From a virus (Duplodnaviria > Caudoviricetes), in the IMG/VR virus record IMGVR_UViG_3300028844_006787: a DNA stretch of 64,000 nucleotides; one strand, written 5' to 3'. The translations under genes were made by a program, and so were the position numbers. The notes under the pieces were generated by a model. It worked only from the letters and a program-made list of their open reading frames with translations, was not told the DNA's origin and did no database searches. Shown one piece after another: positions 1 to 64,000 of the stretch. Positions within the stretch are counted from its first letter, which is position 1. Each line of letters opens with the position of its first letter.

Positions 1-126
1 GCTTTTTTGCATTTCACGTTCCATGCACATATTATTATGTTCGCAACTTACTGGATACTTACATTGTTTTATTGTGCATTTTTGGTTTCCCATTCCAATA
101 CAATATATATCGGAGACTCTTAAAAA

Positions 127-453
127 TCAATCCCAATTTCCTTGAGCAGGGTACATATCATAATTGCAATTACGATCACTTTCGTCTTGAGGAATATATT
201 CATCATACATTTCTTTTTGACGATATTCTGTGAGTTTAGTGTTCATGCGTTTACCCATCCACATTGCTTCAAGTGCAAGTTCACGAATTGCTCCCAAATT
301 AAAAGCATCATCATTTGCATTTTGATAAATAAGACGAACAACATTACAAACAGTTCTTTTATCATCCATTTGCTCTGGACAAATATCTTTTTCTGCTTGC
401 ACTCTGTCTTCTTTTGTAAACGGTTTTCCAACGAATTCTTTTTTATTTCCCAT
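127..453 (-). CDS. Hypothetical protein
   Basis: 108 aa ORF, TATTTATA element 6 nt upstream of ATG; no recognised motif. Confidence 0.7.
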   Translation of the reverse strand: MGNKKEFVGKPFTKEDRVQAEKDICPEQMDDKRTVCNVVRLIYQNANDDAFNLGAIRELALEAMWMGKRMNTKLTEYRQKEMYDEYIPQDESDRNCNYDMYPAQGNWD

Positions 454-483
454 AACGGCTATAAATATTATAAAAAATAACTT

Positions 484-798
484 TTAATCCCAATTTTCAG
501 AGTTTTCTATGTTGATGCAAATTTTTTTATTATCGTAAAAATTAACAACAAGTTCTTCACCTTGCTTTACATCTTTTATTGTAAACATATGCAAATTTTT
601 ACCGACAATTTTATTCACGCAATTATTAAATTTACTATGATTTTGAAAATTACCTATATCAGTTGCTTCTCCCGCAACTACCTTATTATTAAACATTCCG
701 ATGCCTATGTGACTGCATCCTATATCTGTATTTTTCTTTATATACTGCGTAGCAACTAAACCATGTCCGTGGATATTTGATTCACTTAGTTTAAACAT
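484..798 (-). CDS. SET-domain protein (putative lysine methyltransferase)
   Basis: SNIHGHGLVAT (GxG motif), FQNHS..NN, KDVKQGEELVVNFY: the three SET signature blocks in order. Confidence 0.8.
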   Translation of the reverse strand: MFKLSESNIHGHGLVATQYIKKNTDIGCSHIGIGMFNNKVVAGEATDIGNFQNHSKFNNCVNKIVGKNLHMFTIKDVKQGEELVVNFYDNKKICINIENSENWD

Positions 799-1724
799 TA
801 TCTACCAGAAAAATCATCCATTTTAAATTTGGTCTTAAATTTCTTGTTTATATCATCAAGAAACTTCTGCGACTCAGGTGCAGTTACTTCCCCCCAATCC
901 AATTCACCACTAAACGTTTCAAGACTTCCGTCACGATTCATAGCAACCGACATAAGATGTCCGTTATCAACCATAAACGCAGCCCCATACTTTTCCATAG
1001 GAATCATTTTGCTTTTCTTTGCTTCATTCATGGTAGTTTCCAACAATGTTCTAATTGTGTGTCTTAATTCTGATTCTTTCATTTCAGTTTCCTTTACAAA
1101 TACTTTACCACTATACTTGTCAGATTTCAATTTATATTTTCTGACTATACTAGATAATGCAGGTGCATTTCCAGCAAAGTGCTTGTTTGTTTCTTTAAAA
1201 AATGCTAAAAGTGCGTCTTTTCCTTTTAAACTCAAATTCTTTTTAAGGGCAGTTTTAATAGCATCTCCACCTTTGATTACCTGTAAACTAACTGGATTAG
1301 AATTAGAACCTGTATTCTTTTTGATTTTGTCCAACAACCCTATAACTGTACTACCAATAGCAACAATCAAAGTTTTCATTTCAAGATCCTCTAGTTTAGC
1401 AGGAAGAATACTAGCATTAAATTTTGCTTCCTTCATTACATCTTGAAATATTTGCTCTTCCATAGAATACATTTTATATGCTTTCCATGTTTCAAATCGT
1501 CCGGCATCTTTTCCGTTTACTTCACCTTTAGTTACCCATGTAAACTGCATGGTATTTTTTTCTGGATCAACTTCGTATCTTTTCTGTGCGTCTTTTAGGT
1601 TCTTAAATACCTCTACACCACTACCATTTCCGGTAATTTTTCCATTCTTTACACCAACAACCTGTACAGGCATATTAGGACGATACCCCTGCCACTCCTC
1701 ATGCAACATATTTTTGGACTTCAT
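798..1724 (-). CDS. Hypothetical protein, possibly a segmented virion-internal protein
   Basis: 308 aa; internal MKESELRHTIRTLLE segment resembling the N-terminal leaders at 57986-62073. Confidence 0.7.
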   Translation of the reverse strand: MKSKNMLHEEWQGYRPNMPVQVVGVKNGKITGNGSGVEVFKNLKDAQKRYEVDPEKNTMQFTWVTKGEVNGKDAGRFETWKAYKMYSMEEQIFQDVMKEAKFNASILPAKLEDLEMKTLIVAIGSTVIGLLDKIKKNTGSNSNPVSLQVIKGGDAIKTALKKNLSLKGKDALLAFFKETNKHFAGNAPALSSIVRKYKLKSDKYSGKVFVKETEMKESELRHTIRTLLETTMNEAKKSKMIPMEKYGAAFMVDNGHLMSVAMNRDGSLETFSGELDWGEVTAPESQKFLDDINKKFKTKFKMDDFSGR

Positions 1725-1756
1725 AGATAATAAATATATATCTATACTAAAAAAAC

Positions 1757-1942
1757 TTAGGGTTTATAATAAACACTAGCAGTAACCATTAATTGTTTAC
1801 CATTATATGTTTCAGTAGTATCATTTCGTCCACTTGAACTAGCAATTACTTTAGTTTTACCACTAGCAGATGCTTTGGGTTCTTTTTCTATTGGTAAACG
1901 AATTATTACTTCATTTGTTTGTTTATCTATTTCTACTTTCAT
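1757..1942 (-). CDS. Small conserved hypothetical protein (SASGKTxxIAS motif)
   Basis: 61 aa ORF directly downstream of the tRNA cluster. Confidence 0.7.
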   Translation of the reverse strand: MKVEIDKQTNEVIIRLPIEKEPKASASGKTKVIASSSGRNDTTETYNGKQLMVTASVYYKP

Positions 1943-1956
1943 AACGAATTCCTAAA

Positions 1957-2032
<76 letters not shown>

Positions 2033-2078
2033 AATAATAATATTCATATATATATACATATATAGAAAACTAAAAAGA

Positions 2079-2169
2079 TGGCGGAGAGAACAGGATTCGA
2101 ACCTGCGGAAGGATATACTCCTTCAACGGTTTAGCAAACCGTCGCCTTAAGCCACTCAGCCATCTCTCC
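2079..2169 (-). tRNA. tRNA-Ser(GCU)
   Basis: GGAGAGA...TCTCTCCGCCA, anticodon arm ACGGT-TTGCTAA-ACCGT, long variable arm, CCA. Confidence 0.97.
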
Positions 2170-2180
2170 TATATTTAAAA

Positions 2181-2257
2181 TGGCATCCACACGGAGATTC
2201 GAACTCCGGTTGCCGGGATGAAAACCCGGTGTCCTGACCTGACTAGACGATGTGGAC
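2181..2257 (-). tRNA. tRNA-Glu(UUC)
   Basis: GTCCACA...TGTGGATGCCA, anticodon arm CCGGG-TTTTCAT-CCCGG, CCA. Confidence 0.96.
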
Positions 2258-2265
2258 ATTTAGTG

Positions 2266-2340
2266 TCGGGATAGCAGGATTCGAACCTGCGACCCTTCGC
2301 TCCCAAAGCGAATGCGCTATCCAGACTGCGCTATATCCCG
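2266..2340 (-). tRNA. tRNA-Pro(UGG), no encoded CCA
   Basis: CGGGATA...TATCCCGA, anticodon arm TTCGC-TTTGGGA-GCGAA. Confidence 0.95.
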
Positions 2341-2353
2341 AATAAATTAAATG

Positions 2354-2427
2354 CACGGGAGGTGAGACTTGAACTCACGACCCACTGCTTAGAAGGCAGT
2401 TGTTCTATCCAACTGAACTACTCCCGT
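2354..2427 (-). tRNA. tRNA-Arg(UCU), no encoded CCA
   Basis: ACGGGAG...CTCCCGTG, anticodon arm ACTGC-CTTCTAA-GCAGT. Confidence 0.95.
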
Positions 2428-2438
2428 AAAAAATAAAA

Positions 2439-2514
2439 TGGAGCCACCTGTCGGGATCGAACCGACGACATCCTCATTACAAGTGAGGTGCTCTACCATC
2501 TGAGCTAAGGTGGC
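2439..2514 (-). tRNA. tRNA-Thr(UGU)
   Basis: GCCACCT...AGGTGGCTCCA, anticodon arm CCTCA-CTTGTAA-TGAGG, CCA. Confidence 0.97.
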
Positions 2515-2614
2515 ATGGAAAAAATGTTTTGCCCTCTCACTTTGGTTTGGACACCCCCTTATTGGTCGTTTTGCCTATGTTATTCTACACAGGAAGAATG
2601 ATTGTGATTATATA

Positions 2615-2643
2615 TGTATATATGTATATTTATAAAAAGTCAA
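2615..2643 (-). promoter_or_regulatory. sigma70-like promoter upstream of tRNA cluster
   Basis: TTGACT followed by AT-rich spacer and -10-like hexamer on minus strand. Confidence 0.55.
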
Positions 2644-2648
2644 GAACT

Positions 2649-3248
2649 TTAATTTCTAATTAAAAAAGGTTTCCATTCAGGACGAATATTAGTTCCTACC
2701 TCATAAAATGGTTTGGGTGGTTCTGCTTTTAATATTTGACCCTTATAGTCGTAATAAGGAAATATACTACCCTTCCGTGAATTACATTTTATACAAGTTA
2801 GAGTAATGTTATAGTAATCATTATTTCCACCTTTACTTTTTGGTTTGATATGCTCAATGGTCATTTTCTTTTGTGGAATCTCTTTCCCACAGATTTGACA
2901 GATTCCATTGTATTTTTTATACAAGTATTTAAGTGAAGGTTTTCGTTTTGCATTATATGTAAAACTTGAAGTAGTTAATAAAATCGTTGGAACTGGTATC
3001 GCATTATTAACAGATCTTATAAAAGGTTGTTGTGGGTAAAATCCATGCTTGTACTCAACCCAAGTATTCCAATCACAGGTAACCCCATCACTTGCTACTG
3101 CCATAACCTTTGGACGAGTTTTATGATACCTATCACTTGCTCCCATTAACTTTTTGATTCCTTCTTTTACCGAGGTAACATTCAAAGGACTCCAATAGTG
3201 AGTTAATAGCAGAACAATATTGTCTGCCGAATTTACAAATTCATACAT
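2649..3248 (-). CDS. HNH endonuclease
   Basis: CQICG...TIEHIKPKSKGGNNDYYNITLTCIKCNSRKG. Confidence 0.92.
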   Translation of the reverse strand: MYEFVNSADNIVLLLTHYWSPLNVTSVKEGIKKLMGASDRYHKTRPKVMAVASDGVTCDWNTWVEYKHGFYPQQPFIRSVNNAIPVPTILLTTSSFTYNAKRKPSLKYLYKKYNGICQICGKEIPQKKMTIEHIKPKSKGGNNDYYNITLTCIKCNSRKGSIFPYYDYKGQILKAEPPKPFYEVGTNIRPEWKPFLIRN

Positions 3249-3331
3249 GGAATATAGTATAGAATATTTTTTAAAAATAACAAGTTAAAATATCATTTGA
3301 CGAAAATATAAAAATTAGTTAATATATAGAG

Positions 3332-3748
3332 ATGGATAATAATGATAATTACACAGCACTTGCTTTATTGCTTGAATTGCTTACTACATCACAAAAATAT
3401 GTTGATGCTTATATAGAACGATTTCCAGAACAAACAGAAAACGCACTCAGTTTTTCAGTTGACCCAGGATGTAGTTGTAAAGAAAAAATAATTGAACACT
3501 TCAAAAATAACGCAGAAGCACTTGATGATTTAACGCAAACGTTTCTACAAAACAATCCACTTGAAATTAACTTAAAAGAGTTTCTTCGAGGAATCTCGGT
3601 GAATAATGTAGCAGGACGAATGTTTAAAATTGACAAAACCGAAGAAGCATATAGTGATTTCATAGACAATATGAAAAACAATCGTTGGGCATTTAGATAT
3701 ATGTCAGTTGCGGTAGATGGAGACAAGTATGTGTTTTTCTTTGCGTAA
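3332..3748 (+). CDS. Hypothetical protein
   Basis: 138 aa; TTGACG-N17-TAATAT promoter ends 6 nt before ATG. Confidence 0.75.
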   Translation: MDNNDNYTALALLLELLTTSQKYVDAYIERFPEQTENALSFSVDPGCSCKEKIIEHFKNNAEALDDLTQTFLQNNPLEINLKEFLRGISVNNVAGRMFKIDKTEEAYSDFIDNMKNNRWAFRYMSVAVDGDKYVFFFA

Positions 3749-3818
3749 AAAAATCTTGCACACATCTTTAATTTCCTATAATATAATATATATTTTTAAC
3801 AATTAACCTAAAAATACA

Positions 3819-4004
3819 ATGAGCAAAACACAAGAACTATATGAACAAATCAAATCTTTGTATGAAGAATTTGAAGAAAATCATGAGAAGAATGCAAGTA
3901 CGGGAACCAAAGCATCTGGAACCCGTGCAAGAAAGGCAATTGGCGAAATTAAAAAACTTGCCACAGAATACAGAAAAACTTCTGTTGCTGAATCTAAATC
4001 ATAA
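3819..4004 (+). CDS. Histone H1-like nucleoid protein (Hc1 family)
   Basis: GTKASGTRARKAIGEIKKLATEYRKTSV matches the Hc1 pattern GNKAAGxRARKxxxELxKLxxEFRKxS. Confidence 0.85.
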   Translation: MSKTQELYEQIKSLYEEFEENHEKNASTGTKASGTRARKAIGEIKKLATEYRKTSVAESKS

Positions 4005-4018
4005 GAAAGGAGCAAACA

Positions 4019-4273
4019 ATGAGCACCGAAAAAGATATTAAGAAAAATATTCAAGTAGAAACTAATGTAACCCCAAAAAGAAAAAAGTTGGTAGTAGACT
4101 GGCCAACAGGTAAATTCAGTATTGCTGACTTAGAACAAAGTCATCCAAAAGCAGTACCAATTACTCTTCGTTTTCGTGTAAAGAAAGCACTTGAGTCTGG
4201 AACAATTCGTCCTGCAGGTAAAGTTGAAGGTGAAATTGGTCGTCCTACTTTGTTATTTGAACGAGCAAGTTAA
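4019..4273 (+). CDS. Small basic protein, possible winged-helix DNA binder
   Basis: FSIADL...ITLRFRVKKALESG...GRPTLLF; AAAGGAG RBS upstream. Confidence 0.65.
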   Translation: MSTEKDIKKNIQVETNVTPKRKKLVVDWPTGKFSIADLEQSHPKAVPITLRFRVKKALESGTIRPAGKVEGEIGRPTLLFERAS

Positions 4274-4337
4274 TAAACTATATTCTTGTTATATAATTTT
4301 TTTATAGAATTATATAAACATATATATATTTATATTC

Positions 4338-5174
4338 ATGGCATTTAAAGATTTAGATTCAAACTTTCAAAAAAAAGTTGGTGAAATGAATTCAGGTGAA
4401 TCGCAACAAGCATCCCCTGAAGTAGATCACTATAAGCAAACTCAACCAGAAACTGATAAGATAAAATACGAAAACGACATGGGAAGTTCTCTGAAAAAAG
4501 GATTACTTTCAATGTTTCAGTCTCAATTAAATCAAGTGCAAAATCCATCCAACGAAGACTCATATAGAACTATAAATGTAACTTCTGAAGATATTGCACC
4601 CATTACAAAACCTACTATACAGTCACAGGTGTCCCCACAACAAATTGACTCTTTGCTTAATAATCAAAATCAACAAATTAAACAAACTAAACCTGTTGTA
4701 AACGAAGAAAATAAAGTTACAATTCGTCCAATTGAAGACAATATCCCAAAAGATAACATAAAAATAGTTTCTGCTAAAACTCAAGAAGCAATTGCAAATA
4801 CCCCACCCGTTGAAAGTAAAATTGCAAGTGTTGGTATAACTAGATACGAAGATAGAAATCCAATAACAGAAAGAAATGCTAAAGAAGAAGATGCAATATC
4901 ACAAACTGCCGTATTAAGACACGCAAATGGTCAACCCACCTCGTTGGGAACGGATGGAAAGCAACTTGATGATGATTATGTAAGATTCCAAATACAAAAG
5001 CATAAAGAAATAAAAGCAGCTCAACGTGAAAAAGGTAAATCAGGTGATGAAAAAGAATCAAAGTCAGAAACTGTAATTTCTCTTGAAAGACAGGAAGACG
5101 AAATAAGTTTCAAGCAAGGCAAAAAAGAAGAAACTGGTCCACAGGAAACTATTTTATCTGACGATGACATTTAA
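4338..5174 (+). CDS. Hypothetical low-complexity Q/E/K-rich protein
   Basis: 278 aa; TATTTATA 3 nt before ATG. Confidence 0.75.
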   Translation: MAFKDLDSNFQKKVGEMNSGESQQASPEVDHYKQTQPETDKIKYENDMGSSLKKGLLSMFQSQLNQVQNPSNEDSYRTINVTSEDIAPITKPTIQSQVSPQQIDSLLNNQNQQIKQTKPVVNEENKVTIRPIEDNIPKDNIKIVSAKTQEAIANTPPVESKIASVGITRYEDRNPITERNAKEEDAISQTAVLRHANGQPTSLGTDGKQLDDDYVRFQIQKHKEIKAAQREKGKSGDEKESKSETVISLERQEDEISFKQGKKEETGPQETILSDDDI

Positions 5175-5189
5175 TCGTTTTCAAAGATA

Positions 5190-6407
5190 ATGCTACAAAA
5201 GCATTTTAAAAAGTATTACAACATGAAACCATATCTTCTCATTGAAGAGGAGGAGTGGAACGACATCATGCAAACGTATGAGAAAGAAGATGTTGTAGAA
5301 GAACTTGCAAAGGTACTGCACACATATCCTGCTCCGTTACCTGAGATCACCGACAAACAAACTCTTGATAGTTTGAATAAGTTAAAAGGAATAAAGCACA
5401 ATGATGTGCTTATAGAAAAAAAATGGTTTCCTCGCAACGAAAGAAAAAGTAATTATCACTTAAACTACAAAGATTCTCAGTATCTACTAAAAAGAAACAA
5501 TTCTGGTAACAATGCGTCTAATCCGTTTCACGTGGAAACACGTTGGAAAGTAGATTGGACAAGAACACCGAGTGGTTGGAAAACTTGGCAGACGGTGAAA
5601 GGAATCAAAACAATCGTTCGTGCATATTGGACATTAGATAAAGTTCTCAATCGTGTTGATGTTAATACTCTGCGTGTTGCTACAACTCTTCGTAAGTATG
5701 TCGCATCACAATTTAAACCGGCAGTAGCAAAAGCATTCTACGATCACTTTCAAAGCAAAAATGTATTAGACTTCAGTGCAGGATGGGGAGATAGATTAGC
5801 AGGATTTTATACAGGTGAAACCACAGAGCATTATGTTGGAATTGATCCTAATACACTTAACCACCCCAATTACCAAAAGCAAATTCAGTTCTATGAAAAG
5901 TATTCTACCTTTTTTGAACAAGATAGAAAAGCAGACTTAATAGAAAGTCCTGCCGAAGATGTAGATTACTCACAATACGAAAATTACTTTGATACGGTGT
6001 TTACAAGTCCACCATATTTTAATACAGAAAAGTATTCGGAAGATGATACACAATCGTGGGTGCGATATAAAAAGATAGACGATTGGAACGAGAAGTTTCT
6101 TCACACTACACTTGGTAAGATAATTCCGACAATAAAGAAGAATGGCATTCTTGCAATCAATATTGCAGACGTATTTAATGCTCCTATCAACGACTATGTT
6201 GAAATTACAAATCCAATGAACGACTTTATTAAATCACAAGGACTTGAGTATCTTGGTTGCATTGGAATGGAAATGACGAAACGATTTAATTCAGGAGGTG
6301 CGGGTAATGCAAAAAGTGAATATTTTTCAGAAGACCTTAAAGAAATTACCGAAGAAACTAAAGATGTTGCGTTTGCAGAACCGATTTGGATTTGGAAAAA
6401 CTCATAG
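5190..6407 (+). CDS. Orphan DNA amino-methyltransferase (N4-C/N6-A)
   Basis: VLDFSAGWGDRL (SAM-binding motif I) followed by FTSPPYF (motif IV). Confidence 0.9.
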   Translation: MLQKHFKKYYNMKPYLLIEEEEWNDIMQTYEKEDVVEELAKVLHTYPAPLPEITDKQTLDSLNKLKGIKHNDVLIEKKWFPRNERKSNYHLNYKDSQYLLKRNNSGNNASNPFHVETRWKVDWTRTPSGWKTWQTVKGIKTIVRAYWTLDKVLNRVDVNTLRVATTLRKYVASQFKPAVAKAFYDHFQSKNVLDFSAGWGDRLAGFYTGETTEHYVGIDPNTLNHPNYQKQIQFYEKYSTFFEQDRKADLIESPAEDVDYSQYENYFDTVFTSPPYFNTEKYSEDDTQSWVRYKKIDDWNEKFLHTTLGKIIPTIKKNGILAINIADVFNAPINDYVEITNPMNDFIKSQGLEYLGCIGMEMTKRFNSGGAGNAKSEYFSEDLKEITEETKDVAFAEPIWIWKNS

Positions 6408-6469
6408 GTATAAATTAATTTTTATATAAATTATTGACATTATATAAATATAGATATATATTCGTATAT

Positions 6470-6772
6470 ATGGAATCACATGAAAATACAATAGAAAAAG
6501 AGTGTCTTGAATTTCTAACCAAGTGTTCAGTTAGTGATTTTGTTGCTTTATATGAGCATATGACGTTGACTAAACTAGAAGAAATCGACACCAAAGACCA
6601 ACTTGATATAAAGTATAAAATAGTTGAATCAGAGGCAGACGAACAAGAAATAGGAACAACTATTGCGTTCAATAGAATGGTAGAAGGTGTAGAAGCAATA
6701 TTTGGAATGACAGATGCTGATGTAGAAATTTTACACGAACGTATTTCAGAGTTAAAAAATAATGGAAATTGA
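6470..6772 (+). CDS. Hypothetical acidic protein
   Basis: Start moved to ATG 6470 because TTGACA(6434)-N17-TATATT promoter occupies the annotated TTG start. Confidence 0.7.
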   Translation: MESHENTIEKECLEFLTKCSVSDFVALYEHMTLTKLEEIDTKDQLDIKYKIVESEADEQEIGTTIAFNRMVEGVEAIFGMTDADVEILHERISELKNNGN

Positions 6773-6962
6773 TGTAAATAAATTACTTACTTATTTTCTT
6801 GCACTTGTAGGATTGGCACTATTACCACTTGGATTTATATGGGCATTAAATAGTTTATTTTTATTAAATATAGCATACACTTTTGCTAACTGGGGTGCGG
6901 TTGTTTTTGTACAAGTTTATTTTCAAGTTCTTGTAAAAGCATCAACAAATCACTCCACATAA
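6762..6962 (+). CDS. Small membrane protein
   Basis: Two hydrophobic stretches in 66 aa; overlaps upstream stop. Confidence 0.7.
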   Translation: MEIDVNKLLTYFLALVGLALLPLGFIWALNSLFLLNIAYTFANWGAVVFVQVYFQVLVKASTNHST

Positions 6963-7007
6963 TTTACTCTTTACGTGTAGCATATATTTGTATATATTTA
7001 TTTATAT

Positions 7008-7349
7008 ATGAAACATAATAATACAGCAAAATTTACATTTGATTATACATGGAAAGATGTAGAAGGTAATTTAGTATCAAGAACTAGACACACTACAACT
7101 GACGAAACACTTGGTGAAATTTTGGACACGTTTGAATTGTTTTTAAAAGGTGCTGGATTCTATTTTGATGGATCACTTGAATTTGTAAATCAAGATACAG
7201 GAGAAAGCACACAGGTAAATTATGCAGACCATAATAGACCTCCTATGAATGGAAAACAAATGGAATTTGATTTCGTAAAAGAACTATTCACAGACTTTGA
7301 AAACTTAGACGATACCGACTTAGACCAAGATGACGAAAAAATCAGTTAA
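7008..7349 (+). CDS. Conserved hypothetical phage protein
   Basis: ILDTFELFLKGAGFYFDG pattern typical of T4-like orphan genes; TATTTATA next to ATG. Confidence 0.7.
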   Translation: MKHNNTAKFTFDYTWKDVEGNLVSRTRHTTTDETLGEILDTFELFLKGAGFYFDGSLEFVNQDTGESTQVNYADHNRPPMNGKQMEFDFVKELFTDFENLDDTDLDQDDEKIS

Positions 7350-7668
7350 TCTTGATTTTTATTTAAATGTAAAAACAAATAAAACTTCTACAAAAGTAGT
7401 AAACTTTAAAAAAGAAGAATATGATGTGTATATAGGAAGGCCTAGTATTTGGGGAAATCCTTTCTCGTCAAAAGACAATACATTAGCAGAATATAAAGTT
7501 TCATGTAAATCAGAAGCAATTCAAAGATACGAAGAGTATATTGAGTCAAACGAGTTTTTAAAAAGTAAATTATCTACTTTGAAAAATAAAAGATTGGGAT
7601 GTTGGTGTAAACCAAAACCATGTCATGGTGATGTTCTTTTAAAAATGATAGAAAAATATTGTGTATGA
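7330..7668 (+). CDS. DUF4326 family protein
   Basis: YDVYIGRPSIWGNPF...LGCWCKPKPCHGDVL. Confidence 0.88.
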   Translation: MTKKSVNLDFYLNVKTNKTSTKVVNFKKEEYDVYIGRPSIWGNPFSSKDNTLAEYKVSCKSEAIQRYEEYIESNEFLKSKLSTLKNKRLGCWCKPKPCHGDVLLKMIEKYCV

Positions 7669-8141
7669 GAATAATTTCAGCAGTAAGACATTCAGGTAAA
7701 ACCTACTTTAGTAATAAACTTAATTTCGTAGATTGTGATAAAATAATAGGAGACGCAATTGGGTGGCCTGTGCATTTTCAAAAAAAGGAATTCTCTGAAC
7801 AAGTATATAAATCATCAATAACAGAAGAACATGAACTTACAATTCAATTTTCTCGTGACTCGTGGAGTGTATTAGAAGAATATTCACTAAACAATAATAA
7901 AATTATTAGCATACCTGAAGTTTGGAGTGCAAGAAGTTTTTGGGAATGGCAAATTAAACCAAATGTTCTTGTAACTATTGATGAAGAACGACATAAGCAA
8001 AATTTGTCGGAAATAAATCAAAGTCATATGTGGGCAACAATTAAGTTTTGGAGACATATGCTTGAACATGAAGCAAAAGAAAATAATATTAAGGTTGTCA
8101 ATACCTTTGAAGATGCGATATATTATTTAAATGAAAATTAA
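7659..8141 (+). CDS. P-loop kinase-like protein
   Basis: N-terminal IISAVRHSGKTY Walker A-like motif followed by FVDCD. Confidence 0.6.
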   Translation: MCMRIISAVRHSGKTYFSNKLNFVDCDKIIGDAIGWPVHFQKKEFSEQVYKSSITEEHELTIQFSRDSWSVLEEYSLNNNKIISIPEVWSARSFWEWQIKPNVLVTIDEERHKQNLSEINQSHMWATIKFWRHMLEHEAKENNIKVVNTFEDAIYYLNEN

Positions 8142-8658
8142 GGTAAAAAATACATCTGATGTTATTCTTCCAAAAAACGCAACGCAATACGATGCAGGTT
8201 ACGATATCGTAGCAACTTCACAACCAGCAATTGTTGGTGAATATGATGAAGATAAAAAAATGTGGAGAGAAGTTAATTACATACAATATCATACTGATTT
8301 ATATATTGAACCTTGTGAAGACGATAAACGTTATCACACTTTTGTATTTCCAAGAAGTAGTGTAAGTAACTACCGACTAAGTTTAGCAAATTCGGTTGGA
8401 CTTATCGATGCAGGATATCGTGGAGAGATTCTAGTAAGATTTAGATATACACCACAACCAAGTGATTATTACTTCTTTAAAAGTGGCATGGCCTGTCCTA
8501 ATATGCTTGTTGATGTCAATTTAGATACATTATACAAAAAGGGAGATAAAATTGCTCAATTAGTCGTTTCGGAAACATTACCGGTTGAATTTGAAGTAGT
8601 TGAAACACTAAGTGATACAGAAAGAGATTCACGTGGATTTGGAAGTACAGGTGCTTGA
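8131..8658 (+). CDS. dut: dUTP diphosphatase (trimeric type)
   Basis: AGYDI, PRSS, GLIDAGYRGEI, IAQL, RGFGSTG motifs. Confidence 0.96.
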   Translation: MKIKVKNTSDVILPKNATQYDAGYDIVATSQPAIVGEYDEDKKMWREVNYIQYHTDLYIEPCEDDKRYHTFVFPRSSVSNYRLSLANSVGLIDAGYRGEILVRFRYTPQPSDYYFFKSGMACPNMLVDVNLDTLYKKGDKIAQLVVSETLPVEFEVVETLSDTERDSRGFGSTGA

Positions 8659-8683
8659 CTTTTTATATAAAATAAGATACGAT
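8655..8683 (+). promoter_or_regulatory. sigma70-like promoter of DNA polymerase operon
   Basis: TTGACT-N17-TACGAT, 8 nt before ATG 8692. Confidence 0.65.
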
Positions 8684-8691
8684 AATATTCA

Positions 8692-11199
8692 ATGTATCAA
8701 AATATATTCGTAAGTAAAAAAGACAATCTCATTTATCTGTGGGATGATAAACAGGGACTAGTAACATTCAAGAATAAATCCTATGCATACAAAAAATCTC
8801 CAAGTGGGATGTATCGTAGTATGTATGGTGATAGATTAGAAAAGGTAACTCGTTATCGTTACGAAGATACCGATCTATTTGAATCAGATGTACCGATTGA
8901 AACACGTAATTTAATTGACCTTTACGAAGATGACGATGAACCAAGTACAGGTCATTGTGTTTTTAATTTTGATATTGAGGTTAGCATGGAAGGAGAATTA
9001 CCTGACACAGAAAGGGCAAATAATCCTATTACTTCCATTGCGTATCACGATAGTTGTTCAAATAATTACGTGGTTCTTGTTTTAGATAAGGAAGACAAAA
9101 TCACCGACTATTCTAATGATAAAGTTTCGGTTTACTCGTATGATACCGAACGAGCAATGCTTACACACTTTCTTGATTTTTATCAAGAGATTAGTCCGAC
9201 AATATTGACAGGTTGGAACATTGATTATTTTGATGTTCCGTATTTGTATCGTAGACTTGCACGAGTATTAGGACAAGAAGAAGCAAGTCGTTTGAGTCCT
9301 ATTGGACACGCATATTACCATCAGTTCAAGAAACGTATTGTCATCGCAGGTGTTAGTTGCTTGGATTATCTTGCGTTATACAAGAACTTTACATTTAGTG
9401 TTGAACCAAGTTATCGTTTGGATGCGATTGGTCGTAAAGAAGTTGGCATCGGTAAAGTTGAATATGAAGGTAATCTTGATGATTTGTTTTCACAAGACAT
9501 TGAGAAGTTCATTGAATACAATTTGAACGACGTAAAGATTGTTGTTGAGATTGATAAAAAGATGGAACTCATTGAATTGACTCGTAGCATTTGTCACGTT
9601 GGTCATGTTCCTTATGAAGACATTTTATTTTCGTCTCGTTATCTTGAAGGTGCATTGCTTACTTATCTTCGCAGACATAATCTTGTCGCACCAAATAAAG
9701 ACCCAAATGGTCGTGAACGATTCAATGAAATCAAAGGTGACGAGTCCAAGAAGTTTAGTGGTGCGTATGTAGCCGCACCGACACCAGGTAAATACAAGTG
9801 GGTGTTTGACTTGGATTTAACTTCTCTATATCCATCTATTATTATGTCCACAAATATTTCACCCGAAACCAAAGTGGGTGTTGTTGATAAGTGGAGTCCC
9901 GAAGATTTCTGTGATGGCAAACAAACCGAAGTGGGATTTCGTGGAGATACATATTCAGCAGACGAGTTCAAAACATTTTTGAAGGAAAACAATCTTGCTA
10001 TTAGTAGCAACGGTGTGATGTATACCAAAGAAAAAGTAGGACTTATTCCTGCGATTCTTGATCAATGGTTTAATCAACGTGTTGAGTTCAAGAATAAAAT
10101 GAAAGAGTATGGTAACGCAGGTGATGATGCCAAGTATGTATTCTATAAAAGAAGACAACACGTGCAAAAGATTCTTCTTAATTCGTTGTATGGTGTTCTT
10201 GGTTTGCCTATCTTTCGTTTTTACGATGTAGATAATGCAGAAGCAGTTACAACCACAGGTGTGTCGGTGATTAAGTTTAGTCGCAAAATTGCTAATCACT
10301 ATTACAACAAAACACTCGGTGATACAGAAGATCATTGTATTTACATTGATACCGACTCGGTGTTCTTTTCAGCATTGCCAATTGTAGAAAAAACGATGCC
10401 CAATGTTGATGTTGACAATGACGATGAAATGGCAACTGCTATTTTAGAAGTCGCAGATAATGTACAAACTTTTATCAACAAAAGTTATGACGTGATGGCA
10501 AAACGATTCTTTAATATTGAAGAGCATCGTTATGATATTAAACAAGAAGTTATTTCTAAAGCAAGTATTTGGTTGGCAAAGAAACGATATGCACAATGGA
10601 TTATCAACAACAACGGTGTTGCGTGTGATGAATTGGAAGTTAAAGGACTTGATGTTGTTCGTAGTAGTTTTCCAACTAGGTTTCGTAAGTTTATGACGGA
10701 AATCCTCAAAGATATTTTGAAGGATGTACCGAAAGAAGAAATTGATGAGAAGATTGTTACACTCAAAAAACAAGTTAAGAATGAAACCGTTGACGATATT
10801 GCAAAGACTAGTGCTGTTAAGAATATATCCAAGTATGTAAAGATGATGGATAAAGGTGCAGTTATGGGTGAGTGTGCAAAAAGTACACCTGCACACGTTA
10901 AATCAAGTATTATTCATAATCAGTTTCTCAAGAAGTTTAAAATACAAAGTGAACCTATTCGTAATGGTGAGAAAATCAAGTGGATTTATTTGAAGAACAA
11001 TGAACTTGGTTTAGATGCACTTGCGTTTCGTGGTTATGAAGACCCACCAGAACTTATGGAGTTTATTGAGAAGTACGCAGACAAAGATAAATTGTTTGAA
11101 CGAGAACTTGAAGGTAAGTTGCGTGACTTTTATGATGCACTTAGTTGGGACTTTGCAAGTGAGAATCTTGCGAATGCTCAAAAGTTTTTTGCTTTCTAA
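8692..11199 (+). CDS. Family B DNA polymerase with 3'-5' exonuclease (gp43-like)
   Basis: FDIE, GWNIDYFD, YNLND exonuclease motifs; DLTSLYPSII, KILLNSLYG, YIDTDS, KKRY polymerase motifs. Confidence 0.98.
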   Translation: MYQNIFVSKKDNLIYLWDDKQGLVTFKNKSYAYKKSPSGMYRSMYGDRLEKVTRYRYEDTDLFESDVPIETRNLIDLYEDDDEPSTGHCVFNFDIEVSMEGELPDTERANNPITSIAYHDSCSNNYVVLVLDKEDKITDYSNDKVSVYSYDTERAMLTHFLDFYQEISPTILTGWNIDYFDVPYLYRRLARVLGQEEASRLSPIGHAYYHQFKKRIVIAGVSCLDYLALYKNFTFSVEPSYRLDAIGRKEVGIGKVEYEGNLDDLFSQDIEKFIEYNLNDVKIVVEIDKKMELIELTRSICHVGHVPYEDILFSSRYLEGALLTYLRRHNLVAPNKDPNGRERFNEIKGDESKKFSGAYVAAPTPGKYKWVFDLDLTSLYPSIIMSTNISPETKVGVVDKWSPEDFCDGKQTEVGFRGDTYSADEFKTFLKENNLAISSNGVMYTKEKVGLIPAILDQWFNQRVEFKNKMKEYGNAGDDAKYVFYKRRQHVQKILLNSLYGVLGLPIFRFYDVDNAEAVTTTGVSVIKFSRKIANHYYNKTLGDTEDHCIYIDTDSVFFSALPIVEKTMPNVDVDNDDEMATAILEVADNVQTFINKSYDVMAKRFFNIEEHRYDIKQEVISKASIWLAKKRYAQWIINNNGVACDELEVKGLDVVRSSFPTRFRKFMTEILKDILKDVPKEEIDEKIVTLKKQVKNETVDDIAKTSAVKNISKYVKMMDKGAVMGECAKSTPAHVKSSIIHNQFLKKFKIQSEPIRNGEKIKWIYLKNNELGLDALAFRGYEDPPELMEFIEKYADKDKLFERELEGKLRDFYDALSWDFASENLANAQKFFAF

Positions 11200-12095
11200 T
11201 GGCAAACTATAATCAAATACTTCCAATCAGAAAAGATTGTAGAATTGATGAACAATTCGGTTGGTTGCCTTTGAGTGTATTAGAACCAAGTCGTGATCAT
11301 CGTGAACAGTGGCCGGAAGCATATCTTGATGATGGAATTCGTGAAACAAAACGAAGTAAAGATGCAGAGAATCTTCCTGGCCTTAGGTTCAGTGAGTTTC
11401 ACGCGGGATTAGCAGAGCAAATACTTCGTTATTGGAGTATGCGTGGAAGTGTAATTGTAGACCCATTTGCGGGTCGTGCTACACGTGCTATGGTTGCGAG
11501 TAAACTTGGCCGCAACTATCAAGGTTATGAAGTATCACAACAAACATATACACGATGTATGAAGCATTTTGAAAAGTTCAAGGTATCTCCTAAACTTTTT
11601 AATGGAGATGGAACAGAAATGCTTCACACACAAAATGAAACTGCCGATCTGGTGTTTACGTGCCCCCCGTATCACAATCTTGAAAAGTATGAAGCCGCAA
11701 AAAATCAATTAAGTGAATGTGAAACATACGAAGACTTTATGGTTCAAATTCAAAAGTGTGGTAAAAATATAAATCGTGTTTTGAAACCAGGAGCATTTTG
11801 TGTATGGGTTGTTTCAGATTGGAGAGATATGACCGGTAGTGGTCTTCGTAGTTTTCATTCGGACTTGATTACTTCATTTGTAAACGAAGGAATGATTCAC
11901 CACGATACAATCATTATGAAGAATCTTAGTCCATTTGCTTATGTTCAATGTGCAAAAGTAGCAAGCAAAAGATACACAAGTAAAATACACGAATATATTA
12001 TGGTTTTCCGCAAAAAAGGTGAATACGAAATACCTGAGTATTGTGAGCAAGACGAACTTCGTGTTAACTCAAATAAGTTTTTTAGTTATGAATAA
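11199..12095 (+). CDS. Orphan DNA methyltransferase
   Basis: VDPFAGRATR (motif I) then FTCPPYHNLE (motif IV); TAATG coupling to polymerase stop. Confidence 0.9.
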   Translation: MANYNQILPIRKDCRIDEQFGWLPLSVLEPSRDHREQWPEAYLDDGIRETKRSKDAENLPGLRFSEFHAGLAEQILRYWSMRGSVIVDPFAGRATRAMVASKLGRNYQGYEVSQQTYTRCMKHFEKFKVSPKLFNGDGTEMLHTQNETADLVFTCPPYHNLEKYEAAKNQLSECETYEDFMVQIQKCGKNINRVLKPGAFCVWVVSDWRDMTGSGLRSFHSDLITSFVNEGMIHHDTIIMKNLSPFAYVQCAKVASKRYTSKIHEYIMVFRKKGEYEIPEYCEQDELRVNSNKFFSYE

Positions 12096-13383
12096 AATAA
12101 TCAATGGAGATAGTTTAAAAGTTCTCAAGAAACTTGAGGACGAATCGGTAGACCTAGTGTGTACAGACCCACCTTATGGTTATTCGTTTATGAATCGTGA
12201 TTGGGACAAAGCAGTTCCTGCATTAGAAATTTGGCAAGAGTGTCTACGAGTTTTGAAACCAGGAGGATTCTGCTTTGTTATGTCAGCACCTCGTTCCGAT
12301 GTACAAAGTCGTATGATGGTTCGTTTAGAAGATGCAGGATTTAATATTGGATTCACTCCGATTTATTGGACATACGCAACTGGTTTCCCAAAAGCAACAA
12401 ATATAGGAAAACTTGCCGACAAAAAAAATTATGATGAAGCAAAATTACTTGAAGGTTCTTATGTAGGTTTTCAACCGAAACCTGCGGTGGAAGTTGTACT
12501 TGTCGCAATGAAACCAATCACAGAAAAAACTACTCTTGAACAAGCAATGAAAAATGGTAAAGGAGTTACTTGGTTAGACGATTGTAGAATTCCCTATGTA
12601 AACGAAAATGATATTATTCCTCAACTTAGAGATAATAAACGAATTGTAAATAGTCGTGAAATGTATGGTGGCACAAGTTATCATAAATCAAAAACCCAAG
12701 CAATTATCGGAGGAAACACAGACGGAAGATTCGCAGCCAATTTAATTGTACAAGATGATGTACTTAATGACGGAGTAAAACGAAGCAAAGGAAAACACAC
12801 AGATAGTGGAAGTGCATCTGGTGGTATTTGGCAAGAAAGCACAGGCAAACCCGCCGGAAGAACTTACGGAGACGAAGGATCATTCTCACGATTCTACGAT
12901 TTAGATGCTTGGTGGAAATCACAAATACATAAATTGCCCGAAAGTGTTCAAAAGACTTTTCCTTTTATGATTGTTGCAAAAGCAAGCAAAGCAGAAAAAA
13001 ACAAAGGTCTTGAACATCTTCCTAAAAAGAAAAGTTCTTCAATGCCAGGAAGAAGAAATGCAGAAGATATGAGCAATAGCAAAATCGACCACGATGTTAC
13101 TGGTAGATTTGTCACGGAAAAACAAAATGTTCATCCAACCGTTAAACCGATTGAACTTATGAGTTATTTAATAACACTTGGAAGTCGTGAAAATGATGTT
13201 GTTGTTGATCCGTTTGTCGGAAGTGGAACAACTTGTATTGCGGCTAAAATGCTTGATAGAAAATATATCGGAATTGAAAAAGAAAAGGATTATGCTATTA
13301 TTGCTAAAACACGAGTAAATGATGCGGAAAGTCCTACACAAGCAAGTGATAAAAATAAAAGCAAAGAATTCTTTGCATTTTGA
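12088..13383 (+). CDS. Orphan DNA methyltransferase, beta class (N6_N4_Mtase)
   Basis: Likely start MNKIINGDSL at 12088; TDPPY, HPTVKP, DPFVGSGTT. Confidence 0.93.
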   Translation: MNKIINGDSLKVLKKLEDESVDLVCTDPPYGYSFMNRDWDKAVPALEIWQECLRVLKPGGFCFVMSAPRSDVQSRMMVRLEDAGFNIGFTPIYWTYATGFPKATNIGKLADKKNYDEAKLLEGSYVGFQPKPAVEVVLVAMKPITEKTTLEQAMKNGKGVTWLDDCRIPYVNENDIIPQLRDNKRIVNSREMYGGTSYHKSKTQAIIGGNTDGRFAANLIVQDDVLNDGVKRSKGKHTDSGSASGGIWQESTGKPAGRTYGDEGSFSRFYDLDAWWKSQIHKLPESVQKTFPFMIVAKASKAEKNKGLEHLPKKKSSSMPGRRNAEDMSNSKIDHDVTGRFVTEKQNVHPTVKPIELMSYLITLGSRENDVVVDPFVGSGTTCIAAKMLDRKYIGIEKEKDYAIIAKTRVNDAESPTQASDKNKSKEFFAF

Positions 13384-13423
13384 CTTGTATATACATATAT
13401 AAATATATAAAATATAAAACATC

Positions 13424-14542
13424 ATGGAACAGAACTATACAAAATTAGCAGACCTTCTTGTAAGGCATAGTGTATCTTTAAAGAAAGGTGAAAAGGTTTT
13501 AATAGATAATACCGAAGTGCCAGAGAACATGACGATTGCACTTGTTCGTGCAGTTCGTGAATATGGAGGAATACCTTTCGTACAAACATCACAGAGTCGT
13601 ATAGGTCGTGAGGTGATGCTTCATGCAACCAAAGAGCAGATGGAAATCTTTATGAAGTTTGCTATGCCTAAGATTCAAGAAATGGATGCGTATATTGCTA
13701 TTGCAGGTTCTCATAATATATACGAAACAAGTGATGTTGATCCAGATATTAAAACGATGATGTCTAAGATCACCAAACCATATCTTGATTATCGTGTAAA
13801 TGAAACCAAGTGGTGTATTTTAAGATGGCCGCATCCTGCTATGGCACAACAAGCAAATATGAGTACAGAAGCATTTGAGAACTTTTACTTTGATGTTTGT
13901 ACATTTGATTATGCTAAGTTTAATCCAGGTATGAGCAATCTGCAAAAGAGAATGCAGAATGCAGATAAAGTTCATATTAAAGGAGATGATACAGATTTGC
14001 GTTTCTCTATAAAAGGAATCGGTGCAGTTGCGTGTGGTGGTACACATAATATACCAGACGGAGAAGTATTTAGTTGTCCTATTAAAGATAGTGTTGAAGG
14101 ACACATTCAGTTTAATGCTCCAACAATTTATCGTGGAATTGACTTTGACGGAATTCGGTTGGAATTCAAAAAAGGGAAGATTATTGATGCTACTGCAAAT
14201 AGTGATGCAAGCACCGAGTCATTAAATGAAATTCTTGATAGTGACGATGGAGCAAGATACATTGGTGAATTTGCTATTGGATTCAATCCATATGTTACAC
14301 ATCCAATGCGTGATATTTTATTTGACGAAAAAATCGGTGGAAGTTTTCATTTTACACCCGGTCAATGCTATGATGATGCAAGCAACGGAAATGATTCACA
14401 AGTACATTGGGATATGGTAAAGATTCAGAGACCAGATTATGGAGGTGGTGAAATTTACTTTGACGATGAACTTATTCGTAAGGATGGTGAGTTTGTTGTT
14501 AGTGACTTGATACCACTTAATCCAAGTGAGTTATTAAAATAA
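13424..14542 (+). CDS. Aminopeptidase, M29 (AmpS/PepS thermophilic metalloprotease) family
   Basis: [39 protein letters not shown]. Confidence 0.93.
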
Positions 14543-14597
14543 GTGTTGACTAATTCGTTCTCAAAATATATTATATATACATATATAAATAAATAAA

Positions 14598-14993
14598 ATG
14601 TTATTTGGAGACTTATTTGAATTAGAAGATGAACTGGAACGAGATAAACATCGTTACGGTAAAGATAACTTTAATTCAACACTATATAAAGTAGACGATA
14701 CTAAAAGTGACATTAAGTTTTATATGATTTACCAAGCATTTCTTGAATGTCATCTCGTTATGAAAAACAATAATGTGTGTGAACACAAGTTGTATGATTT
14801 AAAGAGTATGAAACCAACTAATAGAATTTTAGAAATTACAGAAAACGGTAACACAGAGTTTTTTAATATAGAAAGTTTTATAGATGCCTCGGTAAATAAA
14901 AACTCATTTAGAATAAACAATACATCAGGAAAAGAAGTAAATCTCATTCCATGTCAACTTAGGAGCATGATTACCGATGGACGTGTACAATAA
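14598..14993 (+). CDS. Hypothetical protein
   Basis: 131 aa behind TTGACT promoter at ~14546. Confidence 0.65.
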   Translation: MLFGDLFELEDELERDKHRYGKDNFNSTLYKVDDTKSDIKFYMIYQAFLECHLVMKNNNVCEHKLYDLKSMKPTNRILEITENGNTEFFNIESFIDASVNKNSFRINNTSGKEVNLIPCQLRSMITDGRVQ

Positions 14994-15237
14994 AACCAAA
15001 TCAACACCTCACATTGAAGTAATTGATATAAGTAAAAACAATGAAACCAACGAAACTGCATTGCATTTTGAAGTTAATGAAGCATTTCTAGAACTAGTTA
15101 AAAAAGATACAAAAACCGAAGAAATAACACAAGAACAACTAAGTGAGTATGTAACAAAACTAGTATCTAATTGTGCAGATTTTAAGAATGGATATAGTTA
15201 CGATAAAATTACTGAATTACCAAATGATTATATTTAA
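14977..15237 (+). CDS. Hypothetical protein
   Basis: 86 aa, overlapping neighbours in operon. Confidence 0.65.
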   Translation: MDVYNKTKSTPHIEVIDISKNNETNETALHFEVNEAFLELVKKDTKTEEITQEQLSEYVTKLVSNCADFKNGYSYDKITELPNDYI

Positions 15238-15488
15238 TGAAATATAAAACTCATAAAAAATTAAAAAAGTTATTAGAGTCAAAACTAGAATCAGAGACTT
15301 TAGTTCTTGAAAAACTAATAACTGATGATACAAAAAATTTAGATGATCTTGAAGATTCCATCGAAGAAATTTGTAAATTAAATTCAAAACTGAAATTCCT
15401 CGACTCGTTATTCAGAACAGAATCGTATGATGAAGATAATAATCCTGTTCTACGTGACCAAGAAGGTAACATTCAGTGGAAATTTTAA
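15237..15488 (+). CDS. Hypothetical coiled-coil protein
   Basis: 83 aa, TAATG coupling. Confidence 0.65.
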   Translation: MKYKTHKKLKKLLESKLESETLVLEKLITDDTKNLDDLEDSIEEICKLNSKLKFLDSLFRTESYDEDNNPVLRDQEGNIQWKF

Positions 15489-15535
15489 TAAAACAACCAT
15501 TGACAAATAACAATTAAAATAATAATATATAAACT

Positions 15536-16261
15536 ATGAAAAAAGATAAAGTACTACAATTCATTTCTCGTTACAATCTTAATGGTAACGTAGAATCAGT
15601 TAAGTGGGAAACCAACGGAGACAACGTTTGCGAAACCACCTTCATTACAGATGACAAGAGTGTTCTGGGTAAAGTATCCGCAAAGGATTTTAATCTCACA
15701 GAAGGTGAAGTAGGTGTTTACGATACTGCAAAGTTAAAGCAATTATTGTCAGTCGTGGGTGACGAAATTAATGTGGAAGTCGTTGAAAAGAATGAAAAGA
15801 ATGTTAGTGTTAGTGTATCAGACGAAAACACTAGTGTTAATTTCATGCTTGCAGACTTAGCAGTTATTCCAAATGTACCCGCTTTGAAGGATCTTCCAGA
15901 TTTTGATTTGCAAATTCCATTTAGCAATGATTTCGCAAAAAAGTTCGTTCGTTCAGCAAGTGCATTAAGTGATGTTGATACATTTACCATCGTTCCATCA
16001 AAGGATGGAATTCAGTTGGTTATTGGATACTCAACCATCAATAGCAATCGCATTGCTCTTAATGCGATAAACGAAGGTTCAGGAACCATCTCTGACCCTA
16101 TTAGTTTTTCCGCAAAGTATTTTAAGGAAATTCTTAATGCTAATAGTGACTCAGAAAAGAGTGTACTTAATGTAAGTTCCAAAGGAATTGCAAGCATTGA
16201 GTTTGAAGTCGGTGACTTCCGTAGCAGTTATTACTTGGTTGAAATTCAAACAACCGATTAA
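15536..16261 (+). CDS. DNA polymerase sliding clamp (gp45/PCNA-like)
   Basis: 241 aa acidic, beta-rich; GVYDTAKLKQLL and FSAKYFKEIL..YYLV patterns; directly upstream of clamp loader. Confidence 0.85.
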   Translation: MKKDKVLQFISRYNLNGNVESVKWETNGDNVCETTFITDDKSVLGKVSAKDFNLTEGEVGVYDTAKLKQLLSVVGDEINVEVVEKNEKNVSVSVSDENTSVNFMLADLAVIPNVPALKDLPDFDLQIPFSNDFAKKFVRSASALSDVDTFTIVPSKDGIQLVIGYSTINSNRIALNAINEGSGTISDPISFSAKYFKEILNANSDSEKSVLNVSSKGIASIEFEVGDFRSSYYLVEIQTTD

Positions 16262-17217
16262 TGAACTTTTTAGAAGAAGCAACACAGTCTCCAGTTGAAT
16301 CGGAAAATAGTCTTTGGGTTGAGAAATATCGACCCAAAGACTTGTCTGATTATATCGGAAACGAACCATTAAAGAAACGAGCATCTTCTTGGATTGAGTC
16401 TAAGGACATTCCTCATTTGCTTTTGTATGGAAAAGCAGGTACAGGTAAAACAACTTTAGGTAAGTTGATTACCAAACGAATTCCTTGTGACTATTTGTAT
16501 ATCAATGCAAGTGATGAAAACAATGTAGATACTGTTCGTACCAAGATTAAGTCGTTCGCAAGTAGTATGGGATTTGCTGATCTAAAAATTGTTCTACTCG
16601 ATGAGTGTGACTTTCTTACAGGTAATGCTCAGGCTGCTTTAAGAAATCTTATGGAGCAGTTCAGTGCCACTACTCGTTTTATTCTTACTTGTAATTACCA
16701 CGAAAAAATCATTGAACCGATTGTTAGTCGTTGTCAGACTTTCAATATTGTTCCTCCTAATCGTAAAGATGTTGCAGTTCATCTTGCTAAGATTCTTGCA
16801 AAGCAAGGCATCAAAGCACAACCTGATGATATTGCATTGATTGTAAACAAAGGATATCCTGATATTCGTAAGGTAATCAACAACGCACAACAAAATAGTA
16901 TCAATGGTACTCTTGAGATTATCAAAGAAGACCTTATTGAAGGTGACTATAAGTTAAAGTTGTTGGACATTCTAAAGAATGCAAGTAAAGACAAAAAGAA
17001 TGCTTGGTTAACTGCTCGTCAACTTATTGCAAATGAAAAAATAAATGACTTCACGGACGTTTACAAGTTTTTATTTGATAATGTAGATGAGTATGCTCCT
17101 GGTAAAAGTGCAAACATTGTTATTATGCTTGATCAACAAACTTACCACGATAGTTTAGTTGTTGATAAAGAAATTACATTTGCATCAACCATAGCACAAA
17201 TCGTTCAAACACTATGA
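16261..17217 (+). CDS. Clamp loader AAA+ subunit (gp44/RFC-like)
   Basis: LWVEKYRP, GKAGTGKTT, INASDE, LLDECD, SRC motifs. Confidence 0.96.
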   Translation: MNFLEEATQSPVESENSLWVEKYRPKDLSDYIGNEPLKKRASSWIESKDIPHLLLYGKAGTGKTTLGKLITKRIPCDYLYINASDENNVDTVRTKIKSFASSMGFADLKIVLLDECDFLTGNAQAALRNLMEQFSATTRFILTCNYHEKIIEPIVSRCQTFNIVPPNRKDVAVHLAKILAKQGIKAQPDDIALIVNKGYPDIRKVINNAQQNSINGTLEIIKEDLIEGDYKLKLLDILKNASKDKKNAWLTARQLIANEKINDFTDVYKFLFDNVDEYAPGKSANIVIMLDQQTYHDSLVVDKEITFASTIAQIVQTL

Positions 17218-17330
17218 ATAAGAATCTAAAAAATAGGTTATATGCAGTTTACGAACTACTTGGTGGAATTGTCGCATTTAGTTTCATTATTTGTTTACAG
17301 GTTTGGTATATTCTTACCGGTAACGAATAA
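17214..17330 (+). CDS. Small membrane peptide (38 aa, not in ORF track)
   Basis: ATGA overlap with clamp-loader stop; one hydrophobic helix. Confidence 0.5.
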   Translation: MNKNLKNRLYAVYELLGGIVAFSFIICLQVWYILTGNE

Positions 17331-17356
17331 ACTTTTCAAAAAAAGGTTATATCTAA

Positions 17357-17389
17357 AAGAACCATTCTTATGATTGGTTCTTTTTTTTT
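17357..17389 (+). terminator. Intrinsic terminator
   Basis: AAAGAACCA...TGGTTCTTT followed by T-run. Confidence 0.75.
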
Positions 17390-17407
17390 ATTACTATATT
17401 TATATTA

Positions 17408-18124
17408 ATGAACAATTATGATGATGCTTTAAATTATATAAATGAACAAGAAAAACTTCCAATTGATTATTGCAAAATTGTAGACAATTCAAAAAATTTG
17501 ATTGTAAGTTTTGCAAGTTTTGGGAAAACATATTACGAAAGAAAATCAAGTTTATTGAAATTAAAATACGAAAGAAACGATTTTGATATATTATATATTA
17601 AAAAACCAAGAACTTGGTATCTCGGAGGAATCGGTGGAATAGGTAAAAATATAAATCACACTATTGCGTTTCTTAGAAAAGAATTTGCAAAATATGATAA
17701 AGTCGTCTGTGTTGGAATTAGTATGGGTGGATATGCATCTATATTATTTGGTAGTTTATTGAATGTTGATTGTGTAATAGTAAATCGTCCACAAACAGAT
17801 TTAGATTATACCATAAATAATTGTATACCTGCAAGAGATGAATCAAAAAAGTTTCCCGGTAAATGTAAGGCAGAAAATTTATATGAAGCAAGGCTTGGTT
17901 TAAGTAAAATAATTGACTTTAAATCATTTGAAAAATATAAAAACTTAAATAAATTTATCAATAACTCTACTATTTACTATGTTAATAATTTTGACAACAC
18001 TGATCATGGTTGGCACGGTATACATCACTATAATAATATAAAAAATTTTAAAAATGTAGTATTGAGAGGTATGGAAAAAGACGACAATATAACACCTTTA
18101 CTTACAGATATTTTAGATAAATAA
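17408..18124 (+). CDS. Alpha/beta hydrolase fold protein
   Basis: VGISMGGYASI nucleophile elbow. Confidence 0.75.
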   Translation: MNNYDDALNYINEQEKLPIDYCKIVDNSKNLIVSFASFGKTYYERKSSLLKLKYERNDFDILYIKKPRTWYLGGIGGIGKNINHTIAFLRKEFAKYDKVVCVGISMGGYASILFGSLLNVDCVIVNRPQTDLDYTINNCIPARDESKKFPGKCKAENLYEARLGLSKIIDFKSFEKYKNLNKFINNSTIYYVNNFDNTDHGWHGIHHYNNIKNFKNVVLRGMEKDDNITPLLTDILDK

Positions 18125-18129
18125 AAATA

Positions 18130-19122
18130 TTATATTTTATTATTTTTTATTCGAGAGTTTGCAATCTCACAAAACTCTTTATTTATTTCAAATCCAATAA
18201 AATTTCTATTGGTATTTATAGAAGCAAGTGAGGTACTTCCACTTCCTATATACGGATCAAGCACAATACCACCATCAGGACATACAAGAGGAATTATTCT
18301 TTCTATAAGTGAACTTGGATATATAGCAGAGTGTTTGGTATTTTTATGATTTGCAACTGCATGACTTAATACATCAGTTTTCATTTTTTGTCCGTGCATA
18401 CGAATAATAGTGAATCCTTGATTTTTTAATTGATTAGTTCTTCCTCCCTGCTGACCACCATACGCAGGAGCATGAACACCACGAATCTTTATTCTAAAGT
18501 CGTATAAATCACCACTACGATATTCATTGATAGTTTTTAATATCTGAGATTTAGCAAATCGTTTTTCGGACTCGGATAGATCAGAGTGTTTCAACATTTC
18601 AATGTATTTAAGACCTTTTGTTTGTGATTTGTTTTTATTTAAATCAACATTAATTTTTTCAAATGAATCTTTGTCATAGTAGTAAGATTTATTTAATGTA
18701 AAATGAAAAAAAGGTTCGGTTGAATTAACAAGTCTAGTTTTACATTGATGTGGAGTCGGATTTGTTTTATGCCATTGTATAACATTAACAAGATATAAAT
18801 TTAAATTAGTTTGAAGATGTTCCGCAAATTTATATGGAATTAATTGCAATCCTCCCTTTGGTAAATACTTGTCTCCTAAATTGTATATTATACTACCACT
18901 TGGTTTTACAACTCTTACAAGTTCTTTAACAACTTTACTTAATGATTCTATATACTCAGAAATAGTTTCTTCTTCACCTACACTACTTCCATAATCTCTT
19001 TGTTGAAAATAAGGAGGTGATGTAATAACACAATCAACATAATCAGTTGGAAGTTGTTTGCATAATTCATAACAATCTCCGTTTACTATTTGATTTAAAT
19101 AAGTTTGTTTTGCAACAGACAT
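18130..19122 (-). CDS. Orphan DNA methyltransferase, beta class (probable N4-cytosine)
   Basis: ITSPPYF; HSAIYP; LDPYIGSGST. Confidence 0.93.
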   Translation of the reverse strand: MSVAKQTYLNQIVNGDCYELCKQLPTDYVDCVITSPPYFQQRDYGSSVGEEETISEYIESLSKVVKELVRVVKPSGSIIYNLGDKYLPKGGLQLIPYKFAEHLQTNLNLYLVNVIQWHKTNPTPHQCKTRLVNSTEPFFHFTLNKSYYYDKDSFEKINVDLNKNKSQTKGLKYIEMLKHSDLSESEKRFAKSQILKTINEYRSGDLYDFRIKIRGVHAPAYGGQQGGRTNQLKNQGFTIIRMHGQKMKTDVLSHAVANHKNTKHSAIYPSSLIERIIPLVCPDGGIVLDPYIGSGSTSLASINTNRNFIGFEINKEFCEIANSRIKNNKI

Positions 19123-19186
19123 AAAGTCAGTATGTCAGTTTATTTTAAAATAGTCAATTTAATAAGAATGTATATATTTATACTTG

Positions 19187-21202
19187 ATGAATAGCACCCA
19201 CATAAAAGAAGCAAATGTTGAACAAGATTTGTATTATATTGGTATTGCAGAAAAAGCATACGATATTGTGGTACGATTTCTAAGCAAAAATAAAAACAAA
19301 ATTGAAGGAGAGGGTGAAACTGGTATAGTTAATAAACCATTTATACCACTTACACAATGGAAAGGTGTTGCTCTTAGAGGAACAGACATAGATAAAAACT
19401 TTCCGTCTTTAAGTGAGGTAGTATTATTTTTCATTCCAACGAAAAGTACATCACGGGGTGGTCAAACAATCGCAGGTGGATTTTCTAATAAGAATTTAAA
19501 AGTTGGTGGTATTCCATTTAAAGGTGTGCTTGTAAATACCAATTTAATTGGACCTTACAATAGCAAGTATATGGATACTCGTCTTGATAAGAATACATTT
19601 ATACACGAATATATACACTTCTTGGATCATTTAAGGTATCGTGATCGTGGTTTAGCAAAAACAAGTGCTAAGTATTTAGATTCCGATGATATAGAAGGAT
19701 ACTACAATACACCAGAAGAATTTAACGCATATTATCAAGAAGGACAAAGTCAGATTGTTCGTATATGGAAAAATCTACCGAACGACTTTAAACAGAAACA
19801 CTCAAAAGATTTCAAAGCATTTCAAGATTGGGCAACGGATATAAATTTCTTTGATCGTGACTTTCTAACACACATCAATAAAAAGTATTTAAAGAAATTC
19901 AAGAAACGATTAGCAGGTTTATATATGTATATACAAAAAGGTAAGTTGTCGGAAATCATTTCAGAAAGCAAAGTGAAGGTTGATAGCAATGCAATCAAGA
20001 AGTGGGCAAAGGATTTAAGAGTTCTTACCAAAGCATATAAGCAAATTGGTGGTAATAGTGAAGACCCCAAAACAATACAAGACTTCAAAAAAGTAAGAAG
20101 AGCATTTGGTACATTCCAAGAAAACTTTGAACAATGGGTTTACAAATTCTTTTTGCAGTATAAACATACAGGTGCGAATGGTAAGAAGATGGAATCCTGG
20201 GAAGAAAAAGAAGTTCGTGAAAAATGCTGGAGAGCAGTTACAAGTCTAGGTGGTAACTTTCCAGAGATGTGGGACTTTCAAACTAAAAAGCATCGTGTAA
20301 GTCCACAAATACTTGCAAGAGAACGAGAAAAGAATATTAGAAGGTATCGTGCAGAATTTCGTGAAGGAATCAAAGCACTTCTTCAGTACATCGCAATAGA
20401 AGGTGACCAAGAACGAGAAAAACCAATTGAACAAGCACAAATAGGACCCGTTAAGTTGGTTATTCACAACTTCAAAAGAAAAGGTGGAACTCCTCAAGGT
20501 GAAGCAAGTCGTGAAAAAAGTTTTAAGGATTTAGTGAATGGAATTAAAAGTTGGTCAAAGAAAATTCAAAAAGCAGGATTCGGAAAATGTATAGAAGGAT
20601 TAACCGTTGATTTAGATTTTGGATTAACATCAGATAATAGTGGTGATATGGTCAATGGTGAATATTATATGAACAAAGATATGCTAAAGTTGTATGGATG
20701 TGGAATGACTCAAGATACGTTCACACATGAACTTGGTCATCGTTTTTGGTATCGCAATGTTCCATCTAATGCAAAGAAGCATTGGCAAGATACAATTAAA
20801 AGCAAGAAGGTTTCTATTGAAAGAGTAGATGTAGAAAACTTTGTAAAAAAATACTTTGACAAACATGGTAGTAAGTTATACAAACGAAGAGCAGGATTAA
20901 AAGTTATCGACAAAAAAGAAGATAATGTAGAAACCAAAGCAAAATATAAAGTTCTACAAATGACACCCGTATATTCTACTAATAATCGCTCAGAAGTAAT
21001 AACTAAATTAGCAGATAGATGGGTTGGTCCAGGTAAAGAAATACCAATAGAGCATATTACTACATACGGAAACACAAACGCAGAAGAAGCATTTGCAGAA
21101 GCATTTAAACTATATATAATAAGAGGACCTGGTAAACTCGGTGAGTGGACTCGTTGGTTTTTTAGGGAAATCGTAAGAACAGGTGGAGCAACACTAAAGT
21201 AA
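19187..21202 (+). CDS. Large protein with two zincin (HExxH) metallopeptidase-like domains
   Basis: FIHEYIHFLD...EEFNAY and FTHELGHRFW...TTYG..NAEEAFAEAF; TATTTATA 4 nt before ATG. Confidence 0.75.
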   Translation: MNSTHIKEANVEQDLYYIGIAEKAYDIVVRFLSKNKNKIEGEGETGIVNKPFIPLTQWKGVALRGTDIDKNFPSLSEVVLFFIPTKSTSRGGQTIAGGFSNKNLKVGGIPFKGVLVNTNLIGPYNSKYMDTRLDKNTFIHEYIHFLDHLRYRDRGLAKTSAKYLDSDDIEGYYNTPEEFNAYYQEGQSQIVRIWKNLPNDFKQKHSKDFKAFQDWATDINFFDRDFLTHINKKYLKKFKKRLAGLYMYIQKGKLSEIISESKVKVDSNAIKKWAKDLRVLTKAYKQIGGNSEDPKTIQDFKKVRRAFGTFQENFEQWVYKFFLQYKHTGANGKKMESWEEKEVREKCWRAVTSLGGNFPEMWDFQTKKHRVSPQILAREREKNIRRYRAEFREGIKALLQYIAIEGDQEREKPIEQAQIGPVKLVIHNFKRKGGTPQGEASREKSFKDLVNGIKSWSKKIQKAGFGKCIEGLTVDLDFGLTSDNSGDMVNGEYYMNKDMLKLYGCGMTQDTFTHELGHRFWYRNVPSNAKKHWQDTIKSKKVSIERVDVENFVKKYFDKHGSKLYKRRAGLKVIDKKEDNVETKAKYKVLQMTPVYSTNNRSEVITKLADRWVGPGKEIPIEHITTYGNTNAEEAFAEAFKLYIIRGPGKLGEWTRWFFREIVRTGGATLK

Positions 21203-21203
21203 C

Positions 21204-21578
21204 ATGAAAAATATAAAACAAATAAACGAAATAGAATTAAACAAAGACAATGTTTACGAATTTATTAAATTTGCTAAAGAATCATTGGAACTAAAAGAGA
21301 AAGTAAATGTTAAATTATTAACACAACGTGATGAGCATATGACAGCTGCTTGCTATAATCCATCTACAAATGAAATTTCTATATATACAAAAGGCAGAGC
21401 ATTTGCAGATGTATGTCGTAGTCTTGCCCATGAAATGGTTCATCAAAAACAAAATGAACTAGGATTACTAGAAGCAGATAGTGGTAACACAGGAAGTGAT
21501 ATAGAGAATGAGGCAAATGCTTGTGCAGGTATTCTTATGAGAAACTTCGGAAATATAGTAGAAAATTTATATGATTAA
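21204..21578 (+). CDS. Small zincin-like metallopeptidase
   Basis: RSLAHEMVHQKQ...IENEANA. Confidence 0.8.
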   Translation: MKNIKQINEIELNKDNVYEFIKFAKESLELKEKVNVKLLTQRDEHMTAACYNPSTNEISIYTKGRAFADVCRSLAHEMVHQKQNELGLLEADSGNTGSDIENEANACAGILMRNFGNIVENLYD

Positions 21579-21611
21579 TAATTTTGGTTTTTTATATAAA
21601 TATATATACCA

Positions 21612-21971
21612 ATGAACGTCATACAATATTTTTCAAAACCTGCATTGGTAGGATATTTACAAAGTCATAATATAACGAAAGTAATTGCGGATCCTGAACT
21701 AGAAAGTAAATTAGATGATTTAGGAATTGAGGTCACATACTATTCATCAGAGGAAGTATCAAAGAAACACAATGATGAGTTAAGTAAAAAGAAAGGTGTA
21801 GCAAGAGGTGAATCACCAATCACACCTGCACAAGCACTTAAAACAAAGTTAGAAGACGATTCGATAACAGACTATTCATCGGCAGTAAAAATTACAAATA
21901 AATCAGTTAAATTTGCAGGAGTAGACTCAGAGACTCCTAATATACATAAAATAGTTTACAGTGGAAGTTAA
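21612..21971 (+). CDS. Hypothetical protein
   Basis: 119 aa ORF. Confidence 0.65.
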   Translation: MNVIQYFSKPALVGYLQSHNITKVIADPELESKLDDLGIEVTYYSSEEVSKKHNDELSKKKGVARGESPITPAQALKTKLEDDSITDYSSAVKITNKSVKFAGVDSETPNIHKIVYSGS

Positions 21972-22441
21972 TTACTTCCACGTTCGTTTGCCATTCTTCT
22001 AATTAAAGTTTCAAACAAATTCCACTTAGAACTTGTTATTTTATTTATATTAGAAACTTTCCAAACACTAATATCAAAATTATTCACTAGATATTTTGGA
22101 ATTCTAGTTGGTTTAGTATTTGATGTAATATATACAATTTGACCACCCTGTTCAATTTCTTCATCAGATAGTTGTTGGTAATGATGTAAATAGCAATCAG
22201 AAGTAATTACCTTGTCATATATTCTATCCATTACCATATCATTCGCAAGCATTTCCTCAATGTGAGGTGCATTGGAGTTTTTTAGTGACCTAGAACGACC
22301 ATTCTTTTTTCTTGTGTCACTTTTATATCCATATCCTGAATTCCAGTTACGATAACCAAACGTTAAATAATTAAAAAATGCTTCACAATACTTTGAATAT
22401 TGTTGTACTTCTGGGCATATAAAATAAATAAAAGGACTCAT
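21968..22441 (-). CDS. Hypothetical protein
   Basis: 157 aa ORF, convergent with upstream gene. Confidence 0.6.
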   Translation of the reverse strand: MSPFIYFICPEVQQYSKYCEAFFNYLTFGYRNWNSGYGYKSDTRKKNGRSRSLKNSNAPHIEEMLANDMVMDRIYDKVITSDCYLHHYQQLSDEEIEQGGQIVYITSNTKPTRIPKYLVNNFDISVWKVSNINKITSSKWNLFETLIRRMANERGSN

Positions 22442-22500
22442 CTCACCATATAATGTTTAATGTATAACCTTTTATTTAAAGATAAATATAATATATATTT

Positions 22501-22950
22501 TTATTTACTCTTGGATTTCTTTTTCTTTTCTAAATTCTCTCCGGCCGCAACTCTTCTTCTAAGTGCAGAACTACTATAATCATGCTTACGGGAATTATAC
22601 ATCACTTTATCTAAATGACCAGGTAAGTCGTGACCGGTAAATGGTTTGTCTTTCCAATCGTCTCCAACAAAACGAACATCGTAATCAATGCCCTTGAGTA
22701 TCTCAATTAAGTCTGACTCTGTCTCGTATGGAATGATTTCGTCAACGAACTTACTTCCACGAAGTTGTATATATCTTTCTACAACTGATTGAACTGGTTT
22801 GTTTTTATCGGGTCTATCTAATTGTGGGTTAGTATGCAATCCTACAATTAAATAATCACAATGACGTTTACAATCTTCCATCATAAGCACATGACCCGCA
22901 TGAAATACGTCCATTGCTCCACAAGTAAATCCTTTAATTATTTTTTCCAT
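22501..22950 (-). CDS. Cytidylyltransferase (TagD/glycerol-3-phosphate cytidylyltransferase-like)
   Basis: GAMDVFHAGH, LIVGL, VGDDW, YSSSALR. Confidence 0.9.
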   Translation of the reverse strand: MEKIIKGFTCGAMDVFHAGHVLMMEDCKRHCDYLIVGLHTNPQLDRPDKNKPVQSVVERYIQLRGSKFVDEIIPYETESDLIEILKGIDYDVRFVGDDWKDKPFTGHDLPGHLDKVMYNSRKHDYSSSALRRRVAAGENLEKKKKSKSK

Positions 22951-22962
22951 TATAGTAAGTTT

Positions 22963-23661
22963 TTAAATTTCTTTGAGTAATTTTTGAGTATGTTTCCAGT
23001 CGTCAACTTGAAACACTTTATCTGGATTACTTAAAACTTTAGCAATTGGATAATCGTTTCCACCTTCCATAGTTTTATCTCCGTAAAAATAAATTCTACC
23101 TTTTAACTTATTTCTAATTTGAGATTTATTTTTTCCTTTCTCGTGGATGTCTATGCTAATTTGACCACCAGCACTACTTTCAAGTTCAGGAAATTCTTCG
23201 TTTAATATGTTACACATTATTTCTCTTTCTTTAGAAATTTTATCGTATTCATAGTATGCTTCTCGTTGTTCTTGTGTACAATCACGACCAATTACACTTA
23301 TATTCAATAAACCCATACGAGTTTCTAGGTGATTACCGGCACGAATTTCATATTTAGATGCTTCAATCAATTCTTTACACCTTTCGAGTAATTTATCATC
23401 AGGTTCCCATGAACTTTTCTCAATAAGTTTACCTTTTCTAAAAATTACATTACCACCACATTGATGTGATTCGGTTACATTTTTCCAAATATTCCGACCA
23501 ACCTGTTCTATGGTTTTATCGTGGTCGGAACCCGTGAGAAGATAAACATTTTTATCTTTTATCCAATTTAAAAAAAACTTTTGGAATTCTTGATCCATAG
23601 TAAGTCTACTTGGAGTAAGAGTTCCATCAACATCAAATACATAATTAGTTAATCTAGCCAT
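22963..23661 (-). CDS. HAD-IIB phosphomannomutase (eukaryotic PMM type)
   Basis: FDVDGTLTPSR, TGSD, GGQISID, FYGDKTMEGGNDYPI. Confidence 0.9.
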   Translation of the reverse strand: MARLTNYVFDVDGTLTPSRLTMDQEFQKFFLNWIKDKNVYLLTGSDHDKTIEQVGRNIWKNVTESHQCGGNVIFRKGKLIEKSSWEPDDKLLERCKELIEASKYEIRAGNHLETRMGLLNISVIGRDCTQEQREAYYEYDKISKEREIMCNILNEEFPELESSAGGQISIDIHEKGKNKSQIRNKLKGRIYFYGDKTMEGGNDYPIAKVLSNPDKVFQVDDWKHTQKLLKEI

Positions 23662-23837
23662 GGTTTGTTTAATATCTCATCCTTTTCTTTTTCATTTAAC
23701 ATATTAAATAAAAATTTAATTTCATTTATTATACACCTAGAATCAAGATGCTTGTTGTCATCAAATCCTTCTCTGCGTTTATGTCTCAATTCGTATGCAC
23801 GGTTTTTAATACGTTCTACTACTACTTCATTTCCCAT
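23649..23837 (-). CDS. Hypothetical protein
   Basis: Start moved to ATG 23837, 4 nt after TATTTATA. Confidence 0.6.
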   Translation of the reverse strand: MGNEVVVERIKNRAYELRHKRREGFDDNKHLDSRCIINEIKFLFNMLNEKEKDEILNKPWLD

Positions 23838-23871
23838 GTAATATAAATATAAAAATAAGTTTTTATAAAAC

Positions 23872-23901
23872 AAAAAAGGTGAAAGTTTCCTTCCACCTTT
23901 T
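23872..23901 (-). terminator. Intrinsic terminator after dnaK
   Basis: AAAAGGTG...CACCTTTT stem flanked by A/T runs. Confidence 0.75.
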
Positions 23902-23926
23902 AAGTAAAAAGTAATATATTTAATTA

Positions 23927-25849
23927 CTATTTAGATTCTTGCTTTTCGTCTTCGTCAACAACTTCAAAATCAGCATCAACTGTATTATCAGATTTTTCTG
24001 ATGTCTCCTCTGAATGTTGTTCTTCTTCAGGTGGTGTCATGTATTGAGAAAGTGACTGAAGTTTTTCAATCATATTCTTTGACAACTCTTCTAAATCTTC
24101 TTTACTTGAATTCGCATCATTTAATTTTGACTTAGATTCAGTTAAAAACTCAGATATACTTTTTGATTCTTCTTCTGGTATTTTCTCTTTGTTTTCTTCA
24201 AGTGATTTTTCAATTTGAAATACAAGTGCTTCAATTTGGTTCTTTTGTTCGATAAGTTCTTTCTTTTGTTTGTCTTCTTCTGCATACTTTTCAGCATCTG
24301 CTTTCATTTTTTCAACTTCTGCTTCATCAAGTCCACTTGAATCACTAATTGTAATCTTTTGGTCTTTACCTGTACCCTTATCAGTTGCAGATACATTAAG
24401 AATACCATTTGCATCAATATCAAAAGTAACTTCAATTTGTGGTGTCCCACGGGGTGCAGGAGCAATTCCGTCTAGTTTAAAGTTACCAAGTTTTTTATTG
24501 TCGGCAGACATTGCTCGTTCTCCTTGAAGAATCACAATATCAACACCAGGTTGATTATCACTTGCCGTTGTAAAAATTTGCGACTTCTTTGTAGGAATTG
24601 TAGTATTGCGTTCTATCATGGGTGTAGAGACTCCTCCTTGCGTTTCGATTCCAAGTGATAGTGGAGTTACATCTAGCAACAAAACATCACTCACTCCCTC
24701 GTCTCCAGACAATATAGCACCTTGTACAGAAGCTCCGAGAGCAACTACTTCATCTGGATTAACTCCTTGGTGTGGGTCTTTACCACCCGCAAGTTCTTTT
24801 GCTAACTCAACAACTCTAGGACTGCGAGTCATTCCTCCCACAAGAACGAGATTATTAACATCACTCATAGTGATACCAGCATCATCAAGGCACTTTTCAA
24901 ATGGTTCTTTTGTTCTTTGATATAATGTATCACAAATTTGTTCAAACTTACTACGAGTAATGTTTAAATTAAGGTGTTGAGGTCCATCTGCATTCGCAGT
25001 AATAAACGGAAGATTAATATCGGTGGAAGAACTAGATGATAATGCAATCTTTGCCTTTTCCACCTCTTCTTTGATTCGTTGTATAGCTTGGTTATCGGTA
25101 GTAATATCAATACCACTATCTTTTTTAAACTCAGCAACAACATAATCAATCAATGCTTCGTCCCAGTTGTCACCACCCAGTTGTGTATCACCATTGGTAG
25201 ACTTAACTTCAAATACTCCGTCTCCTATTTCAAGAATAGATACATCATAAGTACCACCACCGAGATCATATACCGCAATAGTTTCTTCACTTTTCTTTTC
25301 TAATCCATAAGCAAGAGAAGCAGCTGTTGGTTCATTAACGATACGCAACACCTCAAGACCTGCAATTTCACCTGCGGTTTTGGTTGCTTGTCGTTGAGAA
25401 TCATTGAAGTAAGCAGGTACGGTAATAACTGCTTGTTTTACATCTTCTCCCAAATATGCTTCTGCGTCTGCTTTTAGTTTACCAAGAATAATACTAGAAA
25501 TATATTCAGGTGCATATTCCTTTTCTTCACCATTGTCGGTTACTTTTATATATGCATCTCCGTTTTTTCCAGAAACTACTTTATATGGTAAATTCTTTAC
25601 CTCGTTCTTGATTTCTTTGTATTTTCTTCCAACAAGACGTTTCGCAGAAAAAATTGTATTCTCTGGATTAGTTATTGCTTGTCTTTTTGCAGATTGTCCT
25701 ACAAGACGTTCACCGTTTTTTGAAAAAGCAACAATGCTTGGTGTGGTACGTGAACCTTCAGAATTTGTTATTACTTTTGGTTCACCTGCTTCTACTACAG
25801 CTACACAGCTGTTAGACGTTCCTAAATCAATGCCAATTACTTTAGCCAT
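23927..25849 (-). CDS. dnaK: Chaperone DnaK (Hsp70)
   Basis: [43 protein letters not shown]; full length. Confidence 0.99.
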
Positions 25850-25884
25850 TTTTATGTACTCCTTTTATTTTTATGTTAATTTTT

Positions 25885-25930
25885 TTGAATCTCGTTTGAG
25901 CATTCAAGATAATCTCATTTGAGCATTATC
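25885..25930 (-). promoter_or_regulatory. Tandem bulged-G RNA hairpins in dnaK 5' leader
   Basis: GATAAT-G-CTC-AAAT-GAG-ATTATC directly followed by TTGAAT-G-CTC-AAAC-GAG-ATTCAA. Confidence 0.7.
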
Positions 25931-25957
25931 ATTATATAAATATAATGTAAAACTTTT

Positions 25958-26899
25958 TTATTCTCCTTCTTTTCCATCACAGGGTCCACCTTTTTTACTA
26001 GCAAACTCGCACCAACGACAATTTTTTTTGTTTTTACCAGGTGTTTTTGGAAACGGATTATCTAAATTATATTCACCACTTTTGGTAAACGATTCATTTA
26101 AAAATGAATTGAAACTACTCCATGCTTCTTTGCTACTCATTGTACCATGTGGTGGAATAAAACGTTGAATTCTATCACCAGCAAATGGTTCATCTTCATT
26201 GTGCTTGCGTTTAAGAATAATAAACTCAACTTCAATTTTATCTAAAGGTACATTGAATTCTTTTGCATAGAAAACTTTATATAAAAGTAATTGATGAGTT
26301 TTACTTTCATCTGCCTTTTGCCATTTATTCCATCCACGTGTAGATGTTTTCAAGTCAATAATCTTATACTTTTGATTGATTTTATCAAATAAAACAACAT
26401 CAAGAAATCCAATATAACCAATATTATTTTTTACTTCCAAATCAATAGATGTTTCTATACCAGATAATGAATAACGAGTTTTAGAGAAAAATTTGTGACG
26501 AACTTCTTCCGAAAGCAAGTAATCCAATATTTGATTGCCATCATCAATAAACTCATCAAAAGTTTCATCGTCCATACAACGTTTACCATCAATAAGATTC
26601 TCTGACTTGTCTGCAAGTTCAGTCATTACTTGAAGAAGTCGTTCTTTCCAATTAATTGAATTTACATCAAGGTGTGGTTGATTATATAACATTTCAAGAT
26701 AATCTTGAATAGTTTCGTGCATAGAAGTACCAAATACTAAATGTATATTAGCTTCCTTTTTGCGAAGATTATCAATATATGCAAGTTTCCAACTACGAGG
26801 ACACTTGTAATACATTGAGTATTGAGAAAAACTTACGTACTTGTTGTACTTTTTTTCTTTAATTTGTTTCTTTTCACCTGCTTCTGCTACTTGTGTCAT
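25958..26899 (-). CDS. PD-(D/E)XK exonuclease (RecB/Cas4-like)
   Basis: SFSQ..Y.KCP, FGTSMHE, GFLDVV, IIDLKTS, QLLLY, C-terminal CRWCEF...C. Confidence 0.9.
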   Translation of the reverse strand: MTQVAEAGEKKQIKEKKYNKYVSFSQYSMYYKCPRSWKLAYIDNLRKKEANIHLVFGTSMHETIQDYLEMLYNQPHLDVNSINWKERLLQVMTELADKSENLIDGKRCMDDETFDEFIDDGNQILDYLLSEEVRHKFFSKTRYSLSGIETSIDLEVKNNIGYIGFLDVVLFDKINQKYKIIDLKTSTRGWNKWQKADESKTHQLLLYKVFYAKEFNVPLDKIEVEFIILKRKHNEDEPFAGDRIQRFIPPHGTMSSKEAWSSFNSFLNESFTKSGEYNLDNPFPKTPGKNKKNCRWCEFASKKGGPCDGKEGE

Positions 26900-26901
26900 A
26901 A

Positions 26902-27186
26902 TTAATCACTACCGTCTTTATTATTACTAACTTCGTAAATATTGCAACGAAGTGAAGTTTCACCCCTAAATACACCCATGTCAATTTCATCTCGTAAACT
27001 TTCGTATAATTCACGTTCATCATAACCAAAGTGACCTAAATCTGCTAGATGAGTAAGATATTGTTCATATGTCATATTAAACTTACGTGGCAATAGATTC
27101 TTTATGTAACTAATTAACTCGGATTGTGAGGAAAATAATTTTACAGGAGAACCTTTCAATGTTGAATCTTTTAAATAAAACTTCAT
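26902..27186 (-). CDS. Hypothetical protein
   Basis: 94 aa behind TTGACT promoter (~27218). Confidence 0.7.
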   Translation of the reverse strand: MKFYLKDSTLKGSPVKLFSSQSELISYIKNLLPRKFNMTYEQYLTHLADLGHFGYDERELYESLRDEIDMGVFRGETSLRCNIYEVSNNKDGSD

Positions 27187-27241
27187 GTATGAATATTAAT
27201 AAAAATTTATAATAAAGTCAAGGTATAAAATATTTATAGAC

Positions 27242-28576
27242 ATGAAGTCTTATATTGATTCGGTGATAAACGGAGTGGAGAGAGTAGACAGACATCAACT
27301 AGAATTTAGACAAGCTATAGTTGAAGTATTAGAAACACTAAAACCACTATTAAAAAGTAACTCTATTTACAAAGAACATTCTATATTAGAAAGAATTGTA
27401 GAACCAGAAAGAATAATCTGCTTCCGTGTTCCTTGGTATGATGATAACAATAAAATACAAGTGAATCGTGGATTTCGTGTACAATTTAATAGTGCAATTG
27501 GTCCATACAAAGGTGGTTTAAGATTTCATCCAAGTGTTAATTTGAGTATAATTAAGTTTCTTGGATTTGAACAAATTTTCAAAAATAGTTTAACAGGACT
27601 TCCAATGGGGGGAGCAAAGGGTGGAAGTGATTTTGATCCAAAAGGAAAAAGTGACAATGAGGTTATGCGATTCTGCCAAGCACTTATGTCCGAATTAAAT
27701 CGTCATATAGGACAATTTACAGATATTCCTGCAGGAGACATCGGTGTAGGTGCCCGAGAAGTCGGATATTTATTTGGATATTACAAAAAACTTAGAAATG
27801 AAGTAACAGGTACAATCACAGGAAAGGGTCTTGACTTTGGTGGAAGTTTAACAAGAACCGAGGCAACGGGATACGGATGTTGTTACTTTATGAGAGAAAT
27901 GTTAAATAAGATTAATACATCATTTGATGAAAAACGTGTGAGCATATCTGGATCAGGAAATGTAGCTTTATATGCAATGCAAAAAACAATTGAGTTGGGT
28001 GGAAAAGTTATTACGATGAGTGATTCATCGGGATATGTATTTAATCCAAAAGGTTTGAATTTTAATATAATGAAAGAGATTAAAGAAACCAAACGACTTA
28101 GAATATCAGAATATGCAAAGCAGGATAAAAACACAAAGTATATTGCGGGAGGAAACATTTGGGATTTATCGTGTGATATAGCAATGCCATGCGCTACCCA
28201 AAACGAACTTGAAAAGAAAGATGCGGAGTTGCTATCAAGAGGTGGTTTACTTGCAATTGCCGAAGGAGCAAATATGCCATGTACACCAGATGCAATTGAA
28301 GTGTTTACACATAATAAAATTCCGTTTGGACCAGGCAAGGCATCAAATGCAGGTGGAGTTGCGGTAAGTGGTCTTGAAATGTCTCAAAATAGCATTAGAT
28401 ATTCGTGGACATTTGACGAAGTAGATGAAAAACTACAAACAATAATGAAAAACATACACGACAAAGCATACGAAACCTCAGAGGTGTTTAATGACAAAGG
28501 AAATTATATTATGGGTGCTAATATTGCAGGATTCGAAAAAGTTGCAAACGCAATGATTTCACAGGGTCTTGTTTAG
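27242..28576 (+). CDS. gdhA: Glutamate dehydrogenase, NADP-type hexameric
   Basis: GPYKGGLRFHPSV, GGAKGGSDFDPKGKS, DIPAGDIGVG, ATGYG, SGSGNVA, NAGGVAVS. Confidence 0.97.
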   Translation: MKSYIDSVINGVERVDRHQLEFRQAIVEVLETLKPLLKSNSIYKEHSILERIVEPERIICFRVPWYDDNNKIQVNRGFRVQFNSAIGPYKGGLRFHPSVNLSIIKFLGFEQIFKNSLTGLPMGGAKGGSDFDPKGKSDNEVMRFCQALMSELNRHIGQFTDIPAGDIGVGAREVGYLFGYYKKLRNEVTGTITGKGLDFGGSLTRTEATGYGCCYFMREMLNKINTSFDEKRVSISGSGNVALYAMQKTIELGGKVITMSDSSGYVFNPKGLNFNIMKEIKETKRLRISEYAKQDKNTKYIAGGNIWDLSCDIAMPCATQNELEKKDAELLSRGGLLAIAEGANMPCTPDAIEVFTHNKIPFGPGKASNAGGVAVSGLEMSQNSIRYSWTFDEVDEKLQTIMKNIHDKAYETSEVFNDKGNYIMGANIAGFEKVANAMISQGLV

Positions 28577-28589
28577 TATATATGTATAT

Positions 28590-29933
28590 ATGAGTAAATA
28601 TGTTGATAGTATAATACAAAAAGTAGAAGAACGGAATCACTCCGAGCCAACTTTTATTCAAGCAGTAAAAGAGGTTTATAGTAGTCTTCATAATGTGTTT
28701 CAAAAACATTCCGAATTTAAAAAAGTTAATTTACTTGAACGACTTGCAGAACCAGAAAAACAAATAATGTTTAGCATACCTTGGATAGATGAAATTGGAA
28801 ACGTTCATGTAAATCGTGGATACAGAGTTCAGTTTAATAGTGTATTAGGACCATACAAAGGTGGTTTAAGATTTCACCCAAGTGTGAATATAAGCACTAT
28901 GAAATTTCTAGGATTTGAACAAACTTTTAAAAATAGTTTAACCGGACTACAAATCGGTGGTGCTAAAGGTGGAAGTGATTTTGATCCAAACGGAAAAACC
29001 GATTTGGAGATAATGAGGTTCTGTCAATCGTTTATGATGAAACTACATGATCACCTTGGACATAAAACTGATGTTCCTGCAGGAGACATTGGGGTGGGTT
29101 TTAAAGAGATAGGTTATCTGTTTGGACAATACAAAGCACTTCACAGTAAATATGAACCAGGACTCATTACAGGTAAATCACCAGACTGGGGTGGAATACA
29201 CGGTAGAAAAGAAGCAACAGGATACGGGGCAATTTATTTTATCGAGGAGATGTTAAAAAACCACCACACTAATTTAAAAGGAAAAGTATTAACGGTGAGT
29301 GGATTTGGCCAAGTTGCATTTGGTGTAGTAAAAAAAGCAATAGATATGGGTGCTAAAGTAGTAACAATATCTGGTCCGGATGGTTACATATATATGAAAA
29401 CTGGAATTAAAAAATCACAAGTTGATTATATGGAAACACTTAGAAACTCAAACCAAGATATTGTAAAACCTTTTGCAGAAAAATATAATGCAGACTTTAT
29501 TCCTAACAAGAAACCCTGGGAAGTTCGTTGTGATATAGCAATTCCGTGTGCAATTCAAAATGAAATAAACGAAACAGATGCGGAAATGCTTATTGATAAC
29601 GATTGCAAATTTATAGCCGAAGCAGCGAATATGCCATGTACAGAGGAAGCAATTAAATTATTTAATAAAAAATTAGTTGTAGTTGCTCCAAGTAAAGCAG
29701 TAAACGCAGGAGGTGTGGCAGTATCTGCACTAGAAATGAGACAAAATGCAGGGTGGGATAAATGGCAATTACCACAAGTAGATAATAAACTAAGAGAAAT
29801 TATGCGTCAAATACACGACTCGTGTCTTAAACACGCAAGAAAATATGGAAACGAGGGTGATTATACTCTGGGAGCAAATGTAGCAGGATTTCTAAGAGTA
29901 GCAACTGCGGCTATTGCACATGGTATTATCTAA
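28590..29933 (+). CDS. Second glutamate dehydrogenase (possibly NAD-preferring)
   Basis: Likely start MSKYVDS at 28590; same catalytic motifs but SGFGQVA and ISGPDGY in the nucleotide-binding domain. Confidence 0.95.
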   Translation: MSKYVDSIIQKVEERNHSEPTFIQAVKEVYSSLHNVFQKHSEFKKVNLLERLAEPEKQIMFSIPWIDEIGNVHVNRGYRVQFNSVLGPYKGGLRFHPSVNISTMKFLGFEQTFKNSLTGLQIGGAKGGSDFDPNGKTDLEIMRFCQSFMMKLHDHLGHKTDVPAGDIGVGFKEIGYLFGQYKALHSKYEPGLITGKSPDWGGIHGRKEATGYGAIYFIEEMLKNHHTNLKGKVLTVSGFGQVAFGVVKKAIDMGAKVVTISGPDGYIYMKTGIKKSQVDYMETLRNSNQDIVKPFAEKYNADFIPNKKPWEVRCDIAIPCAIQNEINETDAEMLIDNDCKFIAEAANMPCTEEAIKLFNKKLVVVAPSKAVNAGGVAVSALEMRQNAGWDKWQLPQVDNKLREIMRQIHDSCLKHARKYGNEGDYTLGANVAGFLRVATAAIAHGII

Positions 29934-30348
29934 ATATCATATCAAGATCGGATATACTTACTTCTTGTTTTTTAAGAGTTCTGAGAATTTTTTCAGGTAC
30001 ATATACCATTTTATTACTCATAAAAAGCATATCTTCGTTTCTTGGTTTAGAATAACAAAAAACTCCTATTGAACTACTTGTTACATTAAATAATTTAAAT
30101 TCACTAATTTGTCCAATTGAATATTTTCTTTTATTTGATTTTGAATATTCTCTTTCTATAATATTACCAAACTTATCTTCTATTTCTTTATCTTCACGAT
30201 CACATTCATATAATCCGTGCATCGTCCACTTTAAACACTCTAATAATGAATTACTTTCATGCATCGCATCGAAGTCCTCACCCACCAAGGTTATCTTAGC
30301 ACGATACATTGGTTTGTTAAGTATTTTAGCAATTATTTCTTTAACCAT
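29926..30348 (-). CDS. Hypothetical protein
   Basis: 140 aa; TATTTATA 3 nt before ATG. Confidence 0.7.
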   Translation of the reverse strand: MVKEIIAKILNKPMYRAKITLVGEDFDAMHESNSLLECLKWTMHGLYECDREDKEIEDKFGNIIEREYSKSNKRKYSIGQISEFKLFNVTSSSIGVFCYSKPRNEDMLFMSNKMVYVPEKILRTLKKQEVSISDLDMIFR

Positions 30349-30432
30349 ATATATAAATATATAAACAACACTAATTATTTAGTTGTATAAACAACAATAA
30401 TATACTAAAATAGTTTAAAAAAGTCAAATATT

Positions 30433-31524
30433 ATGAGTGAAGATTACTATAAAATTTTAAATGTATCAAAAAGTGCATCTAAAGATGAACTAAAAAAAGC
30501 ATATAGAAAACTTGCTATCAAGTGGCATCCAGATAAAAATAAAGATAACCCGGAAGCAGAAGAAAAATTCAAAGAGATTTCAGAAGCATATGATATTTTA
30601 TCAGATGAAAATAAAAGATCACAATATGATCAGTTTGGACACTCAGCATTTAAACAAGGTGGTATGGGAGGCAACGCAGGATTTCAAGGTGATCCATTTG
30701 ATATGTTTAATTCGTTTTTTAACGGAGGAGCAGGACCAGGAGGTTTTGGAGACTTTTTTGACTCAGGAATGGGTGGAACCCGAGAAAATTATGGTAAGCA
30801 AAAAAAAGCAAGTGGTTCAAATTTGAAAATAGATATTGAAGTATCTCTACTGGAAATTATAAACGAAACAAACAAAAACATAAATTACACAAGAAATGGT
30901 TTGTGTGATGCTTGTTCAGGATCCGGACAAACAGAACATTCACGTTTAAAGAATTGTACACAATGTGGTGGTGCTGGTGCGGTTTATAGACGCATGGGAC
31001 CTATGCAAGTGCAACAAACTTGTCCTACGTGTGGTGGTCTTGGAACTATTCTTCAAAACCCGTGTACACCATGTCAAGGTGCAGGTATAATGGAAGAGAA
31101 AATAAATACAAATGTTAAAATACCAAAGGGTTGTCAATCAGGAGTTAAACTACGAATGACCGATATGGGTAACTTTGGTGGTAGAGATGGTAGTTTTGGT
31201 GATTTATTTGTAGTTATTTATGTACGCAAAGATTCTTATTTTGAAAGAGATGGTAATGATTTAATTTGCGAAGAAAAAATTGATTTTTATGATATGATCC
31301 TCGGAGGAACTAAAACAATTAAATCATTATATGGTAAAGTGAATGTTAAAATACCACGTGGTTCACAACCAGAAACGGTATTAAGAGTAGGTGACTATGG
31401 TCTTCCAAATATGAGAAGTGATAACATAAAGGGAGATTTATTTGTTGTATTGAAACCAAATTTTCCTGAAAAGATCAATTCAGAACAACAAAGTATTCTA
31501 GAACTATATAAGAAAAGTCTTTAA
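30433..31524 (+). CDS. dnaJ: Chaperone DnaJ (class A)
   Basis: J-domain HPD, G/F-rich linker, four CxxCxGxG repeats. Confidence 0.98.
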
Positions 31525-31827
31525 TTACTTTTTCTTGGGACCTTTAGACCTAATTGGCACAGACTTATTAGATTGAGAATAACTTGTTTTATTTCTAAGT
31601 CTATATATAATACGTGCTTTACTTGTATCGTATTTGCTGATTTCAAGTAAAACTTTATCACCCACCGTTAATTTAATAAAATGTTGTTTTAGTTTTCCCG
31701 CAAGGGAGCAGAGTAATATCATACTCTGCTCACCTTGGGTAATTTCAACATCAAACATCGTTCCAGGAAGAAGTTTTTTTACAACTCCTTCAATCTCGAA
31801 TATATCAGGATTATTTTTTCGTGACAT
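31525..31827 (-). CDS. infA: Translation initiation factor IF-1 with basic C-terminal extension
   Basis: EIEGVVKKLLPGTMFDV...LAGKLKQHFIKLTVGDKVLLEISKYDTSKARIIYR. Confidence 0.92.
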   Translation of the reverse strand: MSRKNNPDIFEIEGVVKKLLPGTMFDVEITQGEQSMILLCSLAGKLKQHFIKLTVGDKVLLEISKYDTSKARIIYRLRNKTSYSQSNKSVPIRSKGPKKK

Positions 31828-31835
31828 ACTAAGAA

Positions 31836-32480
31836 TTAGGTAAGAATTTCGTCAACCAAACCATACTTCAAGCAAGTTTTGGCATCCCACCACAAATCAT
31901 GTTTGAGAATCTCATCCATTTTTACTTTGGGAATCTTGGTTCTTTCTTCGTATATTTCTTTTATACGTTTCATTAAAGCATCAGAGTTCTTCATATCATC
32001 TTGAAGTTCCTGATATTTGCCCCAATGTTGCGAACTAAGTTGATGAACAAGCATATAAGAATTCTCACCAATAAATCGTTGATCACCACATACACTCATA
32101 ATGGTACCTGCACTAGCCGCACATCCATCTATATATGTATATATAGGAGTCTTGCTTTGCTTCATATAATCAATGCTTCCAAAAGCAGCGAATACACTAC
32201 CTCCATAACTATTAATTTTTAAATGAATTGGAATCGGAACTTTAAGACCAAGTTTCATTGAAATCATTTGCATTTCACGATCTAATCTTGAAATTTCCTT
32301 ATTAAGAGTAAAGTTTTCTTTCATAGATACTCCGGCATAAAAGTAAATGATATTATCATCACCTTCTACCGTATCCATAGAACTATCTTTTGCGTTACTC
32401 TTTGGTTGTTTTACCACCTTCTTTTTAGTGGGTTTATTTTTTGGAGGAGTGTCTCCTGAATTTATTTCCCAATTATACAT
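31836..32480 (-). CDS. ClpP-like (S14) protease
   Basis: INSYGGSV, GCAASAGT (Ser), MLVHQ (His), KHDLWW (Asp), YGLVDEI. Confidence 0.92.
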   Translation of the reverse strand: MYNWEINSGDTPPKNKPTKKKVVKQPKSNAKDSSMDTVEGDDNIIYFYAGVSMKENFTLNKEISRLDREMQMISMKLGLKVPIPIHLKINSYGGSVFAAFGSIDYMKQSKTPIYTYIDGCAASAGTIMSVCGDQRFIGENSYMLVHQLSSQHWGKYQELQDDMKNSDALMKRIKEIYEERTKIPKVKMDEILKHDLWWDAKTCLKYGLVDEILT

Positions 32481-32498
32481 AATTTTATTATTTAATGA

Positions 32499-32705
32499 TT
32501 AACGAATCTTTTTAGGTTTATCGGTACGAACGATAGAAATCTTGGAAGACGGATCGTGTCGTTTGCAAAGATTAATCCAATATTGGGATTCAGATTTTGC
32601 ATCACTTTCATTAAGAAAGTTTTTATCCGAGGTTCTACGATTATCACGTGTAACAACAAAATATGTTTTGGATGTCGTGGTGTGAGTGTCTCTATATGTT
32701 TTCAT
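32499..32705 (-). CDS. Hypothetical protein
   Basis: 68 aa ORF. Confidence 0.65.
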   Translation of the reverse strand: MKTYRDTHTTTSKTYFVVTRDNRRTSDKNFLNESDAKSESQYWINLCKRHDPSSKISIVRTDKPKKIR

Positions 32706-32725
32706 ATATATATTTATGTATATTT

Positions 32726-34327
32726 TTAGTTATTGTTTGGAAGAATAATATTATCAGTTTTTTCAATCTTTACAACACTTTCTTCGTTAGATTTTTTAGA
32801 GTCTTTGCCGACAACGTCGGAAGAATTTTTTTTCGTGGCATAACATGATGCATCTTGAAACATATCTTCGTCAAAATTCATTTGGTTTGGATGATCTTTA
32901 CGGGGTTCACCTTTATAATCAAATCCTTCATATTTCAATTCATCAATAACATCATCAATAATTTGGTAGTAACTAATGTTACCGTGTTCTTTACTATATT
33001 TGTCTTGATGCTTTTCAAAAATATCTTGTGCTTTTGGATGTAAATCTTTGCGTGAGTTTTCGTGAGTTAGCTTATCAACAACTTCCCATTGAGTATTAGA
33101 TATACCATGCCACTCATAAGTAAAACTTTCATTCTTCTTTAATTCCTCACCATGACGTTCAGCAGCCTCTTGTATTGGATGTTTAGTTTCGTCTTGACCG
33201 ACAACGTCGAAAGAATTTTTTTCGGATGGTTGTTCGTTTGCGTAATCGGTGCTATTATACATTGCACTAATCATATCAACATCAATTATGCCATCAATAT
33301 CATAGTGGTCGAAAGAATTTTTTTTCACAGGATTATCGGTGCTTTGACGAATGCAACCCGCAAGAATACTTTCTTTGCGTTCAGGTGCGTCAAAATCAAT
33401 TAAACCTTCTACAGGATTACCACAATCATACGAAGGTGGTGAACATAAAGGACCAGGATCGGAATAAAGATTAGAATCATCGGGTCCTAATTCATCAACA
33501 GATGTCCATTCATCTTCATCCCATGCTTCATCGTCATCGTAATCCCCATCCCCAAATGAATCTTCATCATAATACACAGGTGATTCGTATTTAGGAATCA
33601 AGTCAAATGGATTTTCAATTTCTTCGTGTACAACATAACGATAAACACGAACTTTTTGATGTTCAGAATCTTCAGGTACACTTACTACATCCGATGGATT
33701 CACTTTAACAGTTACTAATCTATCTCCTACGGATTTACCAGATTCATCTAACTTAAATTCTCCGTATTGACGAACATATTCAATACTACCGCAATGAAGA
33801 CCACGTGAACAACCACATTTCGGATCAGCAGTTACTTCATTATATGGCATTTTTACTTTATCACCAACTTTATTTGAAATGGTACCAGTGTATTTGTCGG
33901 TATAATCACAATTAATTGCTTTGTATGCAAGAAAACATCCGTCTTCGGTGATAGGCAAATTTTTATGCTCAAGAAAAGTATATAGTTGGTCTACACTTCC
34001 CTCCGATGGATTATCCATAAGATTAACGAGAAAGTTAATTATAGGTTCTACTTTATCGTTGTTGTGTATCATTTCAATGATTCTTTGAGTAAGAACATTA
34101 TGAATGATACTATCATTGTACATTAGATTATCACCTTCTATTTTAATCAAACCATTAGAGAAAGCTTTAAATCCAGTTTTAACATCAAGAAGTTGTTCAA
34201 CTTCGAAAAAATTTTTTAAGATCAATGCTTTCTTAATCTTGTAAAAGTTTGGATGAGTTTTACCTACAACAGAAGGACCGTTTTTTGTAATTAAAGTAAT
34301 AGTGTGATCGGTGATAATATTTTGCAT
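32726..34327 (-). CDS. rIIB-like protein with long acidic C-terminal extension
   Basis: LYTFLEHKNLPITEDGCFLAYKAI...CSRGLHCGS...VKVNPSDVVSVP; lies downstream of rIIA. Confidence 0.9.
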   Translation of the reverse strand: MQNIITDHTITLITKNGPSVVGKTHPNFYKIKKALILKNFFEVEQLLDVKTGFKAFSNGLIKIEGDNLMYNDSIIHNVLTQRIIEMIHNNDKVEPIINFLVNLMDNPSEGSVDQLYTFLEHKNLPITEDGCFLAYKAINCDYTDKYTGTISNKVGDKVKMPYNEVTADPKCGCSRGLHCGSIEYVRQYGEFKLDESGKSVGDRLVTVKVNPSDVVSVPEDSEHQKVRVYRYVVHEEIENPFDLIPKYESPVYYDEDSFGDGDYDDDEAWDEDEWTSVDELGPDDSNLYSDPGPLCSPPSYDCGNPVEGLIDFDAPERKESILAGCIRQSTDNPVKKNSFDHYDIDGIIDVDMISAMYNSTDYANEQPSEKNSFDVVGQDETKHPIQEAAERHGEELKKNESFTYEWHGISNTQWEVVDKLTHENSRKDLHPKAQDIFEKHQDKYSKEHGNISYYQIIDDVIDELKYEGFDYKGEPRKDHPNQMNFDEDMFQDASCYATKKNSSDVVGKDSKKSNEESVVKIEKTDNIILPNNN

Positions 34328-34354
34328 AACAATTTTCTTTCTTATTTAGGACGA

Positions 34355-34576
34355 TTATGATTGTTCTTTACCATCTTCTCCGAGTGGTGCTAATCCTTGC
34401 TTTGCTCTTGCTTTATTTTTATTTGCAATTTGTGATCTATTCATTTTAGGAGTTACCATTGTTCCGTAAATTCCTTTTACCAATGGTCCAGAGGTTCGAC
34501 CGGTTTTTTTTGCGACCTTATATAAACTTGGATGTTTATCTTTATTTGGTAGATTAATTCTTGCTTTTTTGCTCAT
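34355..34576 (-). CDS. Small basic hypothetical protein
   Basis: 73 aa K/R-rich. Confidence 0.65.
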   Translation of the reverse strand: MSKKARINLPNKDKHPSLYKVAKKTGRTSGPLVKGIYGTMVTPKMNRSQIANKNKARAKQGLAPLGEDGKEQS

Positions 34577-34716
34577 TATTGAACCTCATGCTCCGATGGA
34601 TTAGATTGTTTAGTTGATTGTACAGTTGAGTATTTGTATTTCTTAGATAGTTTAGATTGTTTACCCATTCCGAATTTCTTTTTAAGACGGTGTTTCCAAT
34701 GTTGTGATGCTTTCAT
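34576..34716 (-). CDS. Small basic peptide (46 aa, not in ORF track)
   Basis: MKASQHWKHRLKKKFG...; TAATG coupling with downstream gene. Confidence 0.55.
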   Translation of the reverse strand: MKASQHWKHRLKKKFGMGKQSKLSKKYKYSTVQSTKQSNPSEHEVQ

Positions 34717-34848
34717 ATTTATATATATTTGGTTAAAGTTAAATTTAATGTTATAATAATACCTTTTGAATAGTCTTTCGTCAACTTTTTTTTAATTTCT
34801 TCCGAAATCAAAAAAAACTTTCCTTAGACAAATTAGTATCTATTGATA

Positions 34849-37119
34849 TTACTTTTTTGAGTTATTTACTAATTCAATGTAATTGATTAATTCTTGCATA
34901 GGTTCTTTGCTCCAAGATTCGTCGGAAGAGGTGGTTAACGCATGAGACATATATGTTACCATAGGATAGTGATTACGAAGCATTTTTAGCACATCACAGA
35001 GGGTTTTAGAGGCAGTTTGATTAAAGTATTTACTTATGTTATTATCATCTTCAACCCAATTAGTAAATCTTAATAGTGTATTGTAATAGTCTCTATCTTG
35101 TTCATCGAGTGTATTATTAGTTTTTTCGTTGAATAAAACAATTTTGTTTATTTTATTTAATTCTTTTACTAAATTATGATGTTTGCTATTTGAAAGTAAC
35201 ACTACGAGACGTTTAAATAAACGTTTGTTGATTAAGTTACGAGTAAATTTATATGAACCATCGGATTGATGATGCTCGTATTGTTTAGATTTAGAAATCT
35301 TGTATAATCTACTATTTTCATCTTTGAACGAGTATTTAATAAATTCAGTTATATAATCAAATACATTTACAAAGTTTCTTTTGTTTTTAAGTTTCTTGGT
35401 GAATCCGTATTTGATTCCATAAACAACTACTTCGTTTTTTGTTTTACCAAGAACCGATGCTAACAATGTATGAATGTTATTATTAGAATACTCAATATCA
35501 TTGTGTACGATTTTCCAATTCTTGATTGGTACATAATAAGTTCTTTGATTATTATCTAAGTCAAGTAATTCAGCATTATCCCAATTGTTTGCTAATCTCC
35601 AATAACTTCCACCAGTATATTGAAATGCTTCTATTTTATTGTTATTAGAATTTTTGGTACGAGTGGATGTTGGTTTAACGAGAGAAGATGTTTTATGAAG
35701 TTTAAGTGGAAATCCAATTAGTTTTAAATATGCTTTTTCTCGTTTTGAAAAAGATTTAAGTAATACTACAACTTTATTTTCATTGTTGCGGACATAATGA
35801 TTAATACGACCAATATGACCATTCGGTAAATCATTTACAAAGAATTCTACATTGTTGTCAAAAGGAATTACAGAATCTCTTAAACTTCTACGATTAACTC
35901 TATCGGAGTTTGAGGTGTATCTACGAGGAAGACCCAACCAAAAGACTTCATGTTCAATTGACAATGCATACGCATTTTTATCGTTTGTTCCGTGAAAGTT
36001 TTCAAGTAAAGAGTTACCTTTGTAGTTCAATTCAGATTTCCATTTAAAATTAGAAATAACACCATTGCTATGATTGTAAGTGTTTGTATCATCCGAATAT
36101 TCATCGTTCTTGGCAATCATCGCATTGAATAATATACGAGCATCCCAATAAGATTTACATTTATTGATTCGGTCAGTCATAATATCCTTAATTTCATTGG
36201 AAACACGTTCAATGAAATTAACAATATATTCCTTTCCTTCGTTGTTCCATCCAATTTCTTCACGACTTGCAGTAATATCAAGATTACCGATTGGAACACG
36301 AAATACTAAGTTGGACATTAAATTTCTAATTTCGTTTTGCTTTTCCCACGATGGATGTCTACGACGAACAAGTTCATCAATATCATAGTAACTAAGAGGA
36401 TATGTTACATTACCCATTAAAATGACCGAGGAACTATCTCTTTTTTGTTTTTCAACATAATACCAATCTTTACCCTCAAGAATTTTCGTGGGGACATTCA
36501 GAGTATGCTTCGTTGAACCAATGGTAACATTTGGAGTAACATCAAAGTAAGTTAGAATTTCATCAGCAGATTGTTGCATTAAACGATAATGCTCAGAATC
36601 AGTAGGAGTAAACTTGATTTCGGTGCCAGATGCTTCTTTGGTATTTTCTTCGGATACAATAGAAAAATTTGGGACATCTGCATCAAGATAATTAATAACC
36701 GTAGTTTTCTTGCCATTCTTAATGGAAGTAACCGTAAAGGCATCACTAAGAGTAAAAGGAGTTTTACTACCAAGACCCATACAGCCTACAAAGTCGTTGC
36801 TATGAGTTTTATTGCTTTCAAAGTAAGTAGTATAAGTAGTTTCTAATTCTTGCTTGCTCATACCAATGCCATAGTCCCTAATAGAGAACCAAGGCTCTGC
36901 GACAGAGGGCAGATGTACATCAAATGGAGTATGAGTATTACCTTTGGCTACATGAGCATCATATGCGTTAGTAGATAACTCTCGTATAGGAGCAGCTATT
37001 TTATCACTATATAAACCATCACTTAATATCCTAAATGCTTTTGCTGATGCTTTAATTGAATACTGAGTAGTAGCATTAAGATTGTTACTTACTACATTAG
37101 GAGCTGTTTTAAGTTGCAT
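34849..37119 (-). CDS. rIIA-like protein (N-terminal GHKL/HATPase domain)
   Basis: AFRILSDGLYSDKIAAPIRELSTNAYDAH, IRDYGIGM, GCMGLGSK, LDITASRE. Confidence 0.92.
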   Translation of the reverse strand: MQLKTAPNVVSNNLNATTQYSIKASAKAFRILSDGLYSDKIAAPIRELSTNAYDAHVAKGNTHTPFDVHLPSVAEPWFSIRDYGIGMSKQELETTYTTYFESNKTHSNDFVGCMGLGSKTPFTLSDAFTVTSIKNGKKTTVINYLDADVPNFSIVSEENTKEASGTEIKFTPTDSEHYRLMQQSADEILTYFDVTPNVTIGSTKHTLNVPTKILEGKDWYYVEKQKRDSSSVILMGNVTYPLSYYDIDELVRRRHPSWEKQNEIRNLMSNLVFRVPIGNLDITASREEIGWNNEGKEYIVNFIERVSNEIKDIMTDRINKCKSYWDARILFNAMIAKNDEYSDDTNTYNHSNGVISNFKWKSELNYKGNSLLENFHGTNDKNAYALSIEHEVFWLGLPRRYTSNSDRVNRRSLRDSVIPFDNNVEFFVNDLPNGHIGRINHYVRNNENKVVVLLKSFSKREKAYLKLIGFPLKLHKTSSLVKPTSTRTKNSNNNKIEAFQYTGGSYWRLANNWDNAELLDLDNNQRTYYVPIKNWKIVHNDIEYSNNNIHTLLASVLGKTKNEVVVYGIKYGFTKKLKNKRNFVNVFDYITEFIKYSFKDENSRLYKISKSKQYEHHQSDGSYKFTRNLINKRLFKRLVVLLSNSKHHNLVKELNKINKIVLFNEKTNNTLDEQDRDYYNTLLRFTNWVEDDNNISKYFNQTASKTLCDVLKMLRNHYPMVTYMSHALTTSSDESWSKEPMQELINYIELVNNSKK

Positions 37120-37226
37120 AACGGATATTAGTAGATGTATTATATGTTAGTAGATTAATATACTCTGAATAAGAATTACGATTTATTATAGTTATATTAT
37201 AGTTCTTGTGATTATGAATTCAACTT

Positions 37227-37250
37227 ACCATAATACCCCTTAGACGTCAA
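37227..37250 (-). promoter_or_regulatory. sigma70-like early promoter for rIIA
   Basis: TTGACG -35 on minus strand with upstream A-tracts; exact -10 position uncertain. Confidence 0.5.
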
Positions 37251-37332
37251 CATCTATTTTTATAATTTTTTTATAATTTACCTATATCGTTAGTAGGTAA
37301 GGATTTACATTCCGCAAAAATTCTATATCAAC

Positions 37333-37587
37333 TTAGTTAGGATACACAGGTTCCATAATCACATTAGCATCAAGAGAAATTTCATATGCGTGTTCTAATG
37401 AGATTTTATCTCCTACACTTACAATCCTAGAATGAGAGTCATTATCATGCTTATCTATTTCAAAGTAAGCTGCTCCTTCTATTTTTGTAATCTCACAACT
37501 TGTACTGGAATTTAACATTGCAGTAGGATGAGTAGATGTGTAACGTTTAATATACACATTAGGAACTGATTTACCATTCTTGAACAT
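37333..37587 (-). CDS. Hypothetical protein, tandem family member 1
   Basis: Aligns by eye with 37631..37963 (HP...N.S...EI.KIE; VxVGD+IS). Confidence 0.7.
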   Translation of the reverse strand: MFKNGKSVPNVYIKRYTSTHPTAMLNSSTSCEITKIEGAAYFEIDKHDNDSHSRIVSVGDKISLEHAYEISLDANVIMEPVYPN

Positions 37588-37630
37588 AATAGGGAATTAT
37601 ACAGATTCCCCAAAAATAGTCAAGAAGGTT

Positions 37631-37963
37631 TTATGCTTCCAAATTAAGAAAAGTAACAATAACTTTATTATGACGAGAAAGTTGTTCAGCAGCTGCTTGA
37701 GATACTCTGTCTCCTACAGTAACTGATATTTGAGGTCCTTCTCCGTCTGGTTGTTTTGCTTGTTTGTTTACTCGTAAAACAACACCATTTTCAATTTTGC
37801 TTATTTCAAAAGGTTTACTTGCATTGATTTGTACAGATGGATGACTACCAAGTAATCTTTGTATATGTACAATTGTTTTTTCTTCTTGTTTAGGTGCTAC
37901 TACTACTTTCTGTTCCATAACAGATTCTCCATTTTCAGTATTTTTAAAATTTAACCAACTCAT
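37631..37963 (-). CDS. Hypothetical protein, tandem family member 2
   Basis: HPSVQINASKPFEISKIE...VTVGDRVS. Confidence 0.75.
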   Translation of the reverse strand: MSWLNFKNTENGESVMEQKVVVAPKQEEKTIVHIQRLLGSHPSVQINASKPFEISKIENGVVLRVNKQAKQPDGEGPQISVTVGDRVSQAAAEQLSRHNKVIVTFLNLEA

Positions 37964-37967
37964 TTTA

Positions 37968-38294
37968 CTAATCCAATAATACTTCAGGTCCTGATGATTC
38001 TCTTTCTACTATTTCAATACTATCAAATACAGAATTACGACTTCTTGCTTTTTCCACCAAATGTTGTACTTGTTGTTCATTAAGAAATTCTCCTACACGC
38101 ACAACCTTCTCTGAGAAACCAAACGGGTCAATTGAATCGTCCGATTTAAAACTACTGCTTCTTGGAACTTTCAATGATGCTTCGTTTATAAGTTTCTTTA
38201 CCTTATATGGCAAAGTAATGTTCTTAGGACAATATTCTATTGTTACTTTTATTCCTTTTGCTTTTGCTTTACCTAGACCTAGTAGATTAATCAT
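37968..38294 (-). CDS. Hypothetical protein, possible distant family member 3
   Basis: PYKVKKL...VRVGEFLN. Confidence 0.7.
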   Translation of the reverse strand: MINLLGLGKAKAKGIKVTIEYCPKNITLPYKVKKLINEASLKVPRSSSFKSDDSIDPFGFSEKVVRVGEFLNEQQVQHLVEKARSRNSVFDSIEIVERESSGPEVLLD

Positions 38295-38321
38295 AAATAT
38301 ATATATTAACTAGAAGCATTA

Positions 38322-38729
38322 TTATTTGTTATATTTACTTAAAAAATTATAGAATATAATAGTTCCTTGAGTTTTTAACCAATTTTCATATTTATGAAGA
38401 TCCATTGTTGTTCGTTTCTTAGTTGATAAATGATAATCATTATACGAAACCAAAAGATCCTCTGGAAATATCGAAGTATTGAATCTGTTATCTATAACAC
38501 TCATAGATATAGCAGTTTCATTAGTAAATTCCCACATTAAAGTATTTCTAAATGATTCTATGCCAAAAATTACCATATCTAGTTCTTCTTTAGTACACAA
38601 AAACAAATAATCGTAATTGTATCCATTGTTATCGGGATCAATTACATTATGAATATAGAATATAGATTCTTTTTTAATTTCTTCTATATCTTTTGATTCA
38701 AAATAAGATTTTCCATTAAGTTTTATCAT
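38322..38729 (-). CDS. Hypothetical protein
   Basis: 135 aa ORF. Confidence 0.65.
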   Translation of the reverse strand: MIKLNGKSYFESKDIEEIKKESIFYIHNVIDPDNNGYNYDYLFLCTKEELDMVIFGIESFRNTLMWEFTNETAISMSVIDNRFNTSIFPEDLLVSYNDYHLSTKKRTTMDLHKYENWLKTQGTIIFYNFLSKYNK

Positions 38730-38961
38730 TTTCTAGTCGTGTTAGTATGCCTTTAGATATTAAATCATAGAATTTATAGTCTGAAAGTGCTACTCTGCGT
38801 AGTTTCTGAGTATTTTTATCTTTAATTTTAAGATTAACTATGCGTTTTCCTTCAATTTCGCATATATCTATCGCATGATACACCAAATAAACGTATTGTT
38901 CTTCTACTGGGTTATAGGTAATCATTACATAATCTTGTTTTAAGGATACACTTCTCTCCAT
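38716..38961 (-). CDS. Hypothetical protein
   Basis: 81 aa ORF overlapping next gene. Confidence 0.65.
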   Translation of the reverse strand: MERSVSLKQDYVMITYNPVEEQYVYLVYHAIDICEIEGKRIVNLKIKDKNTQKLRRVALSDYKFYDLISKGILTRLENDKT

Positions 38962-39181
38962 GTATATACATATTGTTTACTTTTACCTTTTAACCAATAG
39001 TAATTTCCTCATAAAAAAATCTGTCTCCAGGATTTTTTGGATTTTTCGAGAAAAAAAACTTTTATCTACCCACCAAAAATCGATATAAGTAAGATCTGGA
39101 AGAAAAAATGGTCATCCACACAAGAGTAGAGGTGGCCGACCTAAAAATCGGGTTTTGCTTTCCTGGTTACAAAAAAAAGTT

Positions 39182-39266
39182 ATTAGGTATACTAATAGTA
39201 TATTACGAGCAACACATACCAGAGGTAAGAAATGCAACGATATATTTTGCTATTAGTATACCTAAT
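39182..39266. repeat. Perfect 17-bp inverted repeat
   Basis: ATTAGGTATACTAATAG (39182-39198) / CTATTAGTATACCTAAT (39250-39266). Confidence 0.85.
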
Positions 39267-39322
39267 GTGAATATAACTACATTAATTAGGACTTCTATGA
39301 CTTCTTTTGCTTTATTATCCAC
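39203..39322 (-). CDS. Small membrane peptide (39 aa, GTG start)
   Basis: MDNKAKEVIEVLINVVIFTLGILIAKYIVAFLTSGMCCS. Confidence 0.4.
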   Translation of the reverse strand: MDNKAKEVIEVLINVVIFTLGILIAKYIVAFLTSGMCCS

Positions 39323-39434
39323 TGCATAACAAGGAAATTGCGATTACACTTGCTACTATGGCAGCTTTTTTGCCTATTTTAATGCTTTTTTTCTTCGTTT
39401 CTTCTGTTATTATAGGCATTTTTATTCTTTTCAT
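39315..39434 (-). CDS. Small peptide (39 aa) with hydrophobic C-terminus
   Basis: TATTTATA 3 nt before ATG; MKRIKMPII...AAIVASVIAISLLCSG. Confidence 0.5.
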   Translation of the reverse strand: MKRIKMPIITEETKKKSIKIGKKAAIVASVIAISLLCSG

Positions 39435-39476
39435 ACCTATAAATATTATAAAAAGGGTATTTTTATAATAATATGC

Positions 39477-39893
39477 TTAATTATTTTTATAAAATAATGT
39501 AAAAAATGCGGTTAATCCAAGTAATACTATAAATCCTGAGAAACTATTAAGATTTTCAGTTAAAACATTGATATTTTTAACTACACTATAAAACGGTGTG
39601 TTTTCTCCGAATAGTGCTGATACTACTAAACTTAGTCCTATTACTCCTACTAATAGTATAGTAATGCTTTTTATGAATATCATAAGTGTAGATATACTAT
39701 TACTTATACTGGTATTACTATTATCGGTAGTATTATCTTTATTTGGGATTTCCGCAGGAATTTCGTAGTTGTCCCAATGCTCTTTGGGATCATAGTTTGC
39801 TAGGTCCTGCTGTTTCAGTTCTTCTGGTGTGAATTCCATAGTTTCAGGGTTTTCCTCGGAATTTCTGTTTTTTGATTTTTTTTTCTTGGGCAT
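39477..39893 (-). CDS. Membrane protein
   Basis: Hydrophilic N-half plus two TM segments. Confidence 0.7.
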   Translation of the reverse strand: MPKKKKSKNRNSEENPETMEFTPEELKQQDLANYDPKEHWDNYEIPAEIPNKDNTTDNSNTSISNSISTLMIFIKSITILLVGVIGLSLVVSALFGENTPFYSVVKNINVLTENLNSFSGFIVLLGLTAFFTLFYKNN

Positions 39894-40027
39894 AATATTT
39901 TTTGTAAGTGATTGATAATTCAGGACTTATGTAAATAATTTTTTTTATCTACTAAAAAATACCTCCCATATTAATAATGCGAATAATAGTGTGGTAAGAA
40001 GCATGACAAATAAATCAACCATGTATA

Positions 40028-40366
40028 TTAACGATTAGTAAAAGTTACAAGGACCTTTTTATTGTTTGAATCTTCAAACATCATATCACGAACTCCTATT
40101 TCAATATCATATCCACTATGCTCTAGTGTATATCCGGCCTTTTTCATGCCATTGGTAATAGCATCATTCACACAGGGTTTATCAAGAAGTTCTTTGGAAA
40201 CCATTTCCATAACTGCTTCGTTCTCAAGAATCGGAAGTTGGATTTGTAAAAACTTTTTGATTCCGTTGTAAATTTCGTTGCTTAACATATCCCGAGCAGA
40301 AGAACTTTCAAGATTCAATTGAAGTCCACTTACGTTATTTAATACATCATCTATAATTTTCTTCAT
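40028..40366 (-). CDS. Hypothetical protein
   Basis: 112 aa behind TTGACT promoter (~40398-40403). Confidence 0.7.
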   Translation of the reverse strand: MKKIIDDVLNNVSGLQLNLESSSARDMLSNEIYNGIKKFLQIQLPILENEAVMEMVSKELLDKPCVNDAITNGMKKAGYTLEHSGYDIEIGVRDMMFEDSNNKKVLVTFTNR

Positions 40367-40875
40367 ATGATAAAACTATATTATAATTTTGCGGAAAAGT
40401 CAACTCATAAGTTTTTTATACCGGTAACATAAAGATATACTGCTAATGCTATTACCGCAAGATATACTAAGATGATCATATAATCATAAATACATTCTAT
40501 AAAATATTATATGTCGATAAAAATCCATTATATAAACACATTGCATTATATACGTTTAATGTATCAACATATACACATATCATGATACCAGTAAATCAGG
40601 TCAGGTTTTATATCTTCTAATATGCGTTTCAGAACGCATTTTCTTGAAAATAAAAATACATCATTGAAATATCGTTGTGCCCATGTGCTCTATTCTTTTT
40701 TTATATTTTTTAGCACTATTTGTATCGCACCGTTAGTATTCTTTTATATGTGTGATATGTGGGTTCTTTTTGATGTATATTTTCCCAAGAAAAATGAAGT
40801 CTATTTGGGGGTATTCCTGTTCCCCTCCCACCATCCCTTGATGGTACAAAATTTCGCCCGAAAAGTCAAATGCAA

Positions 40876-41707
40876 ATAATGATAATAGTAAGGCTAGTAG
40901 TATAGGTAATAGTAATATACGCATACATAGTAATAGTAATGATCAATCATCCTTAATTTCCTCATTTTCCCCAGCACCTAGAAAAAATAATTTATAGGTC
41001 TTTTGTAAGTTGTTGCTATTCAGATATTTGCTAGCTAATATTAATTGCATTTTATTTTTTCTAGGTGCTAGGCAAAATAATCAGGTCGTTATATTGGGTG
41101 TTATGGGTATTATCATTAGTAATAGTAATAGATAATGATGCGGTGCGAAAGTGCTTGACAGAGCTAGTGTTTTTTGCTATGGGTAGCTATGGTAAAAAGT
41201 GGTGGTCGTCACGAGAACCCCCTTTATTAAAATGAATGCTTGACTATATCTGGATCCAGCAAACTACTAATAATATAATTATATACGTAAATAAATGTAT
41301 TTGCGTATCAAAGGCTATACCTTGACACCTAGAGTGCCTTTGACACCCATATAAAGGGGTATACAAGGATTTAAAAGGTAATTTGGTGGACATAGCTATA
41401 TTACCCTACTATACATGAAGTCTATATTTGTCTATTCTCTATTACTATTACTATATGGGTATTATCAGGTAACATCAACTATTATCAACTATCATATATT
41501 ATCATCAGCAATATCAATTAAGGTAGATTGGTGGGTGGGGACGACTAGCCTGATGTTATACGCATTTAGCATTTATAGACGGGTTAGACTACGTTCTTAC
41601 TATTTCATTTATATTACTATTACCTATACTATTATGTTTATTACTATTATGCGTTATGCGTATATTATCTACTTTATTACTATTACCTATATTACTATTA
41701 TCATTAT
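40876..41707. repeat. Nested inverted repeats and TAATAGTAAT iteron-like repeats (candidate origin or packaging/terminus region)
   Basis: 22-bp IR 40898-40919/41610-41631; 16-bp IR 40876-40891/41692-41707; 13-bp IR 40913-40925/41655-41667; 18-bp IR 40973-40990/41052-41069. Confidence 0.8.
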
Positions 41708-41864
41708 ACATTATTTCCGCAAAAATTTTGGGTATTTTTTCAGGCCATATCTAGTCCCCTTTTATGCGTAATTCGGTGGGCAAAAAAAACTAGCTATAAT
41801 CTGATGAAATGAAGAAGAAATCAAATGGTTGCGAAAGCAAGCATTTATTTCTTTTGAATGAAAT

Positions 41865-42497
41865 CTAAGCATCAAAAGCATAATCAAAATTCTTTAAATC
41901 CTTTGAGTATTTTGTGGTAACAATATGATATAATTCACTATTGTAATAGCATCTATAATCATGGTGGAAATTACTATTTTTGCATTTAAGTTGACTACGA
42001 GCAACACCAATATTATCACATATATTATTAAAATCATCCTGAAGATTTTCGTATCTACCGACATAATCAACACAACATTTATCACCGTCATATACATAAT
42101 CTGACATACTTCTTATATGCTGACGAATACTACATTTTCGTTGTGTATCTTCATCCCAAGAACACTTAACAAAATCATCAAATGTGATTTCCGCAAAATC
42201 TTTATGTAAGTTTTTCCTCCAAAAAAATTCCGAAACTAGTCGGTCATATGGATTTCTAACAAAAGTAAAAGTATAGTATTTTTCACGGTAATTTGTGGGA
42301 ATATACTCATACTCAATATACTCATTTATGGTAAAATGTTGACGATATAATTTATGAACTTTATCCCATCCAATAGGAAAAATTTTTCGCCCATTGGATA
42401 GTGAATCGCATATACTACTCGTTGCGGTTTTAGGAATTTGAATGTAAATAAAATTGTTAGCGGAATCAATCATTAAAAAATTTTTCTCGATTTTCAA
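41865..42497 (-). CDS. Sulfotransferase family 2 protein
   Basis: IPKTATSS (5'-PSB), FVRNPYDRLVS (3'-PB), VGRYENL; true start may be MIDSANN (~42473). Confidence 0.9.
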   Translation of the reverse strand: MKIEKNFLMIDSANNFIYIQIPKTATSSICDSLSNGRKIFPIGWDKVHKLYRQHFTINEYIEYEYIPTNYREKYYTFTFVRNPYDRLVSEFFWRKNLHKDFAEITFDDFVKCSWDEDTQRKCSIRQHIRSMSDYVYDGDKCCVDYVGRYENLQDDFNNICDNIGVARSQLKCKNSNFHHDYRCYYNSELYHIVTTKYSKDLKNFDYAFDA

Positions 42498-43161
42498 ATA
42501 GTTTTAAATGAAAAATATTGGGTCTTTTATATAAAAAAGAATACTCACAAGATTTTCCTTTATTTGCTGAATGTGGTATATTTTCATTGATTTGCACCAT
42601 GTTGTTGATGGTAGATTTTATAGCATCATCGGTATCATATAACTCACATAATGTATTGTGTATTGTAAATAATTTCCACTCATAATCATGGTTCGTGTAT
42701 TTAGATATAAACAAATTCTTCCATGATTTTATTAAATGATCATTCGGATTATTATTGGTAATATACCAACTTGTTGTTTCTTTATTTCCTTTGTCTGTAA
42801 TACTTCTTGGAACAAATCTATATGTAAAAAAATTCGTTTCATTCACTGTATTAAAAAAAATTTCCTCGAATTTTTGATTGCAATACACACTTGCATCTGT
42901 CCAAGTTCCACCATATTTTTCTAGTAAAATCAAACGAAGCAAATCTGATTTTGCCTGAATTCTACGATAAGGAGAGTTGTTTATTATATCATAATACTCG
43001 GGTGCATATTCTTTTATATTATCATCGTGTAATAATATAAAGTTCTTGTGGTGACTATTTTTTAACCAAGAATTATAGCAGATACTATTTTTTGTATCAT
43101 TCATTAAATTGTCAATTCCTTGAAACCAACACATCCATATAATATGATTATCCAAGTTCAT
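42466..43161 (-). CDS. Capsular polysaccharide synthesis protein (Caps_synth/GT32-like)
   Basis: IWMCWFQG, SDLLRLILLEKYGGTWTDA. Confidence 0.88.
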   Translation of the reverse strand: MNLDNHIIWMCWFQGIDNLMNDTKNSICYNSWLKNSHHKNFILLHDDNIKEYAPEYYDIINNSPYRRIQAKSDLLRLILLEKYGGTWTDASVYCNQKFEEIFFNTVNETNFFTYRFVPRSITDKGNKETTSWYITNNNPNDHLIKSWKNLFISKYTNHDYEWKLFTIHNTLCELYDTDDAIKSTINNMVQINENIPHSANKGKSCEYSFLYKRPNIFHLKLFENREKFFND

Positions 43162-43690
43162 AACCTAATTTCTTAAAGTCTTTATAGTACATATCACCTA
43201 CAATTTTCATCGTCTCGTTGGTATAATAATCAATATATGATGTATGATTTGTTTTATTGATATGAACATTTGCATTTTGCATATTGAATTTGTTGAGTAA
43301 ATTATTTAAATCATTTTCATAGTTTTCAAGTTTTCCCACAAAATTTATGTCGTTTGGAAAAAGTGTAGATTGCAACCGAATATGTCTATCACACGAATTC
43401 AAATCAAGATTCCTTATTTCATAAATAAATTCTGTAAAACTATTACAATGACGGTACGAATATAATCCACCTTTGGTTTTATTAACAATTTTGTCTATAT
43501 ATGCAGAAAGCAATCTATCAAATGGATTTCTAACAAATGCCCATGAATAGTAACTTTGGTAATTATGAATTATACTTCTAAATTTTACCGGTTGAAACTC
43601 AAAAATATTAAACATACTTCGTGTCGCACATTTAGGCACTATAAAGTAAATAAACTTATTTTGCTCGTTAACTTGGTATAAATATTTCAT
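43148..43690 (-). CDS. Sulfotransferase family 2 protein
   Basis: VPKCATRS, FVRNPFDRLLSAY, FVGKLEN. Confidence 0.9.
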   Translation of the reverse strand: MKYLYQVNEQNKFIYFIVPKCATRSMFNIFEFQPVKFRSIIHNYQSYYSWAFVRNPFDRLLSAYIDKIVNKTKGGLYSYRHCNSFTEFIYEIRNLDLNSCDRHIRLQSTLFPNDINFVGKLENYENDLNNLLNKFNMQNANVHINKTNHTSYIDYYTNETMKIVGDMYYKDFKKLGYELG

Positions 43691-44364
43691 AGTAAGTCAA
43701 ATGAAATTCCACCGTTGATACTTACAAGTTCTGAAATTATTTGGGAAAATCCACCAAATGATTGCTTGAAGTATTTTGCGTTTGCCATATAACAGAAATC
43801 TACATCAATGTTTTCGTTGGAAATTATACTATAACTTATATTTTGTTGTTTTATTTGAGTTTCAATATCGTTTAGAATATCCAAACTTTTAATTTTTGCG
43901 TCATCCTCATACAAATATCTATTTCTTGCAACATCATTCCCAAAATGTAATGCAGTTACGATAGTAGCATTATTGATATTATATTCATTAAATAAATCAT
44001 TGCTTATTAAATCGGAATACTTTCTTTTTACACTTTCATAACTAAATTTACTTTTTCTGTGTAATGTATTTCCAACAATATCACCAAGACGAACATGAAC
44101 GACCAATTCATTTTGATGAGGAATTTTTAAGTGGTTTTTGTTGATGTAGGTTTTAATACAATCGTTCAATAAAGTATAATCTTTTTCATTAGACTTATGG
44201 ATTAGATAGTCATACAATATTGTATTTTGATATTTTTTATTATTTAAAATCTCTTCACGATCTTTTTTAAACCTAGGACCGTTGCAAAGAAATATATCTC
44301 CAATGCGATATACAGAATTACTTTTTAATATAGCAATATCGTTCATAAAATATATCTTGATCAA
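43687..44364 (-). CDS. Putative glycosyltransferase (GT11-like HxRxGD motif)
   Basis: VVHVRLGD, DFCYMANA, GGFS. Confidence 0.6.
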   Translation of the reverse strand: MIKIYFMNDIAILKSNSVYRIGDIFLCNGPRFKKDREEILNNKKYQNTILYDYLIHKSNEKDYTLLNDCIKTYINKNHLKIPHQNELVVHVRLGDIVGNTLHRKSKFSYESVKRKYSDLISNDLFNEYNINNATIVTALHFGNDVARNRYLYEDDAKIKSLDILNDIETQIKQQNISYSIISNENIDVDFCYMANAKYFKQSFGGFSQIISELVSINGGISFDLL

Positions 44365-44840
44365 AATATTTTGACCTGTGATGATGTCTTGAATTTAAAA
44401 TTTTCTACAACATGAGAAAAAGTAATAAATATTCCTGAACCATTTTCTGTCATATTATGAATTGCAGGTAAACTTAAAAAATATGGGTATGCGTGTTTAT
44501 CAGTTCCAATTATCATACGATACATTTCAGTTTCATTGATATTTTCTGTGCTATGAGTGAATGTAATAATGTGTCCTTCACTTAAACCAAATGTTGGCAA
44601 CAAATTTAATTTATTTTGCTTTTCTACTCGTTGAACATTTACATCAATTTTGCGTATAAATGGTAAATTATTTGTTGAGGTATGATTAGTATCATATTCA
44701 TCGGAATAATCAAAAGTAAACTCAACCAATAAATCATCAAATTTGGTATTTCCGAGTTTAATTTGAGTAGGACAACAATATGAATTACCAAGTGGATCAA
44801 TGTGTTTTTGAAATTGGCATATAAATATATCATCAAGCAT
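44361..44840 (-). CDS. Hypothetical protein
   Basis: 159 aa ORF. Confidence 0.6.
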   Translation of the reverse strand: MLDDIFICQFQKHIDPLGNSYCCPTQIKLGNTKFDDLLVEFTFDYSDEYDTNHTSTNNLPFIRKIDVNVQRVEKQNKLNLLPTFGLSEGHIITFTHSTENINETEMYRMIIGTDKHAYPYFLSLPAIHNMTENGSGIFITFSHVVENFKFKTSSQVKIF

Positions 44841-44883
44841 GATACTATAATATTACTCAATGAATAAATTGGCAAGTTTATTG

Positions 44884-47091
44884 TTATTTCTTAAAAAAAC
44901 TTAAAATCTTACTATTAAACTTAGATACATCTACTCCATTTTTCAAACAAAGTAAACGGTATTTGAGATTTGAATTAAACCACCCATTATACAAATTATT
45001 TATAGTCATCAGAAATGTTTTTTTCTCTTTGCTAATATATTTTGCTTCCATTGAATTGTGATTTAAATTTTCCACAATAAACAAATTGTTGTTTTTTTCA
45101 TAAGATTCAAAAATTGTTTGTGAGTAGGTGGTTGTCTGTGCAATTTCTAATACTTTTGAATTTTTATTTATGCAATTAAAAAGAAATTGAGGGTTTTCAA
45201 ATTCTGTAAATACTACAATATATTTTGATGTTCCTAGAAAATGCATAAATTTATCTACAAGTTTTCCACTTTCGTTATGTGAAACCACCAAATCAATATT
45301 TTTTTCTTTGCAATATGCTTGAAGATTTTGATGTAATTTAGAAAATGTTTCCTCAAGATATTTACATTCACTATGTGGTTTGAGTATTATCAGTCTTTCG
45401 TGTAAGTTATTTTTATTATTATTTTTACACCGAACTTCTCTTATTTTTTGCAAACCATTTAAATTCATTTCTGATAGAATTGGTGAGCATATTGTCAATT
45501 TAGTATTATCTAATAGCAACTCCTTACCATTTTCTAAAATTTCAAAATGTGAAGGTAATAAATCAGCATAATCCATAAAATGATTAGGTGGATTTACTAA
45601 ATAAATTTTATCAAATTTTCCTTTATTCATAGAAATCATACTCAGTAAATTTGATGTAACTAAATGCAATTTAATCTTCCAAAAAGTCTTAATTGACTCA
45701 ACCGGTACCTGTAAATTATTTCTAATATCATTTTCATTTAGGCAAATTACTAAAACATTTTCCTCGTGTAAAGTATATGAATTTATATCATCCGATTCTT
45801 TTGTTATTAGAATCTTACCATTTATACTTTGAAGTTTACACAATGAATTAAATATATATTCATCGTTGAATTTAGAGTAATCATCATTCTTATTTTTTAC
45901 ACAATCGGCATATTTTTTAATATATTCTTTAGCATATGAATTCCCAAAATAAATCGTTTCGGTATTTAAATTGTTATATTTAATAAAATTAAATAACAAG
46001 GTATCCCATTCTGTTCTAGTTTTGAAGATTTTTTTTGTCTCTTCACTTAAATCATTATAATTTAAGGTTTTTACTTTTTCTTTATTTTTGTTATGTTTTA
46101 GCATATTCTCCCAGTTGACTGGTGCCACATCTTTTATGAAATAATAATTTATTAAAATTTTATTTATCAAAATTTCAATATTGTCTAGTGTTGCTAATTC
46201 AAAATCACTTATTTCATCTAAAAAACTATCAAATATTTTTTTTGTCAGTTTAAACTCCACACCGTCACCTATATTATTAAAATTTCTAAATATCCAATCT
46301 TCCTCAAATTCTTCAGATTTTACATATTCATCAAATGTTTTGGAAATTATACCAAGGTGTGTTTTCTCGTGTATAGATGCGTCTGACTTTAAATAATTAT
46401 ACAAACTTCTATGCCTCTCAAATACATCCCTCACAACCATGAAATTTTTAAATTTAAGATTTTGAGATTCTAAAAATTTATTAAGGTCATTTCTATATAT
46501 AAACCCACTACTACATATCTCTATAAATAATATTTTTACATTTTTTTCTATAAAATTAAAATTTAAAAAGTCTTGAAAACTAATAGTATATTGATAATCA
46601 TATCTTGCATCTCCTATTAGTTTATTCTTAGATTTCAAATTGAAAGTATTTTTTAAAAATTCTACTTTTGTTTTTTTATTTTTATTAATATCATGCAACA
46701 AATTTGCATTATCTTCTAGCACGTTATCAAAACCTTTTCCTTTGTCAGTTTCATTGTATCTCACAAATAATTTTAATTTATCTAAATAAGAATCATCACC
46801 TGCACTGAAATAAATTTTAAATAGTAAATTTGAATTTTCATCTAATACTACTAGTTTATTTTTTTTATATGTATGTTTAAACTCATTTAGATTACTCCCC
46901 TCATCAATTCTCCGCATAGTATAATCTAAGTTTTGATTAATTTTGCTACTAAAATATGTTCCCGCACATTTATGAATATGATAGAAAATTGGTATTATTT
47001 TAATTTTATCCAAGAATGAGTCAATTTTATATTCAAACTTATCAACTAAACTTTTGTTAAAATTAATAATTGGTTCAAATTTGTTTTCCAT
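44884..47091 (-). CDS. Multidomain protein: N-terminal sulfotransferase-like domain plus C-terminal putative glycosyltransferase-like domain
   Basis: FYHIHKCAGT and VVRDVFERHRSLYNY; C-terminal FLFNC...SKVLEI weakly GT61-like. Confidence 0.65.
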   Translation of the reverse strand: MENKFEPIINFNKSLVDKFEYKIDSFLDKIKIIPIFYHIHKCAGTYFSSKINQNLDYTMRRIDEGSNLNEFKHTYKKNKLVVLDENSNLLFKIYFSAGDDSYLDKLKLFVRYNETDKGKGFDNVLEDNANLLHDINKNKKTKVEFLKNTFNLKSKNKLIGDARYDYQYTISFQDFLNFNFIEKNVKILFIEICSSGFIYRNDLNKFLESQNLKFKNFMVVRDVFERHRSLYNYLKSDASIHEKTHLGIISKTFDEYVKSEEFEEDWIFRNFNNIGDGVEFKLTKKIFDSFLDEISDFELATLDNIEILINKILINYYFIKDVAPVNWENMLKHNKNKEKVKTLNYNDLSEETKKIFKTRTEWDTLLFNFIKYNNLNTETIYFGNSYAKEYIKKYADCVKNKNDDYSKFNDEYIFNSLCKLQSINGKILITKESDDINSYTLHEENVLVICLNENDIRNNLQVPVESIKTFWKIKLHLVTSNLLSMISMNKGKFDKIYLVNPPNHFMDYADLLPSHFEILENGKELLLDNTKLTICSPILSEMNLNGLQKIREVRCKNNNKNNLHERLIILKPHSECKYLEETFSKLHQNLQAYCKEKNIDLVVSHNESGKLVDKFMHFLGTSKYIVVFTEFENPQFLFNCINKNSKVLEIAQTTTYSQTIFESYEKNNNLFIVENLNHNSMEAKYISKEKKTFLMTINNLYNGWFNSNLKYRLLCLKNGVDVSKFNSKILSFFKK

Positions 47092-47142
47092 AACTAATAT
47101 AAATATTAAATATATTATATTTATAACTTAGGAGATGTAATA

Positions 47143-47790
47143 ATGAGTGATAAAAAGTTTAAAAATATATGTTGGAGCTGTTTTGCGTTTTTTACGTTGG
47201 CAGTTGGTTCGGTTTTTTTGATGTTTTCATGTAAACCAACCGCAAATGTAAGAGATTTAGTGGAAATTCCAACTATGTCCAAAGAGCAATATGATAAAGA
47301 TCATAAAAATCATTTGGATCGTTATGACATAGGAAGACATTTCAATCATAAGAAATCAAAAAACTGGGTTCCTACCAAAGTTCCTACTGATTTTAAAGTA
47401 GTTATGTTAGATACTCGTTATCGTGTTTCTGATTATTATCATTTTCGCAAATTTAATTCATGGTTCAAGAAACTATTATTTGAAACAGGAATTCAAGCAG
47501 GAGTAGAAAGCAATCATCAAGCACTTGATTGTGATAACTTTGCAATGTTATACAAATCACTTATGGGTGTTAGTGCATATAAAAGTGGTGATGAACTTGA
47601 AATAGGTGTTGCAGTTGTTGTTGTAAAACAAGTCAACGAATTTGGTGGAATACCAGGAACCGGTGGACTTCACATGGTCAATTTGGTATTCACCAACCAA
47701 GGATGGTTTATATTTGAACCACAAACAGGTGACTTTATTTTATTGGAAGATTATCCAAATCAAGAATTCGTTCAATATATGATTCTATAA
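47143..47790 (+). CDS. Lipoprotein with papain/transglutaminase-like Cys-His-Glu triad
   Basis: Hydrophobic leader ending FLMFSC; DCDNFA, HMVN, FEPQ. Confidence 0.7.
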   Translation: MSDKKFKNICWSCFAFFTLAVGSVFLMFSCKPTANVRDLVEIPTMSKEQYDKDHKNHLDRYDIGRHFNHKKSKNWVPTKVPTDFKVVMLDTRYRVSDYYHFRKFNSWFKKLLFETGIQAGVESNHQALDCDNFAMLYKSLMGVSAYKSGDELEIGVAVVVVKQVNEFGGIPGTGGLHMVNLVFTNQGWFIFEPQTGDFILLEDYPNQEFVQYMIL

Positions 47791-47797
47791 TTTTTTT

Positions 47798-48637
47798 ATG
47801 GGCAAAACTAAACTACTAACTTATGGAAATTGTCAACTTTGTGTTGTTAGTAACTACTTAGAAAAATACTTTTCAAACGAATTTGATATAATATCATGTG
47901 AAGAATGTAATTTAAATTGTTTTTGGAATAAATCTAAAACCTTTTGTGTTTGGAAACCAGGATATAATATTGAAAATCAAAAAAATTATTATGATTGCGT
48001 TCACGAAAAAATTGCTGAAGCAGATGTTTTTCTTTTTCATGATCATAGTGGAAATAGAACCACTGAATATCTAAAAACAGAGTATCTTCAAAACGAAATA
48101 GCAAAAAACAATAATACTGATTGTATCGCAGTTCACAATTATCAGGAAGAAAATATTTATCCAGAACCCAAGTGGATAATAAGTTACGCAGTTTCAAAGG
48201 GTATTACCGATGCAAACGAAATCTATAATTTTCTTCGTGAAAGTAATGATCCTTATTTTGCAGAATATATGAAAGAAAGTTTCGATAAATCAAGAATTAG
48301 AAACAAAGAATGGGAAAATAAAGCAAATGATAATTACGATGAATATATTTCTATGAATGATTTTATTGTGGAAAATTTTAATAAAAAATTGCTAAGTCAC
48401 TCTATGAATCACCCAACTGAACATTATTTTGCGGAATTTATCACTAGAATTTTAAACAAATTTAATTTGAAATTTGATGAAAGCACAATTTGTGAATTTG
48501 ATCAACCAGATAAAATTGGGCATCCGTATGAGTATGAGTTTTTTAACAAAGCATTTCCTAATATCACTGACTCTTGTAAAAGAAATCGTGATCTTACGAT
48601 CAAAGAAATAAATTCTATTTTAGAAGATTTACTCTAA
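47798..48637 (+). CDS. WcbI-like polysaccharide biosynthesis protein
   Basis: N-terminal YGNCQ and later NHPT motifs. Confidence 0.75.
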
Positions 48638-48925
48638 ATCACCTTCTTTGTGTGTTTCTACAACACAATCTTCAAGAGGTTTTGCAACGCAACTAAGAAA
48701 ATAACCTTCTGAAATTTGTTCATCATCAAGAAACAATTGATCTTCTTGATCTACACTTCCACTTATTAGTTTGCAGGTGCAACTTGAGCAACTTCCATTT
48801 CTGCACGAATATGGTAAGTTGTGGCCAGCATCTTCTGCTGATTCAAGGATGCTAATATCCTCATCGCATTCAAACTCAGATTCATCTCCTTCTGGAGATT
48901 TAATTGTTATTTTGTATTCTGCCAT
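48629..48925 (-). CDS. petF: Plant-type 2Fe-2S ferredoxin
   Basis: [13 protein letters not shown]...FLDDEQ...LSCVAKP. Confidence 0.95.
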
Positions 48926-48938
48926 AATCTATAAGTAT

Positions 48939-49520
48939 TTATTGCTCAAATTTATAGTGCTTCATTTCTATAACTTCTTTTTCTGAATCAGCAATCTTTT
49001 TTATTAATTCTGGAGTTAATCCTCTACGTATTTCGTCTTTAAAATTTTTTATATATTTATCTTTTCTGGTGCCAATGGGTATATTAATATTTAATTTGTT
49101 TAGAACAAAACTAAGATCTTCTGTGATGTTTTCAATTGAACCAATAAAATCTAATAGTTTACCATCACGATATATGTAATCTTTAAACTGATTTTCCTCA
49201 AGTGTTTTTAGAATACTCTCATCACTATCAACATTTTCCAAATTTTTACCCTTTAAAATATGATTTTTTCTCATATTAACCCATGATATCATTCGTTCCC
49301 ACGGATTTCTAACAAAAGTAAACCAATAATAATCATTGGGGTCTTTGTTTATACTTTTAATGTAGTTGGATGCTTGAGTTGAATTCCAATGTCTTAGTTT
49401 TAAGGATGGGTGAGTTTTAGTTTGAACATCAGCATATTCGGTTAATGTTTTTTCTCTAAATCCTGATCCAGTTTTTGGTGGATTTAGGCAGACGAATTTA
49501 TATTTATGTGATAATATCAT
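48939..49520 (-). CDS. Sulfotransferase family 2 protein
   Basis: PPKTGSG, FVRNPWERMISW, FIGSIEN. Confidence 0.85.
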   Translation of the reverse strand: MILSHKYKFVCLNPPKTGSGFREKTLTEYADVQTKTHPSLKLRHWNSTQASNYIKSINKDPNDYYWFTFVRNPWERMISWVNMRKNHILKGKNLENVDSDESILKTLEENQFKDYIYRDGKLLDFIGSIENITEDLSFVLNKLNINIPIGTRKDKYIKNFKDEIRRGLTPELIKKIADSEKEVIEMKHYKFEQ

Positions 49521-49585
49521 TTTATGTATTTAAGTTTATATCAAGTAATTATTATTTTAAATCCTGACAACATATAAGTATTAAG

Positions 49586-50041
49586 TTACCAACTACAATT
49601 ATAGTAAACTCTATATTTTTTCTTTAATGCTTCTTTTGCGTTTTCAATAAACTGCAAATCCATTTGCTTGTAATAATAATTTTCTTGAATTTTATCTTGT
49701 GCGTATCCTTCTTCATTCCAAGTGTAAGAATCATTTCCGAAGAAAAATCCTGATGTCTCTGGCATCTCTTGGTTTTTAATTGCTTCTTCAAGATATTCAA
49801 TATCATCTTTTGTAAGTTGCAACTCAATGCCATTGAATCCACTATTATCTGAATAATCATCTTCGTCTTCTTCATCATCTTCTGCATATGGATCGTTTGG
49901 TATAGGACATCCTTTTGCTTCCCATAGTTGCTCCATATATCCTTGTAAACGATTATGCTTCCTCCACTCCTCAAGATGCTCATCCTCGTCAGAATTGCGT
50001 TTTCTAGGAGGTCTACAATATGCCCATTGATCTAGTCCCAT
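49586..50041 (-). CDS. Conserved phage hypothetical protein
   Basis: MGLDQWA...WRKHNRLQG...GFFFG...VYYNCSW pattern. Confidence 0.8.
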   Translation of the reverse strand: MGLDQWAYCRPPRKRNSDEDEHLEEWRKHNRLQGYMEQLWEAKGCPIPNDPYAEDDEEDEDDYSDNSGFNGIELQLTKDDIEYLEEAIKNQEMPETSGFFFGNDSYTWNEEGYAQDKIQENYYYKQMDLQFIENAKEALKKKYRVYYNCSW

Positions 50042-50062
50042 GATAATTTTCTTTCTATTTTG

Positions 50063-50458
50063 TTAATTGATGTGTAAAAATTCTAAATTGTTTCCTTGTG
50101 CAAATTTCTTGGCAAGAGTAATTACACTCGTTTCGTGTGTTACCTCTGAATTTGTTTTGTAACACCATTTAGTTTCAGGATAAATTTCTTTTGCAGTTTC
50201 TTCGTTGTCATCCCAAATTGTGAATTTAAATTCAAATTCATTTTCTTTTAACCAATCCGCAGGTTTAAAGTTTTTGTAATAATACTCAATTACATCACCG
50301 TGTTGATGATATTCAAAATCCAAGTACCAATCAATGTATGGTCTTGCACTACTTTTGGTTTCAATATATCGTTTGAATCTATACAACAATTCATCTAAAT
50401 CTTCGCAAGTTTCATCAGTCTTTTTATACTGAACCGATACACCTACTTTACAACTCAC
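50063..50458 (-). CDS. Hypothetical protein
   Basis: 131 aa ORF. Confidence 0.6.
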   Translation of the reverse strand: MSCKVGVSVQYKKTDETCEDLDELLYRFKRYIETKSSARPYIDWYLDFEYHQHGDVIEYYYKNFKPADWLKENEFEFKFTIWDDNEETAKEIYPETKWCYKTNSEVTHETSVITLAKKFAQGNNLEFLHIN

Positions 50459-50544
50459 CTTTTTATTCTTTCTGCTTAATGTTAAAAGAATATAATATTA
50501 AGAAGATGGGTTTATGTCAATGACTATTTCTTGGTAAACCTCTT

Positions 50545-51300
50545 TCATATTCCTAATAAATTTTTAATAATGCTAATTCTTAAATTATCTGCATCTTCTT
50601 TTTTATACTTCAAATATTTTTCTTGTAAAATTCCAATATTTTCATGCGACACGTGAACAACACCATAGTTTTCGTTTTCAATATATCCAATATTCGGACC
50701 TGCAAGTATTTTGTTTTCTACAGGATCGATATATCCACCAAATTCATCTCGGTTTCGTGTCATTAAAATATTGTAGTGATTTCTTAGTTTTACATATGAT
50801 TCATTATGATTCATAAAATTATATTGAAAAAATTCTTGGTCATGGTAATGATTTGCTTGATTTTTCAAAATTTCTAAACGTTCGTTGCTTACTTCCACAA
50901 ATGCTTTGCATAAATTTTCAAATTGTTTTGGTGTTCCACTTGCAAGAAATGGACAAGCAAAATCCATAAAATGAAGTTTGTCGTTGGGTTCTGTAATTGA
51001 AAAATTAGCATTGATCGCATCATAATCACTTACATAAAATTTTTCATCTGCTTGAGTTGCATATGCCAACCAACGAAACCAACAACTCATTCCGTATTCA
51101 GAAATTTCGTTATTGGTAATTTCTCGGAAGATTCTACGCATTTCTGTGTTCAAAGTTTCAAAATACGAATGTTTTTTCGCATTATTTAAATTTAGCACGA
51201 TTGGTTCGTAACCATGTCGTGACCAACTCTCTTTCCACAAATCTATAAGTTCGTTTTGGGAAGAATGACTTATCTCTTGGTAGTAAGTGTATATTTTCAT
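50545..51300 (-). CDS. Putative GT-A glycosyltransferase-like protein, paralog 3
   Basis: MKIYTYYQ; CWFRWLAY; SDYD (DxD); HYHDQ; late HVSH. Confidence 0.7.
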   Translation of the reverse strand: MKIYTYYQEISHSSQNELIDLWKESWSRHGYEPIVLNLNNAKKHSYFETLNTEMRRIFREITNNEISEYGMSCWFRWLAYATQADEKFYVSDYDAINANFSITEPNDKLHFMDFACPFLASGTPKQFENLCKAFVEVSNERLEILKNQANHYHDQEFFQYNFMNHNESYVKLRNHYNILMTRNRDEFGGYIDPVENKILAGPNIGYIENENYGVVHVSHENIGILQEKYLKYKKEDADNLRISIIKNLLGI

Positions 51301-52040
51301 ATTCCTAATAAATCTTTTATTAAAAATAACCTTACGTCATTTTTGCAGGAATTCTTATTATTATTCGTACTATTCAAATACATCGTGGTACTAGCATGAG
51401 AAACATGATAAATTCCATAAGTTTTTGGACTTGGATTTTTTTCATGGTTAGGTAAATAGTAGTCCCCAATCCCACCTTCATGTGATCTATCCCGTGTCAT
51501 TAAAATGTTATACTTATCTTTTAATTCTTCAACAGATTCATTATGGTCTGACATAAAATTGTAAATAAAAAATTCTTGGTCATGATAATGATTTGCTTGT
51601 TGTTTTAAAATGTCTATTCGTTCGTTACTTACTTCTACAAATGCTTTGCATAAATTTTCAAATTGAATTGGAGTTCCACTTGCTAAAAATGGACAATCAC
51701 TATCCATCAAATGAAGTTTATCCTCTGGTTCTGTAATTGAAAAATTAGCATTGATTGCATCGTAATCAGAAACATAAAATTTTTCATCTGATTGTGTTGC
51801 ATATGCCAACCAACGAAACCAACAACTCATTCCGTATTCTTCAATTTCTTTGTTTGTAATTTCTCGAAAGATTCTACGCATTTCTGAATTCAATGTTTCA
51901 AAATAAGAATGCTTTTTTGCATCATTTAAATTTAGCACGATTGGTTCGTAACCTTGACGAGACCAACTAAGTTTCCACAAATCTATAAGTTCGTTTTGGG
52001 AAGAATGACTTATGTCTTGATAATAAGTGTAAATTTTCAT
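51297..52040 (-). CDS. Putative GT-A glycosyltransferase-like protein, paralog 2
   Basis: Near-identical N-terminal ~160 aa to neighbours; ATGA overlaps. Confidence 0.7.
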   Translation of the reverse strand: MKIYTYYQDISHSSQNELIDLWKLSWSRQGYEPIVLNLNDAKKHSYFETLNSEMRRIFREITNKEIEEYGMSCWFRWLAYATQSDEKFYVSDYDAINANFSITEPEDKLHLMDSDCPFLASGTPIQFENLCKAFVEVSNERIDILKQQANHYHDQEFFIYNFMSDHNESVEELKDKYNILMTRDRSHEGGIGDYYLPNHEKNPSPKTYGIYHVSHASTTMYLNSTNNNKNSCKNDVRLFLIKDLLGI

Positions 52041-52783
52041 TTTGGTTTTTCTATTTTTAATATATCACGAATTATCATTACTCTTGCTCGTTTGCCGTAA
52101 GTTTCCTCATACTTAGCATATGATTTATTTTTTGTGAGAGTAACCCCAGTCATATGATGCGATACATGATAAACCAATGAGTTTTCATTTATATCAGAAC
52201 CACCAAATTTCGTTCTATCATGTGTCATTAAAATGTTATGCTTATCTTTTAATTCTTCGGCAGATTCATTATTTCCTGACATAAAATTGTGCATAAAAAA
52301 GTTTTGGTCATGATAATGATTTGCTTGATTTTTCAAAATTTCTAAACGTTCGTTGCTTACTTCCACAAATGCCTTACACAAATTTTCAAATTGTTTCGGT
52401 GTTCCACTTGCAAGAAACGGACAAGCAGAATCCATAAAATGAAGTTTGTCGTTGGGTTCAGTAATCGGAAAATTAACATTAATTGCATCGTAATCAGAAA
52501 CATAAAATTTTTCTTCAGTTTGAGTTGCATATGCCAACCAACGAAACCAACAACTCATTCCGTAGTCAGAAATTTCGTTATTGGTAATTTCTTTGAAGAT
52601 TCTACGCATTTCTGTGTTCAAAGTTTCAAAATACGAATGTTTTTTTGCATCTTCTAAATTAAGCACGATTGGTTCGTAACCATGTCGTGACCAACTTATT
52701 TTCCACAAATCTATAAGTTCGTTTTGAATAGCATCGTTTTGATCAGAATGATTCATATTCTGATAATAAGTGTATATTTTCAT
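52037..52783 (-). CDS. Putative GT-A glycosyltransferase-like protein, paralog 1
   Basis: Same family; TATTTATA 4 nt before ATG. Confidence 0.7.
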   Translation of the reverse strand: MKIYTYYQNMNHSDQNDAIQNELIDLWKISWSRHGYEPIVLNLEDAKKHSYFETLNTEMRRIFKEITNNEISDYGMSCWFRWLAYATQTEEKFYVSDYDAINVNFPITEPNDKLHFMDSACPFLASGTPKQFENLCKAFVEVSNERLEILKNQANHYHDQNFFMHNFMSGNNESAEELKDKHNILMTHDRTKFGGSDINENSLVYHVSHHMTGVTLTKNKSYAKYEETYGKRARVMIIRDILKIEKPK

Positions 52784-52821
52784 AATCTATAAATATGAAA
52801 TAAAGTAATTTTTATAATAAC

Positions 52822-53178
52822 TCAATCATCATCAAATGCTATTTCTTTTACATCGAGTAGTTGATCCGTTACCATCCAATTTAATACATAATTTACCATC
52901 TCTTCAGTAACTTTTTGATCATCTTTCCATTCTTTTACACCGACTTTGCTTCCTTCAAGTAAGTCCCAAATAGTTTCAGCATAATCGTGGTCAACGAAAC
53001 CTTCTATTCTATATTTTGGATCAACTCTATCGTAATAACACTCGGTTATCATATAATCATCGTTATGATGACAACTTGCTACTCCACCATCTGAAAAAAA
53101 GAAAAAAGCAAGTTCACTTCCCACTGCTCCACCATTTGGGTCAGAAGAATTGTAATACTCGATTTCAACCGATGGCAT
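52822..53178 (-). CDS. Hypothetical acidic protein
   Basis: 118 aa ORF. Confidence 0.65.
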   Translation of the reverse strand: MPSVEIEYYNSSDPNGGAVGSELAFFFFSDGGVASCHHNDDYMITECYYDRVDPKYRIEGFVDHDYAETIWDLLEGSKVGVKEWKDDQKVTEEMVNYVLNWMVTDQLLDVKEIAFDDD

Positions 53179-53319
53179 TGAATATTGTAGATTTTAATTG
53201 ATTAAAATGGTAATGCCAATCAAAGTCTTCTAGTGTAAAAGAAACTATTCCGATTATTATTGCGATTGATAAAGCAATATAAAATAAAGTAAATAATGTA
53301 TTCTTACAATCAAACATAA

Positions 53320-53562
53320 TTAGTTCTTGACTTCAACTACATCAAATGTCGTACTTCTATATCCATCTATTGATTTATGAAAAGAACCCCCATTTGGTGC
53401 ATTTGTATTATCTTCCCAAATTAAATTATTCTTGGATGCGTACTCTTTAATTTCCTGCATTGTACCCGTCATTACGACTTCAGATACATCTTTGTAGTTT
53501 CCCCATAGTGCATAAGCAATTAGTTGATACAATTTATTTTTACCTTTATTAAACAACTTCAT
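53320..53562 (-). CDS. Hypothetical protein
   Basis: 80 aa ORF. Confidence 0.6.
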   Translation of the reverse strand: MKLFNKGKNKLYQLIAYALWGNYKDVSEVVMTGTMQEIKEYASKNNLIWEDNTNAPNGGSFHKSIDGYRSTTFDVVEVKN

Positions 53563-53614
53563 TTATTTTTTCCCATTATTATTTTTTTCCTATATTATCA
53601 TATAGTTTTTCCAC

Positions 53615-53872
53615 CTAGTCAACCAAATTTTTATGCAATGGATAATTATCAAATGAATCATCATCTGGATCAAACGGAGGAAACAACACACTTATTGGTG
53701 CTTCTTCGTTTTTTCTTTCTTGTTTATTTTGCTCAAGCAATGCTTCATAACGAATTTGACCGGCAACCTCGTGCCACAAACCCATTGCCATTATTCGTGA
53801 ATCAAAAATATCATTGAATGTATTATCAATATGATAAGCAACGAATCGTTTACTTCGTTCTCCGATATTCAT
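53615..53872 (-). CDS. Hypothetical protein
   Basis: 85 aa ORF. Confidence 0.6.
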   Translation of the reverse strand: MNIGERSKRFVAYHIDNTFNDIFDSRIMAMGLWHEVAGQIRYEALLEQNKQERKNEEAPISVLFPPFDPDDDSFDNYPLHKNLVD

Positions 53873-53999
53873 ATTAAAAAGTAATATCAGATACTGAAAG
53901 AATCATAAGTATCATTGCAGAAACGGTTGCTTGTATAATAAGCAACGGAAGAAAGAATTCGATGATGTTATTTATTTCGTTTGATTTCATTTTTTTGTG

Positions 54000-54206
54000 T
54001 TAGTTAGATTTAAAATAATTTTGAACTTGCTTTTCCCAAGCATTTAATCGTTTGTTGGATAATGCGTAACCAATTTTTTTGCTATAAAGACCAATTTCTT
54101 TACCATCAATGAAAACTCTGTTGATGTAAATTTTTCCACCGTATTCTTCTTCTCCGATGAAACGATGATTGATTATTGTAATATCAAATTTTCTTGTTTC
54201 TCTCAT
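54000..54206 (-). CDS. Hypothetical protein
   Basis: 68 aa, TAATG coupling. Confidence 0.65.
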   Translation of the reverse strand: MRETRKFDITIINHRFIGEEEYGGKIYINRVFIDGKEIGLYSKKIGYALSNKRLNAWEKQVQNYFKSN

Positions 54207-54688
54207 TATGCAAGTTCTACTTCGTATTTGTTGATCAAGTTGGTTTGGTACTCAGTTAATCTGTTGGTTGCTTCTTTTTTAGTCAGTCCCCAAACTCCCA
54301 TATTACGAGTATAGTCTTCAATACGTGCAGACTTGTCGTGAGTATAAGCAAGATGTTCAAGAATCCAATCTAAACGACCTTTAAGGCATCCTGTGCGGGT
54401 CTGATACATACCGAGCAAGTTTGTAAGTCCACCATCTGAATTGAATGCTTTATCTAATCTACGCAATACAAAACGAAGCAAATTCAATTCCTTTTTGGAA
54501 ATGCTATTCCAATAATGCCACTCGGGAATATCTTTGACTACATAATTGGCAAGTGCTTTAGTGCGTTTGGTTTTTGCATACTTGGTAAAAATTTCTTCTG
54601 CAAGATAAATAGTGTCTTTACACCACTCGTGACCCATCATTGTAGGTTGTTTAAACCAATCAGCATTTCTAGTTTTTGTGAATTTCAT
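54206..54688 (-). CDS. Hypothetical early protein
   Basis: True start likely MKFTKTR (54688); the annotated extension runs through promoter and terminator. Confidence 0.7.
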   Translation of the reverse strand: MKFTKTRNADWFKQPTMMGHEWCKDTIYLAEEIFTKYAKTKRTKALANYVVKDIPEWHYWNSISKKELNLLRFVLRRLDKAFNSDGGLTNLLGMYQTRTGCLKGRLDWILEHLAYTHDKSARIEDYTRNMGVWGLTKKEATNRLTEYQTNLINKYEVELA

Positions 54689-54713
54689 TTTTCTCTCTTT
54701 TTTGTTTTTCTTC

Positions 54714-54766
54714 TTTCTCACTCTCAATACAAGTATACTACCAAATTTATTATAAAAAGTCAAGCC
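54714..54766 (-). repeat. Repeated early promoter/leader cassette, copy 1
   Basis: GGCTTGACTTTTTATAATAAATTTGGTAGTAT...TATTGAGAGTGAGAAA, nearly identical to 55858-55910. Confidence 0.85.
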
Positions 54767-54772
54767 TATATC

Positions 54773-54807
54773 AAAAAAAAAGGTGAACATTAAATTTAAT
54801 GTTCACC
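54773..54807 (-). terminator. Intrinsic terminator (perfect 26-bp palindrome)
   Basis: GGTGAACATTAAATTTAATGTTCACC followed by T-run on minus strand. Confidence 0.85.
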
Positions 54808-54914
54808 CAAGGTCGTTGCCCGCTACGCAGTTAACGTCCTATAAATTTAAATATGATGTTACTTCTTATATTTTAAAAAAAGAAGTATTTTCTCACGTTC
54901 TGTAAGGTTATCAC

Positions 54915-55130
54915 TCACAATGCAATCGGTTTGATTGTAGCAGGAACAGGATTTCTTAATCCAATCATAAACTCGTATTCATTTTGTAATTGATTAAGCA
55001 AGTTCTTAATAGAACTCAATCTATGTGTTTTTTCGTTTGTAGATAATACATTTGTAGTTTGAAGGTATGGAATCGTAATGTTTGTAATAAACTTGATTCT
55101 TTTATATAGATTAATAATAGTAGTATTCAT
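54915..55130 (-). CDS. Hypothetical protein
   Basis: 71 aa ORF. Confidence 0.55.
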   Translation of the reverse strand: MNTTIINLYKRIKFITNITIPYLQTTNVLSTNEKTHRLSSIKNLLNQLQNEYEFMIGLRNPVPATIKPIAL

Positions 55131-55147
55131 TTTAGTATTGTTTTAGA

Positions 55148-55591
55148 TTAAGCAACTTTTGCAAGTTCGTTATTGTAGATGTATGGTTTTTCATAGTTAC
55201 CCACTTCAATATCAAGATAATGAGAACAATGAAAATAATCGGTCATAATATCAGTATCATTAAAATACTTTTCACCTTTCATTTCCGCAATAAGTTCCTC
55301 AAGAAAAGCAAGAACTTCACCTGAATAACACTTATCAACACAATACGGATTAACTGAAATAGAAGTAGGTTTTTCGGTTCGACGATTCCAAGGTTCAATT
55401 TGTCCTCGTTCTACTGATTGTGTATAAACATCCCAAAAATTTCCAAGAATATCTAAATCACCACTACGCAATCTAACAACGATAGTGCTATGATTTTGAA
55501 CTCCGATGGTTGCTTTAACGTTATACTTTTTAAGAACCTTCTTGATTCCTACTGATAATTCTTTTTTGTCTTCTTGACTTACGTATGCCAT
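55148..55591 (-). CDS. Conserved phage early protein
   Basis: True start likely MAYVSQEDKK; KVLKKY...NHSTI...DIMTDYFH..Y pattern. Confidence 0.75.
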   Translation of the reverse strand: MAYVSQEDKKELSVGIKKVLKKYNVKATIGVQNHSTIVVRLRSGDLDILGNFWDVYTQSVERGQIEPWNRRTEKPTSISVNPYCVDKCYSGEVLAFLEELIAEMKGEKYFNDTDIMTDYFHCSHYLDIEVGNYEKPYIYNNELAKVA

Positions 55592-55613
55592 TTTAATTTC
55601 TCTTCTTTGTTGA

Positions 55614-55823
55614 TTATGAATTGAATGTGATAACAGGAAGCAACTCACCAGAGTTGATGTCTTCTTCTGCATGAAGTCCACTATTTCCATCGGAATTATA
55701 CCGAACCCAATAGTAAGGTTGAACACCACCAGTCACCCAAGACTCGGTATCAACCCTAGTAATGATGGCATCCTCACCATCGACATGAACATTATCACCA
55801 ATATTGTATTGTGCAATCAACAT
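55614..55823 (-). CDS. Small SH3-like protein, weakly YccV/HspQ-like
   Basis: Start MLIAQYNIGDNV; QPYYWV...AEEDI; GGAG RBS upstream. Confidence 0.55.
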   Translation of the reverse strand: MLIAQYNIGDNVHVDGEDAIITRVDTESWVTGGVQPYYWVRYNSDGNSGLHAEEDINSGELLPVITFNS

Positions 55824-55857
55824 ATTTCTCTCCTTTTTTAAATTTTTAACTTTCTCT

Positions 55858-55910
55858 TTTCTCACTCTCAATATAATAACATTACCAAAATTATTATAAA
55901 AAGTCAAGCC
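55858..55910 (-). repeat. Repeated early promoter/leader cassette, copy 2
   Basis: Matches 54714-54766; partial third copy at ~56248-56266. Confidence 0.85.
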
Positions 55911-55924
55911 CTAAGGCAGAAAAA

Positions 55925-56230
55925 CTAAAGTTTTTTATTAAAAAGAATGCTTGGAACATTGATAATATAAGGATTTTTTTGCTTTTGAGCAGATTTACCA
56001 CTAAATACTCGTTCGTTTTCTTTTGCAGAGTTACGATAAGCACGAATTTGAGCATCAAGAGCAGATGCGTGTTTGCTTGCACGATACATCTTAACGACAT
56101 CAGTTTGCTTCATTTTACGCAATTGAGGTACTCCACCACCTGAGTTGTATCGTTCAAGAATACTTGAACCAAAAGCAACGGAAGATGCAAATAAAAAGAA
56201 TGCGATTGATATGGTTTTTATTATTTTCAT
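55925..56230 (-). CDS. Secreted hypothetical protein
   Basis: Signal peptide MKIIKTISIAFFLFASSVAFG. Confidence 0.7.
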   Translation of the reverse strand: MKIIKTISIAFFLFASSVAFGSSILERYNSGGGVPQLRKMKQTDVVKMYRASKHASALDAQIRAYRNSAKENERVFSGKSAQKQKNPYIINVPSILFNKKL

Positions 56231-56268
56231 GTTACCAACATAATCTAATTATTATAAAAAGTCAAGTC

Positions 56269-56706
56269 CTAAGTTTCACCTTGTTCGTAGAAATCAACCT
56301 TAAATTTAAATCGTTTCCACCGAAAGTTATCTGCATCAATATGTTCTGACAATAAATGCACGGCAGATAATCTATGAGAACCATCACAAAATCCACCATT
56401 TACTATAATCATCGGTTCAAGGGCAAGAAGGGTGCTAGGATTGTCTTTAAGTTTATATGCTAACTTAGTGACATTTTGAGTTACCAAGTCGTTTTTGATG
56501 CCTTTACGAACATTACTTAATACCCTATGATAATATGGTACAATTTTATAGTAGATTCCTGTGGCATTTTCATTATGCTCATTGTGTATCTGACCATCGT
56601 ATTCTGATACCAAATCAAATATACATTGTTTATTTAGAAATTTACGATACAGAAATCTTGTATTTTCTAAATTTGGAGTTCCACCTGTTGAACTCCGATT
56701 GTCCAT
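56269..56706 (-). CDS. ParB/Srx-like nuclease fold protein
   Basis: EPMIIV...DGSHRLSA. Confidence 0.55.
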   Translation of the reverse strand: MDNRSSTGGTPNLENTRFLYRKFLNKQCIFDLVSEYDGQIHNEHNENATGIYYKIVPYYHRVLSNVRKGIKNDLVTQNVTKLAYKLKDNPSTLLALEPMIIVNGGFCDGSHRLSAVHLLSEHIDADNFRWKRFKFKVDFYEQGET

Positions 56707-56984
56707 TAATACTTCTTGCTAGTAAACTTGTCGTAGTTGGTATAAGGAGGTACATCTCCATTTTGGTCAATCTTTTCGTCTTCGTAAGGAGCAACCATTC
56801 TGCGATATATTTCTAACTTTGCATTTTCTAATGCTCCAGTTATGTCGTTAAATGTTTGATAACATTTTCCGTTTTGCTCTATGTAATCGTTAATTAACTG
56901 ATTAACTGCGTAATTCAAAATTCCACAATGCTCAAGTTTATTGGCATCGTACTTTGTTTGATCGTTTTTATCTATGTAAGGCAT
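56706..56984 (-). CDS. Conserved phage protein (DUF6899-like)
   Basis: MPYI...GILNY...GALENAKLEIYRRMVAPYEDEKIDQNGDV. Confidence 0.8.
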   Translation of the reverse strand: MPYIDKNDQTKYDANKLEHCGILNYAVNQLINDYIEQNGKCYQTFNDITGALENAKLEIYRRMVAPYEDEKIDQNGDVPPYTNYDKFTSKKY

Positions 56985-57115
56985 AATAACATTATATTAT
57001 CATTCCACCGAAAAATAGTCAATATTTTTTGTGAACTATTTTTGATTTGTTTTCGTTATACTTATATAATCCACAATGCTTTCAAAGAACATCCTTATGT
57101 TACTTGACTGGTGAT

Positions 57116-57145
57116 AAGGCAAGAGAATTTCTCTTGCCTTTTTTT
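57116..57145 (+). terminator. Intrinsic terminator on plus strand
   Basis: AAGGCAAGAG-AATTT-CTCTTGCCTT-TTTTT. Confidence 0.85.
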
Positions 57146-57249
57146 ATGAAATTGATTAATTATAGTTGTGAATACATTTTCAATAATACTTACTTGTTCA
57201 ATTAGTGTGGTTGTGGTATCTATTTGGATGTATTTTTGTTTGTTTTTTG

Positions 57250-57675
57250 CTATTTAATTTTCTCCCAACGATTATCATAATTTAATCTGAAAGTACCTAC
57301 GTAATTGTCGTATCCACCAACACGTTCATTAGGAGCAAACAATGAAATAGTATGCTTGTGTGTTGCATTGTGCTTGGTGTATAAATGATACTCGTTGCCT
57401 ATAACAGGTTTCAAACGAAATTCTGCATTGAACATAATATCATTCCATTTAAAGTCTTCCGCAAGTTCTTCAAATTGCTTTTTAAGTGCTTCAAATTTGT
57501 CTGTGTAATGTTTGTTTGCTGAATGAACTGCTCCGTGTTTCCAACCTGTTAATGAGTGATCAGGTTTAATTACAGGTGCGACCAAATCACTTGCATAAGG
57601 CAATGAGTTCGGATGTGGAACTACATTATCAGGAATCTTTTTCTCGGAATTTATTTCTTCTTCTCGGTCTTCCAT
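57250..57675 (-). CDS. DUF2452-like protein
   Basis: LPYAS..APVIK...F..KPVIG..YHLY...GTFRLNYD..W. Confidence 0.75.
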   Translation of the reverse strand: MEDREEEINSEKKIPDNVVPHPNSLPYASDLVAPVIKPDHSLTGWKHGAVHSANKHYTDKFEALKKQFEELAEDFKWNDIMFNAEFRLKPVIGNEYHLYTKHNATHKHTISLFAPNERVGGYDNYVGTFRLNYDNRWEKIK

Positions 57676-57989
57676 TTACCACCTGCATCTTTATACATCT
57701 TGGCAGCCCATCCGTTTGCATAAGCAGAAGGATAAACATCAAACTTCTTTTTTGCTTGTCCTACCCAATATGCCCATTTGCTAGGAGAGGTTGGAACATT
57801 CTTTTCAAGAAATAATTGCATTCTTTCTTCTAATGTTTTTCTTTCCATTTCTTCTTTCACTGGTTTTGATTTTGTATCTTTTCCTGCTTGTCGTTTTTTA
57901 CGACCTGCACAATGTGCTTTTTGACTAAATCCTTTGGGTTTGCTACAATCTATTTTCTTTTTGTAGTCGTTGCTCCACTCTTCGTTCAT
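57651..57989 (-). CDS. Basic phage protein, probable virion-internal (two short modules)
   Basis: WS..YKKKIDCSKPKGFSQKAHC and KKKFDVYPSAYANGW..K.YK..GG.W. Confidence 0.75.
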   Translation of the reverse strand: MNEEWSNDYKKKIDCSKPKGFSQKAHCAGRKKRQAGKDTKSKPVKEEMERKTLEERMQLFLEKNVPTSPSKWAYWVGQAKKKFDVYPSAYANGWAAKMYKDAGGKWKTEKKK

Positions 57990-58336
57990 GAACCTTTTCC
58001 TGTTCCACTTTTTTTACCACTTTTCTGTGTGTAGGTGCTAACATTGATTGGTTTCTTTCCGTTTCTTCCTGCGGATTCTTTTCCACCTCGGTCTGCATCA
58101 TTTTGGGCTGCTCGTTTTCTACGAGTTGCACTTTCTTTTTCTTTGTCAGACATTTTGCTTGCAGTTGCTTGTGGAACGCATTTAGCATATCCTCGTTTGT
58201 CACCACTTGTACCACACGGAGGATGCTTTCCATCATCATCTTTTTTACCGATGTTCACCCACTTACTTTTAAACCAATTACGTAAATCTTCGTCAATAAT
58301 TTCACGAATGATTTGTTTTAGTTCTGATTTCTTCAT
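57986..58336 (-). CDS. Basic phage protein with MKKSELK leader (DUF5872-like)
   Basis: Start MKKSELKQIIREII; DLRNWFKSKWV...CG...KCVP...RRKR. Confidence 0.75.
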   Translation of the reverse strand: MKKSELKQIIREIIDEDLRNWFKSKWVNIGKKDDDGKHPPCGTSGDKRGYAKCVPQATASKMSDKEKESATRRKRAAQNDADRGGKESAGRNGKKPINVSTYTQKSGKKSGTGKGS

Positions 58337-58788
58337 TAAAGATTTCCCCAAAGTTCCTTCCAGTTATCATAATCTTTTGATATATATTTTCTTAAATCTT
58401 TGTCTAAATCTGAACGAACTTGTTCTGCTCCTTTTGGTGTGTGACCCATCGCATCTCGCAAAGCAATTAAAGCAAGATATGCTTTACGATGTTTTTCATA
58501 ACCAGCCTTTTTTGCGATAAAAAGACGTGCTTCCAAATGTTGATTGCGACCAGTCATTCGGGCAATCTTTTTTAATTCTTTATCAGAATATTGTCCGTTC
58601 CTACGTATAGATGCCTCACCTCTTTTTGTGGATAAAACTTCGGAAAGTTCTGTTTGTAAAAATTCTTTAATTTCTGATTTTTTCATTGTAGTATTTTTTG
58701 TTGTTCCTGTTGATTTTATTTCAACATCTTTATTCCAATCTTCTACAAGAATATCTTGAATTAACTTTTTAAGTTCACTTAGTTTCAT
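58336..58788 (-). CDS. Hypothetical protein with duplicated MKxSE(L/I)K leader
   Basis: Start MKLSELKKLIQDILVE 3 nt after TATTTATA; second MKKSEIKEFLQTELSE. Confidence 0.75.
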   Translation of the reverse strand: MKLSELKKLIQDILVEDWNKDVEIKSTGTTKNTTMKKSEIKEFLQTELSEVLSTKRGEASIRRNGQYSDKELKKIARMTGRNQHLEARLFIAKKAGYEKHRKAYLALIALRDAMGHTPKGAEQVRSDLDKDLRKYISKDYDNWKELWGNL

Positions 58789-58831
58789 GCATATAAATAT
58801 ATATAAAACTAAATATTTGACAACAAATAAA

Positions 58832-59104
58832 CTACTCAATAAACGGAGCAATGAATTTTTTCAACTCAACAAGTTCATAAGCAACACGTTGCTCTCCACT
58901 TTCATTCTCAATATGAAACATCAATGAAGAAATTCTTTCGTTTAATTCGGATATAAGTTCTATGCTATCTTCGTCACCACCATCTGCTTCTTCACAAATT
59001 TTTGAGAATGTATCGGTTGATACCCATTTATCAAGAAACTCAAGATGGTTTTCGTTGGCAGAGAAATCTCCGTATAAGTGATCGTGATTATTTTCGTTGT
59101 TCAT
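58832..59104 (-). CDS. Hypothetical acidic protein
   Basis: 90 aa behind TTGACT promoter (~59135-59140). Confidence 0.7.
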   Translation of the reverse strand: MNNENNHDHLYGDFSANENHLEFLDKWVSTDTFSKICEEADGGDEDSIELISELNERISSLMFHIENESGEQRVAYELVELKKFIAPFIE

Positions 59105-59153
59105 GGTTTATATAATATAATTTCCACGAAGTTAAGTCAAATCAAATGTTTAT

Positions 59154-59222
59154 AAAAAAAGAGTTGTTACCAAGATAAACTCGATAACAACTCTGGGAGA
59201 TGATGGTGATATAAAGATATAT
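59154..59222 (-). ncRNA. Candidate ~70-nt small RNA (promoter directly followed by terminator)
   Basis: TTGACT(59257-52)-N17-TAATAT, then ATG-free CU-rich stretch and 15-bp stem plus U-run. Confidence 0.4.
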
Positions 59223-59273
59223 ATATGTATATTATGATTTTATTTCAAAAAAGTCAATTTTTTTTATTTTTTT

Positions 59274-59606
59274 TTACGAAACATAAGCATTTAATTCAAA
59301 ATTACCACTTTCCATGCCATAAACTTGGAAATGAAGATGCTTACGTTGAGGTTTTCCGTTCTTGGTTAATGCAACACTAAACGAATTGCTTTTGCCTACA
59401 CTTGGTCTTGCTCTTCTGTATTTTCCACCAAATGCAACCTCGGTTGTCCAATTTTCTTCGTCTATTTCAAATCCTTTTTTCTCTGCAACTTTTCGTGCTT
59501 CTTCAGCCGCAGACGTAAAAGACTTGTGATAAAGTTTATATTTGTATTCTTTAAGAAGTTTCTGAAACTCTTCTTCTATAACTTGTTTTAATTGTGTTTT
59601 GTTCAT
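59274..59606 (-). CDS. Hypothetical protein with MNKTQLKQVIEEE leader
   Basis: 110 aa; LHFQVYGMESGNFELNAY C-terminus. Confidence 0.75.
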   Translation of the reverse strand: MNKTQLKQVIEEEFQKLLKEYKYKLYHKSFTSAAEEARKVAEKKGFEIDEENWTTEVAFGGKYRRARPSVGKSNSFSVALTKNGKPQRKHLHFQVYGMESGNFELNAYVS

Positions 59607-60091
59607 TAGAATCCTATTGAAATAACTTCTCCGTCAAATTCAATCCAACGATACTTAGGAGCACCACCTTTGCTTAAATACGCAATGGTATCGGATGTAT
59701 GTCGTTCTGATGATGCTTCTATAACTGCTATAAGTCCGTGTATTCCATCAAACGCAGTTTGTGGTCTGCCTTTAAATAACTTTGTCCAATACTTAATAGA
59801 AAGTTGTGCTTTTTTATCCATTGACTTGATGTCAACTTCACTTGCTTCTGTGATTTCTTTAGTCTTGGGACTTCTATCTTCACCAACAATTTCCCAATCT
59901 TCAATTCCAAGTTTCTTCATTTCCTTACGAAGTTCTTGGTTTATCTTTTTGACTTCAGGTGAATCTGCTCCGTGTTTATCACGTGCTTGAAGTTTTGCCA
60001 AAAGCAAATTGCTATACTTTAAATACTTGGATTTTTCGGTAAGAGTTTCACTTTCCGCAATGATTTTTTCAAATGCTTTGTTGATGTCCAT
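59606..60091 (-). CDS. Hypothetical protein, probable virion-internal
   Basis: Start MDINKAFEKIIAESETLTE, 3 nt after TATTTATA. Confidence 0.7.
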   Translation of the reverse strand: MDINKAFEKIIAESETLTEKSKYLKYSNLLLAKLQARDKHGADSPEVKKINQELRKEMKKLGIEDWEIVGEDRSPKTKEITEASEVDIKSMDKKAQLSIKYWTKLFKGRPQTAFDGIHGLIAVIEASSERHTSDTIAYLSKGGAPKYRWIEFDGEVISIGF

Positions 60092-60120
60092 AACTATAAA
60101 TATATATAAATACAAAAAAA

Positions 60121-60213
60121 CTACTCTTCATCGTCTATATTCATTAGAAGTCCGAATATGAATAATAGCAAGGTAAAACCCATACCAACATACAATAGTA
60201 TTTCGTACCACAT
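60121..60213 (-). CDS. Small membrane peptide (30 aa, not in ORF track)
   Basis: MWYEILLYVGMGFTLLLFIFGLLMNIDDEE, starts 1 nt after cyclophilin stop. Confidence 0.5.
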   Translation of the reverse strand: MWYEILLYVGMGFTLLLFIFGLLMNIDDEE

Positions 60214-60214
60214 A

Positions 60215-60649
60215 TTACTCGTCAATAGTAACACTAAATGTGTCACCCTGACGAATGCTAGGAATCAATTCAATTCCTTCAGTAACCTTTCCAAAACAAG
60301 TATGAAGTCCATCAAGATGAGCAGTTGCTTGACGTGAATGAACAATAAAGAATTGTGAACCACCTGTATTGGGTCCTGCGTGTGCCATACTTAATACTCC
60401 TGTGTCGTGATGTTGATTGTCACCATTAACTTCACAATCAATTTGGTATCCTGGTCCACCACTTCCTGTTCCATGTGGACATCCACCTTGTGCTACGAAT
60501 CCGTCAATTACTCTATGAAAGTTTAATCCTTCGTAGAATCCTTTGTTTGCTAAATCGCAAAAGTTCTTCACCGTATTGGGTGCATCGTTATCATAAAACT
60601 CTACTTTGAGAGTGCCTGCATTTGTTGTAATTGTTCCTGTTGTACTCAT
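60215..60649 (-). CDS. Cyclophilin-type peptidyl-prolyl cis-trans isomerase
   Basis: APNTVKNF, FYEGLNFHRVIDGFVAQGG, LSMAHAG..TGGSQFFI, HLDG.HTCFGKV. Confidence 0.97.
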   Translation of the reverse strand: MSTTGTITTNAGTLKVEFYDNDAPNTVKNFCDLANKGFYEGLNFHRVIDGFVAQGGCPHGTGSGGPGYQIDCEVNGDNQHHDTGVLSMAHAGPNTGGSQFFIVHSRQATAHLDGLHTCFGKVTEGIELIPSIRQGDTFSVTIDE

Positions 60650-60694
60650 AATAATTGAAATATATTACACAAATAATATACCAATTGCAACTTT

Positions 60695-60958
60695 TTAATT
60701 ACATTTTACGATTCTAAGAGTGCAATCGTTTGAACCTTTAATGATTCTATGAAATGAATTTTTTGGAATAGATATTTTTTGATTCAAAGAAATTGGAAGT
60801 TGATCATCAAATTGAAACTTCCAATCCGTTTCGTGCAATGCTTCTATTTCACGGTCTTCACGATCAAGATGCCATACTAAATCTGTTTCGGGTGTATTTT
60901 CGGAGAATGTACGAATATAAATGTTTTGCCAAATTTTATGTTCTATATATGGTTTCAT
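60695..60958 (-). CDS. Small cupin-like phage protein
   Basis: LVWHLDREDR...WKFQFD...IPKNSFHRIIKG. Confidence 0.75.
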   Translation of the reverse strand: MKPYIEHKIWQNIYIRTFSENTPETDLVWHLDREDREIEALHETDWKFQFDDQLPISLNQKISIPKNSFHRIIKGSNDCTLRIVKCN

Positions 60959-61479
60959 AATAATTTTGTAACGGTTCTTGCAAGAGCATGAACTTTTGTT
61001 CCACCAACCGCAGTTCTTAATGAATTAACTGAACTTTGCATAAACTCTGAATCTTTAATTAAATCAAATACTTCTATTCCAGCATTGAATGCCATAAGTA
61101 ACACAACTAGTGCAAACAGAATATGAGTTACTTTATTGATTTGCTTTTCATCTTTGGTAAATAAACCCACTGCTTTGCGAATCGGAAACATAAATCGTTT
61201 ATCGTTTGCTTTAACAAAGTTTTCAATTTTCTCTGCAGCTGCTTGCCCTTTACCAAATTCGTATTTTTTGCTTATGCGTTTTACAAGTTTGCTTAATAGT
61301 CCCATGATACCATTGCTTAACATTACATAAGCAACGATACTTAATACTACTTCGTTTAGTTGTTCTTGATTTTCAAGTTCGTCTTTTAATTCTTTTGCAA
61401 GTTCGTCCGCAATATCAACAAACTCATTTCCAAGTTTGCTTTCTAATTGTATTTCGGAAACTAAACTACCAAGTTTCAT
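60955..61479 (-). CDS. Hypothetical protein with hydrophobic segments
   Basis: 174 aa; QLE and LNE motifs precede hydrophobic helices. Confidence 0.7.
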   Translation of the reverse strand: MKLGSLVSEIQLESKLGNEFVDIADELAKELKDELENQEQLNEVVLSIVAYVMLSNGIMGLLSKLVKRISKKYEFGKGQAAAEKIENFVKANDKRFMFPIRKAVGLFTKDEKQINKVTHILFALVVLLMAFNAGIEVFDLIKDSEFMQSSVNSLRTAVGGTKVHALARTVTKLL

Positions 61480-62073
61480 TTACCAATAGGTATTTTGATT
61501 ATCACCCATTCCAAGTTGCTTTGCATATCGTGGAAGATTGCAAGACCAATATCCAGGAGAGGTTCTATCTTTCTTGGTTGAACATTTATGACGGTCTGCA
61601 AATGCTTTGCGTCTTTCTGGATCTTTGAACTTCACACTAAGACCTGTGGTATCTCCAAAAGAAACTTTACGAACATTACCACTTTTTGGGTCTTTAACAT
61701 AAACATAAAACTTTTTATCTCCACCACGTTTTGGTTTATTAAGTTCAACATCTTTGCCTTGGTATTCAACTTCGTGAATTTGAAATGGACAATCCAATGG
61801 AACTCGTTTTCCTTCATATTCACCCCATGTTCCAATATCAGTATTTTCAATTAAATGTTTATCAACTTCACTCAACTGAATTTTATTTTTAGCATTAAGT
61901 TTTCTTGCTTCTTCAAATAAATCAATATATGAATCTGAACCATAACGAAATACTCCTTCTACTAGAGTAGAATGATTATCAAGATGAAATTGAAGATGCT
62001 TGGATGTTGATTGAATATTAAGAAGATTGTGAATTTCTTCTTTAATAACTGATTTTAGTTTTGCGATTTTCAT
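61480..62073 (-). CDS. Conserved phage protein (DUF6321-like C-terminus) with MKIAKLKSVIKEEI leader
   Basis: EYQGKDVELNKP..KKFYVYVK..GNVRKVSFGD..RRKAF..RHKC..PGYWSC. Confidence 0.8.
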   Translation of the reverse strand: MKIAKLKSVIKEEIHNLLNIQSTSKHLQFHLDNHSTLVEGVFRYGSDSYIDLFEEARKLNAKNKIQLSEVDKHLIENTDIGTWGEYEGKRVPLDCPFQIHEVEYQGKDVELNKPKRGGDKKFYVYVKDPKSGNVRKVSFGDTTGLSVKFKDPERRKAFADRHKCSTKKDRTSPGYWSCNLPRYAKQLGMGDNQNTYW

Positions 62074-62145
62074 GTGAATATATATATTTTGTTGAGTTAC
62101 TTTTATATCACCTACCTGTGTATTTTACAATATAAGTTTTCATTT

Positions 62146-62616
62146 TCAATCTACATTTACAAAGTCTAATGCTTTTGCAACATTTACATCAAGAATTCGT
62201 GTGATTTTATTATCGTTGATGCTTACACATTGTTTACCAGGTCGTCCTGAAATTTCACAAGTACGACTTGACCAAGTTTCCACAAGATTTTTGAGTTCTT
62301 TTAATCTTGATTGTAAGTCATTTTCAACTTTTTCATTTGGATTTGCACCAACCCACTCAACATCAAATTCGAGTGTTAAACGACCACCCCACTCTTGACG
62401 AAGCATTTTGGAAATGCTAACTTTGCATTCCATTTTGCCATCTTCTGTATGATTATATCCCCAATGAATAATGTTTATGCGATCTTTAATATGATAACAA
62501 ATCGTATCAATAATAACAAACCATCCATCATCCACGGGTAATCCCGATGGAAAATCATTTTTATTTAATACTGCAAAATGTTCTTGGAATAACTTATTCT
62601 CAAGAGTTTTATTCAT
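62146..62616 (-). CDS. Conserved hypothetical phage protein
   Basis: DDGWF.II...EWGG.L...SSRTCEISGRPG. Confidence 0.7.
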   Translation of the reverse strand: MNKTLENKLFQEHFAVLNKNDFPSGLPVDDGWFVIIDTICYHIKDRINIIHWGYNHTEDGKMECKVSISKMLRQEWGGRLTLEFDVEWVGANPNEKVENDLQSRLKELKNLVETWSSRTCEISGRPGKQCVSINDNKITRILDVNVAKALDFVNVD

Positions 62617-62831
62617 TTGCTAGTAACACAACTCCAATTCAATGGTTCGTTGTTACCCAAATCACAAGCAATTTCAATGTTGCTGATATGATGCCATGCT
62701 TCTTCTGCTACACCTGTGGTTTTCTTGAATTCATCGTCAAGAAAACTTTTTTTAATAAAATTAGCAATAACTGAGATGTCTTCTTGAATACACTCTAGTC
62801 TATGCAGATATTCTGTCTCTTTGGTTTTCAT
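62613..62831 (-). CDS. Hypothetical protein
   Basis: 72 aa, ATGA overlap. Confidence 0.65.
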   Translation of the reverse strand: MKTKETEYLHRLECIQEDISVIANFIKKSFLDDEFKKTTGVAEEAWHHISNIEIACDLGNNEPLNWSCVTSK

Positions 62832-63036
62832 CTATTTTATATTTTTTTCTAAGTGCTTCGTAAGCATCCCACATTTTCAAATAACGAAATTTGTGCATTT
62901 CAATTACACCAATAAGCATATTCATTAATTGATCTTCCGTTGGTGTAACTTTACAATCTCCGATGCTATACAAAATAGTTTCAAGTTCATCTTGTAAAGC
63001 AGCCATATCTGCCATATCTGCTTCAAGTTGTTCCAT
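62800..63036 (-). CDS. Hypothetical protein
   Basis: 78 aa; TEDQLMNMLIG pattern common in phage orphans. Confidence 0.65.
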   Translation of the reverse strand: MEQLEADMADMAALQDELETILYSIGDCKVTPTEDQLMNMLIGVIEMHKFRYLKMWDAYEALRKKYKIDENQRDRISA

Positions 63037-63319
63037 TTCGTTTTATTGCCTCTTTTACTGCTGTTTCTGCTAACTCATTGAAACTCATATTGTTTTCGTG
63101 AGCATATTTCAAATACTTTACATAATCTTCTTCGTCAAGTTCAAGTTCAACCGTTTGATATTTTACTTTACGACAAAGCACACCATTTTCAGTTTCTTCC
63201 CATTTTAAATCGTCACCTGGTTTCCATCCAAGATTTTTCATTAAAACATCAGGTAGTTCAAAAAAGAATTCATCAGTTTCTGAATCTTTTTGTATTGGTA
63301 TTTCATATAGATTACTCAT
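63023..63319 (-). CDS. AbrB/MazE-like DNA-binding protein with C-terminal ribbon-helix-like segment
   Basis: FFELPDVLMKNLGWKPGDDLKW; AHENNMSFNEL. Confidence 0.7.
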   Translation of the reverse strand: MSNLYEIPIQKDSETDEFFFELPDVLMKNLGWKPGDDLKWEETENGVLCRKVKYQTVELELDEEDYVKYLKYAHENNMSFNELAETAVKEAIKRNGTT

Positions 63320-63584
63320 CGTGCATATCTTTTGTTATGTGTTTATTGTCTTCGTTTAATACAAAACTTTCATCTTCCCAACGATTTGAATATTTGTTGA
63401 ACTTTTCTACTTTCAGAATCTCAAATTCCCATTTACGATGCTTTGCCATTTCAATCTGAAATTCTATTGCTTGATTTGCATCTTCACACATATAATAATG
63501 ATAACTAGGAATTGTAGCATTCTTGGTAAGATATTTTATCCGATACTCGTGTATCGGTATTTGACTATATCTTTTTTTATTCAC
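63312..63584 (-). CDS. Hypothetical protein
   Basis: 90 aa ORF. Confidence 0.65.
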   Translation of the reverse strand: MNKKRYSQIPIHEYRIKYLTKNATIPSYHYYMCEDANQAIEFQIEMAKHRKWEFEILKVEKFNKYSNRWEDESFVLNEDNKHITKDMHDE

Positions 63585-63835
63585 TTTTTTTCTCTTGAAA
63601 CTATTTTTACGGTAATGTGGTGATCATCAACTTCCTTTGATACCTCAAGAGTTACTTTATTGTAACTTCTTTTGTCAGACCAAAATAATCCATTGATGAT
63701 ATGCGATATACTACTTGGATGTAATCCTGAATGAATTACATTCTCCATATATGGATCTTCAGCAACTCTTGCTATAACTTCTTCTACTTTGATATTCGTA
63801 AAAGTACCGTCCTCGTTTTCTGATTCGTAATTCAT
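63581..63835 (-). CDS. Hypothetical protein
   Basis: 84 aa ORF. Confidence 0.65.
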   Translation of the reverse strand: MNYESENEDGTFTNIKVEEVIARVAEDPYMENVIHSGLHPSSISHIINGLFWSDKRSYNKVTLEVSKEVDDHHITVKIVSREKK

Positions 63836-64000
63836 GCTTCTTGCACTAAATTTCTAATTTCGTTTAATGCTTCAGATACTGCCTCGGAACGTTGATATAA
63901 TACTTCATATTCGTTCTTTTCGGAATTAAGCATATCTGCACGACCCTCGTGGTTTGCACGTTTAAGTGCTTCGGTTAGAAATCTACCTGCTTCATCATCC
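63832..64000 (-). CDS. Partial hypothetical protein (start outside window)
   Basis: Open frame ...DDEAGRFLTEALKR...RNLVQEA* with ATGA overlap at 63832-63835. Confidence 0.55.
   Translation of the reverse strand, partial: DDEAGRFLTEALKRANHEGRADMLNSEKNEYEVLYQRSEAVSEALNEIRNLVQEA

Follow-up and report, generated by a model that had tools for sequence, protein, structure and literature searches.

Three consecutive genes of this uncultured T4-like phage, one for a DNA polymerase and two for DNA methyltransferases, end in closely similar short peptides, which raises the question of what a polymerase and two DNA-modifying enzymes would share a C-terminus for. An earlier note had read the peptide as a tether to the sliding clamp. 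The analysis described here supports that interpretation, and from it we infer physical binding and replication-coupled methylation. The features concerned, all within the 64,000-nucleotide stretch of viral DNA that was analysed (the window), are as follows.

8692..11199, + strand: PolB, family B DNA polymerase of the T4/RB69 gp43 type (835 aa; PF00136 2e-40, PF03104 5e-23)
11173-11196, + strand: presumed clamp-binding tail of PolB, NAQKFFAF, its last residues (...NLANAQKFFAF, stop)
11199..12095, + strand: MTase1, N6/N4 DNA methyltransferase with the SAM motif before TCPPY (298 aa; PF01555 6e-23)
12066-12092, + strand: C-terminal add-on of MTase1, NSNKFFSYE (protein end ...RVNSNKFFSYE, stop)
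12088..13383, + strand: MTase2, N6/N4 DNA methyltransferase with DPPY before the SAM motif (431 aa; PF01555 5e-32)
13309-13380, + strand: polar linker plus tail of MTase2, ending KSKEFFAF (protein end ...NKSKEFFAF, stop)
15536..16261, + strand: sliding clamp of PCNA/gp45 fold, presumed docking platform (structure model, Foldseek)
16261..17217, + strand: AAA+ clamp-loader subunit, gp44/RFC-like (PF00004 6e-16, PF13177 1e-11, Gp44_lid 9e-4)
18130..19122, - strand: third N6/N4 DNA methyltransferase, without the tail (...IKNNKI; PF01555 2e-46), an internal contrast
5190..6407, + strand: methyltransferase-like protein without an added tail, terminating with its last catalytic strand, ..EPIWIWKNS (partial PF01555, 2e-5)

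PolB, MTase1 and MTase2 follow one another on the + strand and overlap, with a TAATG junction between PolB and MTase1 and the MTase2 ATG (12088) inside the last MTase1 codons. Their translations end as had been claimed, in KFFAF, KFFSYE and EFFAF, respectively. The gene directly 3' of MTase2 encodes an M29 aminopeptidase. In the clade of this phage, two methyltransferases, the peptidase and small ORFs fill a gap of ~4.3 kb between PolB and the clamp; most relatives have the clamp immediately behind the polymerase. A megablast search of the region against isolated phages gave no match, and the closest isolate is Microcystis phage Mel-JY01 (47% polymerase identity), whose genes are mostly annotated "hypothetical". 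For genome-wide comparisons we used a 170-kb viral contig that is 96% identical (G001) and three other related contigs.

The best solved relative of PolB is RB69 gp43 (1CLQ, 8e-81). Its tail, in the form A[EQ][KQ]FFxF, is kept in 80 of 80 related viral contigs with polymerase identities of 52-96%, the lineage consensus being TAEKFFSF, and the Mel-JY01 polymerase carries a like tail (SKFFNFK). Across the relatives the peptide is encoded by 26 different codon strings; as the codons vary freely and the peptide does not, it is the peptide that is under selection.

Both methyltransferases carry the (D/S/T)PPY and FxGxG SAM motifs of the N6/N4 DNA methyltransferases and score well above the curated PF01555 cut-off of 26.7 bits (82 bits for MTase1 and 112 for MTase2). 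They belong to different motif-order classes, as the earlier note had stated: DPFAGR precedes TCPPY in MTase1, and the order is reversed in MTase2, where DPPY precedes DPFVGSG. In both proteins the peptide lies past the catalytic fold, the Pfam domain ending at residue 286 of 298 and at residue 407 of 431, respectively. The survey of C-termini also went in favor of the earlier reading, since orthologues of the methyltransferases keep the tails and distant homologues do not have them. Of the 120 closest MTase1 homologues, nearly all have a di-aromatic C-terminal tail, while 134 of 149 representatives of the distant ones terminate at the last catalytic strand, HEYILVFKK. The MTase2 tail is retained in seven orthologues, and a methyltransferase tail persists in orthologues of as little as 50% identity. 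Judged from these endings, the tail is an add-on after the catalytic fold. Among cultured phages there is no close MTase1 homologue, the best being from Bacillus phage G at 32%. Other methyltransferases do without the tail: the orthologues of the 18130-19122 enzyme in the related loci L006 and L009 likewise lack it, the G001 orthologue of the 5190-6407 protein has the same ending as its counterpart in the window, and further tail-less enzymes are found in G001 (one more) and in Mel-JY01 (three of four). In Mel-JY01 a methyltransferase of 434 aa has ..AKFFNM close to its C-terminus.

Could the shared ending simply reflect composition, Phe-rich C-termini being common in an AT-rich proteome full of Lys, Phe and Asn? 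The window does have 5% F and 9.5% K, and seven of its ORFs, two of them unrelated, have FF within the last six residues. Against this, the strict motif [KE]FF[AS][FY] occurs at no internal position and at three C-termini in the window's 100 longest non-overlapping ORFs, and the looser FF.[FYW], with a frequency of 5.3e-4 per internal position, leads to an expectation of ~0.16 C-terminal occurrences vs the 3 observed. Over all loci pooled, the motif stands at 121 C-termini vs 0.9 expected, a count of related copies that is not to be read as a probability. The two ORFs ending in EKFFND and SFFKK, which the earlier note had itself raised as a sign of background, are real; they have no final aromatic residue, both lie within a low-GC island, and a search of four related genomes yielded no orthologue of either. 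Both of them, the first glycosyltransferase-like (PF05704), were set aside as background. These counts and the tail conservation in the polymerase relatives and the MTase1 homologues already contradict coincidence, which we regard as the least probable of the explanations, with hardly any weight left to it.

Two further ORFs of the window were considered as tail bearers and dropped. The 83-aa ORF at 15237-15488 (..IQWKF) has no homologue in relatives, and the end of the 138-aa ORF at 3332-3748 (..FFFA) looks like the end of a conserved hydrophobic strand, not like a linker with a tail. A proteome-wide tail scan found no other ORF with a KFFAF-type ending in the window or in G001. The earlier note had suggested looking for the tail on RNase H, ligase and the late sigma factor as well. 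The suggestion fails for RNase H, whose homologues have no such tail; for gp55, gp33 and ligase no homologue was found, and PHROGs gave nothing for the candidates near recombination genes. Because RNase H and all other G001 ORFs are without it, the tail does not mark the replisome proteins of this phage in general.

In relatives, the tail is found on at least six unrelated families, and almost all of its bearers are enzymes acting on DNA. They include several groups of N6/N4 methyltransferases, two D12/Dam methyltransferases, a Mom-family protein, another SAM methyltransferase, a GNAT and a T7-type endonuclease I. A 496-aa protein ending in ..NKFF adjoins the clamp in relatives. FF-like tails are present in every lineage examined, and in other lineages polymerase and methyltransferases again go together, as in L134 (polymerase ..ERFF; methyltransferases ..EWW and ..DFF) and L141 (polymerase ..KYFDF; methyltransferases ..KFFE and ..KFFEIE).

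The position of the two methyltransferases could point to another origin for the similarity, namely that mobile methyltransferase cassettes landing at the 3' end of the polymerase gene copied or recombined with its last codons and were left with a peptide that is functionless in them. Such insertion would fit the ~4.3 kb that separates polymerase and clamp in this clade and is missing from most relatives. It sits poorly with the DNA itself: any two of the three genes have only 14-15 of the 24 tail bases in common, in agreement with the earlier claim that the match is one of protein, and across the relatives the codons differ widely for a peptide that stays the same. Nor are tailed genes confined to the polymerase 3' end, as tailed methyltransferases are found ahead of the polymerase or in other parts of the genome in L036 and L038 and the tailed endonuclease I of G004 is 90 kb away from it. 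With the tail also persisting in orthologues down to 50% identity, a scar of insertion appears very improbable, though slightly less so than coincidence.

The proposed partner is encoded downstream together with an AAA+ clamp loader, as the earlier note had indicated. The structure model of the clamp (pLDDT 91) matches PCNA chains with Foldseek TM values of 0.70-0.75, and its profile finds T4 gp45 as best solved match, at a marginal E of 0.047. It shows the two-domain PCNA fold and lies beside clamp loader and polymerase, as a gp45/PCNA clamp is expected to. A polymerase-adjacent gene of Mel-JY01 has 30% identity to it.

A complex of the clamp trimer with the last 40 residues of MTase2 was modelled in three runs with three controls. 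In all three, the tail (residues 416-431) is placed in the canonical client pocket of the clamp, with scores of 0.71, 0.73 and 0.70 compared to 0.00 for the best control, although solved PCNA- and gp45-peptide complexes known to the predictor may account for part of these scores. In calibration, 58 of 80 solved complexes attained this mark, as did 2 of 110 mismatched pairs, the docking run differing from the calibration in its custom alignment and its trimer. The runs share at least 59% of contacts, with a partner pLDDT of at least 47 and the linker modelled at low confidence (partner pLDDT 48-56). In the modelled interface, the interdomain-loop pocket and the C-terminal strand of the clamp are touched by F428 and F429. 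The clamp residues in contact are invariant or nearly so in 14 of 19 cases vs 62 of 222 for the others (p 1e-4). Modelling therefore agrees with the earlier note and supports docking of the MTase2 tail in the clamp pocket as a prediction.

The predicted arrangement has precedents in known systems. The gp43 C-terminus is an established gp45-binding epitope, interchangeable with those of gp55 and gp33 (PMC2988020). As in the T4/RB69 proteins, the peptide here is short and hydrophobic/aromatic and forms the very end of the protein, set off from the folded domain by a variable linker; the polymerase shares it with other proteins (KFFAF vs KFFSYE and EFFAF); and clamp and clamp loader are both phage-encoded. 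The T4/RB69 epitopes dock on the phage's own trimeric clamp (PMC2988020), and docking is what is predicted here. The differences are that the other clients of T4/RB69 are transcription factors, whereas here they would be DNA methyltransferases (and in relatives Dam, Mom, GNAT and endonuclease I), and that the motif is K-F-F-x-F instead of the acidic LDFL type. A non-polymerase DNA enzyme using the clamp has a parallel in the T4-type phages, where T4 DNA ligase is reported to interact with gp45 in a mode described as unique (PMC6212786).

In DNMT1, a short motif tethers a DNA methyltransferase to PCNA so that newly replicated DNA is methylated (PMC9690074), and a comparable tether is predicted here. 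DNMT1, however, is a C5-cytosine enzyme with an internal N-terminal PIP box and serves epigenetic inheritance, whereas the phage proteins are viral N6/N4 enzymes with a C-terminal tail and a presumed anti-restriction purpose; the two are of independent origin. In the model, the FF pair sits beneath the interdomain connector loop, in the hydrophobic pocket of the PCNA-fold clamp, much as in a PIP box, but neither the three tails nor the TAEKFFSF consensus matches the canonical Q-x-x-[LIMV]-x-x-[FY]-[FY]: the FF is not preceded by Q at -7 and an aliphatic residue at -4, and two positions after it stands a further aromatic residue. The literature searched, with incomplete coverage, held no report of clamp-tailed phage methyltransferases, so the earlier note's impression that the arrangement is undescribed in phages stands to that extent.

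We consider it probable, at roughly 0.7, that the tails are clamp-docking peptides of the T4 gp43/gp55/gp33 type that are now carried by DNA-modifying enzymes. The main competitor is that the common target of the tail is not the clamp but, for example, another hub protein of the replisome, or that the tail is a C-terminal sorting or degradation tag setting the timing or stability of early enzymes. What is observed directly is a shared and conserved tail, compatible with other partners, and RNase H goes without it; an M29 aminopeptidase lies just behind MTase2 and one relative encodes ClpP, as a degradation tag might have it. The polymerase, though, is of the gp43 type, for which the C-terminus is a known clamp epitope, and the model puts the tail in a conserved canonical pocket with controls scoring zero. 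A degron would also not explain why the bearers are almost all DNA-acting enzymes. We thus take this alternative to be unlikely, while giving it more room than coincidence or insertion.

On the clamp-docking reading, the C-terminal [KE]-F-F-x-[FY] peptide would be a docking peptide for the phage's own PCNA-fold sliding clamp, used by the gp43-type polymerase as in T4/RB69. Each of the two methyltransferases would have gained the polymerase's peptide on a flexible linker after its catalytic fold. Clamps that are loaded at forks and stay behind on new DNA have three client pockets, through which they would bring the methyltransferases to phage DNA that is newly made and still unmethylated. Methylation, at N6-adenine or N4-cytosine, could then take place right behind the fork and ahead of cleavage by host restriction; both this coupling and its anti-restriction benefit are inferred.

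A wider version, to which we give somewhat less than even odds, is that a portable "tail code" is at work in those T4-like and jumbo phages that encode a clamp themselves, by which enzymes acting on fresh phage DNA gain the polymerase peptide and ride the clamp, so that post-replicative modification is physically tied to the fork and serves against restriction. The enzymes envisaged are methyltransferases of unrelated families, Mom, acetyltransferase-like modifiers and junction-resolving nucleases. If true, the tail could help to predict which unknown proteins act on DNA, the 496-aa protein beside the clamp being an example. If the tails dock, phage clamp clients would extend past polymerase, late transcription factors and ligase, and the rule "same tail as the polymerase" would find DNA-acting enzymes among unannotated phage genes. 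Docking would also make this a viral equivalent of DNMT1 on PCNA that evolved independently, and would explain how post-replicatively methylating phages escape the restriction-exposed window of nascent DNA.

The + strand of the window carries a T4-like replication module, in which two overlapping methyltransferase genes (MTase1 and MTase2) follow the polymerase:

8692-11199, + strand: family B polymerase (PF00136, PF03104)
11199-12095, + strand: MTase1, N6/N4 DNA methyltransferase, overlapping the polymerase gene
12088-13383, + strand: MTase2, N6/N4 DNA methyltransferase, overlapping MTase1
13424-14542, + strand: M29 aminopeptidase, 3' of MTase2 and followed by three small ORFs
15536-16261, + strand: clamp, 241 aa, after the three small ORFs
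16261-17217, + strand: AAA+ clamp loader, 3' of the clamp

The best solved relative of the polymerase is RB69 gp43 (E = 8e-81). The clamp has no match in Pfam, and the top solved sequence match of its profile is T4 gp45 at a marginal E of 0.047; its predicted model adopts a PCNA fold (pLDDT 91, TM 0.70-0.75), and the AAA+ gene beside it bears out the earlier note, which had placed a clamp and clamp loader downstream of the methyltransferases. In the closest isolate, Microcystis phage Mel-JY01, whose polymerase is 47% identical, a clamp homologue (30% identity) lies immediately 3' of the polymerase. Polymerase and clamp are ~4.3 kb apart in the clade of the window (window 11199-15488, compared with viral contig loci L010-L081), with the two methyltransferases, the aminopeptidase and the three small ORFs in between; the gap is within about 70 bases in most relatives and Mel-JY01. 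Judged from gene order, this junction appears to be an accessory-gene hot spot.

The polymerase (..NAQKFFAF), MTase1 (..NSNKFFSYE) and MTase2 (..KSKEFFAF) do share a C-terminal Phe-Phe peptide as had been claimed, and the match is indeed at protein level and not a recent duplication, with only 14-15 of the 24 tail bases in common and varied codons. It does not conform to the canonical PIP box. Checked against the background rate in the 100 window ORFs, the strict motif occurs at three C-termini and at no internal position, and ~0.16 C-terminal occurrences of the looser FF.[FYW] are expected. In G001, a 170-kb relative (84% complete, polymerase 96% identical), the tail is found on the same three proteins only. 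The two background C-termini named by the earlier note, EKFFND (42466-43161) and SFFKK (44884-47091), are real but do not end in the further aromatic residue, and a search of four related genomes, G001 among them, gave no orthologue of either. That composition alone yields the tails is extremely improbable. Window positions 40000-48000 form a low-GC island (26-29% GC), in which 42466-43161 is a Caps_synth-type glycosyltransferase-like gene and 44884-47091 encodes 735 aa with no assigned function.

A survey of relatives found the polymerase tail kept as A-[EQ]-[KQ]-F-F-x-F in 80 of 80 related IMG/VR contigs (52-96% polymerase identity), and the Mel-JY01 polymerase ends in SKFFNFK. Selection acts on the tail as a peptide. 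The many codon strings that encode it (26 different ones in polymerases, 18 in modifying enzymes) exclude a signal at the level of DNA or RNA as well as a recent duplication.

On the methyltransferases the tail is an add-on: the Pfam domain stops at residue 286 in MTase1 (298 aa) and at residue 407 in MTase2 (431 aa). The expected conservation in orthologues is borne out, as nearly all of the closest 120 MTase1 homologues (50-96% identity) carry a di-aromatic tail (KFFxF, KFF, NFW, EWW, NWW or KFW); 134 of 149 distant cluster representatives have none, most of them terminating at or just past the last catalytic strand, HEYILVFKK. Two homologues, P0115 (..EQGDLFTEIEVF, EQGDLF..) and P0103 (..EQNDLFA), end differently and, in these two cases only, are similar to QL[SD]LF, the bacterial beta-clamp motif; the 8-kb contig fragment that carries P0115 (L140:6703-7680) encodes a primase-helicase and shows no clamp gene. 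In one metagenomic protein, P0015 (429 aa), part of a polymerase C-terminus (PF00136) is fused to MTase1 (95% identity, covering 66% of the query), probably through a frameshift or an error of gene calling where the genes overlap at TAATG.

We regard convergence as the strongest evidence. On related contigs the same tail terminates proteins of unrelated families, namely at least five distinct groups of N6/N4 methyltransferases (KKFFKWK, KEFFDY, KHEFF, KYKFFV, NKFW), two D12/Dam methyltransferases (KKFFEYK, SKFFNI), a Mom-family protein (NKFFDI; many further Mom homologues end in NFW), another SAM methyltransferase (NKFFSFD), a GNAT (EKFFQF), a T7-type endonuclease I (ENFFDYSK) and a 496-aa protein directly 3' of the clamp (..NKFF). 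The last two are located as follows:

G004 157777-158211 (L121:17777-18211): T7-type endonuclease I (PF05367, 3e-55)
L038:7967-9457, L076:13919-15409 and G004 67636-69126 (L117:7636-9126): 496-aa protein

Almost all tailed proteins of assignable function act on DNA. The 496-aa protein has no match in Pfam or PHROG, and its weak relatives (~373 aa), which on other contigs immediately precede the polymerase, have no tail; it may be a clamp client. In the related contig G004, the endonuclease lies ~90 kb from a polymerase ending in QFFGF. Such distant tailed genes, like the codon divergence, contradict an insertion scar, which is very unlikely as the origin of the tail. Two further lineages, found via MTase1 homologues, show the same pairing of polymerase (L134, ..ERFF; the 293-kb phage L141, ..KYFDF) and methyltransferases (..EWW and ..DFF; ..KFFE and ..KFFEIE). 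FF-like tails are present in all lineages examined.

Other endings were also noticed. Side-by-side Mom-family paralogues lie ~4-7 kb upstream of the polymerase (L022, L024, L027, L030, L046, L054 and others), the one of ~266 aa always ending N-F-W or K-Y-W and the one of ~255 aa lacking an aromatic tail. The homologues of gp32, the single-strand-binding protein, at L134:6912-7676 (..FNELFDK) and L136:4621-5364 (..FDDLFSK) carry a different, acidic-aromatic tail conserved between these lineages. Four genomes share a conserved ~260-315-aa protein with the ending G-[VD]-x-F-F-[WY]-P.., apparently not of the linker-plus-tail type:

G001 31737-32681, - strand
Mel-JY01 35112-36008
G004 38707-39585
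G002 168361-169152, - strand

No tail is present on the methyltransferase-like genes 18130-19122 and 5190-6407 of the window, one further methyltransferase in G001, or three of the four in Mel-JY01. RNase H, named in the earlier note as one to check, also lacks it; gp55, gp33 and ligase were looked for and none was identified. These tailless proteins and the divergence from the canonical PIP box weigh against, or narrow, a clamp-docking reading.

The complex prediction proposed earlier was run for MTase2, with its last 40 residues and the clamp trimer (33-row alignment). The three runs scored 0.71, 0.73 and 0.70, and the best of three controls 0.00; of 80 solved complexes 58 attain the 0.71 mark, and of 110 mismatched pairs 2 do so, a calibration that holds only roughly for this custom alignment and trimer input. 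At least 59% of contacts are common to the runs, with partner pLDDT of at least 47. F428 and F429 are modelled against residues 37-44 of the clamp, its interdomain loop (112-120), residues 217-218 and its C-terminal strand (233-238), and 14 of these 19 contact residues are invariant or nearly so versus 62 of 222 other clamp residues (p = 1e-4). The pass may be partly memory because solved PCNA- and gp45-peptide complexes exist, and the model indicates likeness, not binding. It is unlikely, though less so than the preceding alternatives, that the tail binds another partner or acts as a degron.

In T4, gp43, gp55 and gp33 bind gp45 through C-terminal epitopes that sit on variable linkers and can be exchanged for one another (PMC2988020), and DNMT1 rides PCNA (PMC9690074). 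No account of phage methyltransferases with clamp-binding tails was found in the full texts searched. Most likely, DNA-modifying enzymes have here acquired a functional equivalent of the polymerase's clamp epitope. Unoccupied pockets on clamps at and behind the fork would then recruit these enzymes to nascent DNA, and methylation would be finished before host restriction enzymes act. With these candidates, the T4-type clamp clientele, known from gp43, gp55 and gp33, would extend to enzymes that modify DNA.

Follow-up and report, generated by a model that had tools for sequence, protein, structure and literature searches.

In Pseudomonas, ibpA is preceded by a short ROSE-like thermometer that consists of two hairpins (Krajewski et al., 2013; PMC3669281). 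Hairpin I is stable and does not melt with temperature, and it has been suggested that it stabilizes the transcript or helps its folding (PMC3669281). In the Rfam model ROSE_3 (RF02523), the stem of hairpin I has ~8 bp and is interrupted by a single bulged G; the tip is CCG/CGG, and the loop begins with A (GAU-G-CCG-AA..CGG-GUC). In E. coli, according to Miwa and Taguchi (PMC10474464, PMC10410725), IbpA itself binds stem-loops in the leaders of ibpA, ibpB and rpoH and is titrated by aggregates, and its residue Arg93 is irreplaceable (PMC10474464). A further precedent for the binding of a small heat-shock protein (sHsp) to stem-loops in chaperone leaders is found in a 2020 bioRxiv paper.

The phage element analyzed here, two hairpins in the leader of a dnaK gene, is a tandem, hairpin-I-only form of this ROSE-like kind of leader. 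Hairpin I of the short ROSE-like ibpA leaders is its closest known counterpart, which the preliminary description of the locus had not named. In the literature searched, no published description of such leaders in phages, or of phage-chaperone control, was found.

The dnaK leader and its surroundings

In the window, i.e., the whole 64-kb stretch of DNA that was analyzed, the minus strand reads from 5′ to 3′: TATTTATA, TAAT, hairpin 1, hairpin 2, an A-rich tract, AAGGAG and the dnaK ATG (Table 1). The preliminary description had placed two abutting hairpins with a bulged G here, 4 nt after TATTTATA and before the A-rich tract and AAGGAG, and the sequence and positions confirm this. In each hairpin, a bulged G separates an outer stem of 6 bp from a CUC/GAG tip, which carries an AAAY loop. 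The outer 3 bp are GAT/ATC in hairpin 1 and TTG/CAA in hairpin 2, with perfect pairing in both. Within the window, a 15-nt core has exact matches at the two hairpin sites only, and the models R1 and R2 give no further matches. Hairpin 1 scores 38.3 bits with R1 (E 3e-7) and 35.3 bits with R2. Hairpin 2 is found by R2 as a local match of 18.4 bits, a low score that is due to its overlap with the flank of hairpin 1. Both the MFE and the centroid structure of RNAfold consist of the two bulged hairpins (z = -2.1, with 5 of 200 shuffles folding equally well). By itself this z-score is weak support; the significance of the hairpins comes from the comparison with relatives.

Table 1. Features of the dnaK region and other features of the window.
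Feature	Position	Strand	Remarks
Conserved TATATTTATAT motif	25934..25944	-	Contains TATTTATA (25942-25935)
TATATT, likely -10 box	25944-25939	-	Part of the TATATTTATAT motif
TAAT	last T of the TATATTTATAT motif and 25933-25931	-	Directly 5′ of hairpin 1
Hairpin 1, GAUAAU-[G]-CUC-AAAU-GAG-AUUAUC	25908..25930	-	Sequence, fold, R1/R2 scores, covariation
Hairpin 2, UUGAAU-[G]-CUC-AAAC-GAG-AUUCAA	25885..25907	-	Abuts hairpin 1 (spacer 0); sequence, fold, R2
UAAC box, between hairpins and Shine–Dalgarno	25875..25878	-	Within TTAAC of the A-rich tract
Shine–Dalgarno of dnaK, AAGGAG, unpaired	25859..25864	-	Sequence and fold
dnaK, 640 aa, ATG at 25849	23927..25849	-	Pfam HSP70, E 5.6e-256; NCBIfam DnaK equivalog, 939 bits
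Terminator-like hairpin and T run, directly 3′ of the dnaK stop	23874..23901	-	Sequence scan
PD-(D/E)XK nuclease gene, upstream of the dnaK leader, co-oriented	25958..26899	-	Domain search
Eukaryotic-type phosphomannomutase (PF03332) and cytidylyltransferase-like gene, downstream of dnaK	22501-23661	-	Consistent with the glycan-synthesis theme of the genome
Tandem overlapping glutamate/leucine dehydrogenase paralogs	27242-28576, 28569-29933	+	~74% DNA identity over a 300-nt repeat copy
Cluster of six tRNA genes	1960-2514	-	
Unit of ~740 bp in three tandem copies	50746-52800		76-91% identity; presumably paralogous genes
Repeated intergenic word	54699-54771, 55843-55915, 56247-56273		Reverse complement is TTGACTTTTTATAATAA, followed by a -10-like box

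The terminator-like hairpin that directly follows the dnaK stop codon suggests that dnaK is a stand-alone unit. A sequence scan detected no terminator between the nuclease gene and the dnaK leader; the hairpins themselves were considered as terminator of the nuclease gene, and this reading was rejected, given the weakness of their stems and the lack of a U run after them. The TATATTTATAT motif is kept in the dnaK and hsp20 leaders that are found by motif plus core, and the hairpin begins 7–9 nt after its conserved -10-like TATATT box. At several loci among the hsp20 leaders of jumbo phages, this box is preceded by TTGACA at a distance of 17 nt (TTGACA-N17). Three leaders that were retrieved by protein (L079, L087 and L092) have upstream sequences other than the TATATTTATAT motif. 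From this arrangement, the start of the dnaK transcript is inferred to lie near hairpin 1. A consensus scan found no -35 element at the window's own dnaK promoter, which leaves room for hairpins that are an internal part of a read-through mRNA.

Other promoter-like words occur in the window. With up to two mismatches, TTATATTTATATA is present 68 times versus 18 ± 4.5 expected, and one of the copies (23840-23852) directly follows the dnaK terminator. It may serve as general promoter word of the phage. The TTGACTTTTTATAATAA repeats (Table 1) are likely minus-strand promoters of the sigma-70 type. In addition, the reverse complement of the TATATTTATAT motif contains the T4 late-promoter word TATAAATA.

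Hairpin 2 also holds an ATG that opens a frame of 10 codons, MLKRDSKKLT* (25871-25903, minus strand). Similarly, the second hairpin in hsp20 leaders of jumbo phages (L110, L116-L118) opens a frame MPxxGFVT... whose stop codon, TGA, often overlaps the ATG of hsp20. A leader peptide was nevertheless rejected as general function: in most hsp20 leaders ACG takes the place of this ATG, for which reason the short frame is probably a by-product of the structure.

Conservation, covariation and distribution of the hairpins

IMG/VR contains eight contigs with a DnaK at 57–84% identity, and in each of them dnaK is preceded by the conserved element. All relatives with a DnaK that is ~80% identical have two hairpins at the same place. 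Their loops read AAAT, AATT, AACG, AACA, AAGT or, with 3 nt, AAT; hairpin 1 shows a change from A-U to G.U, and hairpin 2 is kept in relatives with an A.A mismatch in the outer stem. The relative at 57% DnaK identity has a single hairpin, in which the tip is unchanged and the stem is GC-rich and unrelated. Across relatives, the spacer between the hairpins varies from 0 to 10 nt and leaders with one hairpin also exist. The abutting pair that was originally described is thus real in the window, although strict abutment is not conserved.

The same hairpin is found at a second chaperone gene. Scanning IMG/VR for motif plus core gives 37 loci, about 33 of them at chaperone genes; a scan with a bare 17-mer core was discarded, as it returned mostly chance matches within coding sequence. 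Apart from the dnaK loci and four chance matches, all loci with a readable downstream gene precede a protein of ~157 aa. Five of these proteins were tested and are Hsp20 (PF00011, E 1e-19 to 1e-21), and the others have the same N-terminal sequence. The outer stems at hsp20 are diverse (GATAAC/GTTATC, GTAATC/GATTAC, GACAAC/GTTGTC, TCGAC/GTCGA, AGAGCAAC/GTTGCT and others). When hsp20 loci are retrieved by protein and not by motif, the canonical tip is present in 23 of 28; the remaining five are one near-identical group with the variant G-CUAA-UCAA-UUAG.

To quantify pairing, two alignments were made, i.e., A1 with 36 unique hairpin copies and A3 with 45 unique copies, the latter adding CCC/GGG and CAC/GUG tips. 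In A1, 93.3% of the cells are paired versus 36–44% when the partners are slid; overall, pairing in slid controls is 33–51% versus 93% observed. Double-sided changes are seen in all seven variable pairs of A1 and in eight of ten pairs of A3. The covariation score of A1 is 0.562 versus 0.185 in shuffles, and none of 500 shuffles reaches the observed value; across the two alignments, scores range over 0.56–0.66 versus 0.19–0.21 in shuffles. The invariance of CUC/GAG in A1 exists partly by construction, as the regular expression selected the tip, while in A3 the middle pair of the tip covaries (U-A 36, C-G 8, A-U 1). The pairing is not an artefact of selection, since every one of the 22 unique core matches among leaders retrieved by protein satisfies the pairing filter. 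Finally, in the six inner pairs of the outer stem, 11 cells are G.U or U.G, and neither A.C nor C.A occurs; the presence of the former and absence of the latter indicate that the RNA of the sense strand folds. In summary, the module has a variable, covarying stem from whose 5′ side one G bulges out, a 3-bp tip of the form C-N-C/G-N-G and a loop of 4–5 nt that mostly starts with AA, with loop lengths of 3–5 nt across copies. Judged from these alignments, the hairpins are sense-strand RNA structures under strong selection. The proposal that outer base pairs which differ yet remain paired reflect selection on structure is in this way supported by covariation as well as by the sense-strand G.U pairs.

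The G.U pairs also bear on a role at the DNA level, in which the element would be either an antisense sigma-70 promoter or the palindromic operator of a repressor. In favor of such a role, CIRCE and other heat-shock operators are inverted repeats between promoter and gene, and plus strand 25919-25946 reads TTGAGC-N16-TATAAT, a match to 10 of 12 consensus positions. This sequence is the reverse complement of the hairpin core plus the TATATTTATAT motif and would run antisense to the nuclease gene. The likeness to CIRCE/HrcA and HAIR/HspR lies in an inverted repeat between promoter and chaperone gene and, for CIRCE, in the CTC...GAG inner ends. Unlike in those operators, however, the arms covary, the spacer is 4 nt versus 9 or 7, the bulge is asymmetric and G.U pairs are specific for the sense strand. 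The CIRCE repeat, TTAGCACTC-N9-GAGTGCTAA, is absent from the leader, as had been reported initially, and the arms covary rather than stay conserved. Outer arms that stay paired while their sequence changes, with G.U but never A.C, a loop of 3–5 nt and half-sites made unequal by a bulge are all unexpected if the site acts as double-stranded DNA. An antisense transcript, moreover, would enter the co-oriented upstream gene. A function at the DNA level is therefore very improbable.

The search of phage dnaK and hsp20 leaders by covariance model that had been proposed at the outset indeed finds the hairpins there, and shows them to be chaperone-specific. Over 723 kb of phage DNA, R1 exceeds 29 bits at hsp20 and dnaK leaders only. 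Five contigs of 130–170 kb from relatives of the window have exactly two R1 sites each, a number that is a lower bound because the contigs are fragments. One site is in the dnaK leader and the other, ~50 kb away, is just upstream of the single hsp20 of that phage. The latter leader consists of TTGACA-N17-TATATT, 9 nt, a hairpin with a CUC tip and then a bulged-G hairpin AAU-G-CCC-loop-GGG-AUU. Five contigs of 67–122 kb with hsp20 only, in which HSP70 is absent, have one R1 site each, at hsp20. Every hairpin-bearing phage record that was checked encodes Hsp20. As far as these sequences reach, the hairpin marks exactly the chaperone genes, both in a jumbo-phage lineage and in many smaller marine phages. 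Among isolated phages, none has an Hsp20 at >40% or a DnaK at >60% identity. One distant dnaK-bearing viral contig (L036) additionally carries a tmRNA (3231-3662, 69.9 bits).

In the bacteria covered, the element was not found. Motif plus core in 596 Gb of species genomes gives 16 scattered, chance-like matches, none with the hairpin geometry or a downstream chaperone gene. The hairpin is likewise absent from eight bacterial dnaK loci, the closest of those covered, and from five whole donor-like genomes, with best scores of 11.6 and 20.6 bits versus 30–41 bits at phage sites. In a comparison that covered sampled Verrucomicrobiota and Bacteroidota, the DnaK of the window is nearest to a subset of the Verrucomicrobiota (65–67% identity, about 890–900 bits), while identity to the Bacteroidota proteins is at most 62%. 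In this the window DnaK differs from that of ‘moraphage’, for which an origin in Flavobacteriia has been reported (PMC12619734). As the hairpin is not found at bacterial dnaK loci or in donor-like genomes, dnaK has apparently come under an element whose proper place is the phage hsp20 gene.

Relation to ROSE elements and accessibility of the Shine–Dalgarno region

A search of Rfam, which had also been proposed initially, gives no family for the element. At the gathering threshold, the window and nine loci yield tRNAs and one tmRNA only, and at E <= 10 the leaders yield noise and a weak match to freshwater-2 (RF02980), a family with a consensus of three hairpins. The latter was rejected, as its scores are 16.7–23.7 bits versus a gathering score of 49.9, it recurs at many unrelated gene starts driven by the Shine–Dalgarno/AUG tail, and its alignment places hairpin 1 of the model on the promoter. 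ROSE (RF00435) and ROSE_3 have no match at E <= 10 on positions 25780-26020 of the window or on locus L071, nor at the dnaK and hsp20 leaders of five relatives. For ROSE_3, a sample of 101 Gammaproteobacteria carries no information, as it gives no match and the controls are silent too.

A resemblance to ROSE elements is visible in two isolates, Methylophilales phage Melnitz and Pelagibacter phage HTVC115P. Both encode an IbpA-like Hsp20, and a bulged-G hairpin is located near its promoter. After this hairpin comes UYGCUU-AAC..-AAGGAG, a sequence that, judged by eye, is able to form the helix that masks the Shine–Dalgarno region in ROSE elements. Predicted folds reproduce the bulged hairpin in both phages; the second pairing is a ROSE-type helix in the fold of Melnitz and a weaker pairing of 4 bp with the Shine–Dalgarno region in that of HTVC115P. 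The Melnitz hsp20 leader matches the whole ROSE_3 model with 34.1 bits (E 3e-4), below the gathering score of 43, and its bulged-G hairpin aligns to hairpin I. The hairpins of the window resemble hairpin I of ROSE_3 in their 5′-proximal position, in the one G that bulges from the 5′ side of the stem, in the 3-bp C/G tip and in a loop that starts with A. They share with ROSE elements the location in a chaperone leader and the architecture of hairpin I; a 3′ hairpin pairing with the Shine–Dalgarno region and a supporting Rfam score are lacking. Compared to hairpin I of Pseudomonas ibpA, the phage module has CUC/GAG or CCC/GGG instead of CCG/CGG at the tip and AT-rich stems, it occurs as two tandem copies and on dnaK as well as hsp20, and no hairpin II that masks the Shine–Dalgarno region follows. 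Neither R1 nor R2 finds hairpin I in Melnitz or HTVC115P (the broader R2 also misses L087), and ROSE_3 misses the window, so the relation between phage module and ROSE hairpin I is one of architecture and context, not of demonstrated homology.

The preliminary description had raised a thermosensor as one possible function. In the window, however, the Shine–Dalgarno region is located about 25 nt 3′ of hairpin 2 in the unpaired A-rich tract, and its predicted probability of being unpaired is 0.95, 0.95 and 0.93 at 10, 25 and 37°C, respectively. The consensus fold of the hsp20 leaders likewise leaves GGAG unpaired in an A-rich tract. Lower accessibility is predicted for HTVC115P (about 0.3) and for the distant locus L036 (about 0.5); for Melnitz the prediction becomes unreliable once coding sequence is included. 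In the absence of a masking hairpin II, these models argue that the hairpins at dnaK of the window are not a thermometer that occludes the Shine–Dalgarno region.

A degenerate ROSE-like thermometer, in which the YGCUC/GAGR hairpins with bulged G still sense temperature, could work by other routes, i.e., melting that alters mRNA stability or transient long-range pairing with the true Shine–Dalgarno region. Locally, the pairing of Y-[G]-CU with AG-G has the geometry of the helix between Shine–Dalgarno and anti-Shine–Dalgarno in ROSE elements. In Melnitz, where the alignment agrees with inspection by eye, and in HTVC115P, UYGCUU...AAGGAG is pairable with a bulged G, the ROSE_3 match of Melnitz points the same way, and L036 has a second helix that pairs with the Shine–Dalgarno region. 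In the window, YGCU and the bulged G pair instead with a GAGA 45–70 nt upstream of the start, after which no start codon is conserved across leader classes. No UYGCU adjoins the Shine–Dalgarno region of the window, which stays unpaired over 10–37°C, the ROSE models are silent on the leaders of the window and its relatives, and hairpin I of Pseudomonas, as described above, does not melt (PMC3669281). It is quite unlikely that the phage hairpins still sense temperature. The TAAC box forms the loop of the masking hairpin II in Melnitz and HTVC115P. In 22 of 26 unique chaperone leaders (L030-L118) TAAC is located 16–29 nt upstream of the ATG, versus three of nine in a control set that is too small to judge enrichment.

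Possible ligands and roles of the hairpins

An invariant bulge and tip on a stem of free sequence, two chaperone genes per genome and a 5′-proximal position together point to a leader hairpin that is specifically recognized. The preferred reading, which is considered probable, is that a tandem, hairpin-I-like leader module marks a chaperone regulon without masking the Shine–Dalgarno region. The module would form at or near the 5′ end of the mRNA, a trans-acting protein would recognize the invariant bulge and tip, and this candidate protein would couple translation or stability of the hsp20 and dnaK mRNAs to chaperone demand. Protein binding by the hairpins is plausible; of the two functions proposed initially, a putative protein operator is the better reading, and a specific protein-bound operator is a serious possibility. 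In a further-reaching version, a self-standing operator of this kind, free of a thermosensing hairpin, joins hsp20 and dnaK in a post-transcriptional proteostasis feedback loop, in which unfolded protein would titrate the phage sHsp or another chaperone off the leaders. This version is possible but on the unlikely side.

As for the identity of the protein, no obvious candidate for an RNA-binding regulator was found among the genes flanking hsp20. The leading candidate is the phage sHsp, which may act like IbpA of E. coli. As in the IbpA system, the gene of a small heat-shock protein and another heat-shock gene share leader stem-loops, and a feedback by chaperone titration of the IbpA type would explain a two-gene regulon in the phage. 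The leaders of the E. coli IbpA targets, in contrast, also mask the Shine–Dalgarno region. Moreover, in alignment A4 the Hsp20 clade associated with the hairpin has Ser at IbpA position 93, whereas Tyr34 and the basic residues 97/98 are kept; Arg at position 93 is kept in the Hsp20 of Melnitz and HTVC115P. The IbpA-type Arg93 signature is thus missing from the very clade that carries the hairpin, and Hsp20 itself as binding factor is doubtful.

The architecture had initially been compared to the MS2 operator. What stands of this comparison is the general form: like the MS2/R17 operator, the module is a small hairpin with a single bulged purine under a short upper stem, a tetraloop, a sequence-specific tip and a sequence-free stem. 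The details differ, as the MS2 operator has a bulged A, 2 bp between bulge and loop, an ANYA loop and the start codon inside, versus a bulged G, 3 bp, AANN and no start codon in the phage module. Both the window sequence and A3 depart from an MS2-type operator, and no coat-protein homolog is implied in this dsDNA jumbo phage.

Recognition by a protein may not be needed if the stem-loops are plain 5′-terminal stabilizers that shield the mRNA from RNases dependent on the 5′ end, without a specific partner. Stem-loops at the 5′ end are able to stabilize bacterial mRNAs, as has been proposed for hairpin I of Pseudomonas ibpA (PMC3669281), and both the start of the phage hairpin 7–9 nt after the -10-like box and the free variation of its outer stems would suit this role. 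However, a generic stabilizer needs no invariant bulged G, conserved tip or conserved loop start, and its confinement to two chaperone genes in 130–170 kb would be unexpected. As sole function stabilization is unlikely, while protection of the 5′ end from decay is a likely secondary role of the specifically recognized module.

Phage-encoded chaperones are widespread in aquatic phages. As the leader module described here lacks a masking hairpin, what the conserved 5′ hairpin does can be viewed apart from thermosensing, and the role of hairpin I in ROSE-type leaders becomes directly testable. In particular, it can be asked whether hairpin I is the site of a feedback of small heat-shock proteins on chaperone mRNAs. 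If the operator reading is true, it would also reveal the role of the conserved 5′ hairpins in bacterial ROSE elements.
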